From positions 437,844,001 to 437,908,000 of the forward strand of contig OZ024740.1 in the NCBI GenBank assembly GCA_964016885.1: 64,000 bases of DNA, read 5' to 3'. The notes beneath the pieces are model-generated. The model saw only the letters and a list, made by a program, of their open reading frames with translations, was not told where the DNA came from and ran no database searches. The stretch comes from Eledone cirrhosa. Lineage: Eukaryota. Positions 1 to 64,000 of this stretch are shown here, in pieces. Both the position numbers and the translations under genes were made by a program. Each line of letters begins with the position of its first letter. Positions within the stretch are counted from its first letter, which is position 1.

Positions 1-3000
1 TAATATAGACTTTGTCATGTTACTAATATAGACTTTGTTATGTTACTAATATAGACTTTGTCATGCTACTAATATAGACTGTGTCATGTTACTAATATAG
101 ACTTTGTCATTCTACTAATATTGACTTTGTCGTGTTACTAATATAGACTGTCATGTTACTAATATAGACTTTGTCATGTTACTAATATAGACTTTGTCAT
201 GTTACTAATATAGACTTTGTCATGTTACTAATATAGACTTTGTTATGTTACTAATATAGACTTTGTTATGTTACTAATATAGACTTTGTTATGTTACTAA
301 TATAGACCTTGTTATGTTACTAATATAGACTTTGTTATGTTACTAATATAGACTTTGTTATGTTACTAATGTAGACTTTGTTATGTTACTAATGTAGACT
401 TTGTCATGTTACTAATGTAGACTGATGTTACTAATATAGACTGTGTCATGTTACTAATATAGACTGTGTCATGTTACTAATATAGATTGTGTCCTGTTAC
501 TAATATAGACTTTGTTGTGTTACTAATATAGACTTTGTTATGTTACTAATATAGACTTTGTCATGTTACTAATATAGACTGATGTTACTAATATAGACTG
601 TGTCATGTTACTAATATAGACTGTGTCATGTTACTAATATTGACTTTGTCATGTTACTAATATAGACTTTGTCATGTTACTAATATAGACTTTGTCATGT
701 TACTAATATAGACTTTGTCATGTTACTAATATAGACTTTGTCATGTTACTAATATAGACTTTGTCATGTTACTAATATAGACTTTGTCATGTTACTAATA
801 TTGACTTTGTCATGTTACTAATATAGACTTTGTCATATTACTAATATAGACTTTGTCATGTTACTAATATTGACTTTGTCATGTTACTAATATAGACTTT
901 GTCATGCTACTAATATTGACTTTGTCATGTTACTAATATAGACTTTGTCATGTTACTAATATAGACTTTGTTATATTACTAATATAGACTTTGTCATGCT
1001 ACTAATATAGACTGTGTCATGTTACTAATATAGACTTTGTCATTCTACTAATATTGACTTTGTCGTGTTACTAATATAGACTGTCATGTTACTAATATAG
1101 ACTTTGTCATGTTACTAATATAGACTTTGTCATGTTACTAATATAGACTTTGTCATGTTACTAATATAGACTTTGTCATGTTACTAATATAGACTTTGTT
1201 ATGTTACTAATATAGACTTTGTTATGTTACTAATATAGACTTTGTTATGTTACTAATATAGACTTTGTTATGTTACTAATATAGACCTTGTTATGTTACT
1301 AATATAGACTTTGTTATGTTACTAATATAGACTTTGTTATGTTACTAATGTAGACTTTGTTATGTTACTAATGTAGACTTTGTCATGTTACTAATGTAGA
1401 CTGATGTTACTAATATAGACTGTGTCATGTTACTAATATAGACTGTGTCATGTTACTAATATAGATTGTGTCCTGTTACTAATATAGACTTTGTTGTGTT
1501 ACTAATATAGACTTTGTTATGTTACTAATATAGACTTTGTCATGTTACTAATATAGACTGATGTTACTAATATAGACTGTGTTATGTTACTAATATAGAC
1601 TGTGTCATGTTACTAATATTGACTTTGTCATGTTACTAATATAGACTTTGTCATGTTACTAATATAGACTTTGTCATGTTACTAATATAGACTTTGTCAT
1701 GTTACTAATATAGACTTTGTCATGTTACTAATATTGACTTTGTCATGTTACTAATATTGACTTTGTCATGTTACTAATATAGACTTTGTCATGCTACTAA
1801 TATAGACTTTGTCATGTTACTAATATAGACTTTGTCATGTTACTAATATAGACTTTGTCATGTTACTAATATAGACTTTGTCATGTTACTAATATAGACT
1901 TTGTCATGTTACTAATATAGACTTTGTCATGTTACTAATATAGACTTTGTCATGTTACTAATATTGACTTTGTCATGTTACTAATATTGACTTTGTCATG
2001 TTACTAATATTGACTTTGTCATGTTACTAATATAGACTTTGTCATGTTACTAATATTGACTTTGTCATGTTACTAATATAGACTGTGTCATGTTACTAAT
2101 ATAGACTTTGTCATGTAACTAATATAGACTTTGTCATGTAACTAATATAGACTTTGTCATGCTACTAATATTGACTTCGTCGTGTTACTAATATAGACTG
2201 TCATGTTACTAATATAGACTTTGTCATGTTACTAATATAGACTTTGTCATGTTACTAATATAGACTTTGTCATGTTACTAATATAGACTTTGTCATGTCA
2301 CTAATATAGACTGTGTCATGTTACTAATATAGACTTTGTCATGTTACTAATATAGACTTTGTCATGTTACTAATATAGACTTTGTCATGATACTAATATA
2401 GACTTTGTCATGTTACTAATATAGACTTTGTCATGTTACTAATATAGACTTTGTCATGTTACTAATATTGACTTTGTCATGTTACTAATATTGACTTTGT
2501 TATGTTACTAATATAGACTTTGTTATGTTACTAATATAGACTTTGTCATGTTACTAATATAGACTGTGTCATGTTACTAATATAGACTTTGTCGTGTTAC
2601 TAATATAGACTTTGTCATGCTACTAATATAGACTTTGTCATGTTACTAATATAGACTTTGTCATGTTACTAATATAGACTTTGTCATGTTACTAATATAG
2701 ACTTTGTCATGTTACTAATATAGACTTTGTCATGTTACTAATATTGACTTTGTCATGTTACTAATATTGACTTTGTCATGCTACTAATATAGACTTTGTC
2801 ATGTTACTAATATAGACTCTCATGTTACTAATATAGACTGTCATGTTACTAATATAGACATTGTCATGCTACTAATATAGACATTGTCATGTTACTAATA
2901 TAGACTTTGTTATGCTACTAATATAGACTTTGTCATGTTACTAATATAGACTGTCATGTTACTAATATAGACTTTCTTTTGTTACTAATATTGACTTTGT

Positions 3001-6000
3001 CATGTTACTAATATAGACTTTGTCATGTTACTAATATAGACTTTGTCATGTTACTAATATAGACTTTGTTATGTTACTAATATAGACTTTGTCATGCTAC
3101 TAATATAGACTGTGTCATGTTACTAATATAGACTTTGTCATTCTACTAATATTGACTTTGTCGTGTTACTAATATAGACTGTCATGTTACTAATATAGAC
3201 TTTGTCATGTTACTAATATAGACTTTGTCATGTTACTAATATAGACTTTGTCATGTTACTAATATAGACTTTGTTATGTTACTAATATAGACTTTGTTAT
3301 GTTACTAATATAGACTTTGTTATGTTACTAATATAGACCTTGTTATGTTACTAATATAGACTTTGTTATGTTACTAATATAGACTTTGTTATGTTACTAA
3401 TGTAGACTTTGTTATGTTACTAATGTAGACTTTGTCATGTTACTAATGTAGACTGATGTTACTAATATAGACTGTGTCATGTTACTAATATAGACTGTGT
3501 CATGTTACTAATATAGATTGTGTCCTGTTACTAATATAGACTTTGTTGTGTTACTAATATAGACTTTGTTATGTTACTAATATAGACTTTGTCATGTTAC
3601 TAATATAGACTGATGTTACTAATATAGACTGTGTCATGTTACTAATATAGACTGTGTCATGTTACTAATATTGACTTTGTCATGTTACTAATATAGACTT
3701 TGTCATGTTACTAATATAGACTTTGTCATGTTACTAATATAGACTTTGTCATGTTACTAATATAGACTTTGTCATGTTACTAATATAGACTTTGTCATGT
3801 TACTAATATAGACTTTGTCATGTTACTAATATTGACTTTGTCATGTTACTAATATAGACTTTGTCATATTACTAATATAGACTTTGTCATGTTACTAATA
3901 TTGACTTTGTCATGTTACTAATATAGACTTTGTCATGCTACTAATATTGACTTTGTCATGTTACTAATATAGACTTTGTCATGTTACTAATATAGACTTT
4001 GTTATATTACTAATATAGACTTTGTCATGCTACTAATATAGACTGTGTCATGTTACTAATATAGACTTTGTCATTCTACTAATATTGACTTTGTCGTGTT
4101 ACTAATATAGACTGTCATGTTACTAATATAGACTTTGTCATGTTACTAATATAGACTTTGTCATGTTACTAATATAGACTTTGTCATGTTACTAATATAG
4201 ACTTTGTCATGTTACTAATATAGACTTTGTTATGTTACTAATATAGACTTTGTTATGTTACTAATATAGACTTTGTTATGTTACTAATATAGACTTTGTT
4301 ATGTTACTAATATAGACCTTGTTATGTTACTAATATAGACTTTGTTATGTTACTAATATAGACTTTGTTATGTTACTAATGTAGACTTTGTTATGTTACT
4401 AATGTAGACTTTGTCATGTTACTAATGTAGACTGATGTTACTAATATAGACTGTGTCATGTTACTAATATAGACTGTGTCATGTTACTAATATAGATTGT
4501 GTCCTGTTACTAATATAGACTTTGTTGTGTTACTAATATAGACTTTGTTATGTTACTAATATAGACTTTGTCATGTTACTAATATAGACTGATGTTACTA
4601 ATATAGACTGTGTTATGTTACTAATATAGACTGTGTCATGTTACTAATATTGACTTTGTCATGTTACTAATATAGACTTTGTCATGTTACTAATATAGAC
4701 TTTGTCATGTTACTAATATAGACTTTGTCATGTTACTAATATAGACTTTGTCATGTTACTAATATTGACTTTGTCATGTTACTAATATTGACTTTGTCAT
4801 GTTACTAATATAGACTTTGTCATGCTACTAATATAGACTTTGTCATGTTACTAATATAGACTTTGTCATGTTACTAATATAGACTTTGTCATGTTACTAA
4901 TATAGACTTTGTCATGTTACTAATATAGACTTTGTCATGTTACTAATATAGACTTTGTCATGTTACTAATATAGACTTTGTCATGTTACTAATATTGACT
5001 TTGTCATGTTACTAATATTGACTTTGTCATGTTACTAATATTGACTTTGTCATGTTACTAATATAGACTTTGTCATGTTACTAATATTGACTTTGTCATG
5101 TTACTAATATAGACTGTGTCATGTTACTAATATAGACTTTGTCATGTAACTAATATAGACTTTGTCATGTAACTAATATAGACTTTGTCATGCTACTAAT
5201 ATTGACTTCGTCGTGTTACTAATATAGACTGTCATGTTACTAATATAGACTTTGTCATGTTACTAATATAGACTTTGTCATGTTACTAATATAGACTTTG
5301 TCATGTTACTAATATAGACTTTGTCATGTCACTAATATAGACTGTGTCATGTTACTAATATAGACTTTGTCATGTTACTAATATAGACTTTGTCATGTTA
5401 CTAATATAGACTTTGTCATGATACTAATATAGACTTTGTCATGTTACTAATATAGACTTTGTCATGTTACTAATATAGACTTTGTCATGTTACTAATATT
5501 GACTTTGTCATGTTACTAATATTGACTTTGTTATGTTACTAATATAGACTTTGTTATGTTACTAATATAGACTTTGTCATGTTACTAATATAGACTGTGT
5601 CATGTTACTAATATAGACTTTGTCGTGTTACTAATATAGACTTTGTCATGCTACTAATATAGACTTTGTCATGTTACTAATATAGACTTTGTCATGTTAC
5701 TAATATAGACTTTGTCATGTTACTAATATAGACTTTGTCATGTTACTAATATAGACTTTGTCATGTTACTAATATTGACTTTGTCATGTTACTAATATTG
5801 ACTTTGTCATGCTACTAATATAGACTTTGTCATGTTACTAATATAGACTCTCATGTTACTAATATAGACTGTCATGTTACTAATATAGACATTGTCATGC
5901 TACTAATATAGACATTGTCATGTTACTAATATAGACTTTGTTATGCTACTAATATAGACTTTGTCATGTTACTAATATAGACTGTCATGTTACTAATATA

Positions 6001-8281
6001 GACTTTCTTTTGTTACTAATATTGACTTTGTCATGTTACTAATATAGACTTTGTCATGTTACTAATATAGACTTTGTCATGTTACTAATATAGACTGTCA
6101 TGTTACTAATATAGACTTTGTCATGTTACTAATATAGACTGTGTGATGTTACTAATATAGACTTTGTCATGTTACTAATATAGACTTTGTCATGTTACTA
6201 ATATAGACTTTGTCATGTTACTAATATAGACTGTGTCATGTTACTAATATAGACTGTGTCATGTTACTAATATAGACTTTGTCATGTTACTAATATAGAC
6301 TTTGTCATGTTACTAATATAGACTTTGTCATGTTACTAATATAGACTTTGTCATGTTACTAATATAGACTTTGTCATGTTACTAATATAGACTTTGTCAT
6401 GTTACTAATATAGACTTTGTCATGTTACTAATATTGACTTTGTCACGTTACTAATATAGACTGTCATGTTACTAATATTGACTTTGTCATGTTACTAATA
6501 TAGACTTTGTCATGGTACTAATATTGACTTTGTCATGTTACTAATATAGACTTTGTCATGTTACTAATATAGACTTTGTTATGTTACTAATATAGACTTT
6601 GTTATGTTACTAATATAGACTTTGTCATGTTACTAATATAGACTGTGTCATGTTACTAATATAGACTTTGTCGTGTTACTAATATAGACTTTGTCATGCT
6701 ACTAATATAGACTGTCATGTTACTAATATAGACTTTGTCATGTTACTAATATAGACTTTGTCATGTTACTAATATAGACTTTGTCATGTTACTAATATTG
6801 ACTTTGTCATGCTACTAATATAGACTTTGTCATGTTACTAATATAGACTGTCATGTTACTAATATAGACTGTCATGTTACTAATATAGACATTGTCATGC
6901 TACTAATATAGACATTGTAATGTTACTAATATAGACTTTGTTATGCTACTAATATAGACTTTGTCATGTTACTAATATAGACTGTCATGTTACTAATATA
7001 GACTTTCTTTTGTTACTAATATTGACTTTGTCATGTTACTAATATAGACTTTGTCATGTTACTAATATAGACTTTGTCATGTTACTAATATAGACTGTCA
7101 TGTTACTAATATAGACTTTGTCATGTTACTAATATAGACTGTGTGATGTTACTAATATAGACTTTGTCATGTTACTAATATAGACTTTGTCATGTTACTA
7201 ATATAGACTTTGTCATGTTACTAATATAGACTTTGTCATGTTACTAATATAGACTGTGTCATGTTACTAATATAGACTGTGTCATGTTACTAATATAGAC
7301 CGTCATGTTACTAATATAGACTTTGTCATGTTACTAATATAGACTTTGTCATGTTACTAATATAGACTTTGTCATGTTACTAATATAGACTTTGTCATGT
7401 TACTAATATAGACTTTGTCATGTTACTAATATAGACTGTGTCATGTTACTAATATAGACTTTGTAATGTTACTAATATAGACTTTGTCATGTTACTAATA
7501 TAGGCTTTGTCATGTTACTAATATAGACTTTGTCATGTTACTAATATAGACTGTCATGTTACTAATATAGACTGTGTCATGTTACTAATATAGACTTTGT
7601 CATGTTACTAATATAGACTTTGTCATGTTACTAATATAGACTTTGTCGTGTTACTAATATAGACTTTGTCGTGTTACTAATATAGACTTTGTCATGTTAC
7701 TAATATAGACTTTGTCATGTTACTAATATAGACTTTGTCATGTTACTAATATAGACTTTGTCGTGTTACTAATATAGACTTTGTCGTGTTACTAATATAG
7801 ACTTTGTCGTGTTACTAATATAGACTTTGTCGTGTTACTAATATAGACTTTGTCATGTTACTAATATAGACTTTGTCATGTTACTAATATAGACTTTGTC
7901 ATGTTACTAATATAGACTTTGTCGTGTTACTAATATAGACTGTCATGTTACTAATATAGACTGTCATGTTACTAATATAGACTTTGTCATGTTACTAATA
8001 TAGACTTTGTCATGTTACTAATATAGACTGTGTCATGTTACTAATATAGACTGTCATGTTACTAATATAGACTTTGTCATGTTACTAATATAGACTTTGT
8101 CATGTTACTAATATAGACTTTGTCATGTTACTAATATAGACTTTGTCATGTTACTAATATAGACTTTGTCATGCTACTAATATAGACTTTGTCATGTTAC
8201 TAATATAGACTTTGTCACGTTACTAATATAGACGTTGTCATGTTACTAATATAGACGTTGTCATGCTACTAATATAGACTT
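1..8281. repeat. 23-bp tandem satellite (TAATATAGACTTTGTCATGTTAC)n with higher-order structure
   Basis: Roughly 360 head-to-tail units with point variants and 19-21 bp deletion variants. No unique spacers. The array runs off the left edge of the window. Confidence 0.98.
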
Positions 8282-8759
8282 TTTGTTGTTTTTTTTGTAT
8301 ATATTTATATATATATATGACTAACTGGAATGACTTAGATATTGGGCTGAAACTCATCTTGTGAACTCTTGTTTACACATATCGGGAATTAGGCAAGAGG
8401 TATAACAATTGTAAATAGTAAATATTTACATGTTTGACCAATTTATAGTAATGTCAGAAAAAATTTAGTTTTCTTCCTGTTGTCAAATAAATTTTGCTTA
8501 GTTTTTGTTATTTACAACGGCATTTTGAAATGTAACGTATAGCTTCTTTAATAAACAAATATTTGACATTTTTTTTACATAATAGTAAATATTTAATAAC
8601 TGAATATTATTATAATTAAATATAATATAAATTAATTTTATTTTTTATTTTTCTGAAAAATCATGGGCAATAATTATGGAAAGCATAACCTAGAGTATTT
8701 CCACAAACTGCATATACAGGACTAAGAATAATGATGTTAGTGCTGCACACAGTAGTGGG

Positions 8760-11700
8760 TTGACTAACTTAGCCATGTGTGAAAACCCATCAAGAGATTG
8801 CACAACCACTTTCCCTTTCAGATACAGAAAGCTGTTACTACTCTCAGATAAATCATTTCAATTGCATGATGATGGGCAGATCTGGAGGCTTGTTAAGGCT
8901 GGTGAAACGTGGAAGAGAGATACCAGCTGGTCTGAGTGTGATCTACCCACAATAACTGGCAATGAAAAAACTGCTACAACTCTGGGAAACTAAACCAGAA
9001 CAACCTGCCACCCTCTACACACCATCATAAACTGCGAGCAGGGTACAAATTGTTGTCCTTAAATGCTCGCAGTTTATGCAACAAGATACATATGTTTGAA
9101 TCCTATGTCAGAAGCATCGACCCTGACTTCATCAGTCACAGAAACATGGGCACATTCCTTACTCTGTGATGGGGTTTTCAGCATTACTGGGTACAACCTT
9201 TTCCACAAGGACCACATTAATCGCCGTGGTGGTGGTGGTGTGATGGTCTACGTTCGTTCAAACTTTTCGGTAATTCCTTGCGTTGATTTGAACGAATCAC
9301 AGGAAGAAGTTTTTTTCTGTGACATACGTATGACCATGTCAACACTTCTGCTTGGTGTTGTTTATCGCCCCCCCAAACTACCATCAGGACACACAGCTTT
9401 GCGATATCCTCAGAGTTGCTGCCAAGAAAACAGCCACTTATGTGTTTATTGCAGGTGACTTCAATCATCCTGAGATCGATTGGGAAACCTTTCGTTGGCC
9501 ACAAGGTGCAAACGATTTCCTTGAACTAGTGCTGGACTCAAACTGGTCACAAGTAGTCACCTCTCCAACAAGAGGTGACAACACTTTGGACCTGATCTTC
9601 ACCACTACTCCCGAAGTGGTTATCAGTTGTACTACTGAGGAACCTCTAGGCGACTCTGATCATGCTATGATCATTGCCAATCTGGCACTTGAGGGCAGCA
9701 ACAAAAACCAGAGCCATCTCTAATCTGCTTGCTTTGATTGGAAGAAAGCAGATTGGAACTTGTACTGCACTGAGCTACAGCGCCCAAACTGGCATGAGAT
9801 GTATAACTCTGGAGATGTGAACACTATACTCCAGAGCATCCTGGACTCAATATGGATAGCGTGTGCAGCATCGGTGCCACGTAAGCAGAAAAAAAACCAC
9901 CCCAAAAGTGCAATTTGGGAAACTTCAGCGGTCCGACTTCCCATGAAAAAACGTCTGAACACTGAACGGGAATATAAACTGCATAAATCAGATGCCAACA
10001 GAAAAAAGCGGAATAAATCTTCTAACCATCTCAAGCAAGTGACAAATAAGGCAGTGCTTGAATTTGAACAGTGCATAGCAACCAATCCTGACAGTAAGGT
10101 GTTCTGGAAATATGTTCATTCAAAGCAGAGACTTCACTCTCCAGTTGGTCCTCTTCGCAATCCCCACACAAGCCAGATCACTGACGATCCCAAAGAATGC
10201 GCAGAACTCATTGCTGAGTGCTATGCAAGTATTTTTACTGTTGAAAACCAGAATGTACCATCTCCACCATCTCTAACATCAAATTCCATAACAACTATGG
10301 AATTTACACCTGCAATGTTGCGACATCACCTTAAGAATAAGTGCAACTATGCCTCCCCTGGTCTTGATGGTGTTACATACCTACTTCTCAAACGTGGCGG
10401 GTATTTCCTTTTGTGCCAGCTTTCTTTCTTCTTTCAATACTGTCTCAACAATGGTGCTACTCCGGAGCAGTGGAAAACTGCCAGTGTCATTCCCCTGTTC
10501 AAAAAGGGCAACCGCATGTCACCTGTCAACTATCGTCCAGTCAGTCTTACTAGCTGTATGGCCAAACTGATGGAATCCTGTGTCAGAGAAACACTTTGGA
10601 ACTTCTGGAGCTCTCACAGCCTCATCCGGCCCTCACATTTTGGATTTATCCCTAACTCCAGCTGCTGTGATCAGCTTATTGAGTTCCTTGAAGACATCAC
10701 CCAGATCACTGACAGCGGCTCATGGGTGGATGTTGTTTACCTTGACTTTGCTAAGGCTTTTAATTCTGTGCCACACAAAAGACTTATGGCAAAACTCTCT
10801 GCAATGGGTGTGAGGGATGATCTTTTCGACTGGTTGAAATCCTTCATTCTCAGCCGAAAAGAACTAGTCACGGTTCTAGGACAGCATTCTTCACCATATG
10901 AGATGTCATCTGGTGAACCACAGGGATCTGTTCTTGGTCCCCTTTTGTTTGTGGCATATATTAATGACATAGATGCCAACTTACAGAATGCCACGGTACT
11001 GAAATATGCAGATGACATCAAGCTGTACCTTGAAATCAAAAGGACTGATCCTGAAATCTACAACTCTTTCCTACAATCAGACCTGGATACAATGCAGCAA
11101 TGGATCACAGACTGGCAACTGAAGCTGGCTGTGGACAAGTGTACCACCATGCATTTTGGGAGGAAAAATCCAGCGTCCACATACTCCCTCCACAACACTG
11201 ATATCAAGAAGTCCTCTTGTGAACGTGACCTTGGCATTACTGTCAGCAGCGATTTGCGTTGGACAAAGCATGTCTCTAAGATTGCAAAAGAAGGCCGAGG
11301 GTGTCTTGGCATCATTCAGCAAGACCTTTGTTAGCCGCTCTCCAGTCATCTATTTAAAACTGTATACAGCTATGGTATGACCACACTTGGAATTCGCATC
11401 ATCAGTCTGGAATCCCTATCTTGCTCAGAACATAGACCTCCTGGAAACTGTTCAGAGACGTGCAACCAAGCACATACCCTCCATCAGACACCTACCATAC
11501 TCTGAACGCCTTGCTTCCCTGGGCATGGATTCATTGAAGCTCCGACGTCTGGCAATGGACTTGGTAAATACCCACAAAGTTATTAACCATCTCGCCAATT
11601 GCAACCCTGAGCACCTTTTTGATCTCCATGTGTCTAACACACGTGGACATGCCTACAAAATCAGAAAACAGCACAGCTCCCATGACTTTCGTAGACATTT

Positions 11701-12097
11701 TTTCACGCTCAGAGTTGCTGAAGCATGGAACAAACTGCCTGCGTCAGTTGTTAGCTGCCGAGACACTGCATCCTTTAAGACACTCATGCTTCCCGAAATA
11801 CGCCAAAACTACACCTGATGTACCCCTTCCATACACATGCACACATGTGTGTATCATGACTCGTGCACTGTTCATTTTACTGATGTTTGTGCATTGCCCT
11901 ATGTACTGTACATGCACTTTTTGATGAGTTGTGGTGCACCTGGGCACTGTACACAATATTTCATTATTATTATATCATGACTCATACACTGTTCATTTTC
12001 CTGACATTTGTACATTATTCTATGTACTATATATGCACCTTTGATGAGTTGTAGTGCACCTGAGCACTGTACACAATAATTTCATTATTATTATTAT
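8760..12097 (+). mobile_element. CR1/L2-group LINE, degenerate (ORF1 tail, APE endonuclease, RT)
   Basis: APE motifs GVVYRPP, AGDFNHP, LDLIFT, LGDSDH (9063-9723). RT motifs NYRPVSLTS, VYLDFAKAF, QGSVLGPLLF, KYADD (9760-11334). C-terminus VQRRATK...RVAEAWNKLP and an (ATT)n tail. Frameshifts and stops present. Confidence 0.92.
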
Positions 12098-12099
12098 AA

Positions 12100-12205
12100 T
12101 TCTACCACATTTAATGTTGGAACAATGAAAGGTAGATCTGAGAAAATTGTAAAGATGCTTGAGAGGAGATGAGTAGATGTGTGCTGTGTTGAAAAGGTGA
12201 GGTGA
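12100..12205 (+). mobile_element. RTE LINE endonuclease N-terminal fragment
   Basis: Translates TFNVGTMKGRSEKIVKMLERR*VDVCCV, a typical RTE APE start. Confidence 0.6.
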
Positions 12206-13075
12206 TGATGATGATGAGTGAAACTGACATTACAAATATTTAATGTCTCCTACAGAGATTCATATTTTTATGGGAGATACAGTTTCTTCAGTACACCATA
12301 ACAGCCAATCATATGCAACATTCCTAAAATATTTGGCGCCTTTACTCAGCAATAACAAGGTGATCTGAGACATGAAGAGTTAAGTGCACTACCTGCAGTA
12401 AATATCTTGTCCACTGAGCCAGTTCAACTGTATAAGACAATAACTAAGAAAAAAGTATTCATTCTTATATTGTGTTGAGTAGTTAATGGTTAACTGAGCA
12501 CCCAGCTCCAAAAATCAGGCTAGCATGCAAAAATTGATGTACAGCAGCATATTGTTCATGGCTGATGCAGTGGGTGTCACTGGCTATTTTCTGCAGCAAT
12601 GTTTTCACTATCTTCTCTGCATGGTGCATCTGAGATACACTGACTAGACAAGGCTGTTGAGCCTGTCACTCCCCTCTTTCCCTTATATAATTTAATTGAA
12701 ATTTGTTGAATAAAGAATTGTTGTGAATATCTAAAAACATCTATAAATACTTCAATGAAGTCTTTAGAAGATCATGGATTAATTGACAGGAGAAAGCAAG
12801 GTCTGAAGATCAACACCCAATGCTTATTGTTATATTTTTATATCAATAAAGTGATTTAGTTTGACCAGATTGTCGATAACTAGCATCTAGTTTGATCCCT
12901 TATTTTGTAGTAGAGTTATATAAAGATACAGAAAAAGAGAGAAGCGTTGGAAAGGACTATAAATGCCATAAATGAGACGAAAAGGTGGGGAGGAACAAGG
13001 ACTTCTAGACAAAGGAAGAAAGAAAGGTGTAAGCGGAGAAGGTGACAGACTCTACACCTAGGTCAGAGTGGTGTT

Positions 13076-13385
13076 TCAGCTGTGCCCCATGGACAAAATG
13101 ACAAAGGCATTTCCGCAGACAATGGCCAGTGACACAAGCTGATATAGCCACCCTACATCGTGGGGCTCCTTCCTCAGATGGGCTGCTATCAGTCCAATTT
13201 TATGGAGGAAGTCAGCTGTCCGGGGTCCGAGGACACATGAAGTCTCAACAGTGACCCGTGAAAAGAGGAAGTAGCCGGACAAGCTCCGGTATTTGCTTGT
13301 CTTCCTGTCCTCTACATTGTGAGCCATGGAGGTGGAGAATATAACACAGCATGTTGCATCCCAGATGAGAAATTTACCTCCTTCA
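13076..13385 (-). mobile_element. CRE-like non-LTR retrotransposon 3' fragment (restriction-like endonuclease)
   Basis: GKFLIWDATC, then VETSCVLGP and VSLAIVCGNA. Homologous to the element at 29990-30925. Confidence 0.7.
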
Positions 13386-13464
13386 AAATTTACCCATTTC
13401 TAAATTCCAAACCCACTTGTTCAGATTTCGCATTTTTACCCCATTAGAATAGATGAAATAAGCA

Positions 13465-13653
13465 ATAATTGTTTCTACTTTAGGCACAAGGCCCGCAATT
13501 ACCCAGTGCATTACTGGTACTTTATTTTATCGACCCCGTAAGGATGAAAGGCAAAGTCAACCTCGGCGGGATTTGAACTCAGATCGTAAAGGGACGTAAC
13601 TATGCTGGAAAGCATGGCGTCCGACCCTCTACCAATACTGCCAATCCACCGCC
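13465..13653 (-). mobile_element. Full-length tRNA-derived SINE with Nin/Deu-like core
   Basis: A box TGGCAGTATTGG, B box GAGTTCAAATCC, core GCCTTTCATCCTTACGGGGTCGATAAAAT. Candidate TSD AAATAAGCAATAAT at 13456 and 13659. Many other copies in the window. Confidence 0.85.
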
Positions 13654-14268
13654 CTATTAAATAAGCAATAATAATAATAGTATAGGTATTGAAGTAGCTG
13701 TACATAAAATATTTACTGAAGAAATAGCAAGAGCCATTGAGCAATAAAAAAGATGAAAAGGCTCCTGGATTAGATGGAATTGCAAGAGAGACAAAAAATA
13801 AAGAAATAATAGCAAGAACGTTATTAAAACTGTTTAATAATATATAATGAATTATCAGGCTGAAGTGGAATCTACATAGGGTTGATAGGACCTGTGTGAC
13901 AATGACATAAACTCTCTTGTGCTGATGTCATCCTAAAATATACCCTGTACTCTATGTAAAGTAGTCAGTGTTAGTAAGAGCACCCTGTCATAGAAACCAT
14001 CTTAAAATAGATTATACGCTTGAGATGTGTTCCTTTGACTCCTGTGGGAGGGCAGTTACTCCAGATAAGAAGTAACTCAGGCCATAACGAGCCATTTAAC
14101 AAGTACCAATATGGAAAGTAGATGTAAAATACAACAAAACAGACGACAATGACACCAACAATTGTGCTAGGTAAACAAAAGATTATAAAAACATATGTAG
14201 GGTGGTGCCCCAGCATGGCCTCAGTCGAATTGCTGGAACAGGTAAAAGAATAAAAGAGTATAACTTAC

Positions 14269-14324
14269 AAAACTTATAGGCATATTCTGCATCAATTCTT
14301 TTGGCTGCACAGAGGATGTAAATT
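14269..14324 (-). CDS. IRF: Probable IRF coding exon 3 (linker, EFTSSVQPKELMQNMPISF)
   Basis: Long polypyrimidine acceptor (tttttttgtatttcaatttctgttag) and perfect GTAAGT donor. Its phase-1 start matches the preceding exon and the frame is open. No homology support. Confidence 0.6.
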
Positions 14325-14642
14325 CTAACAGAAATTGAAATACAAAAAAAGGAAAACAAGTAAATAAAAGCTAATAAATTTTCAACTAGACAGCTTTTCA
14401 TCATCTGATTATCCTTCAATGCGCTGTCATCAATACGGAGTGCCATAAGAGTTTTTTCCCCTTAATAGATAATGCAGTGTCAAGGGAAATAACTCATAAA
14501 ATTACTAGCGCACTAAAGGTTAAAGCTGTCCTAAGTAGACTATAATAAAACTTTATGGTTAATATAGGGGCATGCTTTGAAAACTAAGGTAGCAACCAAC
14601 TGTGTTTAGCAGACTATAATCTATGTATATATATATATATAT

Positions 14643-16504
14643 AATGAAGGAGTTGTGGTAAGGAACCAGATGGACCATAACGCACCAGAGTACTCAATAC
14701 TTAGGGTAGTAGAGTGGGTAATAGGAAAAAGTATGACCCCGACGGCAGAGCTCAAGCCGTTTCGACGACTATTTCTGGACTAAATTAGAATTTTTAGTCT
14801 GGTAAATAAATAGCCGAACTTTTTAAGGGGTACTTCCTTATATGGGAAGATTGTAGTTGTCAAGAGGATTGGTCAAAATTTGTTGTAAACACAAATAAGT
14901 CTATCATGGCAGTGGCTGGGGAGTGGGGGTGGCTGAACTTGCCTGCAGAACAATGAGGGAGTGGGTGGAGCCGGTCAAGCGGTGAAAGTGAAATCTATAT
15001 GGCAAATTCTAAGGATTGTGTATGAAAGTAGGCCAGAGGAGGTAGGCGAAAAAAGGTTTCTGGAGAAAATAGAGGAGGGACGTTATAGAATGGGTAAATC
15101 AATTGAGATTAGGAGACAATAAAAAAATAAGAGAAAGATATACAAAAATAAAAAATTGGATAGTGAGAAGTGATAAAAAACAAAAACTATAGAGTCTAAA
15201 ACAGCTGCTATATTTAGTTGGTGTTGCTTTTTCGGCCAATGCTAGAGAATGAGTTGAGAATAGAAGATACTAAATAAGAATTATTGAAATTGTAGAATTG
15301 GATAGTAAAAAGTAATACAAAATCTCTGGGGTCTAACACAGCTGCTATGATTAGTTAGTATAGAGTATTCGTCCAATGCTATCTTTAAGTTACTGGGGTG
15401 GGGGTACTGAGGCTACAGAGGCCTGATGAGCTGCCTCGGGGTAGCCGAAAGGAAAAAAAAAAACGAACGAGGAAGATCGGTGGTGGAAGGAGGTGATAGG
15501 AGGAGACAAAGGGAAGAGGAAAACATAGAGGAAAAGAAAAGAGGTACATCTACCTATGTAAGCTGGAGTTTCCCCTATCTTATTCGGCAAGTGGGGTGTT
15601 TCAGCCCTTGTCTACACACCCAGATCGTTAGGGGGTTTGAGGGCGAGGTAAGTCTTACGCAATCTGTGTTTGCATGCAGTTACCAGTTCGTCTTTTTTGT
15701 TTAGGAGTTGATCCTTTGTAAACAGCATTTGTAATGTTTCCTCCGAGCATAAGTTACACGGACGGCATCCTCCCATGTAAGAGTTAGCTCTGGACAGTAA
15801 CGTGATCTACCAGTGCAACGTGAGGACGGACACTTCCAACAAAGCTTATATAGGATTAACCGCTTGTGTCTTAAGACCCGGCTCTACCAACACCAACATA
15901 CGTTCCGAAACCCAGTCCGGCAACATGCCACTACACTTTTGGGCTACATCTGGGACCTCCAAGATAACAATATAACCCACAATCTCACTTGGAGCTTACT
16001 GTCCAGAGCTAACTCTTACACAGGAGGACGCCGCAGCTGTTTTAGACTCTATAGTTTTTGTTTTTATCACTTCTCACTATCCAATTTTTTATTTTTGTAT
16101 ATCTTTCTCTTATTTTTTTATTGTCTCCTAATCTCAATTAATTTACCCATTCTATAACGTCCCTCCTCTATTTTCTCCAGAAACCTTTTTTCGCCTACAT
16201 CCTCTGGCCTACTTTCATACACAATCCTTAGAATTTGCCATATAGATTTCACTTTCAACGCTTGACGGCTCCACCCACTCCCTCATTGTTCTACAGTTAA
16301 GTTCAGCCACCCCCACCTCCCAGCCACTGCCATGATAGACTTATTTGTGTTTACAACAAATTTTGACCAATCCAACTTCCCATATAAGGAAGTACCCCTT
16401 GAAAAGTTCGGCTATTTATTTACCAGACTAAAAATTCTAATTTAGTCCAGAAATAGCCGTCGAAACGGCTTGAGCTCTGCCATCGGGGTCATACTTTTTC
16501 CTAT
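14643..16504. mobile_element. Two head-to-head 3' fragments of a Penelope-like element forming an inverted repeat
   Basis: Plus arm from about 15799 encodes GIY-YIG (NVIYQC...AYIGLT, LKTRLYQH). Minus arm encodes CNLCSEE...LLNKKDELVTACKH. 14721-15208 is the reverse complement of 16033-16504. Flanked by (TA)n. Confidence 0.85.
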
Positions 16505-16536
16505 ATATATATATATATATATACAAATATATATCG

Positions 16537-16725
16537 TAGGTACTCTTCAGTCATAAATGACCAAGGTTTTTCATCTAGACAGTTCCCCGCCCCCTCTCCA
16601 TGCCACCAATGTTATCCAAGGGAAAGGCAATGGCCAAGCTTGGCACCAGTGACATTGCAAACCATTTCTAGAGCTGAGTAAACTAGAGCAACATGAAATA
16701 AACAGTCTTGCTCAAGTTACACACT
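16537..16725 (-). mobile_element. SINE fragment (Meta-like core)
   Basis: Minus strand CTTGAGCAAGACTGTTTATTTCATGTTGCTCTAGTTTACTCAGCT resembles the core of the SINE at 17825-18082. Confidence 0.5.
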
Positions 16726-16911
16726 TATAAGGAATATTCAGTCACATACCCTATAATTCAGTTGCTCAAACAATTAAGCACTCATCATCAAAACTAACAT
16801 TAAACTATTCATATCTTTTTGACATTTACATATGTGTATATGCTTGTGCATTTTTCTATGTGTATGTGTGTGTGTTTTTAAATGTATGTGTATGTGTGTA
16901 TATGCAGATGT

Positions 16912-17070
16912 GATGAATTGAATTGGCAGTTGTTAGAACGTCAGATAGAATGCTTTGCACTGTTCATTCTGGTTCTCTGCTCTCTGATATCAAATCCTGC
17001 TGAGGTCAACTTTGCCTTTTATCCTTTGACGGTCAATAAAACAAAGTACCAGTCTAGTACTGGGGTTGAT
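16912..17070 (+). mobile_element. Diverged Nin/Deu-core SINE
   Basis: caaatcctgctgaggtcaactttgccttttatcc...aaagtaccagt matches the 13465-13653 family. Confidence 0.7.
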
Positions 17071-17284
17071 TTTTCCTTTATATCTCTTTCTAACATCCTC
17101 TCTCTCTCTCTCTTTTCTCTAGAAGAAATCACATATGTTCAGACCCAATGCATGATTGGCTAGGCTCCGTGAGGCTTAAAATGCCCAGTTTCACTACAAT
17201 ATCACTACAACTCCATCAGGAGTTTTTGGTTCTTACATACATACATATTTCTCTTTAATTTATATCATAGATAGTATAAAATAC

Positions 17285-17450
17285 CTTTTATTTGGAAGAA
17301 TCGATATGGATCATCCTTTTTAGAGTAAGTATACATTTCTTTCATTTCAATTATATTTGCCTGTTTATTCATTGCATTTCGAAACAAAGTCTTCCAATAA
17401 GGGTACTCTGGTTTATCTTCTTTATATCGATGTGTATGAATTGCCCATTC
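17285..17450 (-). CDS. IRF: IRF coding exon 2 (second half of DNA-binding domain)
   Basis: ttttttaaacag|EWAIHTHRYKEDKPEYPYWKTLFRNAMNKQANIIEMKEMYTYSKKDDPYRFFQIK|gtattt. Contains IRF tryptophans 4 and 5, the recognition helix and the PYR motif. Phase 0 matches the upstream exon. Not in the ORF track. Confidence 0.93.
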
Positions 17451-17824
17451 CTGTTTAAAAAATTAGAGTGTTTCATTCTGAAATAAATAATGTTAAAATA
17501 ACAGCCACCCTAACTTTTCCCAACCTTGGTTGAATAGCAAAAACACTGCAGTGCAAGACAAAATTCTTTACAGTATTTCAGTTTTTTACTTTTCTGAGAT
17601 CATTTCTAGTTTTGATGCAAAACTTTAAATTAATTATAATTTAAGTTACTGCCTCCCATCATAATTTTGTTAAATTATTTTCGAAGCACCAACATAACAA
17701 GGAAATATTGTGCTAAATCTCTGTACATAATCAGTGTATTTCATTAGAAATATGGTGATTAATATTAACTCTTAACGTCCTGTACCACATGAAACCACAT
17801 TAGCAAGACATTCTTGAAAAATAC

Positions 17825-18082
17825 AAAACAGCACTACGACCAAAGACCGGAGACTCATCAGGCCAGAGTTTATCCTGGTTTCCATGGCATAAAGCAATTG
17901 AGAGAACAAGACCCTCCCCTGGACAGGACGCCAGTCCATCACCGGGTCAAAGCTGGTGCTCATTTTCAGCAATGTGAATGAAATATTTTGCTCAAGAACA
18001 CAATACACAATCCAGTCTAAGAATCGAACCCATGACATAATGATCGTAAGTCAAATACCCTTACCACTAATCTATGTGTCCC
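17825..18082 (-). mobile_element. tRNA-derived SINE with Meta/V-like core
   Basis: Head TAGTGGTAAG...GGTTCGATTC, then TGTGTTCTTGAGCAAA and GATGGACTGGCGTCCTGTCCAGGGG. Confidence 0.75.
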
Positions 18083-18380
18083 ATCTCACCTGCAGTATGA
18101 CTGCATCACATTCAAATTGAATGTCTTTAGTTTACTGCTAATTTTCAAAACAATCTGCCCATTAGTAAAGATAATATAAACATTAGAATTAACAGACGTG
18201 TTAATGTATTTTTTGCTAAATGAATACAGGATGATAAAAGATCAGTATTTTATATTCTTAGTAAAAATTTTGCTGAGATGGAATTATTATTTTTTGTTTT
18301 GATGCTTTGATCTGGCAGGGGGGGCTGGTCCCAGAGAAATTGAAAACCCAGTTAAATATATATATACACACACATATACA

Positions 18381-18416
<36 letters not shown>

Positions 18417-18490
18417 TACGTGAAACAATTGTTCTCGGTATGGTGAACTAACTGTTGTGTAACCACTTCTATATATATATATATATATAT

Positions 18491-19179
18491 ATTGGTAAAC
18501 GGAATAGAAAATGCTGACAAATTGTTCACAGTTGAAAAATGGTTTAATTAGGAATAAAAGAGTATTAGTGATTGTATGGGTTAGTATTCAGTTGTGGTTT
18601 TAAGTTTTTAAGTTTTTACCGGTTGCGCATTTCTAAATGCTTTTCAAAAATAATTTTGAGATAGAGTGTCCGTGTTGTTTGCTCTGATCTGATTAGTTTT
18701 GGGAATTCTACCTGTTTTTATGTTAAAAAAGTGGCTCCAGCGTTACTTTGGTTTTGCAAACACCAAATAGCGCTGGAGCCACTTTTTTAACATAAAAACA
18801 GTCTTGGCGCAAAATCAATTTTTTACATTCACATGACCTCTACCGACCAATCAAAATTGTTTTGACCACAAGAATTTTTGCAACACCAAAGTAACGCTGG
18901 AGCCACTTTTTTAACATAAAAACAGGTAGAATTCCCAAAACTAATCAGATCAGAGCAAACAACACGGACACTCTATCTCAAAATTATTTTTGAAAAGCAT
19001 TTAGAAATGCGCAACCGGTAAAAACTTAAAAACTTAAAACCACAACTGAATACTAACCCATACAATCACTAATACTCTTTTATTCCTAATTAAACCATTT
19101 TTCAACTGTGAACAATTTGTCAGCATTTTCTATTCCGTTTACAATATATAATAACTTGTGTGTTACACCTCTATTCTTT

Positions 19180-19183
<4 letters not shown>
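18491..19183. mobile_element. Inverted pair of Penelope pseudo-LTR ends (about 270-bp arms)
   Basis: 18491-18760 is the near-perfect reverse complement of 18876-19147. The same sequence follows the GIY-YIG ORF at 59990-60375. (TA)n on both sides. Confidence 0.85.
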
Positions 19184-19221
<38 letters not shown>

Positions 19222-19336
19222 CATGCTTTTTGTGAGTGTACAAAATACTGTGAGTTTTCATAAGATATATTGTTCTTTCTCTCTCTATGTACATATATCT
19301 TTAAATTTAAATTTTATATATATATACACATATCTA

Positions 19337-19860
19337 TCATCATCATCATTTTATGTCTGCTTTTCCTTGCTAGCAAGGGTGGGACGGGTCCTATTCAGCA
19401 CATCTCTCCATTCGTCACAGTCTTTCGTCATCTCCTCTGTGAGCTTCAGCAATCTGGGGTCAGCTCTCACCACCTCCACCCATGTTTTTCTACTGCGTCT
19501 TCCTTCCACTGGGATTTCTTGGCACCTCTTCACCCAGCAGTCGTCTTTCCTGCGCATCACATGGCCATCCCAACATAGTCTTCTCTCCCACACATTACAG
19601 TTTATTCTTCTTATACAGTTTGACTCTCAACTCACCTATGCTTGGTCGTTCACGCACATTGACATTGCACATCCATCCGAGTATGCTTGCTTTATTTCTC
19701 TCCAGCTGTCGCATATCCTCCACAGTTGCTGCCCATGTCTCACTACCATGTAACATTGTGCATCTCACACAGGTATCATATAACCAACCTTTTGTTCATA
19801 GTAGGAAACCCTTTGTTGTCAACAGAGATGCAGCTCCTTAAACTTCCATCCTGTCCCTAT
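19337..19860 (-). mobile_element. RTE LINE 3' fragment
   Basis: RRLCWDGHVMRRKDDCWVKRC...GRRSRKTW and an (ATG)n tail. Confidence 0.8.
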
Positions 19861-20801
19861 TTGAACAGATTAAATGTTTTAGGACAGAATCTGTTTTCAC
19901 CTTATTTAGGGCTCTTCAGAGATTCTGAAGATCCCTGGACCTGTGCTTAAATATTTAATCTATTCAGATAACAAATATAAACTTACATATATTTAACATA
20001 ATTAAATTCTATTGGGGTAGCCTGTACATATTGGTAAATAGCGAAAGGCGAGAATGGAGAGAGATGAGCTAACCTATCAGGAAGTTGTAGCAGACATCAG
20101 CAAAATATAAGGTTGTAGATTCAAATGTTACATTTATTTGAAATTTTAATTAATTAAGTTAAATTCAAGTTCGTCAAAAACCACAGATAGACCCCTTTTG
20201 AAGATTCCATCCTCGTCTTCAGTGTGGTGCTGTTACTGGTTCATATATAAAATATTGAAATAAGTCCAAGAAGGAACAGAACAGTTGTTTTGTTTTTATT
20301 CTTCCAAGAGTAAATAAAATCGTATTTGTATTTGGAAGTGATTTAGAGAGGAGTCTTAAAAATATTGGATAATGGCGTCCTATATACACTATGTCAAAAT
20401 AGAAGAATGGATGGTCACAGCTGGAATGCTTTTGATTATAGATCTGCTAAATAACTTTCTCCTTTTCTATATATATAGAGAGAAAAACAGTGAGTTCTTC
20501 TAAATATATACACTATCTTTCCTCTTTTTTTCTTCTTTATTTATTTTTGGGGTCTTTTTCTTCTCATCTTCATCTTTCTTCTTTTCATTATCTCCCTCAC
20601 AATTATTCTCTAGAGACTAAGGTGGTAATTTCAAATTTACAGTAAACTAAAGACAGACTTCATTTTTAATGTGATGCAGTCATAATGTTTTTAAGAGTGT
20701 TTTGTTAATGTGGTTTCATATGGTACAGGATGTTGAAAGTGAAATGCTTAGATTGACAAAAATATAAAATATACAAATTCTTCATTTAATATATCAGACC
20801 A

Positions 20802-21197
20802 ATCATCATCATCCTCACTGTTTAACATCCATTTTTAAACACATGGGTTAGATGGATTGCCATGTTGTAAGAGGTCAGGTGACCATATCTAGCTCATACA
20901 GAACTGATTTTGGCTTGGTTTCTACAGCTGGATGCCCTTCCTAATGCCAACCATATTTACAGTGAGTTCTGGGTGATTTTTGTTGTGACACCTACATGAC
21001 CACTTTTACAGGGTGGACTGTGTGCTTTTTGTCGTGACACCTACATGTCCACTCTACAGGGTGGACTGGGTGCTTTTTGTCATGACATCTACATGAACAC
21101 TTTACATTGTGGACTGGGTGTTTATTGTCATGTCACCTACACGACCACTTTATAGTGAGTACTGGGTGCTTTTTGTTGTGACACCTACATGACCACA
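20802..21197 (-). mobile_element. RTE-associated 3' module with internal ~45-bp tandem repeats
   Basis: GTTGGCATTAGGAAGGGCATCCAGC and an (ATG)n tail, as in the 3' ends at 29055-29834 and 49555-50289. About 5 copies of gtgacacctacatgaccacttt...ggactg. Confidence 0.65.
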
Positions 21198-21228
21198 TAA
21201 AAAAATCTTTCAAAATAATATCAATTAC

Positions 21229-21393
21229 CTTGAATATCTGAAAATCCAATTCATTGCCTTGATTAGTTGTGTTCCGTTTCCAAAGAATCTGAAAAGTTCC
21301 CTCTCTTTTATCAGTCCATCTGAGACCTGAAACATTTCCACGGTCAAGTTTCTTCACAAGCCAAGGCAGTAATTTTTCTCTTGAATTTGACAT
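21229..21393 (-). CDS. IRF: IRF coding exon 1 (first half of DNA-binding domain); exon begins at 21413
   Basis: MSNSREKLLPWLVKKLDRGNVSGLRWTDKREGTFQILWKRNTTNQGNELDFQIFK. W11/W26/W38 spacing is identical to IRF1/2. Acceptor ttttgcag ends at 21414 and donor AAG|gtaatt follows FK, an intron position also seen in vertebrate IRF4/8. Confidence 0.93.
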
Positions 21394-21516
21394 TTTTGTT
21401 CTATTGTGGTTCACTGCAAAAATAAATAAATAATGATTCTTAATAATTTCCAGTAGGTTAATTTATCTCACATTTCAAAACATTTCAATCACTAATTTTA
21501 CAAATACAAAAGTGTG

Positions 21517-21824
21517 AAATCTAAGCCAGTGTACATTATAATATGTAGGTAGGTGTCCCACAAATCTAAGTCAGTGTACTTATAATATGTAGGTAGGTGT
21601 CCCACAAATCTAAGTCAGTGTACTTATAATATGTAGGTAGGTGTCCCACAAATCTAAGTCAGTGTACTTATAATATGTAGGTAGGTGTCCCACAAATCTA
21701 AGTCAGTGTACTTATATGTAGGTAGGTGTCCCACAAATCTAAGCCAGTGTACATTATAATATGTAGGTAGGTGTCCCACAAATCTAAGTCAGTGTACTTA
21801 TAATATGTAGGTAGGTATCCCACA
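21517..21824. repeat. 44-bp minisatellite, about 7 copies
   Basis: AAATCTAAGTCAGTGTACTTATAATATGTAGGTAGGTGTCCCAC repeated in tandem. Confidence 0.95.
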
Positions 21825-22869
21825 AAAAAAGTAATATTCTATTTCAAAAACAATGAAAGGTAAAATGAAACTCAGCAAGATTTCAGTTCAGAATGCAACT
21901 AATCCTAAGAAATACTGAGGCATATAATCCGACACTCATACAACACCAGTAGCTGTATAACAGATTAATATATTATTTGATTATCCAATTAACTACTAAA
22001 TGATAAAATTGTTTGCAATAATAGTTGCTACATATAAAAAGGTTTGTTTAATTTTGTATACATTTGATTAAAAAAAATGAAACAAAAAATGAAAAAATAA
22101 ACCAAACAAAAACAAAAGCAAAAAGTACTTGAACACAAATACCTAGTTATTGAAATTAGTGAAACAATAAAAAGATATCTGGTAGATATGATACGTGACT
22201 GGAGAGTTATCAATAGTATTGTATGTTAGATAACCAGCTGAGTAGATTGTAGAACCAGGCAGAGTGTTAAAGAAATAATGAGAGATATGTATAGTTCCTA
22301 GGACACTAATATATCTGTTGATGCAACACATCTGGGGAAACTTTCTACATGATACAGTTAGTGGTTAGTGATAGGAAGGGCATCGAGTCATAGAAAACTT
22401 AGGACTGTTCAGCTGTGTCAAAAACATGACAACTTCTGTAGCGCTGGTGCCATGTTAAAATACATCAGGCAGCACATGGGGTCCTATGTAAGTGGGCTGA
22501 GGACCAGGAGATTGTCAGAGCAGGAAAGTGGGTAGTTTGCAGCAGTAAGATCCTTTCATATGAAGATGGAGAAGTAGGAGAAAGAGGTAGAGAGGACAAA
22601 AAGAAGAGACATGATCACTGCCACCACCACCACCATTTGATGTTCATTTTTCTTCAATGAGGAGGTCTGATAAGAAGGAAACATGTTGGCTACTTTCACA
22701 AGTTGGCTTTCAAGACAACACCCACTTCCATTTTTATCATCTTTATTTCCTAAGTATTTTGATTAGCTAATTTGATTTGAGTTACCCTCTTTGTTTTCGT
22801 TTTTTATATTTTAAACATACCTATAGGGAGTTTTTGTCTATTAATTGCATGGCTATAATTTCTGTTAAT

Positions 22870-24115
22870 CAAAGTTTTTCAACTCACTATATTACAAGTG
22901 AGCATACTGCCATGATTGAGGCTCCTTCTGATGAAGTCAGAGTGGTGTGATGGGGGGAGCTGGCATGACAGGGGGAGCCAGGGCTGACAAGAGAAATTTT
23001 GCAAGGCGGTACAAGACCCCTTAGGGTCCCAAAGCAGGCAAAAATTTTTTCTCAAAATGAATATTTCATGGCTGCTGTGGGGCCTTCTTAACTCTTGGGC
23101 TTTGGAACAAAGTACCGACTGGACCCCCCCCCCCTCATAGGCCCTGGGGGGGAGCTGGCCTGCACTAAGGCGGCAAGATAATGAATGCAGATTGAACTCG
23201 TCAACCAGTGCTCTACAACAGCATCTGTGTGGCTCACACATGCAGAGTTGAGGTGCTGTGCCACTCCAATGTGGGTGCACTCCCCATGAAGAAGGGTACC
23301 AATTGATGAGAATGGCACCAAACTGAGCCAAGCGTGACTGTTTGGTTGTGAAGCAGGGTGTAGGCAGGCAAGATAGTGTTGGTTTGAGAAAGACTCCTGT
23401 AGGTGTACTTGCACTTGACTTCATTCCAGTTACATTGGATATCGGTATACTGGAAACTGGAAAGGTCTTCAGTGATCGGATCAGCCAGAGCTGACTCCAG
23501 TTCCTGAGCCATGTCAGGTTCTGTTATCTTGCAGAGAATCTTGTTAAGTTTGTGGCTGGAGGAGATTGAGGAGAGATAACCTGGCAGAGCCGACCATGTA
23601 TCTGTGGCTGAGGCTGTAGAAACTCTCAGGGAGTTTTGCCTGTTGCCAGCCATTGTAGATAAGTTCCACACAGTATTGGATGACGGCAACGAGTTCAATG
23701 AGTTGATCTAGTAGCAAGGTGACCGCGAAGTGTGAAGTGAAATTTGGGGAGGTGCCAGGAGGAAGAGTGCCAGGTGCATGGCAAGGCACTATCTCTCCAT
23801 CATACCCGTGATGTCTGCATGCTTGGTCTTCAGAGACCCATGCATGTCTTTCAGGAGGATTGGAGAGCTTTGGGGTCAGCAGAACCCCAGTATGGCATCT
23901 TAGAATTCGACTCCGCCTTAGCTCACATTGACGACCTCAGATTTGGCCGGGTTGATCTCCAGTCTAAGTACAGGGATGACTTGCTGGAAGTCCTCACCAA
24001 CAGACTCAGCCTCCCACAGTTCCGTCGCACAAGTACCAAATACTGAAGAGCTAACAGACTGAGTGGATGATGTCATCAACAATCAGCACAAAAAGGAAAA
24101 GGCCGAATGAGCCTT
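22870..24115 (-). mobile_element. CRE-like non-LTR RT remnant
   Basis: Minus strand FGLFLFVLIVDDII...IWYLCDGTVGG resembles the CRE WYLDD region, followed by degenerate downstream domains. Confidence 0.6.
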
Positions 24116-24859
24116 TCAATTATTTTATAATAAAAATTCTACATAGATTAACGTTGTCAATGTATATACATACATTAATCTAGTAAAATGTATATTATAC
24201 ACACATTAATCTAGTAAAATGTATATTATACACACTTTAAGGTAAGACTTGGCAGTATTTTTCGATAATAATTGTTTTTCTTTTTTCATATAAATTGCAT
24301 GCATACTTATGCGGGATAAAAAAGTACTTAATGGCATTTAATATACATAATATTGTGTTTTGTAATTACTGGCGGTGTGATTTAATTTGCGATTCAGTAA
24401 AATACGCAATACTCTTCCATTTTCCGTCATAAATTTGCTTTTATTTTTAATGTACTGATAATGAAAGAATACTTATTAACAGACCATTGACAAGAAAGTC
24501 GAAATTAAGTGACCAACAAGTGGGTAACAACCTACAAATGTATATATTTAAGACGATACAATATGCAAAATGTGACAAAACTAAAAGAAAAAAAATGTAA
24601 GTAGGCCATTAAAAAAATTTATACTGAATAAAGAAAATATTGAATAAAAAATAAAACGAACGTTATACATCAGCAAATTCAACTGACAACAATGTGGAAA
24701 ATTATTTTTGTAGACATACTTAAGTTTTACAAGTTAAGTGAAACGTTAATTTGGAAGTATATGTTTGCTACTGTTGGCGAATAACTGAATATAAAATGCA
24801 TAAATGTATTAATAAATTCACGTCTTCAACATTAAAATATACCTCGCCATCACCTGAGG

Positions 24860-25125
24860 CAACTCTGCCAATGTGATGGCTTGCATCAAAAATCATTAGA
24901 GAGGTTCCCCAGTACTCGCGACGCTGCTGTCTTTTACTCCGTTGTTCACCCCTTCCTTTACATTTTCTTTAATATTGTAGCATTGAAGGAATATATCTTT
25001 CATTGTATTATCCTTTGTAGTGTTACAGGCATTTGTAATGTTATTTATGTATATATTTAAAACATATTTGTTATGTTATTCTACTGTAAATTTATTTATA
25101 TGCTCTGTTTATATTTTCATTCTGA
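24860..25125 (+). mobile_element. CRE-like element 3' end
   Basis: Reverse-complement match to 29990-30280 (aaaatcattagagaggtt...gttcaccccttcctttacatt...). Confidence 0.7.
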
Positions 25126-26119
25126 AGGAACTTATCCACTTGTGTTGATATAAGTGATTTTATGACTTTCCTGTAAGCATTGTATCATTATATATGTTAT
25201 TAAAAACAAATTACATGCAAAAAAAAAAAATATATATACGATAGTTCTCTGTCATACGATAAGAGTCGGTCAGAAAAAAGTATTAATCACCAGATATGTT
25301 AACAATGAAGGGCAGATCTGGCTGTATGAGAGGAAAGGACTATAGAAACTATGAGAACAATCGCTATCTAAAATAATCATTTCCTGCAATAAAAATAGAA
25401 TGTATATAACTATATCATTTAACTTTATAGCACATTTCCAAGTATTTAGTTTCACAAACACCGACACATATGAAGCGGGGGGGGGGGGGGGGGGTCTTCG
25501 AACTATCTAGAAAATGAGGTCAACTATTAATGCTAGCAATTCCCTGGGGAAGTTGATTATATTGAGTCTAGTTCTCTCGGGTCTCGAATAATGGCACACC
25601 CATCTACCCCCGCCAACTTATTAATTTTTTAGATCCCCCACCTCCTCCTTATTAATTTTTGTTACGCTACCTCTGGCTAAATTTTATTTTAATTGATAGC
25701 ATTCCTGCAACAATTAATTTTCTTTAGACATTAAAAAAAGTACATTACAAGAAATCCCACATGTTATAAAATAAATAGGATGGTTCGGCCTCACCAATCG
25801 TGAACCAGGTGAGGCTTCGAGAGCACCCGGGAAGGACACCTGTCTCCTCATAATATTAACAACAAAGGGTTTACAAAAAGAAAATATATTAAGGACAACA
25901 GAGGGCGGAACAATACGGGTTTCTTCGTGTAAAAAGACAAGAAACGATAACAAAAAACTAAAATTAAAAACAACACGGTTTAAACATTGTTATTTACTCA
26001 TTTGTAATGTTATTTATGTATATTTTCGTAGATAGTATAGAAAAATGTAATGTTGATAAACACGAATATAAATACTTTATGGAATTCGCAAATAGGGGGA
26101 GGGGTGTCACCGAAATAAT

Positions 26120-26252
26120 AATTGTTTCTACTTTTGGCACAAGGCCAGCAATCAGCCAGTACATTACTGGTACTTTATTTTATCGACCCCGTAAGGATGA
26201 AAGGCAAAGTTAACCTCGGCGGGATTTGAACTCAGAACGTAAAGGGACGTAA
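26120..26252 (-). mobile_element. Nin/Deu-core SINE, 5' truncated
   Basis: Matches 13465-13600. Confidence 0.8.
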
Positions 26253-26756
26253 TATTGTCTTTATTAGCAACACAGGGCTCACATTAAGGAGACATTAAAG
26301 ACGGTACATGACGATACAGTGTGGAGGGTTTTTTGTATAAAATAAAATTTATAAGAGATAAAGAAGATAAACATAAAAATATATTCGTTGTTAATAAGTT
26401 ATAATGCAAAATTTAGAAAAATTGCCCCTCTCCCATCCACTACCCTCACCCCAATCAGTTCTACATGGTCACTCATCTTGCTAGAAATAGCAGCCATAAC
26501 ATCCTTAAATCACTCATCTATCACCTTAAAAAATAAAATAAAATAAAAAGTAGGACCCGTTAGATAATGTGATGTTGGAAACATGTATAAATAAAAGACA
26601 GGATAGTCACAAATGGAGCGGATTTGATCATAGGTTTGTGTGTGCATGGAACTATATATTTATGTATGTGCGTTTATATGTAAGTTTGTTGTGTATATGT
26701 ATATGTGTATATATATATATATAGAGAGAGAGAGATCAAGTTGAATATAGAAATGG

Positions 26757-26803
26757 CTTCTACAGGACTAGAACTGTTTCATTCAAAAGAAATCATCAGG
26801 AAA
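26757..26803 (-). ncRNA. Type I hammerhead ribozyme motif (probable solo PLE terminus)
   Basis: TTTC CTGATGA T TTC-TTTT-GAA T GAAA CAG-TTCTAGTC-CTG TA GAAG. Canonical core boxes, three stems and a GUA cleavage triplet. Stem II is weak. Confidence 0.65.
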
Positions 26804-26951
26804 GTTGTGTTGTGTACGTTATTAACTGTGGTTACTCCCGATTGAACCCGGGACTCACACACACACACACACACTTATGTAAAGGGCTGGTCTACAGTAA
26901 ATCAACAAAAATAATACTATTAGAAAAACATTTTTGAAAAAAAAAACTTAC

Positions 26952-27060
26952 GTAATGGAAAGTTTTGTTTTGAAGTACTAATGAGATTTCTAAATTAATT
27001 CAAATATGTTTCGATAATATATCTAGAGTGTACATAGATTCGCCTATGATAGAAACATAC
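26952..27060 (-). other. Candidate non-coding first exon of the IRF gene
   Basis: Begins about 30 nt downstream of TATAAAA and ends at CATTAC|GTAAGT. The ATG-containing exon has an acceptor, so an upstream exon is required. Confidence 0.5.
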
Positions 27061-27082
27061 TACGAAGATCCGGGTTGTTACG

Positions 27083-27164
27083 TTTTATAAATACCTGTTA
27101 GTTTCAGTTTCAACTAATTTCCCCGAATTGTGGGGAAAATCTTTTTCTTTTGAAATGATGTAAT
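27083..27164 (-). promoter_or_regulatory. Candidate IRF promoter: TATA, ISRE, GAS, kB-like and C/EBP-ATF-like sites
   Basis: TATAAAA on the minus strand (27083-27089), AGTTTCAGTTTC (27100-27111), TTCCCCGAA (27119-27127), GGGGAAAATC (27132-27141), TGATGTAAT (27156-27164). Confidence 0.6.
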
Positions 27165-27611
27165 CATACTATGTAGAGCGCCTATGGTTGTATACGCCTA
27201 CGTTTGTGTATATCTAAATATGTCATGTATGCTAACTCATATATATATGTACGAGTATATATAAATATGTCATGTAAGCTAACTCATATATACATACATA
27301 CGGTTGTTTTTGTTCATACGTAACACGTAATCTATATATATAAAATTTGTCTGAGTGTGTGTCCTCATTTTTGCAAAGTCTATACAAATCCACATTTCTA
27401 CTCGGATTGACTTCAAACTTGTATTTATATATTCCTTGCGGGCTAAAGATATTAACTGCAGCTTTTATTTTTCAATGTTCTGTTGTTAAAGGGGTGTAAG
27501 GCGCCGGTTATCGATCTCCGTCGAGCCCTTATAATATCTGTCTGTATGTCTGACTGTCTGCATTAAACATACTGACGAACACGTCATTGCTGACGTATTA
27601 TCTTCGCTACA

Positions 27612-27876
<265 letters not shown>

Positions 27877-28074
27877 TTATTAAAATAACAGATTAAAGTT
27901 TAAGCAATGAATCGCTGCTTTAACCCTTAACAGGATCTTCTGAAACTAAAAAAATCAATCTGTGAACGCAGAAGTAAATATTTCGAAAAACGTTGCAACC
28001 AAAGGAAGACAGGAAAACGATACTTTGGTTTGTGGAGACATTCTTTGGCAATGAACGGAAAAAAAGCGAACATA

Positions 28075-28960
28075 AGTCCTACGCAATCTGTGTTTGCATG
28101 CGGTTACCAGTTCGTCTTTCTCGAAAACTTACCTCGCCCTCAAACCCCATAACGACCCGGGTGGGTAGACAGGGGCTGATACTCCCCCCACCCACTTGCT
28201 GAATAAGTTCGGGGAAACCCCAGCTTACTTATGTAGATGTATCTCTTTTCTTTTCCTCTTTGTCTTCTTCTTCCCCCTGTCTCATCCTATCACTTCCTTC
28301 CACCCCCTATTTTCTTCCTCGTCTGCTTTTCCCCTTTCGCCTATCCCGATGCAGCCCATTGGGCCTCTGTAGCATCAGTTTCCCCACCCCTGTAATTTTA
28401 AGATAGAATTGGCCGAATACGTTTTGCTAACTACTTATATCAGATGTGTTAAACCCCTTTAATTTTGTATCAGTTCTGGTACTACTCAATTTCTACAAGT
28501 TTTTTTTATTCTCAACTTATTAAGCTGTAATTGTAAAATAGGATTGTGATTTTTTTTATTCATTTCTCACTATATATATATATATTTTTTTTTTCTATTA
28601 TCTTTTATTGTCTCCTACTCTCATTCGATTTACCTATTCTATAACCACCCTCCTCCACTTCATACACTATCCTTAGAATCTGCTGTATACATATCACTTT
28701 CAACGCTTGACCGCTCCACTCACACCCCTATTGTTCTACAGGCAAGTTCAGCCGCCCCTACCTCCCACCAAATGCCATGATAGACTTATTTGTGTTTACA
28801 ACAAATTTTAACCAATCCTCTTGACAACTACAATCTTCCCATATAAGGAAGTACCCCCTTGACAAGTTCGGCTATTTATTCACCAGGCTAAAAATTCTAA
28901 TTTAGTCCAGAAATAGCCGTCGAAACGGCTTGAGCTCTGCCGTCGGGGTCATACTTTTTA
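28075..28960 (+). mobile_element. Penelope-like 3' end / pseudo-LTR (same family as 14643-16504)
   Basis: Reverse-complement match to 14725-15654. The first ~45 bp are inverted relative to the rest. Confidence 0.8.
28853..28949 (+). ncRNA. Variant hammerhead ribozyme (UUGACAA core, long stem II)
   Basis: Stem I CCCC/GGGG, stem II CGGCTATTT/AAATAGCCG, GAAA, stem III ACGGC/GCCGT, GUC triplet. Confidence 0.65.
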
Positions 28961-29054
28961 CTATATAGTTATATATATATTTATATATATATTTATATTT
29001 ATATTTATATCATCATCATCATCATCATCATCATCATATATATATATTTATATT

Positions 29055-29834
29055 TATGATGCCTGCATACGAACAGCAATGTGAGACTTGGGCATTGTGT
29101 GCAGGATCTACGCAGACTGGAGAGGAACGAAGCTTGCATGCTCCATTGGATGTGAACGGCAAAGCATAAATGAACTAAGTGAGAAATTAGGAATAAGAGG
29201 GATCAGATGCTGTTTACTCGAGAGAAGATTACGTTGGTATGGTCACGTGATGCGCATGAAGGACGACAGCTGTATAAAAAAGTGCAGGGCGATCAAAATA
29301 GACGGTAGCCACGGAGTAGGCAGATCCAGAAAAACCTGGGACGACTTGATAAATTCCGACCTCACACACTTACACCTCTCCAAGACAATGTCACTGGACC
29401 GAGATCTTTGGCGCTACACAGTACAACAGAAGACCCGCCTTACCTAAGTGCAAAGCGAAACCTACAGTCAGTAGGCACCTCTTACCAAAATACACCCCGT
29501 CCCACTACCCCCACCCCATCTACACCACCCCCTTCGATGTAAAGTTATGTTGGTACCACAACATCCAGTCCTAAATAAATGAGGTCATGTAGGTGTCACG
29601 ACAAAAAAAAACACAGTCCACGCTGTAATGTGGCCGTGTAGGTAACACGGTAAAAACCTCCCAGTCCACACTGTAAACGTGGTTGGTGTTAGGAGGGGCA
29701 TCCAGCCATACTAAACCCGCCAGACAGTCCTATAAAAGCAAGACAACCAAACTTGCCTCAAGTTGGAATATTCCCGTCCAAACCTATGCTAGCGTGGAAG
29801 ATGGACGTTAAACGATGATGATGATGATGATGAT
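29055..29834 (+). mobile_element. RTE LINE 3' fragment
   Basis: ERRLRWYGHVMRM...GRSRKTW and an (ATG)n tail. Near-identical to 49555-50289. Confidence 0.85.
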
Positions 29835-29846
29835 TATATATATTGA

Positions 29847-29877
<31 letters not shown>

Positions 29878-29989
29878 TTTGTTGTTGATGAATTGTTTTC
29901 TTTACTTGTGGATATAAATTATATTTTATTCACAGTTATATAAAAAGAAATATGATTGATACAACAACATTACAAATCGTTTGCAATTC

Positions 29990-30925
29990 TTACAGAATGA
30001 AAATATAAACAGCATATAAATAAATTTACAGTAGAATAACATAACAAATATGTTTTAAATATATACATAAATAACATTACAAATGCTTCAATAACATTAT
30101 AAATAGCTCGCAATTCATTCAGAAAGATATATTCTTTTAATGTTATAATATTAAAGAAAATGTAAAGGAAGGGGTGAACAACCGAGCTAACACTAGAGCA
30201 AAAGACGGCAACGTCGCGAGGAGTACAGGGCAACCTCTCTAATGATTTTTGAGGCAAACCAGCACACTCGCAGCGTTGCCTCGGGTAATGGCGAGGCTGA
30301 TGCACTGAAACAGCCAAGCGCACCTCGCGAGATTGGCCAGTTACCTCTATTAGGCGAGCCGCCAGTGAAGAGAGGAACCCCGCAGTCAGCGGCCTGACTC
30401 CCCCAAACGTCTCGTAAGCCACAGGCTGAAAAATGTAGCTGGCCGACAGATCAGCGTATTTGAGGGTCTTACTCCGCTCGGTTGCAGAAGCTGTGGCTCT
30501 CGTCCTAACCGCAGCATCCAGGATGTGGGAAAGAGCAAAAGAGTCACTAACAGTGAGGTCCGTGACAAGGTACCTGCCTCTCCACCAGGGGCACATGGTA
30601 AGGCCGTCAGGTCTTTTGCCGTCACTTCTGGACAACCCAGATGGTTCCAAGACTGAGGGGATATTCGCCCGGGCCAAAGCTCTCTTCAGAATGAGGTTTA
30701 GCTCCATGTGACGCGCAAAGCAGCCGGCATTCAGATGGAAAGAAAGACCATGGAGGCCTGTGGGGTCGAGGAGTTTTCCGCATCGGCACCTCAAACCCAT
30801 GCAGACATCAGCACCCACTCTGAGGGTGATGGAGACACAAAGTTCATCCAGGCTGAGTAGGCCACCAACATTGGCCACGGGTAGGGCATCAACACAGTCG
30901 CCTGAGTATTTGCCGCTGGCAGATA
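29990..30925 (-). mobile_element. CRE-like non-LTR retrotransposon 3' part (zinc knuckle + restriction-like endonuclease)
   Basis: CRCG...HGL...RH knuckle, EPSGLSRSDGKRPDGLT..PW..G..LVTDLTV, and FQPVAYETFG. Confidence 0.82.
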
Positions 30926-32232
30926 GTAATTTAATATAATTAATATAATTAATAAAATATAATATAGTTTAATATAATTAATATAATATAATATAATATA
31001 ATATAATACGATATATTATAATATAATATAATTGTTTCTACTTTTGGCACAAGGCCAGCAAATACCCAGTACATTACTGGTACTTTATTTTATCGACCCC
31101 GTAAGGATGAAAGGCAAAGTTAACCGCGATGCGATGTGATCCGATGCGATGCGGTGCGGTGCCTCATTTTACGTCCACTTCTCCCTACTTGCAAGGGTGG
31201 GACGGGAACTGATTCTGGCTTGATTTCTACACTAATTTATATAATTATTATAATATATTATATTATATTATATTATAATATAATATAATATAATATAATT
31301 AATATAAATAATATAATATAATATAATATAATATAAAATAATTAATATAATTTATATAATTATTATAATATAATTGTTTCTACTTTTAGCACAAGGCCAG
31401 CAATTACCCAGTGCATTACTGGTACTTTATTTTATCGAACCCGTAAGGATGAAAGGCAAAGTTAACCTTGGTGGGATTTGAACTCAGATCATAAAGGGAC
31501 GTAATTATGTTTGAAAGCATGGCGTCCGACCCTCTACCGATACTGCCAAAATTAATATAATACAATATAATATAATATATTATAATATAACATAATATAA
31601 TATAATATAATATAATATAATATAATATAATATAACTAATATAATTAATATAATATAATTAATATAATATAATATAATATAATTATTATAATTAATATAA
31701 TATAATATAATATAATATAGTATAATATAATTGATATAATTGATATAATATAATATAATATAATTAATATAATTAACATAATATAATATAATATAATATA
31801 ATTAATATAATTATTATAATATAATATAATATAATTAATATAATTAATATAATATAATATAATTAATATAAATGATATAATTAATATAATATAATTATTA
31901 GAATTATTTTAATATAATATAATATAATATAATTAATATAAATAATATAATTAATATAATATAATATAATATAATTAATATAATTAATATAATTTATATA
32001 ATTATTATAATATTATTGTTTCTACTTTTGGCACAAGGCCAGCAATTAACCAGTGCATTACTGGTACTTTATTTTATCGACCCCGTAAGGATGAAAGGCA
32101 AAGTTAATCTTGGCGGGATTTGAACTCAGATCATAAAGGGACGTAATTATGCTAGAAGGCATGGCGTCCGACCCTCTACCGATACTGCCAAAATTAATAT
32201 AATTGTTTCTATTTTAGGCACAAGGCCAGCAA

Positions 32233-34628
32233 TACACCTTCTACCCTCGTACATGGGTAGAAGGACACAAAAAATAAAAATTCACACCATCCTTCCGATT
32301 ATGGACATATGGTGGGCATTGACAGGTTTCCTGGACCTAGACGATGACACACTAATGTCCATGGGAAAGGCATCGGGTGACGCGTTCAGTGGAACGGGCA
32401 CCGAACTTGTAGTTCAAATGAGGCCCGAAAGGATCGCCCAGATCTCTGAACGCATCATACTGGATGATCAAACTTTTATCAACATTACCGTTGAGGGTAG
32501 GCGGCCCTCGTGTTACCTCTGTGGAGCCAGAGGTCACCTGAGGGCTGTCTGTCCTCAACTTAAAAAGAAAACCCCAATCCTGCCTGCACAACCAACACAA
32601 TCACCACAACCACCACTACAAAAACAACAACCACAGCTCAAACCAAAACAAAACACTATCCAACCCATCCCCCCCCACTAAAAAAAAACAATTTCCAAAA
32701 CACCTGCACCGCAAACACAACCCGAAAATCTACCCCTCCCCTCCAACGCGGAAGATGACCCTCGTTCGTCGTCAGACAAGGAGGAGCACTTCCACACAAT
32801 CAAAAGAAAAAAAAGAAAACACACCTCAGACACACAAATGAAAACAACCCCTCCCCAAAACATAACACAGACACCAACACAAAAGAACACACAACAACAG
32901 CAAACAAAAAACACCACACAAAAACAAAAACATGCATACACATACATAAACACAAGAAATAAAAAACTGCTAAACATTGTATACAACAACAATTTAGTAA
33001 AAGCCCAAGGGCCTAACTTCACACAGGCAGGGGTTTTCCCCCACCTCAAAATGATTAAGGCCCCAGAGGACACTTATAAAACACTAAAAAACAACTTTAA
33101 AGATAACGTGCCCCCCCCCCCCCCCCCCCCCCGCGTCGGGCCCATTAACCGCGTCCTCCTAAAAAACTTCCCCACCTCCTCCCCAAACACCCACACAACT
33201 CCAAACACCCCAACCACACAACATACTGATGCTCCTACACTTCCACAAACCACCACCCCACCCAACAACCCATCCCCCACCCTCATGGAAATTGTGCAGC
33301 CCGATACCCGGGACGCAGAGAGGTAAGTGCCTTTTCTCTTCACCACCAACATGGCTATGCTAAGAGTAGGCTGTCTAAATGCGCGTGGCCTGGGCTCAAC
33401 TTGGAAGCAAGCAATGCTTCTAAATGACCTCAGGTCACAACATATAGATGTGATGGTTATTTGCGAGGCCCGGATCAGCAACGTGCGACAACTGGCCCCT
33501 ACCTATGATGACTTTGAGATGCACGCATCTCTCTGTCAGCCCGGAGGTGGGGGTGAGGTTGTCGTTCTGCTGCAAAAACATCTGGGTCTCGCAACACAGA
33601 CGGTACATTTGGACCCGGAGGGTCGACTAGTGGTTCTGGACCTTGGCAGTGGTGAAGGCGGAGCGTTTAGGCTGGTAGCCGTCTACGGCCCTTTCAGGTC
33701 AACGCAGCCGGACTTCTTCCATCGTCTGGAGACTTTTCTAGGGATGTCCCGCTCCTTGCTATTAGTGGGGGACTGGAATGGTATCCTAGATGCACGTTGG
33801 GACTATGTAGGGGCCTGTCCCGATAGAGATGGGTGTAACAGCCTCAAAGGGTTAATCGGTCGATTTGACCTGGCCGATAGATATCGACTAGATTTTCCGA
33901 CTGCGCCAACCTGGACATGGGCGAACCTCAGCGGATCATCTAGGTCGTACCTAGATAGGTTCTTAGTTAGAAATAAGGATAAGGACTTTTTAAGTTGTCC
34001 AAAAATGCTCATGGCTGGCTATTCAGCTCACAAGTTAGTGACCTGCATTGTAAACCTTGGCAGAACGCATAGACAGGGACCCGGTTACTGGAAGCTCAAC
34101 TTGTCCATACCGGCAAGTAAGGCTTACAGGGACCGGATTAACACTTTAGTTAAGGAGCGGTTGACGGGTGCCATCGTCAACAGCAGGTGGTGGGGATATC
34201 TCAAAAGAGAGATTAGAGTAGTCTCTATAGAATTTAGTAAGGAGTTAGCTTCAAATAGAAATAGGAAGGAAAGGGAGTTGGTAGATAATGTAGAAGAGGC
34301 AATTAGAAGCGGCGACGTGGCCAGAGTGCTAGCGTCGAGAACAGCCCTGGGCCAGTTCTTCGACGCGAAACACGAAGGCTGCATCGTCCGAAGCAAAATA
34401 CATGCTCTGGGAAACGAGGAGACCAAAGCTCTTAGCTGGGCCCGTGTGACAGAAGCCAAAAGAGGGAGTAGATCCACTATCCGGCCTTTGCGAGACCAGG
34501 ATGGACAGGTGATCCTTGAGCCTAAGCAGATGTGCGAGGCTTTTCAAAAGCACTTTGCCAGATTGTTCGGAAGGGGCGGGGAACCGGTTGGGGAAGTGGA
34601 CTTCGGTCCATACCTCGACAGCCTCTGT
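32233..34628 (+). mobile_element. L1/Tx1-clade LINE fragment (ORF1 zinc knuckle + ORF2 APE), lacking RT
   Basis: CYLCGARGHLRAVC in ORF1. LRVGCLNARGL, VGDWNGILD, SRSYLDRFLV and GPGYWKLN in ORF2 (33327-34643). Ends abruptly in (AATAT)n. Confidence 0.88.
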
Positions 34629-35138
34629 TATAATATAATATAATATAACTAATATAATATAATATAATATAATATAATTAATATAATTAATATAATATAG
34701 TATAATATAATATTACATAATATAATTAATATAATTACTATAATATAATATAATATAATTAATATAATCATTATAATATAATATAATTAATATAAATGAT
34801 ATAATTAATATAATATAATATAATATAATATAATATAGTATAATATACTTAATATGATTAATATAATTAATATAATATAATTAATATAAATAATATAATT
34901 ATTATAATTATTATAATTATTATAATATAATTAAAAATATGATATAGTTGTTTCTATTTTTCGCAGAAGGCCAGCAAGGATGAAAGGCAAAGTTAACCTC
35001 GGCAGGATTTGAACTCAGATCATAAAGGGACATAACTCTATGCTTCAAAGCATGGCGTCCGACTCTCTACATAACATAACATAACATAACATAACATAAC
35101 ATAACAATATAATATAATATAATATAATATTAATATAA

Positions 35139-35616
35139 TATGGAGTTTCTGCCTACTCCTTTCCTACACACTGAGCATGGCCATTTCCCAGAGGGGACCA
35201 GTGCCCTATTTTCCTTCCTACATACTAGAACTTTAGTCTTAGACAAGTTAATTTTAAGGCCTTTTGATTCTAGGCCATGCTTCCAAGTTTGGAATTTCTT
35301 CTCTAGTTCAGCCATTGATTCAGCTATGAGCGTTAGATCATCTGCGTATAGAAGTTCCCATGGGCAGCCGGTCTTGAAATCCCCTGTTATAGCCTGAAGG
35401 GCAATAATAAATAGGAAGGGGCTAAGGACAGAGCCCTGATGAACACCGACTTTTATGCTAAATTCTTCACTATATTCGTTGTTAATTCTAACCTTGCTGA
35501 CTCTTTCTTTATACATGGCTTGCTTAGCTCTCACGAGCCATTCATCAACACCTAGTTTTCTAAGAGCCCACCAGATAATGGAGTGAGGGGACTCTGTCAA
35601 AGGCTTTCTCCAAAAG
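35139..35616 (-). mobile_element. RTE RT fragment
   Basis: VGVHQGSVLSPFLF...ELLYADDL. Confidence 0.88.
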
Positions 35617-36022
35617 CTAATATAATTAATATAATTGTTTCTACTTTTTTGGCACAAGGCCAGCAATTACCCAGTCCATTACTGGTACTTTATTTTATCG
35701 ACCCCGTAAGGATGAAAGGCAATATAATATAATATAATATAATTAATATAATATAATATAATATAATTAATAGAATTAATATAATATAATATAATATAAT
35801 ATAATTGTTTCTACGTTAAATAATTGTTTCTACTTTTGGCACATAATTGTTTCTACTTTTGGCACAATTACCCAATGGATTACTGGTACTTTATTTTATC
35901 GACCCCGTAAGGATGAAAGGCAAAGTTACCCTCGGCAGGATTTGAACTCAGAATGGCAAGGGCCGTAACTCTATGCGTCAAAGCATGGCGTCCGACCCTC
36001 TACCGATACTGCCAATCCACTA

Positions 36023-36185
36023 TGATATGATATATGATATGATATGATATGATATGACATGACATGACATGACATGACATGACATGACATGACATGACAT
36101 GACATGACATGACATGACATGACATGACATGACATGACATGACATGACATGACATGACATGACATGACATGACATGACATGACAT
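36023..36185. repeat. (GATAT)n-(GACAT)n pentanucleotide repeat
   Basis: Direct reading. Source of the spurious MSCHV ORFs. Confidence 0.95.
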
Positions 36186-36252
36186 AATTGTTTCTACTTT
36201 AGGCACAAGGCCAGCAATTACCCAGTGCATTACTGGTACTTTATTTTATCGA

Positions 36253-39200
36253 TAGGATTATTACCATGGTTTGGACGGTTAGATTCAGAAAAGCACCGCG
36301 AAACCCTGACAGAAGTGCATTCCTGTCTGGGCTTGCATCTGTAAAAAAATATCAGGAATAGCCCTGGCATCATCGTACCAGCCGATAAAACAGGAAACAT
36401 CTACAATTTGGAGTACAAAATCTACAAGAAATGCATTACAAACGAAATAGCTAAAATATACAAAACATCAACACGGGAAAACCTAGCACACATAAACAAA
36501 CAGGCGAAAACAATAATGACGGAACTGAGCATAGATGACAGGACTCAACCCTACAACCCTAGGACACCGAGGCTATCTATTAAAGACCATAAACCGGACT
36601 TTCAGTCAAAACTACCAGTCAGACTCATAGCCCCCTCTAAATCAGACCTAGGTAGACTAAGCAAATCTATCATTGACCGGGTTATACCAGAACTTAGAAG
36701 TAGAACTAAACTAAGCCTCTGGTCATGTACAAAAGAGGTAATCGACTGGTTTTGCGGCATTGAAACTAAGTCAAATGGACATTGTGAACTACTACACCAC
36801 TATATCTCCAATCATCCTTAACAAGGCACTGATCTAAGCCATGAACGGATCAAGCCTCACTAGAAAGGAGGTGGACATCATACTAGTAGCTAGGAAAACT
36901 TTACTAGAATTTGACGGTAAATTGTGGGACGACAGAATAGACTAGATAGCTTCGACATTACTATGGGATCGACTGACTCCGCGCAGGTTACCGATTTAGT
37001 AGGCCTATACCTCCTAAATATATTAACAGACGAGATCCCCTCCTTGGGCGGTGGCTTATACTGCGACGATGCCCTACTCATGACTCGTGGACTCAATAAT
37101 AGCCAATTAGATAGACTACACAAACGACTTAGATATATCTTTAAGACCCAAGGATTAGCAGTAGAAATAGAACCTAACAGTAGGACAGTAAACTTTTTAG
37201 ATGTCACTGGAATTAGACATAGGTCACTACCACCCATACCATAAACCTAATGAAAACCTTAAATACGTCAACAGACACTCCAACCACCCTACGACCATAA
37301 TTAACTCAATAGTTAAAAGCGTTTCCTATAGAGTGTCCACCCTGTCGGCAAATAGAACTATCTTCAACCAGCACGCGGAATAATACAACTCCGCACTTGA
37401 AAAGGCTGGTTACATTGGGAAGATATCTTACAATGACCCAACTAGAACCGTAACGCCGCTAAACATAATCAGACCCTTATAAACAAACATAGACGAGGAC
37501 ACCACACCTAGAACAAATAATAACCTAAGACCCTCTTTAGCCGGCAGGGCATGCAGCGTTACACACAACTGCCAAGGAGATAAAACTATACTCGCCAACC
37601 CCAATAAGGACTCTGATTATAGCACGCGTTTACGTAGTAATAGAGACCCGAGACATAACTCCAATAGAATACTAGGAACCCCTATGACAAATACGCCTGA
37701 CCAAAACACACCCACGCAACCATCTAACCACAAAAACTACACTAAACACCGTAAAGCCCGAAGTAGACCTGTCACATGGTACAACCGTATTCTATACACG
37801 TTGCCACCAATATACCGGGAACCTTCTTCGGGGCTCTCGACACAATCCTTTCCACACATACATAAATACCACAAGCTCTTCAATAGACACACTGTAAAAT
37901 TCTCTTTCTCCACAGCACCAAATCTAGGCCACACAATAGCACGCACTAATAGGAATAGGACAAAAATACGCAAACACATGGTTACCCCACAACAAACCAT
38001 TACCACATACACAACACAACAACCCACATGCCAGCTCCACACAGCATGCGACAAACCGACAACGTGCCACCACACCGGTAACCCCCAATTGCAACTGTAA
38101 AAAACGGGTAGAATGCCCACTAAACGGGGAGTGCCTCGTTAAAAACATTATTTACCGGTGTGATGTCACAGCTGGTAATTAAGTGTACTCATATATAGGT
38201 GCGACCTCCACTACGTTTAAGGAGCGCTGGTATAACCATAGAAGCTCCTTTAAACATAGGCTGAAACGATCCCAAACTAGACTGGCCGATTTGATCTGGC
38301 ACCTCAAAGACAAGAACATTGAATTCCAGATCATATGGTCAGTCAAAAGACGCGTGGCCCAACTCCCCAGTGACAGAAACGACTGCAGGTTATGCCTGGC
38401 CGAGGCGGCTGAGATAATTAAATTAAAATCTGCCATAAACTATAGGTCGGACATAATTATCAATTGTAGACACACCAGGTTGAACACCTTCTCTGCACAA
38501 ACATTCGGCGGAGGACCGTACACTAACCATGACTCAACATAGTAATAACCAACTTTGCCTTGCCTCACCGTCCCTCATCTCAGTGTATTTGTTTTATAAC
38601 ATGTAACCCTTTGTAAGTTCAAATTTTGTATATATCATGCCGCATCCACCAGCCCCATTAAAAGACACATCGCCATACACCCCTCATCTTAGTACCATTG
38701 TGTTCTATCTGTCCTCTCTGTCAGGTTTTACCTTGTAAACCATAGTAGCATCCGATCTTGTAAATATAATATCGATCATATCACCCCATCGCCACCACCA
38801 CCACCACCACCACCACCACACACATCGCTATATGTATACCATCCCTCATCCACAACCTTGTTTCCCCGTGTTCCCTCTGTCATTTTTTAACCTACAATCC
38901 TTCGTAAAATTCGATCCTGTAAATATACTGTCGCACACACCACCATCGCCACCACTAGATACATCTCCATACTTCAACAATCATTAACATCATTAACATC
39001 ACCAACATCATCCCTCCCTCTCTGAACCACTGTGTTATATCTGCCCTCTCTGTAAGCTTTACCCTATAAACCACCGTAACATCTGATCATGTAAATATAT
39101 TGTTGAACATATCACCCCATCGCCACCACCCCACCATGACCACACACATCGCTATATGTTCACAAACTTGTTTTCCCCGTGTTCCCTATGTCACTTTTTA

Positions 39201-40080
39201 ACCTGTAACCCATCGTAAAATTCGATCCTGTATATTTTTTGTCGCACACAAGACCTACACCGCCACCATAAGGCACATCCCCATACTTCAACAATCATTA
39301 ACATCACCAACACATATCCCCCCCCCTAAACAACGCAAGCGTGTGTCTGTGTGTAAGTATATTTATATGTACAACGCCAACTCCATTCGTTCTCCCCTCT
39401 TTCTATGTACTATGCCATCTCCACTGACTCTCCCCCTCTCTATACACACATATATATATATACACATGTGTATGTATACAACGTTTTTGTCAGACTGTGT
39501 CTATGTATGTATCTCCTTATTGTATTTGACACCACCTACACATCCACCACACCACCATAAACACCATTACCACAAACAACAACACCACACCAACACCACA
39601 CACAAAAATCAACCACAAATATATGCCAATCTGTCTACCGACTATCCCCCCGCACACACACACACCACAGCCCACCTCAGCCTGCGACCGTCACCACCAT
39701 CTTATCATCACATCCACCCCCACATGCACTCCAGGCAAAAACATCCGTATGATCTATTCCGCCAATCAAAACAATCTTTATTGACCAACATAGGAACTTC
39801 TGACTTTATCATATAGCATGTATTCATTTTCTACTAGCATTTCAAGGGATCTGTCGAGCTGCAGATTACAGAGTCGGTTAAGATCAATACAGATCGAACC
39901 TTGAGCTGATCAGTGGCGAAACGCGCGTCACCAACCAATAAATGTAATGAAGGAGTAACCAATCGTCCTTGTTATCTTTTCAATATAATACACTCTGTAT
40001 AGCTCTACACCTCGACACAGAAGTGAACCTAAACATCAAGTGCTCACCCGGGTGAACCTACAGTAACTCCAAGTTACACT
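36253..40080 (+). mobile_element. Penelope-like element, degenerate (RT + C-terminal GIY-YIG + long 3' region)
   Basis: PADKTGNIY, FDITMGSTDSAQV, GLYCDD, VNFLDV, YHKPN; IIYRC...YIGATSTTFKERWYNH, CRLCLAE. Internal ~350-bp duplication at 38690-39320. Confidence 0.88.
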
Positions 40081-40329
40081 CCCTATATATATATATATAT
40101 ATATTAGTTTTGCAAGGTTTTTGATATGAAATCGTGTGTCGAAACAAATATTGTTATACTTGGGGAGGGTCATATTTGTGTAATAATATTGCCAGAATTA
40201 ATAACAGAATACACTCACTGTTTGGTTGGTTTTCGCTTCTGTATCTTTTATATCAGTTAATTTAATTTATTCGGTCCTCAATGTTACCATTGACTGACCA
40301 ATGGTTAAAAATACAGATATAATATAGAC

Positions 40330-40612
40330 ACAAACACATATATATAGTCTAACAAAGTTCTTTCGTTGCACATCTGCAGCATCGTCAGTGGTGCTATTAT
40401 GTTTCCTCCTGTTGTATTGTATGTCTACGCCATCTTTATTTAATCCGTTTATTTATTTATTTATTTTTGTCTTCTTCTCTGCGCATGCGTTTGCGTGTGT
40501 GTATAGTGTTAGATGTATGTTCGTGTTTCGGTGACTGTGTTTTGGTTATTGTATTCTATCTTAGTTTACTAGTCTGTGTTTATATGTGTTTGTTGTTATT
40601 GTGCTTGTGTAT

Positions 40613-40659
<47 letters not shown>

Positions 40660-42429
40660 TACTTCTCTTAGGTCAGTATTGTTTGTTTGGGTGTTGTTAT
40701 TATTCCATTCATTGTTTCTGTTTATCTTTGGCCTTCTACGTTCTATTTCGCTGGCCTCTCTGATTTGCCTATCTGCTGGGTCATTTCAATGTTTAGATAT
40801 TATTCTAATTTCTATGTTGTCTTTGTTACCGTCGTGTTGTTGTCTGGCGTGTTCGCATAGTACTGAACCGTTTTTTCGTCCTTTTAGTTCCCCCCAGTGT
40901 TGGTCTATCCTTTCACCTATGCTACAAGCTGTCTCGCCTATGTATGTTGTTGTCATGTTTCTGCAAGTACCCTCTGTACATCTTATGCTATAGACTACGT
41001 TTCTAGTTTTACAGTTTATCCGGGGGTTTACTTTACATATAATATATTTCCTATTAGTACAGTGGGTTTTCTTAAAAGGGTAGGTTTTGCTGATCAGGGA
41101 TTTTATGGTGGTTCCTGGCTTTTCTAACACCTTAATCTTTAAGTGGGTCTTTCTCAGGGCATTTCTACACTGGTTAGCTAATTTCCCTCCAGGGGTAGCG
41201 TCCACGAACATGGCTCTCTGGTTGTCGTAACATGAGGTGGCTTCCCTATCTTATGTTTAGTCCTATCTAAGCTATTCCATGATTTGCTCCTGTATAATGG
41301 GCAAATTCTTTTCATGCCCAGTTCTATGAGGGTCTTATACTTCTCCGTGGCTCCTTCGTATACTCTGATTCTGTCTCTTTGGTTGTAGCCAGAGAACTGC
41401 ATGCGGTTGACGAAGTGTTGGATGTGTCTTTCCATTTCTGTTGGGTGGCACATGCGGGACACGTTCTTCATCACTCGTACCATGTCTGCGATCAGAATAT
41501 TAAACTTAGCACTACTGGACATTGCTGAGTTTTTGAGTATCAGGTATTTGGAGGCCATTGGTTTAGCGTAGTGTGAGTGGAGAATTTGGGCTCTCTCGTC
41601 TATAGTGTTAATCCAGAGTTCCGTGTCTAATACAGGTAGTCTATTGTTAGGGTGTTTGGAAGGGTAGTCGATAGTTACAGTTATACTCTGGTGTATCGAA
41701 TTAGCTATCTGCTGGATGCTTTCCATTGTGCTACATTCTAAATCAAACTTGTTAGTACTCTCTTGTGGGGATGTCCTTATTACTATATTGATGTCGTCTA
41801 CGTAACGAGAGTACATGATGAGGTCTATGGAGCTCTCATCAAGGTCTTTGAGTCTCCTTTCCCACCATGCCATAAAAAGGTTGGCAACGTCACCAGCTAT
41901 GCTGACGTCAATGGCTGCTCCCTCATTTTGGGTGTAGATCTTCTCGTTGAATTTGAATATGTGGCCCTTTAGGGTAGTTTTAATACTAGCCCCTATTGCA
42001 TGTGCGACCATTTTTCTTACCTGATCATTGTTTTGGGGGGGTCCGTATGGCTTTGGTCCACCCAATCCACCTTCCCATGGGAGTCTTTTTAGCCATTGAG
42101 GTTATGGTGGGGGTCTACCTCTTATGGGTCTGCTGGGGAAGAAAGGTCTAAGGTCATGACTGTCTAGGTAGTCAGTGTCATAGGTAAGTCTAAGTAGGAG
42201 GCCTAGTTCGTCTGTGTCGACGTCGCAGAACTCCACCTCACTCTCAATGATCATCTCCACACATTTTTCCACAGAAAAATCAATGTTAATGGATGGGTAT
42301 AGTGACACCACGTCCATGCTGCCTATTATGCAGTTGGATAGGTTTTTGTTTTTGTTGCACTCACTGATTCTGCTGAGGAGGTCCTCTGTACTGTCACATA
42401 CATCTGGGGGACATCTTGATTATGTGGCG

Positions 42430-42430
<1 letters not shown>
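40330..42430 (-). mobile_element. Penelope-like element, second family (RT + GIY-YIG), 5' truncated
   Basis: SMDVVSLYPSI, YSRYVDDI, LPVLD, HYAKPMAS; NVVYSIRC...YIGET. Degenerate hammerhead CTGACGA...GAAA at 40353-40390. Confidence 0.88.
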
Positions 42431-42470
<40 letters not shown>

Positions 42471-42475
<5 letters not shown>

Positions 42476-42625
42476 ATACTTTTGGAGGGTCATGTTGCCA
42501 ATAAGAAACACCCGCACCAGTTGCTTTCACTCCAATTTATTATAAATTAAATTTATAATAAATTGGAGTGAAAGCAACTGGTGCCTGTACCCAACTGGCA
42601 ACATAACCCTCCCAAAGTATAACAA
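42471..42625. repeat. Short foldback/MITE-like palindrome
   Basis: Terminal arms TTGTTATACTTTTGGAGGGTCATGTTGCCA / TGGCAACATAACCCTCCCAAAGTATAACAA and a near-perfect inner hairpin with ~35-bp arms. Related sequence at about 40150. Confidence 0.8.
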
Positions 42626-43399
42626 AATCGGTGATATATATATATATATATCAATGATATTAATAAATGGAAACTATATTTATAAAACCATATTTATTCT
42701 ATTATATATATTTCAAGGGTACCAAAACTTTGGTACGCACCCATCAGATAAAATACAAAGTTTGTCTTATAAATAGTGACATACTCAGGAATCAGACCTT
42801 AACGGTTCAAGTTCCTGAAGAAGCTATTTTGCCGGTAAGAGTGTCAGATGCCATGCTTTGCAACATAGAGTTGCGGCCCTTTACGACCTGAGTTCAAAAT
42901 CCGCCGCGATTAGCTTTGCCTTTAGCAAAGTAGCCTATTCGAACAATAATACATTAAATATAAACACGAAATAAAAAAATTCCAAGAAGAGTAATCTCCC
43001 TTACATATATTTTTCGGAAAGTGTTATCTCCCATAGATTTAACAAACAGGTGCTACGTGATGGTTCGACCTGCTAGAAATAGCAGCCACCATTCTCTCAA
43101 ATCTCATTTAAAAAATAACAATAAGGAAACATTGGATAAAATGTAGTCACACAATTTCTAGAAGATAAACGAGGGGATAGTCATGGCTAGAATATCTTTG
43201 ATCATATAAAGGAATCCATTATGCGTTCGTTTGACCAACAAAGGATTAGCTCCCCTCGTCATATCCTACAGTTTTAAAAGGAAAGACACATTAGATAATG
43301 CAATTCTGGTTATATAAAAAGTTGGGATGGTCATGACTGGAACGTCTTTGTCCATAGGTCTGCACCATCATACATGTGGCTAAACAACAGCTTCTTCTT

Positions 43400-44330
43400 C
43401 TTCTTCTAGCAGGCTCGTATATGATATTCAACAATCTTGGTCGGGGTCTATCCCTGGCACTCCGGCTGGTTGGTTTTCCCCATAAAATCTGTCCAGCGAT
43501 TCTTTACTGACACATTCTAACCACATGCCCATAGATACGGAGCTGTGATCTCCCAATTAGAAGTGTTGGCTCTACCTGGAGTGACCCGCTGATCTCCGAG
43601 CTATGCACCCTATCGAGTAATGTTACTCCAAAGACCCTTCGGAGTAACCCCATTTCGGTCGCTTGTATTCGTGATCGTATTCTTTTAGTTATTACCCAAG
43701 ATTCATGACCATATGTAAGGCACGAATACCGAACTGAAGATAACGAGTTTGACTTTTACATCTACCTCCCTTCTTCTGATTACTGAATGCTGAAGCTGGC
43801 GCATTACTACACTAGCTCTTAAAATTCTTGCACTTAATTCAGCCTTCTGCCTTCCATCACTCGTGAACACGGACCCGAGATACTTGAACTTCTCCACCTG
43901 CTTCAGTGGAACTCTGTTCACATGTAGAGTGCACTGTGTAGGCTTCCTCGAGAGGACGAGTGTCTCAGTTTTCGCAGCACTCATTTTGATTCCAGCCATG
44001 CAGCAGCGCTCGGCATCAGAGCTATCAAGTGCAAGTTGGAGATCACCTTCTGTTGAGTTAAGTAACACCACGTCGACTGCAAATTCCAGCCGACAGATTT
44101 TACACCCTCCAGCTGCGCATGTCAATAATGTTCGTGAAAATAATGTAGAGGAGAGGAGATAGTATGCACTCTTGGTGGAGTCCGACTCTCACGTTGAATG
44201 GTTTCGATTTATCACCATGTATCCGAACACAAATACTCAGGCATTCGTATAGACATCAGAGCAGCAAAAAGCTGACCATCGATCCCAAATTCCTACACAG
44301 CTGTCATATGCCTGTCCGACGTCTACAAAA
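43400..44330 (-). mobile_element. RTE LINE RT/3' remnant
   Basis: KQVEKFKYLGSVFTSDG and a degenerate FADD (FAVD). (AGA)n tail near 43391-43407. Confidence 0.75.
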
Positions 44331-44574
44331 AAAGGATATACCTCTTGACAATACTTTCATGATTTCTCGAAGACCTGTCGCTATTATTTCTATTTGTAAT
44401 ATATAGATAAATATATATCTAAGCTCTGTATTTATTTATTATATATATAAGGTATATGTATTTTTGATTGGAGACACGTGGTGTAGTGTAAGTGTGTTTG
44501 ATCATAATGTCTTGTTTTCTATCGGTGGTTTTCATGTTGATCAAAACACATTTCATGTTGATCTAGTCTACTAA

Positions 44575-45090
44575 GCTGAACATGAGTAGCAGCAATAGCT
44601 GGGGGGGTTTATCTGTGCGATGGAAAGCTTTCCCCTAAAAATGGAAGGCAAACTGTTTGATGCGTGCATAGGAACATCAATGTTGCATAGTATCAAGACC
44701 TGGGTGGTGTGTGCAGAAGACTGGTAGATTGGAAAAGAAGCTTGCATGCTACATTGAATGGAAAATAATAATATTTGTGAACAGCAAAGCATAAACTTAG
44801 TGAGAGAAAAAGTATGCATAATCGGAATGAGAAAAGCGCCGTGCCCACACTGAAGTGGTGGTGTATGTTTGACGGCGAAAAGCGAGTTTCATTTGATGCC
44901 TTGTTAATTCTATGGTATGTACATGTTATGTGTATGGAGGCTGACAGTGATATGAACAGATTCGGAGTGCTCAGTCGATGGAAGGAGTGAAAAACCCGAG
45001 GAAGACTTTGGGTGAATTGATTAAAGTTGACCATGCCATGTTGCAGCTGTGAAAGGTGATGACAGAGGACAGATTTATCTGGCGTTACTC
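44575..45090 (+). mobile_element. Highly diverged RTE 3' fragment
   Basis: Resembles the other RTE ends in the window (GKLFDACI, gaagcttgcatgct, tggtatg..catgttatg). Confidence 0.55.
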
Positions 45091-45761
45091 AATACTACGC
45101 AAGAGGATGGGGAAGAATTGGAGACTGAAGCATCTAAGGACATGCTGAAGCATACATCGAGTGAAGCGTGTAGCCCACACTGCATGCAAAGTAGTAGTGT
45201 AGATGTGACACCAAGAAGCACACAGCCTACACTGGAAGATTTTAGAAGAAGAGATAAAAGATTGCCATGCCTTGTTGCTCGTCTGTTGACGACACGGTAC
45301 GGAGATAATTGGCTTTGTGCAGTAGAAGAGAAGACGAAACTTTGTTAGGGAAGAGACGAAGCTAGAAGCATATAAATAGTTTGCAGCACCCCATCCGACA
45401 CACTTGCATAGATTTCCGATGACGACAGTTTGAAACCTACATTCATCGATGTCCTGTATGTGTGATGACAAAAAGTAACCTGAACCCACTGTGAACGAAC
45501 TTTGCGCTAGGATGGGCATTAATGAAATAGATCTGTCCTTTTTATAATGAAGTTGAAAAGATGTTAATTTAATGTGTCTGCATAATTACTCCAACAGGTT
45601 AGGTATATAGTAGGGTTATATTGTTTTGATTAGGTATCATTTAAAGGAGATAAGAAGGGATTCATCACTAATTTGTAGATGAATTATTATGGTTCAGTTG
45701 TAGGTTGTGTGTGTTTTGTGTGGGTGTATATATATAAAACTGAGTAGCTCTATCATCATCA

Positions 45762-46945
45762 CTTCTTTCTAGGCCATGCTTCCCTGTTTGGAATTTCTTC
45801 TCTAGTTCCACCATAGATTCGGCTATAAGTGTGAGATCCTCTGCATATAGGAGTTCCCATGGGCATCCAGTGTTAAACTCCTCCGTTATTGCCTGAAAAA
45901 CTATAACGAACAGGAGCGGGCTAAGAACAGAGCCCTGGTGGACACCGACCTGTATGCTAAGTTCCTCGCTATAGTCATTGCTAACCCTAACTTTGCTGAC
46001 TGCTCCCCCATTCATGGCTTGTACAGCCTCCACAAGCCATTCATCTACTCTTAGTTTTCTAAGAGCCAACCAGCTTATAGTACGGTGGACTCTGTCGAAA
46101 GGTTTTTCCATATCGACGAATGCCAGGTAGAGCGGCTTACGTTTAGCTAAATACTTTTCCTGTAACTTCCTCACAAGGGAGAGGGCATCAGTGGTGCCTT
46201 TTCCTGGTACAAACTCAAATTGCATCTCATGTAGTTTCACCCGGTCCCTAATCAGCTGTGCTATAACTCTTTACGTTACTTTCATGACGTAGTCCATCAG
46301 CTTTATACCTCTATAGTTTCCTCTATCTAGTGCATCACCTTTACCTTTGTAGCAGTTGACAATGATGCTGCTGCACCAATGGTTTGGTATGACACCCTTT
46401 AGTATTACCTATTTAACAATACGTGTGGTTATGATGTGACCTACCGACCCAGATGCCTTCAGCATCTCGACAGCTATACCTGAACGACAGGTTGCCTTCC
46501 CCGTCTTCATATCTTTGATTGCCTTACTACGCTGCTGCTGACTTGTACTGCTAGCCCCTCTATAGGGTGCACTTGGGGTAGGGTATTTTTTCCATGCCTT
46601 CTCCTCATTTAGTAATCTTTCATACTGGTTCTTCCATGCATCTTTCTTCTCAGCACTTGTGAGTGCAAGCTCACCTTTATCATTCTGGATACACTTCTCT
46701 CCAATGACATCACAATTCTCTCTGACACACTGCCTCGCAATCTGGACAACCTCTTGTTTCTGTTCCTTGCGTTGCAAAACATGCTTGAATTTTCTATCCT
46801 CTGCTTCCCTTCTAGCTAAGTATACTTGTCGCCTAGCTTCCCTCCTGGTCTCTATGTAATGTGCCCTGTTCTTCCATTCTTTCCATGCCTGTCTCTTAAC
46901 CTTAACTGCCTCATCTACCATATTGTACCACCACCAAGTCACTCT
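45762..46945 (-). mobile_element. RTE LINE RT fragment
   Basis: QFEFVPGKGTTDA, AFVDMEKPFD, VGVHQGSVLSPLLF. Confidence 0.87.
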
Positions 46946-47060
46946 CCTCCTCCCTGTATATATCTTTTTATCATTATTATTTTCTCTAATATAGACAAAT
47001 TACGACACATACACACACACAAATATTATGCATGGATATGTTACCTGGAAGCTGGAGAGT

Positions 47061-47604
47061 GAGAATAATATAGATGATAAAAGTCTATCTTCAGCAACAA
47101 GTGCTATATTGTCTCTCATCTTGAAAGATATTATTTTACAATATAAGAACTTGAAACTAAGACTAACTGATTCACAGAATAGATAGGGATGTACACAAAA
47201 GACCTAGATATGAAAAGAAGTGGAAATTGTGCAGATTGAACATTGAAGATGTGACCGATGTGAAGAAGCTGTGGAAAGATGTGACGAAAAAGTGTGAAGA
47301 ATGCAATCCCTAGAAAAGTCATCCCCGAGAGTAAACATTAGGAGTTACAGCAACGTTTTAAGACATAGAAAGAGTAGTTGTGGATTGTTCCGGTGAAAAG
47401 CAATGAAACGGAAGCATAACAGACGACGCTCAGCAGTTGGAGTTTGCTGCCAAACAGATGCCAATATAATATTATATATTAGGGAATCAGATAGTTTGTC
47501 TTTATTTCCTGTTGTTTTATTGCAAAAGCATATCCTTGAAAGTGAGAGACAATATAGCGTTTGTTGGTGAAGATAATATAATTAGTTTATCTATATTACT
47601 CTCT
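47061..47604. mobile_element. Candidate non-autonomous element with ~70-bp imperfect terminal inverted repeats
   Basis: gagaataatatagat...tatcttcagcaacaagtgctatattgtctctca (47061-47130) versus the reverse complement of 47531-47604. Confidence 0.55.
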
Positions 47605-47902
47605 ATGCAGAAATAAGGAAACATTTGCATATGGTCGACCCTGACTATACGTTCATATTAGTTGTGAAGCTTTGCTTTAGAGAAACAGAAAGAAGGCCAC
47701 TATATTTGTAATTCGAGGTATTATCGATTTAAGTATGATAACAAATATTTGAAACATTGGAGATGATGTGCATCTAAATACTAAGCATATACAGATGCAC
47801 ACATAAGTGAAAAGGAACACAAGCACACACAAATAGATGGATAGCTGCACACACATGCATACATATCTATCTAGTTGATGTTTAAATTGCAACAAGTCTT
47901 GT

Positions 47903-49500
47903 CATCATCTTCATCATTTTACGTCCGCTTTTCTTTGCTTGCAAAGGTGGGACGAACCTATTGAGCACAGTATCTCTCCACTTGTCACGGTCCTTCGTCA
48001 TCTCCTCGTTGAGCTTTAGAGATTTGAGGTCTGCTCACACCAGCTCCGCCCGTATTTTTCGTGGTCTTCCTCTACTGCGTTGTCCTTCTACTGGGATTTC
48101 TTGGCACTTCTTTACCTAGGTGTCATCCTCCATGCGATCACATGTCTATACCAACACAGTCTTCTCTCCCGCACGCTACAACTTATCCCAGTTAAACAGT
48201 TTCTCCCTGAAGTCCTCCATGCCTAGTCGTTCATTTCTCTCCAGCCATCGCATATCATCTGCAGTTGCTGCCAAAGTCTCACTACCATGCAGCATCGCGT
48301 ATCTCACACAGTCATCATATAACTGTCCTTTCGTACGCAGGGAGAAATCCTTCTTTGTCAACAGATGAAGCAACTCCCTAAATTTCTTCCGACCCGTCCT
48401 TATTCTAGATACTATGGTCTCGGAACACCCCCTCCCATTCTAATCATATCACCTAGGTAGCGGAAGCTATCACCCACTTCTATAGAACCCACCTTCATGC
48501 GGAAAATGTGTCTATCACTGCGTCTTCTACTGTCAAGTTCTGTACAACTACTGCATACGTATTTCTCCCTACTTGTTAGTTTGCCTGCTATCCCACTACA
48601 TCTCTTGTGTACCCAGGATCTGCATTGTGTACATTTTATAGAATTTATCCCAACTCCTTTTCTACATATTGAGCATGACCATTTCCCTGATGGAATCAGA
48701 GTTTTGTCCTCTTCTCTACTTATCAACACTTTTGTCTTAGCTAGGTTCACTCTCAGTCCTCTTGATTCCAACTGCTGTTTCCATAGACAGAATTTCTTCT
48801 CTAGCTCCTCTACTGATTCTGCTATAAGTACCAGATCGCCAGCATAGAGAAGTTCCCATGGGCAGCCAGTCTTAAACTCGTGTTATAGCTTGGAGAATTA
48901 TAATGAACAAGGGCGGGCTGAGGACAGAGCCCTGATGCACTCCTACTTGTATCTGGAATTCCTCATTAAACTCCATTACTTCTCTCACTTTACTGACAGA
49001 ACCTCTGTACTTAGCTTGCACTGTCCTCACAAGCCATTCCTCTACACCTATTTTCCTTAGAGACCAGCAGATGACAGATAGTGGTACACTATCAAAGACC
49101 TCCTCTAAGTCATCAAAAGCTAAGTATAGTGGCTTATTCTTCTCTAAGAACCTCTCTTGTAGTTGTATCACTAAGAAGAGGGCATTGTTGTACTTTTCCC
49201 AGGCATAAAACCAAACTGCATCTCATTTAGTTTGGCCCTTTCTCTAATTAGTTGCAATAGTATTCTTTCTGCCACTTTCATAACCTGATCCATCAGTTTG
49301 ATGCCCCTATAATTTTTCATTTCCAGAGCATCCCTTTCTACCTTTGCCGCAATTTATAAGAATACTGCTGCACCAGTCTTTGGGTATGACTCAGCCATAT
49401 ATATAACTTGATTGGCGATGCGTGCAACCAGTTTAGTAGCTACTTCTGATGCCCTAACCCTATATTCGTCTTTGTCAATAGCTGGTCCCTCTATCGGATA
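47903..49500 (-). mobile_element. RTE LINE RT + Cys-rich insert + 3' end
   Basis: VGVHQGSVLSP, CSICRKGVG..SIKCTQC..WVHKRC, SFRYLGD, (ATG)n tail. Confidence 0.87.
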
Positions 49501-49554
49501 ATAATTTGTGAAAAAATGAAAGCAGAAAACACACACATACATATATACACTCAC

Positions 49555-50289
49555 ACACTGGAGAGAAACGAAGCTTGCATGCTCTGCTGGATGTGTAATA
49601 GTAATATACGTGAACGGCAAAGCATAAACGAACTAAGGGAGAAATTAGGAATAAGAGGGATCAGATGTTGTTTACTCGAGAGAAGACTACGTTGGTACGG
49701 TCACGTGATGCGCATGAAAGACGACAGTTCTATAAAAAAGTGCAGGGCGATAAAAAGAGACGGTAGCCACGGAGTAGGCAGACCCAGAAAAACCTGGGAC
49801 GACTTGATAAATTCCGACCTCACACACTTACACCTCTCCAAGACAATGTCATTGGACCGAGATCTTTGGCGCTACACAGTTATACAGAAGACCCGCCTTG
49901 CCTAAGTACAAAGAGAAACCTACAGTCAGTAGGCACCTCTAACAAAATACACCCCCGTCCCACTACCCTATCCCCTCACCCCATCAACACCACCGCTTTC
50001 TCTGTAAAGTTATGTTGGTACCACAACATCCAGTCCTAAATAAATGAGGTCGTGTAGGTGTCACGACAAAAAAACACACAGTCCACACTCTAATGTGGCC
50101 GTGTAGGTAACACGGTAAAAACCTCCCAGTCCACACTGTAAACGTGGTTGGTGTTAGGAAGGGCATCCAGCCGTAGAGAACTCGCCAGACAGTCCTATAC
50201 GAGCAAGACAACCAATCTTGCCTCAAGTGGGAAAATTCCCGTCCAAACCCATGCTAGCCTGGAAAATGGACGTTAAACGATGATGATGA
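49555..50289 (+). mobile_element. RTE LINE 3' fragment
   Basis: Near-identical to 29055-29834, with an (ATG)n tail. Confidence 0.85.
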
Positions 50290-50441
50290 TATGTATATAT
50301 GTGTGTATATATATATATATGTATATATGTGCATATATATATATGTATATATTTATATATATATGTATATATGTGTGTATATATATATATGTATATGTGT
50401 GTATATATATATGTATATATTTGTGTCTGTATATATATGTT

Positions 50442-50484
<43 letters not shown>

Positions 50485-50589
50485 GTGTATATATATATAT
50501 ATATATATGTATATATGTGTATATATGTATATATATGTATATATGTGTCTGTATATATGTGTATATATGTATATATATATATGTATATA

Positions 50590-50634
<45 letters not shown>

Positions 50635-51075
50635 ATATGTATATATATATGTATATATATATATATGTGTGTATATATGTATATATATATATGTATATAT
50701 GTGTATATATGTATATATATTATGTATATATGTATGTATATGCATATATGTATATATGTGTGTATATATATATATATGTATAGTGTATATGATATATATG
50801 TATATATGTATGTATATATGTATATATATGTATATATGTGTATATATGTATATATATATATATATGTATATATGTGTATATATGTATATATATGTGTATA
50901 TATGTATACATATGTGTATATATGTATATATATATATGTATATATGTGTATATATGTATATATATTATGTATAAATGTATGTATATGCATATATGTATAT
51001 ATGTGTGTATATATATATATATGTATAGTGTATATGATATATATGTATATATGTATGTATATATGTATGTATATG
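50290..51075. repeat. Long (TA)/(TATG) compound microsatellite
   Basis: Direct reading. Confidence 0.97.
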
Positions 51076-54000
51076 TCAGGTTGCTCTCGAGTGCTACTGG
51101 TAACATGTAACCCAGTACTACCTGTCTCATGGTCGGGTCGTCAGCAACTAAACCGGCAACCTCACCAAGCTTGCTTGGTGAGGAGGGTGATATTTAGACA
51201 CCCTGCGGGATGAAATACAAAACCTGGCAAAGGGCGGAGGAACTCGTCAAAGTCAACGACCATCCAAATAGTACTTTTTTTTTTTTTACCTGGGAGTGAA
51301 GGGCCCCCTGTTGTTGTCACAACACCTTTCTAGGAGAAGGAAACTCTGAAAAAAAAAACCTGCGGCTTTGGAAGCATCCGATGATGTTGACCAGTTCTCC
51401 TTTTCGGGTAGTGTTTTCGATGCTCAGAGAGTGGGATTGGTCGCGTGCAAGGCCTTTTCCCACTTAAAAACCTTCAAAGTACAAGCATCGCTTGTTCTCG
51501 ATCTGTTACTGGTTCGTGTGTCTAGCCGTAGCCTAAAAGTGCACCAAACTCTATAATGACAGATGATAACTTTGAAGTCAATGGCAGTAAGGGCTCTGGA
51601 ACTTATTGTGAATGGGTCTGGCCCGGCAAGTATCCCAAGGCACCGCAGCGTGGGCCCGGTCGTCATCCTACAACTGCAAGGAGGTTCAAACCTTTGAATA
51701 TTGGATGTTGGAATGTAAGAACTTTACTGGATTCCCAGTCCAGTAAAACTCGCCCTGAAAGAAGATCTGCTTTGGTGTCGAGGGAACTCGATCACTTTAG
51801 CATGGACATCGTTGCTCTTTCAGAAACGAGATTGGCAGGTGAGGGTCAATTCACAGAACAAAAGGGAGGATATACCTTCTATTGGAGTGATGGAGCAGAG
51901 GGTTGTAGGAGAGAGGCAGGGGTCGCATTTGCAGTCAGGAATGGAATCGTCTCAATGCTGGAAAATCTTTCTTGTGGATTCAATGATCGGATAATGTCCA
52001 TGAGAGTCCCTCTGATTCAAAACCGCTTTGTGACTCTGGTCAGTGTGTACGGTCTTACTATGTGCTAGTGATGAAAAACTAAGTTTCTACATGTCTTTGA
52101 GAGAGGTCATCCATGGTATACCTTATGCAGACAAGATTGTCATCCTTGGTGATTTTAATGCACGTGTTGGTAATGACTGGGAAGCTTGGAGCGTGATGGG
52201 CAGGCATGGAGTAGGTAAGTGCAATAACAATGGCCTACTTCTGTTGCAGATGTGCATTGAGATGGATCTTGTTGTTGGGAACACGCTCTTTCAGCAGAAA
52301 GACAAATATAAGACAACTTGGATGCATCCAGGTTCCAAGAAGTGGCACCTTATTGACTTCGTTTTAACGAGAAAACGTGATATCAGGGATATCACATTGG
52401 TTCGTGTATTGCGAGACACGGAATGTTGGACTGATCATCGTTTGGTGCGCGCCAAGTTTCAATTTGTTGTGAAGCCCAAAGTAAGGGGGAAGAAGGCTGC
52501 ACTCCCACAACAACTAAACATGGCTTGTCTGAAAACAGAGAAAGTCAGAGCTGAGCTGTCGAGGTCTCTTGAGTCCATGGAATGTGAAAACACTTGGGAA
52601 TCATTGAAGAAAACCTTCTATGATGTTAGTGCTGGGGTTTTGGGTCATACCAATAGGAAGCATAAAGACTGGTTCGATGAAAATGATCCAGTGATCCAGA
52701 CCTTGCTTGAAGAGAAACAAAAAGTGCTGACATCATTGTTGAGTGAGACACGTTCTGACAGGAGTGACCGAACCTTCAAGCAGATCAAGGCACGTGTGCA
52801 ACATCGATGGAGAGCCATGAAGGATACCTGGTGGAGCCAAAAGGCTGATGAAATCCAGAAGGCCTCAGATAGACATCATACAAAGCTCCTATACAGTCTG
52901 CTCAGGGAGGTGTATGGTCCGACCGGTTCACAAATATCACCACTTCGTTCCGGAGACTGCAAGGAATTGCTCAGAGATCCGAAGGAAATCCTGATCAAGT
53001 GGCATGACCACTTTGATGAGCTTCTCAACAGACCATCAGAAATTGATGATGAGTTCATCCGGTCGATTCCATCCAGACCTACAAAGCTGGCAATGGCTGA
53101 TCCTTCTTCATTTGATGAGGTGGCGAATGCTATTGCCAAATTAAACAGCGGCAAGTCACCTGGAATGGATGGACTGAGTGCCAAGATTTTCAAGTGTGCT
53201 GGTGATAACTTCTTAAACCGCCTCACTGATCTCTTTGTGAATGTTTGGAATGAAGAAGATGTGCCACAGGATTGGAAAGATGCATTGATGGTGGTATTTT
53301 ACAAAGGAAAGGGAGCCAAAGATGACTGTGGAAACTACAGAGGTATTTCACTGCTATCTGTGGCTGGCATGATCTTGTGCAGGATATTGTTGGACAGATT
53401 GATACAGCACATTGCTGTTGAGGTACTTACTTTAGGAATGGCTTTAGGAATGGCAGAGGCACTGTTGACATGATCTTCTCGGCTAAACAACTTCAAGAGA
53501 AATGCATTGAGCAGCCAATAGAAGTTTTTGTCGATCTGACCAAGGCATTTGACACCGTTAATCGGAAGGCTTTGTGGGTTATTTTACAGAGATTTGGCTA
53601 TCGTAAAAAGTTTGTGAACATTCTGAAACTCTTCCACGATGACATGCAGGCATGGGTGAATGTTGGAGGTAAACTGTCTGAGCCAATCTCGGTTGAAAAT
53701 GGTTTCAATCAGGGTGATAAACATGCACCAACTTTGTTTGCCTTGTATTTCGCGATGGTGTTCTTCATGGCCTTCAAGGATTGTCAACACGGTATCTATC
53801 TCAGATATCGCACTTCCGGCAAGCTGTTTAACCTTAGGCGTCTCACTGCCAACACTAAGGTACTGAGTACCTTCATCAGAGAATTTTTATATGCAGATGA
53901 TTGTGATCTCTTTGCACACTCCCAGAGTGACATGCAACACCTTATGGATTCTTTTTCCAATGCGTGCAGTGCTTTGGGACTGACAATGAGGCTGCTGACA

Positions 54001-54957
54001 CATTTGTGTATTTGGGGAGTACTCTGAGTGTGGCCTGCTCTCTGGATGCAGAAGTTGGTCTACCTGTTAGTAAAGCAAGTGAGTCATTTGGAAGGCTCAA
54101 CGACCGTCTTTGGTGCAGGCGAGGAATCACAATGAGGACTAAGGTTAGAGTGTATGCTGCATGTGTACTGTCAGCTTTGCTGTATGCATGTGAGACATGG
54201 GTTGCCTACAAACGGAATATCCACAGACTGGAACGGTTTCACCAGCAGTGTCTCAGAAAGATGCTCGGTATCAAGTGGCAGATGCATGTGAGTGATGTTG
54301 AGGTCCTTGAGAAGTGAGTGTCGGAGCATTGAGAGTATCATCCACCAACGGTGTTTGCGATGGACCGGACACCTCTGCAGAATGGAGGATGATCGAATCC
54401 CAAAACAACTCTTGTATGGCGAGCTTTGTGAGGGTAAGAGATCACCTCACAAACTAAAGCTCCAATTCAAGGATTGTGTAAAAAACTAATTGAAAAAAAC
54501 TAGTTTGATGATGGCTGACTAGGAGATAGAAACTCTTGAAAGAGAAACTTGGCGTGGAATGGTGAATGATGGGGTCCATAATTTTGAGGACAGACGCATA
54601 GAGCAAGAGAAGATCAAAAGGGATGTGCGTAAGCAATGCCCAGGTCTATCTCTCGAAACTATCGGTGTCTCCATTGAATTGAAGTGCCCTGTGTGTGGAA
54701 AAATTTGCTGGAGCAAATCTGGTCTCAGGAGCCACAGTCGCAGCCATGTTCAAAGAGAACCAGTGAAGTATGATCTCCACGGTGTTGTGAGGGTTCACGA
54801 GCAACCTGATGCAGGACCTCAAGCCAGGGAGATCCATAGTTGTCGTCAGTGTGTGAAGGAGTGCAAGTCTCTAGCAGGCTTGAAAGCCATATCCAAGCGT
54901 CCCATATCTAAATCTGACAAGCGATTGCAATACTCTTGGCAAAGTTTGCAGCCATCA
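51076..54957 (+). mobile_element. Near full-length RTE (BovB-like) LINE, frameshifted
   Basis: 5' UTR; APE (IGCWNVRTL, ALSETR, LGDFNARVG, TDHRLV); RT (NYRGISLLS, FVDLTKAFD, LYADD); C-terminal C2H2 finger CPVCGKICWSKSGLRSH. Confidence 0.92.
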
Positions 54958-55120
54958 TATGTATGTATATATATGTATGTATATATCAAAATGAAAATCC
55001 GAAGGCAAGGTAAAATTCCAATCATTTAATCACGACACATGTTTCAATAAGAGATAGATCGATTGTGAAGCCATGATCGATTATCACTGATCTCAACAGT
55101 ATGTATATATATATATATAT

Positions 55121-56240
55121 ATGAAATATAAGAATCAAAGAACTGTTCAAAACATTATTGTGCTTACAGCTGTTTCCTCCAAACCGAGGTTGGATTCTTC
55201 GGAGCAATTTATTAATGCATGGACAGTTATATGACCTCCTTTTCAGCCGAGAGGCATACCGATACATATTCAAACATTGATACATATTCAAACATTGTGG
55301 GTCAACATTCATTACAGAATTTAGAGTGGCAGTACACACTTCGAGATTACATTTATATTAAGAGGTACAATCAAAAATCAAAAATACAGGTTAAAATACA
55401 ACATGAAGATAAGCGGTTATATAGTGGAAATGTTATATGTGTGGCACGCATGTGCGTCTTGTTTATATAGTGTGGCAGAGAGATATGTGTGGTAGAGGCA
55501 CTTAGGTAGGTAAACAAGAGTGTTAGGTTGGTAGATCTGGTGGCAAATTCTTTATATGATTGATATAGTCTGTGTGTGGAGAAATATTATAAGCATTAAA
55601 AATAGTGCAAGCATTAAAAGTGTTAAAAGTATTGGAGATGCACAGCGCAGGGAAGTCAAGTATTTCATGTACTTCGGCATTTTCATGGTCAGGGGAGTGT
55701 ATTTTTCGATTATATGCCCTTCACATAATCCACGACAATCCAGTTAGAGATCGTAGTCTGGTGTTCTTTAGTTCAATACAGGAGGCTGTTACGTTTCGAG
55801 AAACGCCATTGAATACCGCCCGGAAGTGTGTGTGTGGCTAAGGGGAGTTAATGCACGCGGGGAGGTAACTCTGGGGTTTCTATACCTAGCTATTAAAATG
55901 TATCCCAATATAGACCCTATAATTTCCATTTGTGGCACCTTACGATGGGTTAATCCACCATAATAATATGATCACCTTCAGCATAACTTAATTAAACTAC
56001 TCTATAGTTAATACACTTTGTGCTTTAAAAATTTCTCTTGGAGGATGCGCATCACCATAGAAATTAGGGTCTATATTGGGATACATTTTAATAGCTAGGT
56101 ATAGAAACCCCAGAGTTACCTCCCCGCATGCATTAACTCCCCTAATAAATTGCTCCGAAGAATCCAAACCTCGGTTTGGAGGAAACAGCTGTAAGCACAA
56201 TAATGTTTTGAACAGTTCTTTGATTCTTATATTTCATATA
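55121..56240. mobile_element. Inverted pair of probable PLE termini, each with a hammerhead variant
   Basis: 55121-55214 plus 55842-55926 are the reverse complement of 56060-56238. Hammerhead motifs at 55161-55206 (-) and 56151-56197 (+). No coding remnant recognised. Confidence 0.7.
56151..56197 (+). ncRNA. Variant hammerhead ribozyme (CCGAAGA core)
   Basis: TGCT CCGAAGA A TCCAAACC-TC-GGTTTGGA G GAAA CAGCTG TA AGCA, with palindromic stem III. Confidence 0.6.
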
Positions 56241-56399
56241 ACTGCTCTGTAAATCATCTGATGTTTTTACATTGAGCTACTTAACTTACTGGTAATAAGG
56301 TAGTAATACATTACTGCCTACCACTATTTAGGGTGTGTGTAAAATACTTATAACTGCATAAGGTTTTGTATTTACATAACCATAAATGGTATAACTAAT

Positions 56400-56607
56400 A
56401 CTATATATATATATATATATATTTGTATATATGTATATATATATATATATATATTTGTATATATATATGTTTGTATATATATATATATATTTGTATATAT
56501 ATGTATGTATATATATATATATATTTGTATATATATATGTGTGTATATATATATATATATTTGTATATATATATATGTGTGTATATATATATATATATTT
56601 GTATATA

Positions 56608-56682
<75 letters not shown>

Positions 56683-56808
56683 GAAAAGTATAGAAATTGT
56701 TGTAGCGAGAAGCTAACAGTATTCCATAACATATGTATTCCATATATATATATATATATGTATGTATGACTGTATGAATATATATGTATATATATATATG
56801 TATATATG

Positions 56809-56888
<80 letters not shown>
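56400..56888. repeat. (TA)n-rich microsatellite
   Basis: Direct reading. Confidence 0.95.
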
Positions 56889-56889
<1 letters not shown>

Positions 56890-56890
<1 letters not shown>

Positions 56891-59400
56891 GGAAAAATTT
56901 CAACAGGAACAAAACAGAGAGGCAGTACAACGAATGTTTATTAATTTAACGCTCTGGAGAGTGGGGTGTTGGTGGTGAACGACGTTTCGGGCATAAGCCC
57001 TTCCTCAGGTGAGAAGTGTGTGGGAACAGAGTTCAAAGGGTGTGTAGGGGAGTGGTGGAGAGACATATAGCGAAAGGAAACGGTGCGAATGAAATTAAAA
57101 ATAAAAATAAAAATAAAGCATGATCAAAATACAAGGAATGAAATAAATTTAAATATAAAAGCATGATCAAAATAAACTGAAATTAAAAGGGGGTTAAAAC
57201 AGGTGGTGGAAGGGTGTGGGGTGTGTAGGGGTGGTGGCGGGTGGAGTGGGGAGAGGGAGACGGGGTGTCCGAGCGGGGAGGGCTGAAGGTGGTGTGTGTG
57301 TGTAGGTGTACGTGTGTGTGTGTGTGTGTATGTGAAAGTAAGGGTTGGGGGAAGAACGGGGTTGCATGTTCAGGAAGAGGTGTGTGTGTGGGGGGAGGGT
57401 TGTAGGTCGGAGTGTCTGTGCGTGTGTGGATAGAGGGGTGGAGGAGAGGAATCAGGGGGCTGAGGGTGTAAATATGTGGTGGAAAGCACGTGTGTGTGGG
57501 GTTTAAGCGTGTTGTGGGTGTAGGTGGCATGTGGAGAAAAAAAAATTTTTGGGGTGTGTGTGTGGGTGAGTTATATAGGTGATTACGTAAGAGGATGGTT
57601 GAAAAGTTGGTAAAATCCTATGATGTTTAGTGGATTCTGTGGTGGCCAAGTTCTACGTACGAGTATTCCATGAAGCGATGGTTGGAAGAGGAGAGATGTG
57701 GGGTGCGCGCGCAACAGGAAGTGGTCAAGCAGTGGGAGTGCTGTGTGTCTGTTGTGCTGGGAGGTGGTCAGAGGGCATAGCAGCAGTCGGTGGAATGGTA
57801 AAGGGGCGAGGATGGGTAGGTGTGAAAGTTGGAGTGAGGAGAGTGTGTGTGTGTGTATTAGTAGAGGTGTTAGTGGGATGAGTGAGTGTGGAGCGAGGGT
57901 GTGGGTGGAGCGGGGAGAGAAGGGTGTGTGTAGTTCTATGGAGAGAGTGTGGTGTACTGGTGTGTGTGTAGTTTGATGAAGAGGTGTTAGTGGGTGTTAG
58001 TATACGGGAGGTGGGGAAGGGTTGAATGCAGGTGTGAGTGGGGGTTAGTGGTGGTAGGGTGTGTAGAGTTGGTGGTGTACGAGGGTGTGTGGGTACGTGT
58101 GCGTGGGGTTGGGGTGTTAGTGATGTTAGTTGCGTGTGGGGTGGGTGGTGTAAGTGGGTGCGTGTGTTCGTGTGCTTGGGGTTAGGGGGTGTTAGTGAGG
58201 TTAGTTGCTGGGTGGTGGGATGGAGGTGTGGGGGTGAAAGGTGTGGGGGTGAGGGTTAGTGGTGGTAGTAGGGTGTGTGTTTAGTGTGAGCGCGTGTATA
58301 TATGTGCCGGTGGGTGTGTGCGTGTGATAAGGAGGGGGAGGAGGAGAGGAAGGGAGGGAGGGATGTTAGTATGTTAGTTGGGAAGGGTGGTCAGATGAGG
58401 GGTGGAGTGGAGGTGTTAGTATTATTAGTTGTGGGGTGGGCGGTGAAAAGGAGGGGTGTGTTAGTGGTGTTAGTGGGGGATAAGTGTGGGGGGAGGGGGC
58501 GGTCGAAGGCTAAAGGAATAAGGGTGGGGAGTTCAGGCCGGGGGGAGTGTGGGTCTGTAAGATGAAGATAGTTCTTTGTTCGACTCTAAGGCGATTGGCG
58601 GGTGTTCCGTGGCACTGGAGTAGGCCACAGACTGTGAGATGGCGTGCGGAATGTCCAGGGCCATCAAAGTGGCGGGCGATGGGGGAACTACCCCCGAGAC
58701 GAATATCCCGGAGGTGCTCAGTGAATCGGTCCGCCAGGCGACGTCCCGTCTGTCCGACATAAGTCGAAGTCCGTAGACTAGGTTGGAGAAGGTACAGCGG
58801 AAGGCATGCCGGACAGAGAGAGAGTGGCCGTTGGGACCCTGGAAGGTGGTGGTGTTGGTGATGTGGGGGAAGGTGTTGCAGCGGGGCCTAGAACAGGGAA
58901 AGGAACCGGGGGGGGGGACATAGCGTGGGTTGGGGGGTAGGGAGTGTGGACGAGGAGGGTGCGGAGATTGCGTGCGCGTTTGAAGGAGGGGAGTGGTGGG
59001 GTTGGGAAGATGTGGGAGGTGGAGGGGTCGGACTGGAGGCGTCGGAAGAGGCGGCGGATGGTGCGGTGGAGGGGTAAGGTGGAGGGGTGGTAGGTGATGG
59101 GGAAGGGGAGACGGTGGGTGGGTGTGCGGTGGCGTGGGGTGAGGGTGGTGGAGCGGTGGACAGCACGGGCGCGGGTGAGAGCGGTGTGGACGAGAGAGGG
59201 GGGGTAACCTCTGCGGATGAAATGGCTGACTAGGGAAAGGGCCTGGGACTCAAAGTCAGCATCTCGGCTACAGAGGCGGCGGATCCTGAGAAGTTGGGAG
59301 TAGGGAATGGAGTGTTTACTGTGGGTGGGGTGGGAAGAGGTGAAGTCGAGGTAAGAGTGGGAGTCGGTGGGTTTGAAGAAGGCGGAGGTGACGAGGGAGT
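56890..59400 (-). mobile_element. Penelope-like element 3' part (RT thumb, GIY-YIG, long C/A-rich 3' region)
   Basis: FKPTDSHSYLDFTSSHP...SIPYSQLLRIRRLCS; YVGQTGRRLADRFTEHLR...PGLN. Confidence 0.88.
56978..57011 (-). ncRNA. Minimal PLE-type hammerhead ribozyme
   Basis: AC CTGAGGA A GGGC-TTAT-GCCC GAAAC GTC GT. Confidence 0.75.
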
Positions 59401-60370
59401 GGTATCTTCCATACATCTCCACACACAACCCCCTCAACAATGAGGCCTTTGACACCATCCTCCAGAACATCCCTGTATTGAAAAAGGACCATAGAATGAA
59501 CCAAATTCTACGAACACACGATATCATAAAGAGCAAAAGACAATCCAAGTCAATGAAAAACATCTTAACACATGCCAAAGTACTGCCAACCACAACAACG
59601 AAACCCACAGTAAAAAAATGCGATAGACCCAACTGTGGCATTTGCATCAACCTAATAGAGGGTTCGGAATTCTATTTCAAAGATGGACAACGTTTTATAG
59701 TAAAACACAATTTCACATGTGCATCGGAAAATCTAATATATGTATTAACTTGTTCAGGTTGTCGAGAACAATACATAGGCCAGACCCAAAACAGCCTCCG
59801 CCAACGCATGACTGTCCATAGATCCCAAATTAAAATACGGGAATACAGGAAAATACCATTTGTTGTGAAAGAGTCATTTCTCAATCTTGGCGCAAAACCA
59901 ATTTTTTATCCACATGACCTCTACCGACCAATCAAAATTGTTTTGACCAATAATTTTTGCTGGAGCCACTTTTTTAACATTTTAACATAAAAACAGTCTT
60001 GGCGCAAAATCAACTTTTTACATTCACATGACCTCTACCGACCAATCAAAATTGTTTTGACCACAAGAATTTTTGCAACACAAAAATAACAGCCACTTTT
60101 TTAACATAAAAACAGGTAGAATTCCCAAAACTAATCAGATCAGAGCAAACAGCACGGACACTCTATCTCAAAATTATTTTTGAAAAGCATTTAGAAATGC
60201 GCAACCGGTAAAAACTTAAAAACTTAAAACCACAACTGAATACTAACCCATACAATCACTAATACTCTTTTATTCCTAATTAAACCATTTTTCAACTGTG
60301 AACAATTTGTCAGCATTTTCTATTCCGTTTACCAATATATAATAACTTGTGTGTTACACCTCTATTCTTT

Positions 60371-60375
<5 letters not shown>
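59401..60375 (+). mobile_element. Penelope-like element 3' part (GIY-YIG + pseudo-LTR)
   Basis: KCDRPNCGIC, NLIYVLTCSGC..QYIGQT...RMTVH. 3' region nearly identical to 18790-19183. Confidence 0.88.
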
Positions 60376-60459
<84 letters not shown>

Positions 60460-60540
60460 GTATATATGTATGTGTATATATGTATGTGTATATATGTATA
60501 TGTATGTATATGTTTGTATGTATATGTATATATGTATGTA
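60376..60540. repeat. (TA)n/(TATG)n microsatellite
   Basis: Direct reading. Confidence 0.95.
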
Positions 60541-63500
60541 TTATCTCTTTCTCTTAATTTTGAGTATATTTTTTTGACCGGCCACCTTCCTGGTGGCAAG
60601 GTTGTAAAAGAATAGAAATTGTGATCCCTTGAATCGCAAGAATATTTTGCAAATTTTGAAGGTGCCAGCTATCGCAACCATTTGTAGACTATGAATTGGG
60701 GAGCTGCTCTTTTTGTACGCAAATCCAAGTTCAGTCATACTTTGGTCCAAGCGGGTTGGTATATAACCCGTAGCTCCAATAATGATGGGTATGAAGCTAA
60801 AGGTGTATCTTGGATACTGGATTTGTAAACTCCTCATCTATGGTCCGTAGATATCCTCCTTCTTATGTATTTTTCTGACAACGTTTACATCAAGTGGGCA
60901 GCTGATCTCCACAACAGAACACGTTTTCACTGTGTGGTCCCAAACAACAATATCAGGCCGGTTGTGCTTTAATTTGGTGACAGTTTTTATTTTCAGGTTC
61001 CACCAGTATTCCTTAGTGCCATCTGTCTCAATATATTCTTCCTCGTTTGTTGTTAATTTTGTTTTCCGAAGTGCGATCCAGATGGTTCTAGCTATCCCAT
61101 CGTGTCTCATGGGGAGGTAGTAGCGAGATGACATTCTTTCGCAGCTGGCAACAATGTGGCTTACATCCTCGATCTTTGTTTTACATAGCCTACATTTATT
61201 GTCAGCTGCTGGCCCTCCTCTTTTGTGCAGCAGATATTTGGTAGGGAGTTCTTGTTCCTGTATTGCATAGAGATATCCCTCAAAGTGTGATGTCATAAAC
61301 TTGTCGAAACTCCATGCCAGGCTTTTTGAGTGGTTTATCCCCTCTATGGTCTGTGTTTTACGTCTCACGTATCCATGCTCAACTTTTTCTGTAAATTGGT
61401 CAATTTTTTTATCTTGTTTGAACATTGAATAGGATCTTCCGATTTCTCTGGGTGGGAGATTTATATCAGGTTTTATTCCATATCTCTCCTCCAGACCAGT
61501 CGCTATTCTAATGATATTTTTTTTTCATGCTCATAAACCTGGGCAAGATGGTTGCCAACCTTTTTCCTCTGTTGAAGGTGTTACTTCAGTGTTACTATCC
61601 GGGTCTCATATGTTGTTAATATTGATTTTAGACCCTGGTCACCTTCCTTGCGTGAGAAGTATAGCCTATCCACATCACCATTGATGTTAAAGTTCCCAGT
61701 AACACTGAGAAGTTTGCGAGTTCTAACATCCATCTCACTTAGTTCTTGCAATGACCAGTTCAGCAGGCCAAATGTTGGCGTTAGAATTGGCACATCATAA
61801 GTATTGTGGGCAATTTATTTGTTGTACGCTGACAGTTCTGATGACCATATTTTCTTTACTCTTCTGAGGTATTCAGTTCTGGTTCTCTCCTTATTTATGG
61901 GTCCATCATATCTGACATTCTCATCCTGTCCAAGATATCTGTAGTTGTCACCTGACTGTAGAGGTTGTATTGTCAGGCCGTTCATCTCTAGATTTCTAGA
62001 GGAGGGCACAGCTATTCCACGTTTTACTGCCAAATATGCACACTTGGACTCACCAAATTTCATTTTGATGTCGGTTGAAAATTGTGTAATGAGGTCCCAT
62101 TGTTTCTTGATGTCATTGATATTTGGCCCATACAACTTCAGGTCATCAACAAAGAAAAGATGGGAGATACTTCTGAACCCACTTCTTTGTCCACCTTGTT
62201 TCCTGAGTAGGTAAGATAGTGGATTCAGTGAGAGAACGAAGAGTAGCACTGACAAGCTATCACCCTGAAAGATGCCTTTCTGGTAATGTATCTTATCAGT
62301 CTTAACTTGCTCCTTCTCACCTCTTAGGATCAAATTGGTGTACCAGTTCTTGGTCAGGCGTTCAACAGCAGCTACCAATGGTTGTGGGACTTTGGCTAAC
62401 TGTAAAGCCTTAATAATCCACCCATGAGGTACACTATCAAATGCTTTTTGATAGCCCAGCCACACCACAGTCATGTTTCTGCGATTCTTTGTTGTTTTTT
62501 CCTGAATCATTTTGTTAGTTAGTAGGTGATCTATGCAACCCCACACCTCCCTCTTTCCACCAGCTTGCTCAGGTGTTATGATGTTGTTGGTAGCACAGTG
62601 ATCCTGTAAGAACAGGTTGAGGCACCCAGTATATAATTTATACATGATGTTTTGGCAGGCTATTGGGCGGTAATTTTTAGTAAGGGTAGTTTGGCTATTT
62701 TGGGGAATGAGGAGAGTAGTGGCAGTTGATAACCATCTGGGCAGTTCTTGTGTGCCTGTAATGGTTTCTGTAAACAGCCGTATGAGATCTTGTCGATAGA
62801 AAGTGAAATTCTTCAACCAGTATCCTGTAATGAGGTCTGGGCCTGGCGATTTCCTATTCGACATTTTCTGTAGAGCTGTTTCCAGTATTGACCCATCTAT
62901 GTCATATTGTTTTGTCTGGACATGTTGGCAGTAGTCCTGTTCCAGTTCTTTTAGCCAATTAGTGTGTCTGTTGAATCCGTCATCCGTTTCCCATACAGAT
63001 CTCCAGTAGCTCTCAACCTGTTCTTTTGAAGGGGTATCATTTACAGGGATTGAGCTTTTGCCACCGAAGCTGCGATTAACTGATTTAGGATCTCTGGCAA
63101 ACAATCTATTTAGCATTTGTCGTTTATGTGCTGTTGACTTATATTTTAGTCTTTCTGTTGTAGCTGTTAGTTGTTGTTTCAACTGGTGTAATTTGGAGTT
63201 CAAAGTTTTAAATTTTGTATCTCCAAATCGTCTCTCTAACTTTTTTTTAGGCTTCCTGGTATCATGTGAAGTTGCTCTCTATGTTGCATTTCATAACGAC
63301 TGCGATGCTTTTTAAATTTCGCATCCATGCTGGTTCAGGCTTTCTGTTTGTATCTTGATTGCGTGGTTTTAGATGTGTTATATGATAGCAATGTGACAGC
63401 GGAAACATATAACAAAATATTAAGCGTTTCAAATGTCGTTTCTACACCTTTAGATCGTATAGCCTTCAGATAATTGCCAGCTATTTCGTTCACCGCTTCC

Positions 63501-64000
63501 ACTTCCAATTTAGTGGGTTCTTTACTGATTCTGGTGTTGTATGGTCTGTCACTCACATTAAGGCTGTGTATCTCTTGAAACATATCGTTCCATATCACTT
63601 GTAAGGTGTCCACAAGTTTTTGGTGTTCTGTTTGTTCAGTAGAGTCATGAATTTCAGCCTCGTTGTTGATGTGGTGACAATTACTCCTAGAGTTAGCTGA
63701 CCTTTCTCGCTGTTCTTCAGTGGAAGTGGGATGGATTTCAGCAAAATTGTTGGTGAGCTGTTCACTGTTAGATTTAGCTGGCCATTCTCTTTGTCTGTCA
63801 GTAGAGGTGGGGTGGTTGTCTACAAGGGCTGTATTTGTAGTATCACTCAATTCCGTTAGATGTATCAATTTACATCTAATGATACGTTTTGCCTGTTCAT
63901 TTAAATGCTTTGGAGAAAAGTCTAATTCTGGGTGTTTGGAGTTCCATAAAGTTTTTAGCCTTTGCATAAAACCGAACTTTTGGGGTTCAGATTGTTTGTA
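60541..64000 (-). mobile_element. R4/Dong-like non-LTR retrotransposon (RT + CCHC + restriction-like endonuclease), degenerate
   Basis: KNYRPIAC, GIFQGDSLS, HLFFVDDLKLY, CRLC...HIVASC, RHD, HNRPDIVV, EISCP. Runs off the right edge. Confidence 0.88.

Follow-up and report, generated by a model that had tools for sequence, protein, structure and literature searches.

Members of the IRF1 supergroup carry an IAD2 in place of IAD1, and in IRF1 and IRF2 two introns lie inside the DNA-binding domain. IRFs occur across animals, molluscs included (parts of PMC2885996, PMC9334734 and PMC13524488), and true interferon is given as absent from molluscs in sections of PMC7819612. Intron phases of 0-1-0 are listed for human IRF3, 4, 8 and 9 and of 0-1-1 for IRF1/2 (Table 1, PMC2885996), and excerpts of PMC6543449 describe IRF1/2 as having no IAD1. 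The studied mollusc IRF8 is the oyster CgIRF-8, which is induced and becomes nuclear after poly(I:C) in a cGAS- and STING-dependent manner (parts of PMC8218723). Relatives of the gene described here are already annotated in Octopus sinensis, O. bimaculoides, O. vulgaris and Argonauta hians. A search of the open-access literature returned no report on the octopod gene lineage or its regulation.

In the window, the whole stretch of 64,000 nucleotides of Eledone cirrhosa DNA that was analysed, we found a genuine spliced IRF gene. Taken jointly, the evidence is read as the 5' half of an octopod IRF4-supergroup (IRF8-like) gene that is orthologous to the Octopus gene and would encode an immune or haemocyte regulator of ~370 residues (probability of about 0.8). 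The gene is an ordinary member of a known family of animal immune regulators; it adds one more cephalopod IRF gene, with its subgroup corrected to the IRF4 supergroup and its gene model extended.

Gene model and transcript support

The exons of the gene, by position in the window, are as follows.

26952..27309, minus strand: first exon, non-coding 5'; letters 1-358 of the X4 contig, 0 mismatches; donor GTAAG after 26952
21229..21413, minus strand: first coding exon; contig letters 359-544; codons 1-55 from the start codon at 21393, after 20 nt of UTR
17285..17450, minus strand: second coding exon; contig letters 545-709; codons 56-110, 166 nt
14269..14324, minus strand: likely third coding exon, from homology and splice signals; 56 nt, a 19-codon linker from phase 1 to phase 0

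A 1994-nt contig of sequencing run X4 joins 27309-26952, 21413-21229 and 17450-17285 with 0 mismatches, across one GT-AG intron of 5.5 kb and another of 3.8 kb. This transcript support comes from one run of one study; X4 has no RNA label on record and was taken as RNA because of the joins and because, for a stretch with 66% exon, it contains 0.63 of the words. At 17062-17761, a contig of run X1 covers exon and intron without splicing. The preliminary description had the gene span 14269..21413; the coding exons stand, and the extent is revised, the non-coding exon 27309-26952 lying ~5.5 kb further upstream. This 5' UTR exon has nine upstream ATGs with frames of 2-17 codons.

Exon 21413-21229 encodes the first half of the IRF DNA-binding domain (W11, W26, W38) and is followed by a phase-0 intron, while exon 17450-17285 encodes the second half with the recognition helix (W57, W74) and is followed by a phase-1 intron. 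Both exons scored above the Pfam cut-off of 27 for PF00605, with 46.1 bits (E 6.7e-12) for the first half at profile 2-49 and 36.9 bits (E 4.9e-9) for the second at profile 50-104 of 105, and the two matches abut in the profile without a gap. The five tryptophans align with columns in which 67-68 of the 68 IRF domains compared have W, and the peptide had PDB matches to the domains of IRF1, 2, 3, 4 and 7. The identification as an IRF is made because of the Pfam match, the five tryptophans, the spliced contig and the intact frame, which together bear out the earlier claim of a complete five-tryptophan domain encoded without stops by two exons.

The putative third exon, 14324-14269, has a strong acceptor and a GTAAGT donor. 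It ranked first of 374 AG-started open candidates compared with the Octopus linker, with a score of 20 (candidates' mean -16.9, SD 8.9; runner-up 9.7). The three coding exons have AG/GT flanks, lie on the minus strand and share one stop-free frame, as had been proposed for the continuation into this exon. Of the two junctions suggested before, 21229/17450 was recovered in the spliced contig, and 17285/14324 is likely, on homology and splice signals only. No sign of a pseudogene (stop, frameshift, lost splice site or lack of a spliced product) was found in the 5' half of the gene.

Relatives and subgroup

The three Octopus relatives, of 371-382 aa, are 64-65% identical to the window domain: O. 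sinensis XP_029643519.1 (68/106 identical; database name IRF1), O. bimaculoides XP_014786721.1 (68/106; 'interferon regulatory factor 1') and O. vulgaris CAI9715085.1 (69/106; 'interferon regulatory factor 5'). The Argonauta hians protein GAB1600669.1 (IRF1-like, 362 aa) is identical at 52/105 positions (50%) and sits on a long branch. Both Pfam IRF and IRF-3 (IAD1) were matched in the O. sinensis, O. bimaculoides and Argonauta relatives, and a database search with the relative P0163 gave IRF and IRF-3 again. The Octopus proteins have the same start register as the window gene, a similar 19-residue linker and Leu37, Arg40, Leu77 and Asn80; Arg40, Leu77 and Asn80 are also common to the Argonauta protein. 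The window gene is far more diverged from the Octopus proteins than these are from one another, and it has His for the conserved Gly62 of the TGRY motif, alone among 68 rows.

In a tree of 27 domains (107 columns, without vertebrate IRF4/8/9 rows and with one fish IRF1-type row), the window, the three Octopus proteins and Argonauta formed a clade (100/98), which grouped with the IAD1-bearing mollusc IRF8-like rows (93/88). These sister proteins, such as Liolophura sinensis XP_064611278.1 and Tegillarca granosa KAJ8303588.1, have the IRF4-supergroup domain in common with the window gene at 44-45% identity, but retain His40 and Cys83, unlike the window gene; the likeness to mollusc IRF8 is drawn without CgIRF-8 in the alignment. 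Genomic ORFs of IRF8-like genes have an intron after an F-K codon pair at position 55, as in the window gene. Among the 67 library proteins that match the spliced peptide, 26 cease to match exactly at residue 55 and then have Val, as genomic ORFs do when read into a GT donor, which indicates an intron position shared with IRF3-like and IRF8-like genes.

The first coding introns of the window gene have phases 0-1-0, the first in mid-domain and the third phase taken from the putative third exon. A single intron lies inside the domain, and the IRF1/2 pattern of 0-1-1 was not encountered. Vertebrate IRF3/IRF7 and IRF4/IRF8/IRF9 are similar in their five-tryptophan winged helix-turn-helix, their phases of 0-1-0 and their recognition-helix Arg and Asn, but have His40 and Cys/Ser at 83 where the window gene has Arg and Asn, and the likeness is drawn without one-to-one orthology. 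Because of the tree, the intron position and the phases, the gene is placed by its sequence in the IRF4 supergroup and not in IRF1, despite the database names. The earlier proposal had left it between the IRF1 and IRF4 groups; the phylogeny sided with the latter, and a constraint of octopods with IRF1-type rows, a grouping defined once the tree was known, was rejected (p-AU 0.027).

That the gene belongs to the IRF1/IRF2 group, in keeping with relatives named 'interferon regulatory factor 1' and with a stretch near W57 that resembles IRF1-type domains, is very improbable and was largely refuted by the IAD1 of the relatives, the phases, the AU test and a helix 3 that is without the K-A-N-F-R-C-A pattern of IRF1-type rows. 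The names are automatic, since within one cluster the O. vulgaris protein goes by IRF5.

The simplest view is that the window gene and the Octopus gene labelled 'IRF1' or 'IRF5' are orthologues, the carrier being an octopod from another genus or at least remote from the three Octopus species. It might instead be a distinct functional paralogue, from an ancient duplication of the octopod IRF4-supergroup gene, for which the annotated proteomes of Octopus have no equivalent, a reading that we consider possible but doubtful. The Octopus domains are 87-95% identical among themselves, far above their identity to the window domain, and the free tree left the window outside Octopus and Argonauta (87/94, not starred). 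However, the family evolves fast (Argonauta and Octopus are 56-57% identical in the domain and about 50% at full length), so 64% also fits an orthologue from another octopod family; a single clade of the window and Octopus was not rejected (p-AU 0.176), and queries with P0025 and with the P0163 domain each gave the same three clusters, with no second octopod lineage.

With the first exon peptide as query, profile searching found 149 matches, and 67 match the spliced peptide. Many of the 149 were discarded as repeat proteins matched over 20-25-residue stretches, and P0004 and P0005 are without an IRF domain. For the second exon peptide, a word-index search, which is weak at 55 residues, returned no match.

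The C-terminal half and the repeats

Two repeat features lie downstream of the coding exons.

1..8282, no strand assigned: 23-bp satellite array of about 364 copies that continues past the window edge; likely intronic should the 3' exons be on its far side
9063..11818, plus strand: broken LINE, antisense to the gene, with fragments of an endonuclease (Pfam Exo_endo_phos) and a reverse transcriptase (RVT_1); likely in the next intron

The gene is incomplete in the window, as the IAD1 exons were not found there. Neither an IAD1 exon nor a second IRF copy was detected in the window by tblastn with 13 relatives or by searching 3304 six-frame stretches with a profile built from the C-terminal halves of four octopod proteins (best E 6.1). 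These exons likely lie beyond the 8.3-kb satellite at the left window end. The X4 contig has 1285 nt left beyond the second coding exon (letters 710-1994), unplaced in 8700-27400 among the matches listed (shortest piece 132 nt), which points to further exons outside; this length suffices for ~780 nt of Octopus-length frame and a 3' UTR. With an IAD1 predicted from the Octopus and Argonauta relatives, the product is likely a protein of ~370 residues, with the five-tryptophan domain at its N-terminus and the putative IAD1 at its C-terminus.

Loss of the IAD1 exons, for example at the satellite, would leave an IRF with a DNA-binding domain only or a transcribed pseudogene, acting as a competitor or inactive. 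The stretch of 14 kb downstream in the window without an IAD1 exon, the LINE and satellite that follow the exons, and the Gly-to-His change in TGRY are all compatible with such a loss, but we regard it as improbable given a frame free of stops and frameshifts, canonical splice sites, a linker exon that is still Octopus-like, and the unplaced remainder of the spliced contig.

The gene had been described as hidden among retroelements, and we instead see a normal gene of several exons, with ordinary large introns, in a genome rich in repeats. That it is the only host gene recognised in the 64 kb holds for the 78 of 95 ORFs of at least 100 aa scanned with Pfam (the IRF ORF and 16 ORFs in AT microsatellites were left out), a scan that short-exon genes could escape. 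The matches above cut-off in the other ORFs were reverse transcriptase, endonuclease, zf-RVT, GIY-YIG and a PHD finger in a LINE-like fragment.

Proposed function and first-exon motifs

Asn80 of the window peptide stands at IRF1 position 83, the site where IRF4 C99R switches motif preference. In IRF1, Arg82, Cys83, Asn86 and Ser87 read GAAA and His40 lies at the minor groove (parts of PMC7819612, PMC6543449 and PMC3116919). Arg79 and Asn83 of the peptide correspond to IRF1 Arg82 and Asn86, so both are kept, and position 87 is Lys, as in 37 of 68 rows. Two DNA-contact substitutions are common to the octopod proteins: Cys83→Asn was found in 5 of 68 rows, all from the octopod clade, and His40→Arg in 9 of 68, the window peptide among them.

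In the Octopus and Argonauta relatives, the end of the IAD1 is a motif with serine that can be aligned to the tail of IRF3/IRF7, and activation would therefore likely follow oyster IRF8 and vertebrate IRF3. Pathogen sensing would lead a TBK1/IKK-type kinase to phosphorylate the factor, which would dimerise through IAD1 and then move into the nucleus. There, helix 3 (Arg79, Asn83) would bind GAAA-type repeats, and the factor would regulate innate-immune or haemocyte genes. More tentatively, His40→Arg and Cys83→Asn may shift the preferred DNA motif.

Two motif matches lie in the first exon.

27119..27127, no strand assigned: candidate GAS-type STAT site, TTC-N3-GAA
27100..27111, minus strand: candidate ISRE core, GAAA-NN-GAAACT, 7 nt from the GAS

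The GAS consensus is TTCN(2-4)GAA (parts of PMC7819612 and PMC6543449), and the ISRE core is without the purine that the full ISRE consensus has two bases upstream. These adjacent STAT-like and IRF-like motifs may switch the gene on during infection, which is again a weaker part of the scheme. It seems unlikely that a fast-evolving octopod IRF4-supergroup factor both reads a non-canonical motif and is tied by a first-exon GAS-ISRE composite, with wiring likened to that of vertebrate interferon-stimulated genes, into an interferon-free STAT-IRF antiviral feed-forward. The gene would matter more if the octopod substitutions alter DNA specificity or if the pair works, and a functional pair would give cephalopod interferon-like signalling a testable entry point.

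The ISRE core was found twice in the window against 0.14 expected, and a GAS-ISRE pair 7 nt apart was seen in 0 of 20,000 shuffles, for motifs picked post hoc. GAS alone was not enriched in the window (14 found, 13.96 expected). The 10-mer IRF-E was enriched window-wide (11 against 2.19 expected), so dinucleotide shuffles understate its background, and one of the 11 IRF-E sites had a GAS within 40 nt.

Exons and transcript of the gene

The IRF gene was read from the minus strand as follows:

21413-21229, minus strand, coding exon 1 (residues 1-55)
17450-17285, minus strand, coding exon 2 (residues 56-110)
14324-14269, minus strand, candidate third exon

Each of the three exons is bounded by AG and GT and, as the preliminary description had read from the sequence, all share one frame without a stop. 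Its claim of a 110-aa IRF domain with five tryptophans also held. When each exon was scanned alone, residues 1-55 matched positions 2-49 of the Pfam IRF profile (E 6.7e-12) and residues 56-110 matched positions 50-104 (E 4.9e-9); each match passes the curated cut-off. The five tryptophans sit in columns where 67-68 of the 68 aligned domains have this residue, and solved IRF domains matched both exons (17 and 20 distinct PDB sequences). The IRF-domain identity of both exons is far beyond chance.

It was noted that the second coding exon was present in four sequencing runs, all of one study and none recorded as RNA. Run X4, with 88 million contig letters, contains a fraction of 0.63 of the words of a stretch of which 66% is exon. 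In a comparison over 8700-27400 we found a 1994-nt X4 contig that joins 27309-26952, 21413-21228 and 17449-17285 with zero mismatches, its edges differing from the exon edges by one base, a G that fits either side of the junction. Because this contig is spliced and the word content is exon-weighted, whereas a contig of run X1 reads unspliced through exon and intron, we infer that X4 is RNA and that the gene would thus be expressed. The proposed junction 21229/17450 is spanned by the X4 contig, and the DNA-binding domain is intact and spliced. The contig also revealed a non-coding first exon, 27309-26952, 5.5 kb upstream; the ATG lies at 21393, and the spliced UTR has an in-frame stop 48 nt upstream of it.

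The claimed third exon stood in its frame continuation. It is the top of 374 open candidates starting after AG (17234-8283) when compared with the Octopus linker, scoring 20 against 9.7 for the second and a mean of -16.9 (SD 8.9), and is closed by a GTAAGT donor. Its placement on the contig was not recovered: contig letters 710-1994 had no placement among the pieces listed (8 per run, shortest 132 nt; 8700-27400).

The search for relatives combined a profile scan over 1.84 billion representatives with two word-index searches. The nearest were Octopus sinensis, O. bimaculoides and O. vulgaris proteins (371-382 aa, 64-65% domain identity), followed by an Argonauta protein (362 aa, 50% identity). 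Both Pfam IRF and IRF-3 (IAD1) occur in the O. sinensis, O. bimaculoides and Argonauta proteins. With such relatives, the window is probably octopod DNA. A translated search with 13 relatives and a profile of four octopod C-terminal halves found no IAD1 exon anywhere in the 64-kb window. Since the 1285 nt that remain of the X4 contig would fit the ~780 nt still needed for an Octopus-length frame, the 3' exons are likely to be found off the window's left end, past two features:

9063-11818, broken LINE between the candidate third exon and the satellite
1-8282, 23-bp satellite (~364 copies, 94% matches) running off the window edge

The satellite probably forms part of one of the gene's introns.

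Placement within the IRF family

Nearly every animal group has IRFs, with an early split into IRF1 and IRF4 supergroups (parts of PMC2885996 and PMC7819612). A maximum-likelihood tree was built from 27 domains picked from the 68 after near-duplicates were dropped (107 columns); the tree and AU test were run without vertebrate IRF4/8/9 rows. The window grouped with four octopod proteins (100/98), and this clade joined two unnamed library proteins (97/89) and then mollusc IRF8-like IAD1 proteins (93/88). Forcing the octopod clade with seven IRF1-type rows, a group named after seeing the tree, was rejected (p-AU 0.027). The window's intron phases are 0-1-0, the third through the candidate third exon; human IRF3, 4, 8 and 9 are likewise 0-1-0 and IRF1/2 differ (Table 1, PMC2885996). 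Among 67 library proteins matching the spliced peptide, 26 stop at residue 55 and then have valine, as expected of genomic ORFs that read on into a GT donor at this intron position; these are IRF3-like and IRF8-like by sequence. The tree, AU test, phases and common residue-55 intron therefore place the gene in the IRF4 supergroup, and the 'IRF1' names of relatives are misleading. IRF1-group identity, which the preliminary description had left to a phylogeny, is very unlikely in view of the AU test, the phases and the IAD1 that the relatives carry.

The unconstrained tree set the window outside Octopus and Argonauta (87/94), whereas arrangement as an orthologue of the Octopus gene was not rejected (p-AU 0.176), so the gene may be its orthologue or a paralogue. 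It was noted that the sister group of the octopod clade includes P0106, P0155 and P0156, three unnamed 365-aa IRFs of the library that carry IAD1 and have His40→Arg as in octopod proteins but retain the cysteine at the Cys83 position.

The consulted parts of earlier studies report seven IRFs in Aplysia (PMC9334734), and IRF2 or IRF3/7 in octopus by annotation only (PMC10778463, PMC4199593). No study of this octopod lineage was found in the literature searched, mostly without subscription journals. The gene is a real, ordinary, additional member of the known IRF family.

DNA reading and proposed working

In IRF1, helix 3 residues Arg82, Cys83, Asn86 and Ser87 read GAAA (sections of PMC6543449, PMC7819612). 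The window retains the first and third of these as Arg79 and Asn83, but at the Cys83 position 5 of 68 rows have Asn: the window and the four octopod proteins, and no others. This asparagine may be harmless, since vertebrate IRF3, with Ser at this place, binds ISREs all the same. Human IRF4 C99R, at the same cysteine, altered motif preference (PMC10630337, in part). His40, a minor-groove contact (PMC3116919, in part), is Arg in 9 of 68 rows.

The relatives' serine-bearing tail can be aligned to that of IRF3/IRF7 rows, where the IRF3 tail is presumably the TBK1 site. Judged by these relatives, the window gene product would have this tail and IAD1, a partner-binding domain. The available portion of 10.1101/2022.12.18.520954 describes the pLxIS motif for STING alone. 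In response to poly(I:C), oyster IRF8 is induced and enters the nucleus in dependence on cGAS and STING (PMC8218723, in part); it is also linked to haemocyte proliferation (PMC13524488, in part). Given the IRF domain, the relatives' IAD1 and tail, and oyster IRF8 behaviour, the protein would most likely be a signal-activated, dimerising activator: a signal would activate the octopod IRF, which would dimerise, and the dimer would switch on innate-immune and haemocyte genes.

Two motifs were selected in the non-coding first exon after the sequence had been seen:

27119-27127, GAS motif
27100-27111, ISRE core motif, one base short of the full ISRE consensus

They lie 7 nt apart within transcribed sequence and form the sole such pair in the window. 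With the 12-mer, 20,000 dinucleotide shuffles of the exon gave no such pair within 40 nt; with the 10-mer they gave 4, and with the 10-mer plus a looser GAS 14. The 10-mer is, however, five times commoner in the window than shuffles predict. GAS-type wiring has precedent, since the mammalian IRF1 promoter contains GAS (PMC7819612, in part). A shift in the domain's specificity would leave the ISRE to another IRF and not to this gene's product. We consider it unlikely that this is a rewired IRF within an interferon-like STAT-IRF loop. A second, looser GAS was observed at 27145, and a G-rich 10-mer near 27132-27141 we take to be kappaB-like. CpG observed/expected was 1.2-1.6 across 27001-28000.

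Surroundings and other IRF proteins

A Pfam scan covered 78 of the 95 ORFs of at least 100 aa. All above-cut-off matches were retrotransposon-type (RVT_1, endonuclease, zf-RVT, GIY-YIG, and a PHD finger in a LINE-like fragment), which bears out, at this sensitivity, the claim of an only host gene. Its place among retroelements, described as hidden, is nothing out of the ordinary, repeat-filled kilobase introns being normal for such a genome. The short repeats presumably resemble octopus SINEs, which also fits an octopod source. The minus strand at 48412-49222 carries a broken LINE-type reverse transcriptase; a PHD-like finger (Pfam PHD, E 8.3e-7) comes after its C-terminal part, within one ORF. 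Fragments on both strands at 58533-59990, including a plus-strand ORF with a GIY-YIG domain (59355-59990), are assumed to be Penelope-like. Minisatellites of 48 bp and 44 bp (20969-21196 and 21517-21826) lie to either side of the first coding exon, and the 48-bp unit recurs at 50043-50141.

Among other library proteins, P0003, P0152, P0153, P0075 and P0115 have 2-6 tandem IRF domains with CARD domains; the first three are 'uncharacterized' proteins of Acipenser ruthenus. P0003 and P0115 also have FIIND/UPA, and P0115 a PYRIN domain, an NLRP1/CARD8-like layout with IRF domains. P0026, P0158 and P0023 comprise proteins of Owenia fusiformis that have two IRF domains but lack IAD1, and a Pelodytes model, perhaps a fusion of two gene models, that contains two full IRF3 units.

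Follow-up and report, generated by a model that had tools for sequence, protein, structure and literature searches.

Molluscs induce IRFs and interferon-stimulated-type genes after exposure to double-stranded RNA. The locus described here raises the question of whether a cluster of motifs of about 85 bp, located ~5.5-5.7 kb upstream of an IRF gene and on the same strand as the gene, is the promoter of that gene, and which transcription factors would act on it. We propose that the cluster corresponds to the proximal promoter and the non-coding first exon of an octopod gene of the IRF4 supergroup, working as a predicted ISRE+GAS composite switch, a reading to which we assign a probability of roughly 55%. 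Judged from its sequence, the cluster is probably a real STAT/IRF composite promoter of a known kind. Throughout, the window is the whole 64-kb stretch of DNA that was analysed.

The gene is represented in the window by two exons:

21413-21229, minus strand: IRF exon with an AG acceptor, a 20 nt leader, the ATG at 21393 and codons 1-55 of the DNA-binding domain, followed by a phase-0 donor
17450-17285, minus strand: IRF exon with codons 56-110 of the DNA-binding domain, followed by a phase-1 donor

Both exons match Pfam PF00605 (E 6.7e-12 and E 4.9e-09, respectively) and together they encode an intact 110-residue IRF DNA-binding domain in which the five Trp residues are aligned. Neither tblastn nor a 4-sequence profile run over 3,304 reading frames detected later IRF exons in the 64-kb window, and a homologue search with exon 2 alone gave no match. 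The DNA-binding domain is 64% identical to the IRFs of Octopus sinensis and O. bimaculoides, 50% identical to that of Argonauta and 37-45% identical to the other 11 relatives aligned, and in the tree the gene clusters with four octopod proteins at a clade support of 100/99. The host, which the initial annotation had taken for a probable cephalopod, is accordingly a cephalopod of the octopod type. As the gene groups with the four octopod proteins at this support and its best identity is 64%, it would come from an octopod outside that four-protein set or represent a paralogue.

The closest relatives (P0002, P0037 and P0038) carry the IRF-3 association domain PF10401, and the C-terminal exons of the gene itself lie outside the window, which we count against the promoter reading. 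Database names of these octopod relatives are IRF1 or IRF5, despite PF10401. The intron of the gene falls at FK|EW, which we take to be the IRF4-supergroup position, and we read the gene as an octopod IRF of the IRF4 supergroup, not as an IRF1. Affiliation with the IRF1 subfamily was not found: the relatives have PF10401 and the gene stands away from the L041/L017 clade, which is IRF1-like by motif, in a tree that took in 23 of the 80 loci described below and had no named IRF1 among its members. By eye, the region downstream of the last IRF exon found holds a tandem array with a unit of ~23 bp that extends over 8.3 kb (window 1-8270) and probably lies inside an intron. A largely intact LINE-like element, also recognised by eye, runs antisense to the IRF gene at 8694-11820 (+), and its reverse-transcriptase-like frame at 9724-11334 is 536 codons long.

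Upstream of the ATG exon, the cluster and the predicted first exon comprise the following elements, listed in the direction of the gene, with distances given from the predicted start:

27156-27164: TGATGTAAT, about -95 to -103; gene strand ATTACATCA (27164-27156)
27145-27154: TTC-N4-GAA element TTCTTTTGAA; gene strand TTCAAAAGAA (27154-27145)
27132-27141: kB-like element GGGGAAAATC; gene strand GATTTTCCCC
27118-27127: predicted GAS (STAT dimer site) TTTCCCCGAA, about -58 to -66; gene strand TTCGGGGAA (27127-27119)
27099-27111: ISRE / IRF element TAGTTTCAGTTTC, about -39 to -50; gene (minus) strand GAAACTGAAACT (27111-27100)
27089-27083, minus strand: TATA box candidate TATAAAA
27086-27093, plus strand: second-face TATA TATAAATA, overlapping the minus-strand TATAAAA
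26952-27061, minus strand: predicted non-coding exon 1 of ~110 nt, placed by spacing
26951-26946, minus strand: splice donor candidate tac|GTAAGT, with the boundary at 26952|26951

On the gene strand, the order toward the gene is that of the five upstream sites, TATAAAA and then the donor. TATA, ISRE and GAS together occupy exactly 45 bp, and all three are where the initial annotation had placed them. The ISRE consists of two GAAA repeats at the right spacing, and a gap of 7 bp separates it from the GAS, whose core TTCCCCGAA (TTCN3GAA) is, we believe, identical to the GAS of mammalian IRF1. Among the neighbouring sites that had been claimed, the TTC-N4-GAA element, with a spacing that we take to be of the STAT6 type, and TGATGTAAT, which presumably fits the C/EBP-ATF composite bZIP consensus TGATGxAAx, are both present; the kB-like element is likewise present but off-consensus, fitting the loose GGGRNNWWYC (a pattern with 23 matches in the 64-kb window) and not GGGRNWYYCC, a point against the promoter reading. 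The GAS TTTCCCCGAA fits TTCN2-4GAA, the consensus given in PMC7819612. The GTAAGT donor, proposed at about 130 nt past the TATA, was measured at 138 nt downstream of the TATA's first T and is on the minus strand, that of the IRF exons.

How much of this arrangement could arise by chance was assessed with dinucleotide shuffles, using as strict patterns the ISRE AGTTTCNNTTTC and the GAS TTCCNNGAA within 50 bp of each other. Shuffling the 347-bp island around the cluster produced the strict pair in 4/100,000 cases, and shuffling the 10 kb that precede the ATG exon did so in 0/3,000, a non-random pairing that argues for a promoter. Looser definitions gave far more pairs: loose patterns paired in 112/100,000 island shuffles and in 67/3,000 shuffles of 10 kb, and very loose ones in 664/3,000. 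The strict ISRE has 2 matches in 64 kb, no GAAASYGAAAS match other than the ISRE of the cluster occurs in 8401-64000, and the GAS belongs to the strong type TTCCSSGAA, of which there are 2 in 55.6 kb. The lesser motifs are frequent in the window (TATAAAA 31, GTAAGT 22, TTC-N4-GAA 40 strand-hits, TGATGYAA 6), and the last two are each weak evidence when taken alone. As the strict, loose and very loose shuffle counts indicate, the ISRE+GAS core is the part of the cluster that exceeds chance, and the remaining words add plausibility. A sliding-window count of motif classes, in which the cluster alone had at least 4 of 6 classes, was set aside as circular, the classes having been drawn from the cluster.

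The setting of the cluster bears on the same point. It lies in a short island bordered by repeats:

26744-26804: high-copy repeat on the intron side of the island, summed depth up to 2.5 million (repeat depth was seen over 26725-26844)
26884-27230: single-copy island of 347 bp holding the cluster, with a CpG observed/expected ratio of 1.3
27235-27594: high-copy repeats on the upstream side of the island, summed depth up to ~400,000

Copy number was checked against the contigs of 3 runs of one sample, aligned at 85% likeness. One 537-nt contig (depth 3.9-5) extends across 26884-27381 in 3/3 runs, and self-comparison found no other copy of the island within the 64-kb window. Depth is not equivalent to copy number, yet the depth of the island equals that of its one contig, and the possibility of a high-copy repeat, which the initial annotation had itself raised, is excluded at this likeness. 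A search of 24-30 kb against Rfam returned 0 matches. Single copy between repeats is a further point for the promoter.

It is very unlikely, in our estimate, that the cluster is a chance grouping or the decayed remnant of a mobile element in AT-rich DNA with no regulatory role. Patterns of this sort were sought across many windows, the loose versions pair in 10-kb shuffles at the frequency given above, and a second TTCCCCGAA at 28208-28216, 1.1 kb upstream of the cluster, is overlapped by a consensus kB GGGAAACCCC (28208-28221) inside a repeat (28124-28964). Another copy of this repeat at 14721-15656 (75% identical) has the kB match at 15574 and no GAS. The strict pair, however, has a chance frequency below 1 in 3,000 per 10 kb and stands in front of an IRF gene, the island has a single copy at 85% likeness, and the same class of motif is enriched upstream of other IRF genes, as described below.

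The ATG exon begins with a pyrimidine tract and an AG acceptor 20 nt before the ATG; the initial annotation had claimed that it needs an upstream exon. We infer that transcription starts near 27060 on the minus strand, at 27061 or 27058 (28-31 nt from the TATA), and that the transcript would be spliced from 26952 to 21413. Relative to this predicted start the upstream sites span about -39 to -106, and the predicted leader holds two short upstream ORFs of 4 and 11 codons. The candidate donor is the sole minus-strand GTAAGT between 21414 and 28131, 8 further GTRAG sites separate this donor from the acceptor, and its exon side (TAC) is weak, which we count against the promoter. So do we count the two-sided TATA, of which the plus-strand TATAAATA fits TATAWAWR and the minus-strand TATAAAA does not. 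A promoter on the plus strand was considered and rejected as the main reading: the initiator-like word TCAGTT at 27104 is only 20 nt from the plus-strand TATA, and the long plus-strand frames beyond it resemble retroelements by eye.

The CpG observed/expected ratio rises from 0.22 at 20-24 kb to 0.91 at 24-28 kb and reaches 1.3 in the island, so that the CpG depletion of the gene body stops 3 kb before the cluster. Gene-body methylation is expected to end before the 5' end of a gene, and the profile fits a methylated gene body of this kind; the CpG rise before the predicted 5' end thus speaks for the promoter. The CpG-rich DNA covers 24-32 kb, bracketing the start to that range without pinpointing it, and this breadth is a point on the other side. 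Controls made with the CpGs of repeat copies were mixed, the copy on the gene side being lower in 4/6 pairs and a SINE copy at 13502 having retained its CpGs. Annotated orthologues are XP_029643519 (O. sinensis), XP_014786721 (O. bimaculoides), CAI9715085 (O. vulgaris) and GAB1600669 (Argonauta). In the Octopus orthologues a single protein has several RefSeq accessions (3 and 4), which makes UTR variants likely; several UTR forms may count against a single promoter at the cluster.

These observations also bear on the possibility that the IRF gene has its main start elsewhere and uses the cluster as a functional STAT/IRF enhancer or as an alternative promoter of minor importance, which we consider fairly unlikely. 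Such an element would suit the two-sided TATA in AT-rich DNA, which yields many TATA+donor pairs (17 on the minus strand in 21414-64000, of which 3 are below 28,000), as well as CpG-rich DNA that starts already at 24 kb and several RefSeq accessions per orthologous protein, and it would have a parallel in human STAT1, whose distal ISRE+GAS composite is at -5.5 kb (PMC10287828). On the other hand, the sites form a stack to one side of the TATA, at promoter-proximal distances, and the GTAAGT located 138 nt downstream, on the strand of the gene, is the sole minus-strand one within 6.7 kb. This succession of sites, TATA and donor counts for the proposed promoter with its non-coding first exon.

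Whether IRF genes of other invertebrates are preceded by similar sites was examined in metagenome contigs scanned with a 14-IRF alignment, which gave 136 relatives; the best 80 of 136 were used. The 80 loci fell into 45 groups (megablast plus three manual merges), each represented by the member with the longest 5' flank, and 28 groups could be anchored at the domain start. The IRF site GAAASYGAAA is present within 1 kb upstream in 6/28 anchored groups versus 0.40 expected (0/400 shuffles), and four scrambled or mis-spaced control patterns were found in 0-1/28 groups. Counted over the 45 groups, there are 9 sites in 32.0 kb within 1 kb upstream (shuffle mean 0.59, 0/200), 6 in 68.9 kb farther upstream (shuffle mean 1.39, 1/200) and 1 in 94.4 kb downstream (shuffle mean 1.84). 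The GAS alone is not enriched upstream (5/28 versus 2.3; 28/400 shuffles), and the IRF site is absent from the 1 kb upstream in 22/28 groups, many of whose flanks are short; both results count against the promoter, as does the choice of the comparative patterns and of the 150-bp distance used below after inspection of the upstream sites of the coral-like loci. The groups are related to one another, some contigs are possibly transcripts, and the anchor of L051 is the second exon of the domain. Of the 80 loci, 23 were put in the tree, where none was placed with the octopods, and no cephalopod locus was recovered; the loci compared are non-orthologous, which is again counted against. The bivalve-like group contributed 1,032 bp of flank at most. 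An upstream enrichment of kB matches (4/28; 0/400 shuffles) was left unused, since 7 matches also occur in 60.6 kb downstream.

An IRF site and a GAS within 150 bp of each other were found upstream in 3 groups (L002, L051 and L079), compared with a shuffle mean of 0.07 and a maximum of 2 in 150 shuffles, 0/150 reaching 3, and never downstream. In L079, whose nearest named relative is Arenicola marina (68%), a tandem ISRE at -730 and TTCCGCGAA at -668 are followed by an acceptor just before the ATG, repeating the layout of the window. ISRE and strong GAS upstream of intron-containing IRF genes are 56 bp apart in L079:9269-9341 and 107 bp apart in L051:6146-6263, likewise in L064, and in L051 a gtaagt donor candidate follows ~200 bp beyond the pair. 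In a stony-coral-like set, the cluster of which holds the Orbicella faveolata IRF8-like protein, GAAANNGAAA occurs within 170 bp in 16/19 loci and is missing from 3, and in a sister set GAAAGCGAAAG is at -157 or -158 in 9/9 loci. The protein comparison of L002 gave the IRF family only. Identity of the IRF-site column among the coral loci was not used, its rows having been chosen for carrying the motif (15/19 and 7/9 loci).

Some side observations were made among these relatives. Across the coral-like loci L002-L010 and the L029 set GAAAGCGAAAG is near-fixed at ~155-160 bp before the domain, and the upstream region of the L002 set also has CCAAT and GGGAAAAACCC. L041:1950-2135, IRF1-like by motif, presents CCAAT, TGACGTCA, the GAS TTCCAGGAA, GGGAATACCC, TATATAAA and a GTAAGT donor, then the ATG, a layout much like that of the window with no ISRE in the cluster. 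P0001 (Acipenser ruthenus XP_058871454.1) is an uncharacterised sturgeon protein of 1,797 residues in which a repeated module contains IRF-like stretches, five in all.

As IRF sites are enriched upstream of other invertebrate IRF genes, an IRF site in front of such a gene would be an expected feature, which raises the odds that the site in the window is real; together with the recurrent ISRE+GAS pairs, this favours the promoter. The description of the element as vertebrate-style is not supported. Oyster IRF2 and IRF8 mRNAs are induced by virus and poly(I:C) and both proteins activate ISRE reporters (PMC5557890), and as oyster IRFs do so and IRF sites precede coral IRF genes, the grammar looks ancient.

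Which IRF would bind the ISRE is a separate matter. At the position of IRF1 His40, to which we attribute a DNA-contact role, Arg is found here and in 4/14 relatives and His in the other 10. The GAAA contacts of IRF1 are R82, C83, N86 and S87 (PMC7819612); in the window gene the Arg and the Asn are retained, Asn stands at C83, and Lys stands at S87 as in most molluscan relatives. As human IRF3 has Ser at the C83 position, the Cys83-to-Asn change need not abolish DNA binding. Together, Cys83-to-Asn and His40-to-Arg may nevertheless change the IRF's own binding to DNA, a point that we hold against the promoter reading, and because two DNA-contact positions differ, self-regulation by the encoded IRF is doubtful. 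The element had been termed autoregulated; the ISRE may instead be bound by a different IRF. One that could do so is the product of an octopus transcript that carries the annotation IRF2 (PMC10778463). The octopod IRFs (the window gene, P0002 and P0037-P0039) have Arg for His40 and Asn for Cys83 in common, and their branch in the tree is long.

These residues are compatible with another alternative, that the promoter is real and only part of the set works, either IRF with NF-kB, or STAT in the development of haemocytes or in inflammation generally; the reading as a composite antiviral feedback would then be wrong. In the same direction point the enrichment of the IRF site and not of the GAS at other invertebrate IRF loci, the action of oyster IRF1 and IRF8 in LPS-induced haemocyte proliferation (PMC13524488), and the octopus 'IRF2', which PMC10778463 describes as a hub after LPS and not after poly(I:C). 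We regard this alternative as unlikely, given that the GAS is of the strong type TTCCSSGAA and only 7 bp from the ISRE and that ISRE+GAS pairs recur upstream in L002, L051 and L079.

Since the gene belongs to the IRF4 supergroup as we read it and is not an IRF1, human IRF9, which we take to be a member of the IRF4 supergroup like the family of the window gene, is the closer model. To our knowledge, the invertebrate host has no recognised interferon and no STAT2 or IRF9 orthologue, and ISGF3 thus cannot be assumed. Human IRF9 and STAT2 have functional ISRE+GAS promoters that form a positive feedback loop (PMC10287828). The predicted promoter of the window resembles them in having an ISRE near a GAS in the proximal promoter of one of the pathway's own transcription factors, and its 7-bp spacing is inside the range of 0-415 bp found across 43 human composite genes (PMC10287828). 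It differs in adding a TATA and kB-like and bZIP sites, and in that the human elements have been put to binding and mutation tests (PMC10287828), the window element being predicted from sequence. The mammalian IRF1 promoter offers a partial likeness, as a GAS lies upstream of an IRF gene and IRF1 responds to IFN and NF-kB (PMC7819612). The IRF1 analogy drawn in the initial annotation is not supported: the gene is not of the IRF1 type, its relatives carrying PF10401 and its intron being of the IRF4 group, and the human IRF1 promoter is described in PMC7819612 as containing a GAS and no ISGF3-responsive ISRE.

Closer to the host, invertebrate circuits share elements of the proposed switch, in that IRFs act on ISREs, double-stranded RNA induces IRF mRNAs and STATs act on native promoters. 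Besides the oyster IRF2 and IRF8 mentioned above, CgIRF1 (oyster IRF1) binds an ISRE and activates CgIFNLP (PMC13524488, PMC8218723), shrimp LvIRF binds the Vago4 promoter (10.1101/2022.12.18.520954), amphioxus STATs act on the native viperin and Mx promoters (10.64898/2026.08.17.745176), and the IRFs of Nematostella and corals are induced by poly(I:C) (PMC13319465, in the main text of which the word 'motif' is absent). The targets in oyster, shrimp and amphioxus are cytokine or effector genes or mammalian reporters; in the parts covered, these reports contain no native ISRE+GAS on an IRF gene and no cephalopod promoter. More generally, no invertebrate IRF promoter with ISRE+GAS was described in the literature covered, which includes few subscription papers on fish and shellfish immunology, and the covered parts of PMC5869526, PMC11934927, PMC4199593 and PMC11228953 hold nothing on promoters. 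According to 10.64898/2026.08.17.745176, molluscs have neither the canonical ligands nor the canonical receptors of IFN. In Nematostella, single knockdowns of IRF or STAT did not blunt the response to cGAMP (PMC8713801), which we count against the proposal, and the oyster IRF2/IRF8 (PMC5557890) and human IRF9/STAT2 (PMC10287828) precedents, by analogy, favour it.

We therefore envisage the switch, by its likeness to these systems, as follows. A cytokine-activated STAT dimer would bind the GAS early, and expression would be prolonged by an IRF on the ISRE, for which the encoded protein and a paralogue are equally plausible, with NF-kB and a bZIP factor possibly adding input. The resulting feedback loop, with a presumed antiviral role, would be like that on human IRF9 and STAT2.

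Tentatively, and at somewhat less than even odds, we suggest that the vertebrate interferon feedback wiring, namely STAT and IRFs acting on a composite site in an IRF promoter, predates interferon and is common to cephalopods, annelid-like animals and corals. What is new here is that IRF sites are enriched in the 1 kb that precedes other invertebrate IRF genes, and if the cluster is the IRF promoter, it would, together with this enrichment at coral-like and annelid-like loci, date IRF feedback control before interferon. As the likely promoter of the gene, the cluster would let STAT and IRF proteins boost the immune response of an animal that lacks a recognised interferon. If the 85-bp cluster is the IRF promoter, it would provide a native cephalopod STAT/IRF reporter for candidate ligands, a read-out with which to find the mollusc cytokine that stands in for interferon. 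As invertebrate IRFs are already known to act on ISREs, specialists may find the result useful more than very surprising; its value would lie in a testable handle on a mollusc STAT/IRF loop and in a hint of ancestral IRF feedback sites in animals.
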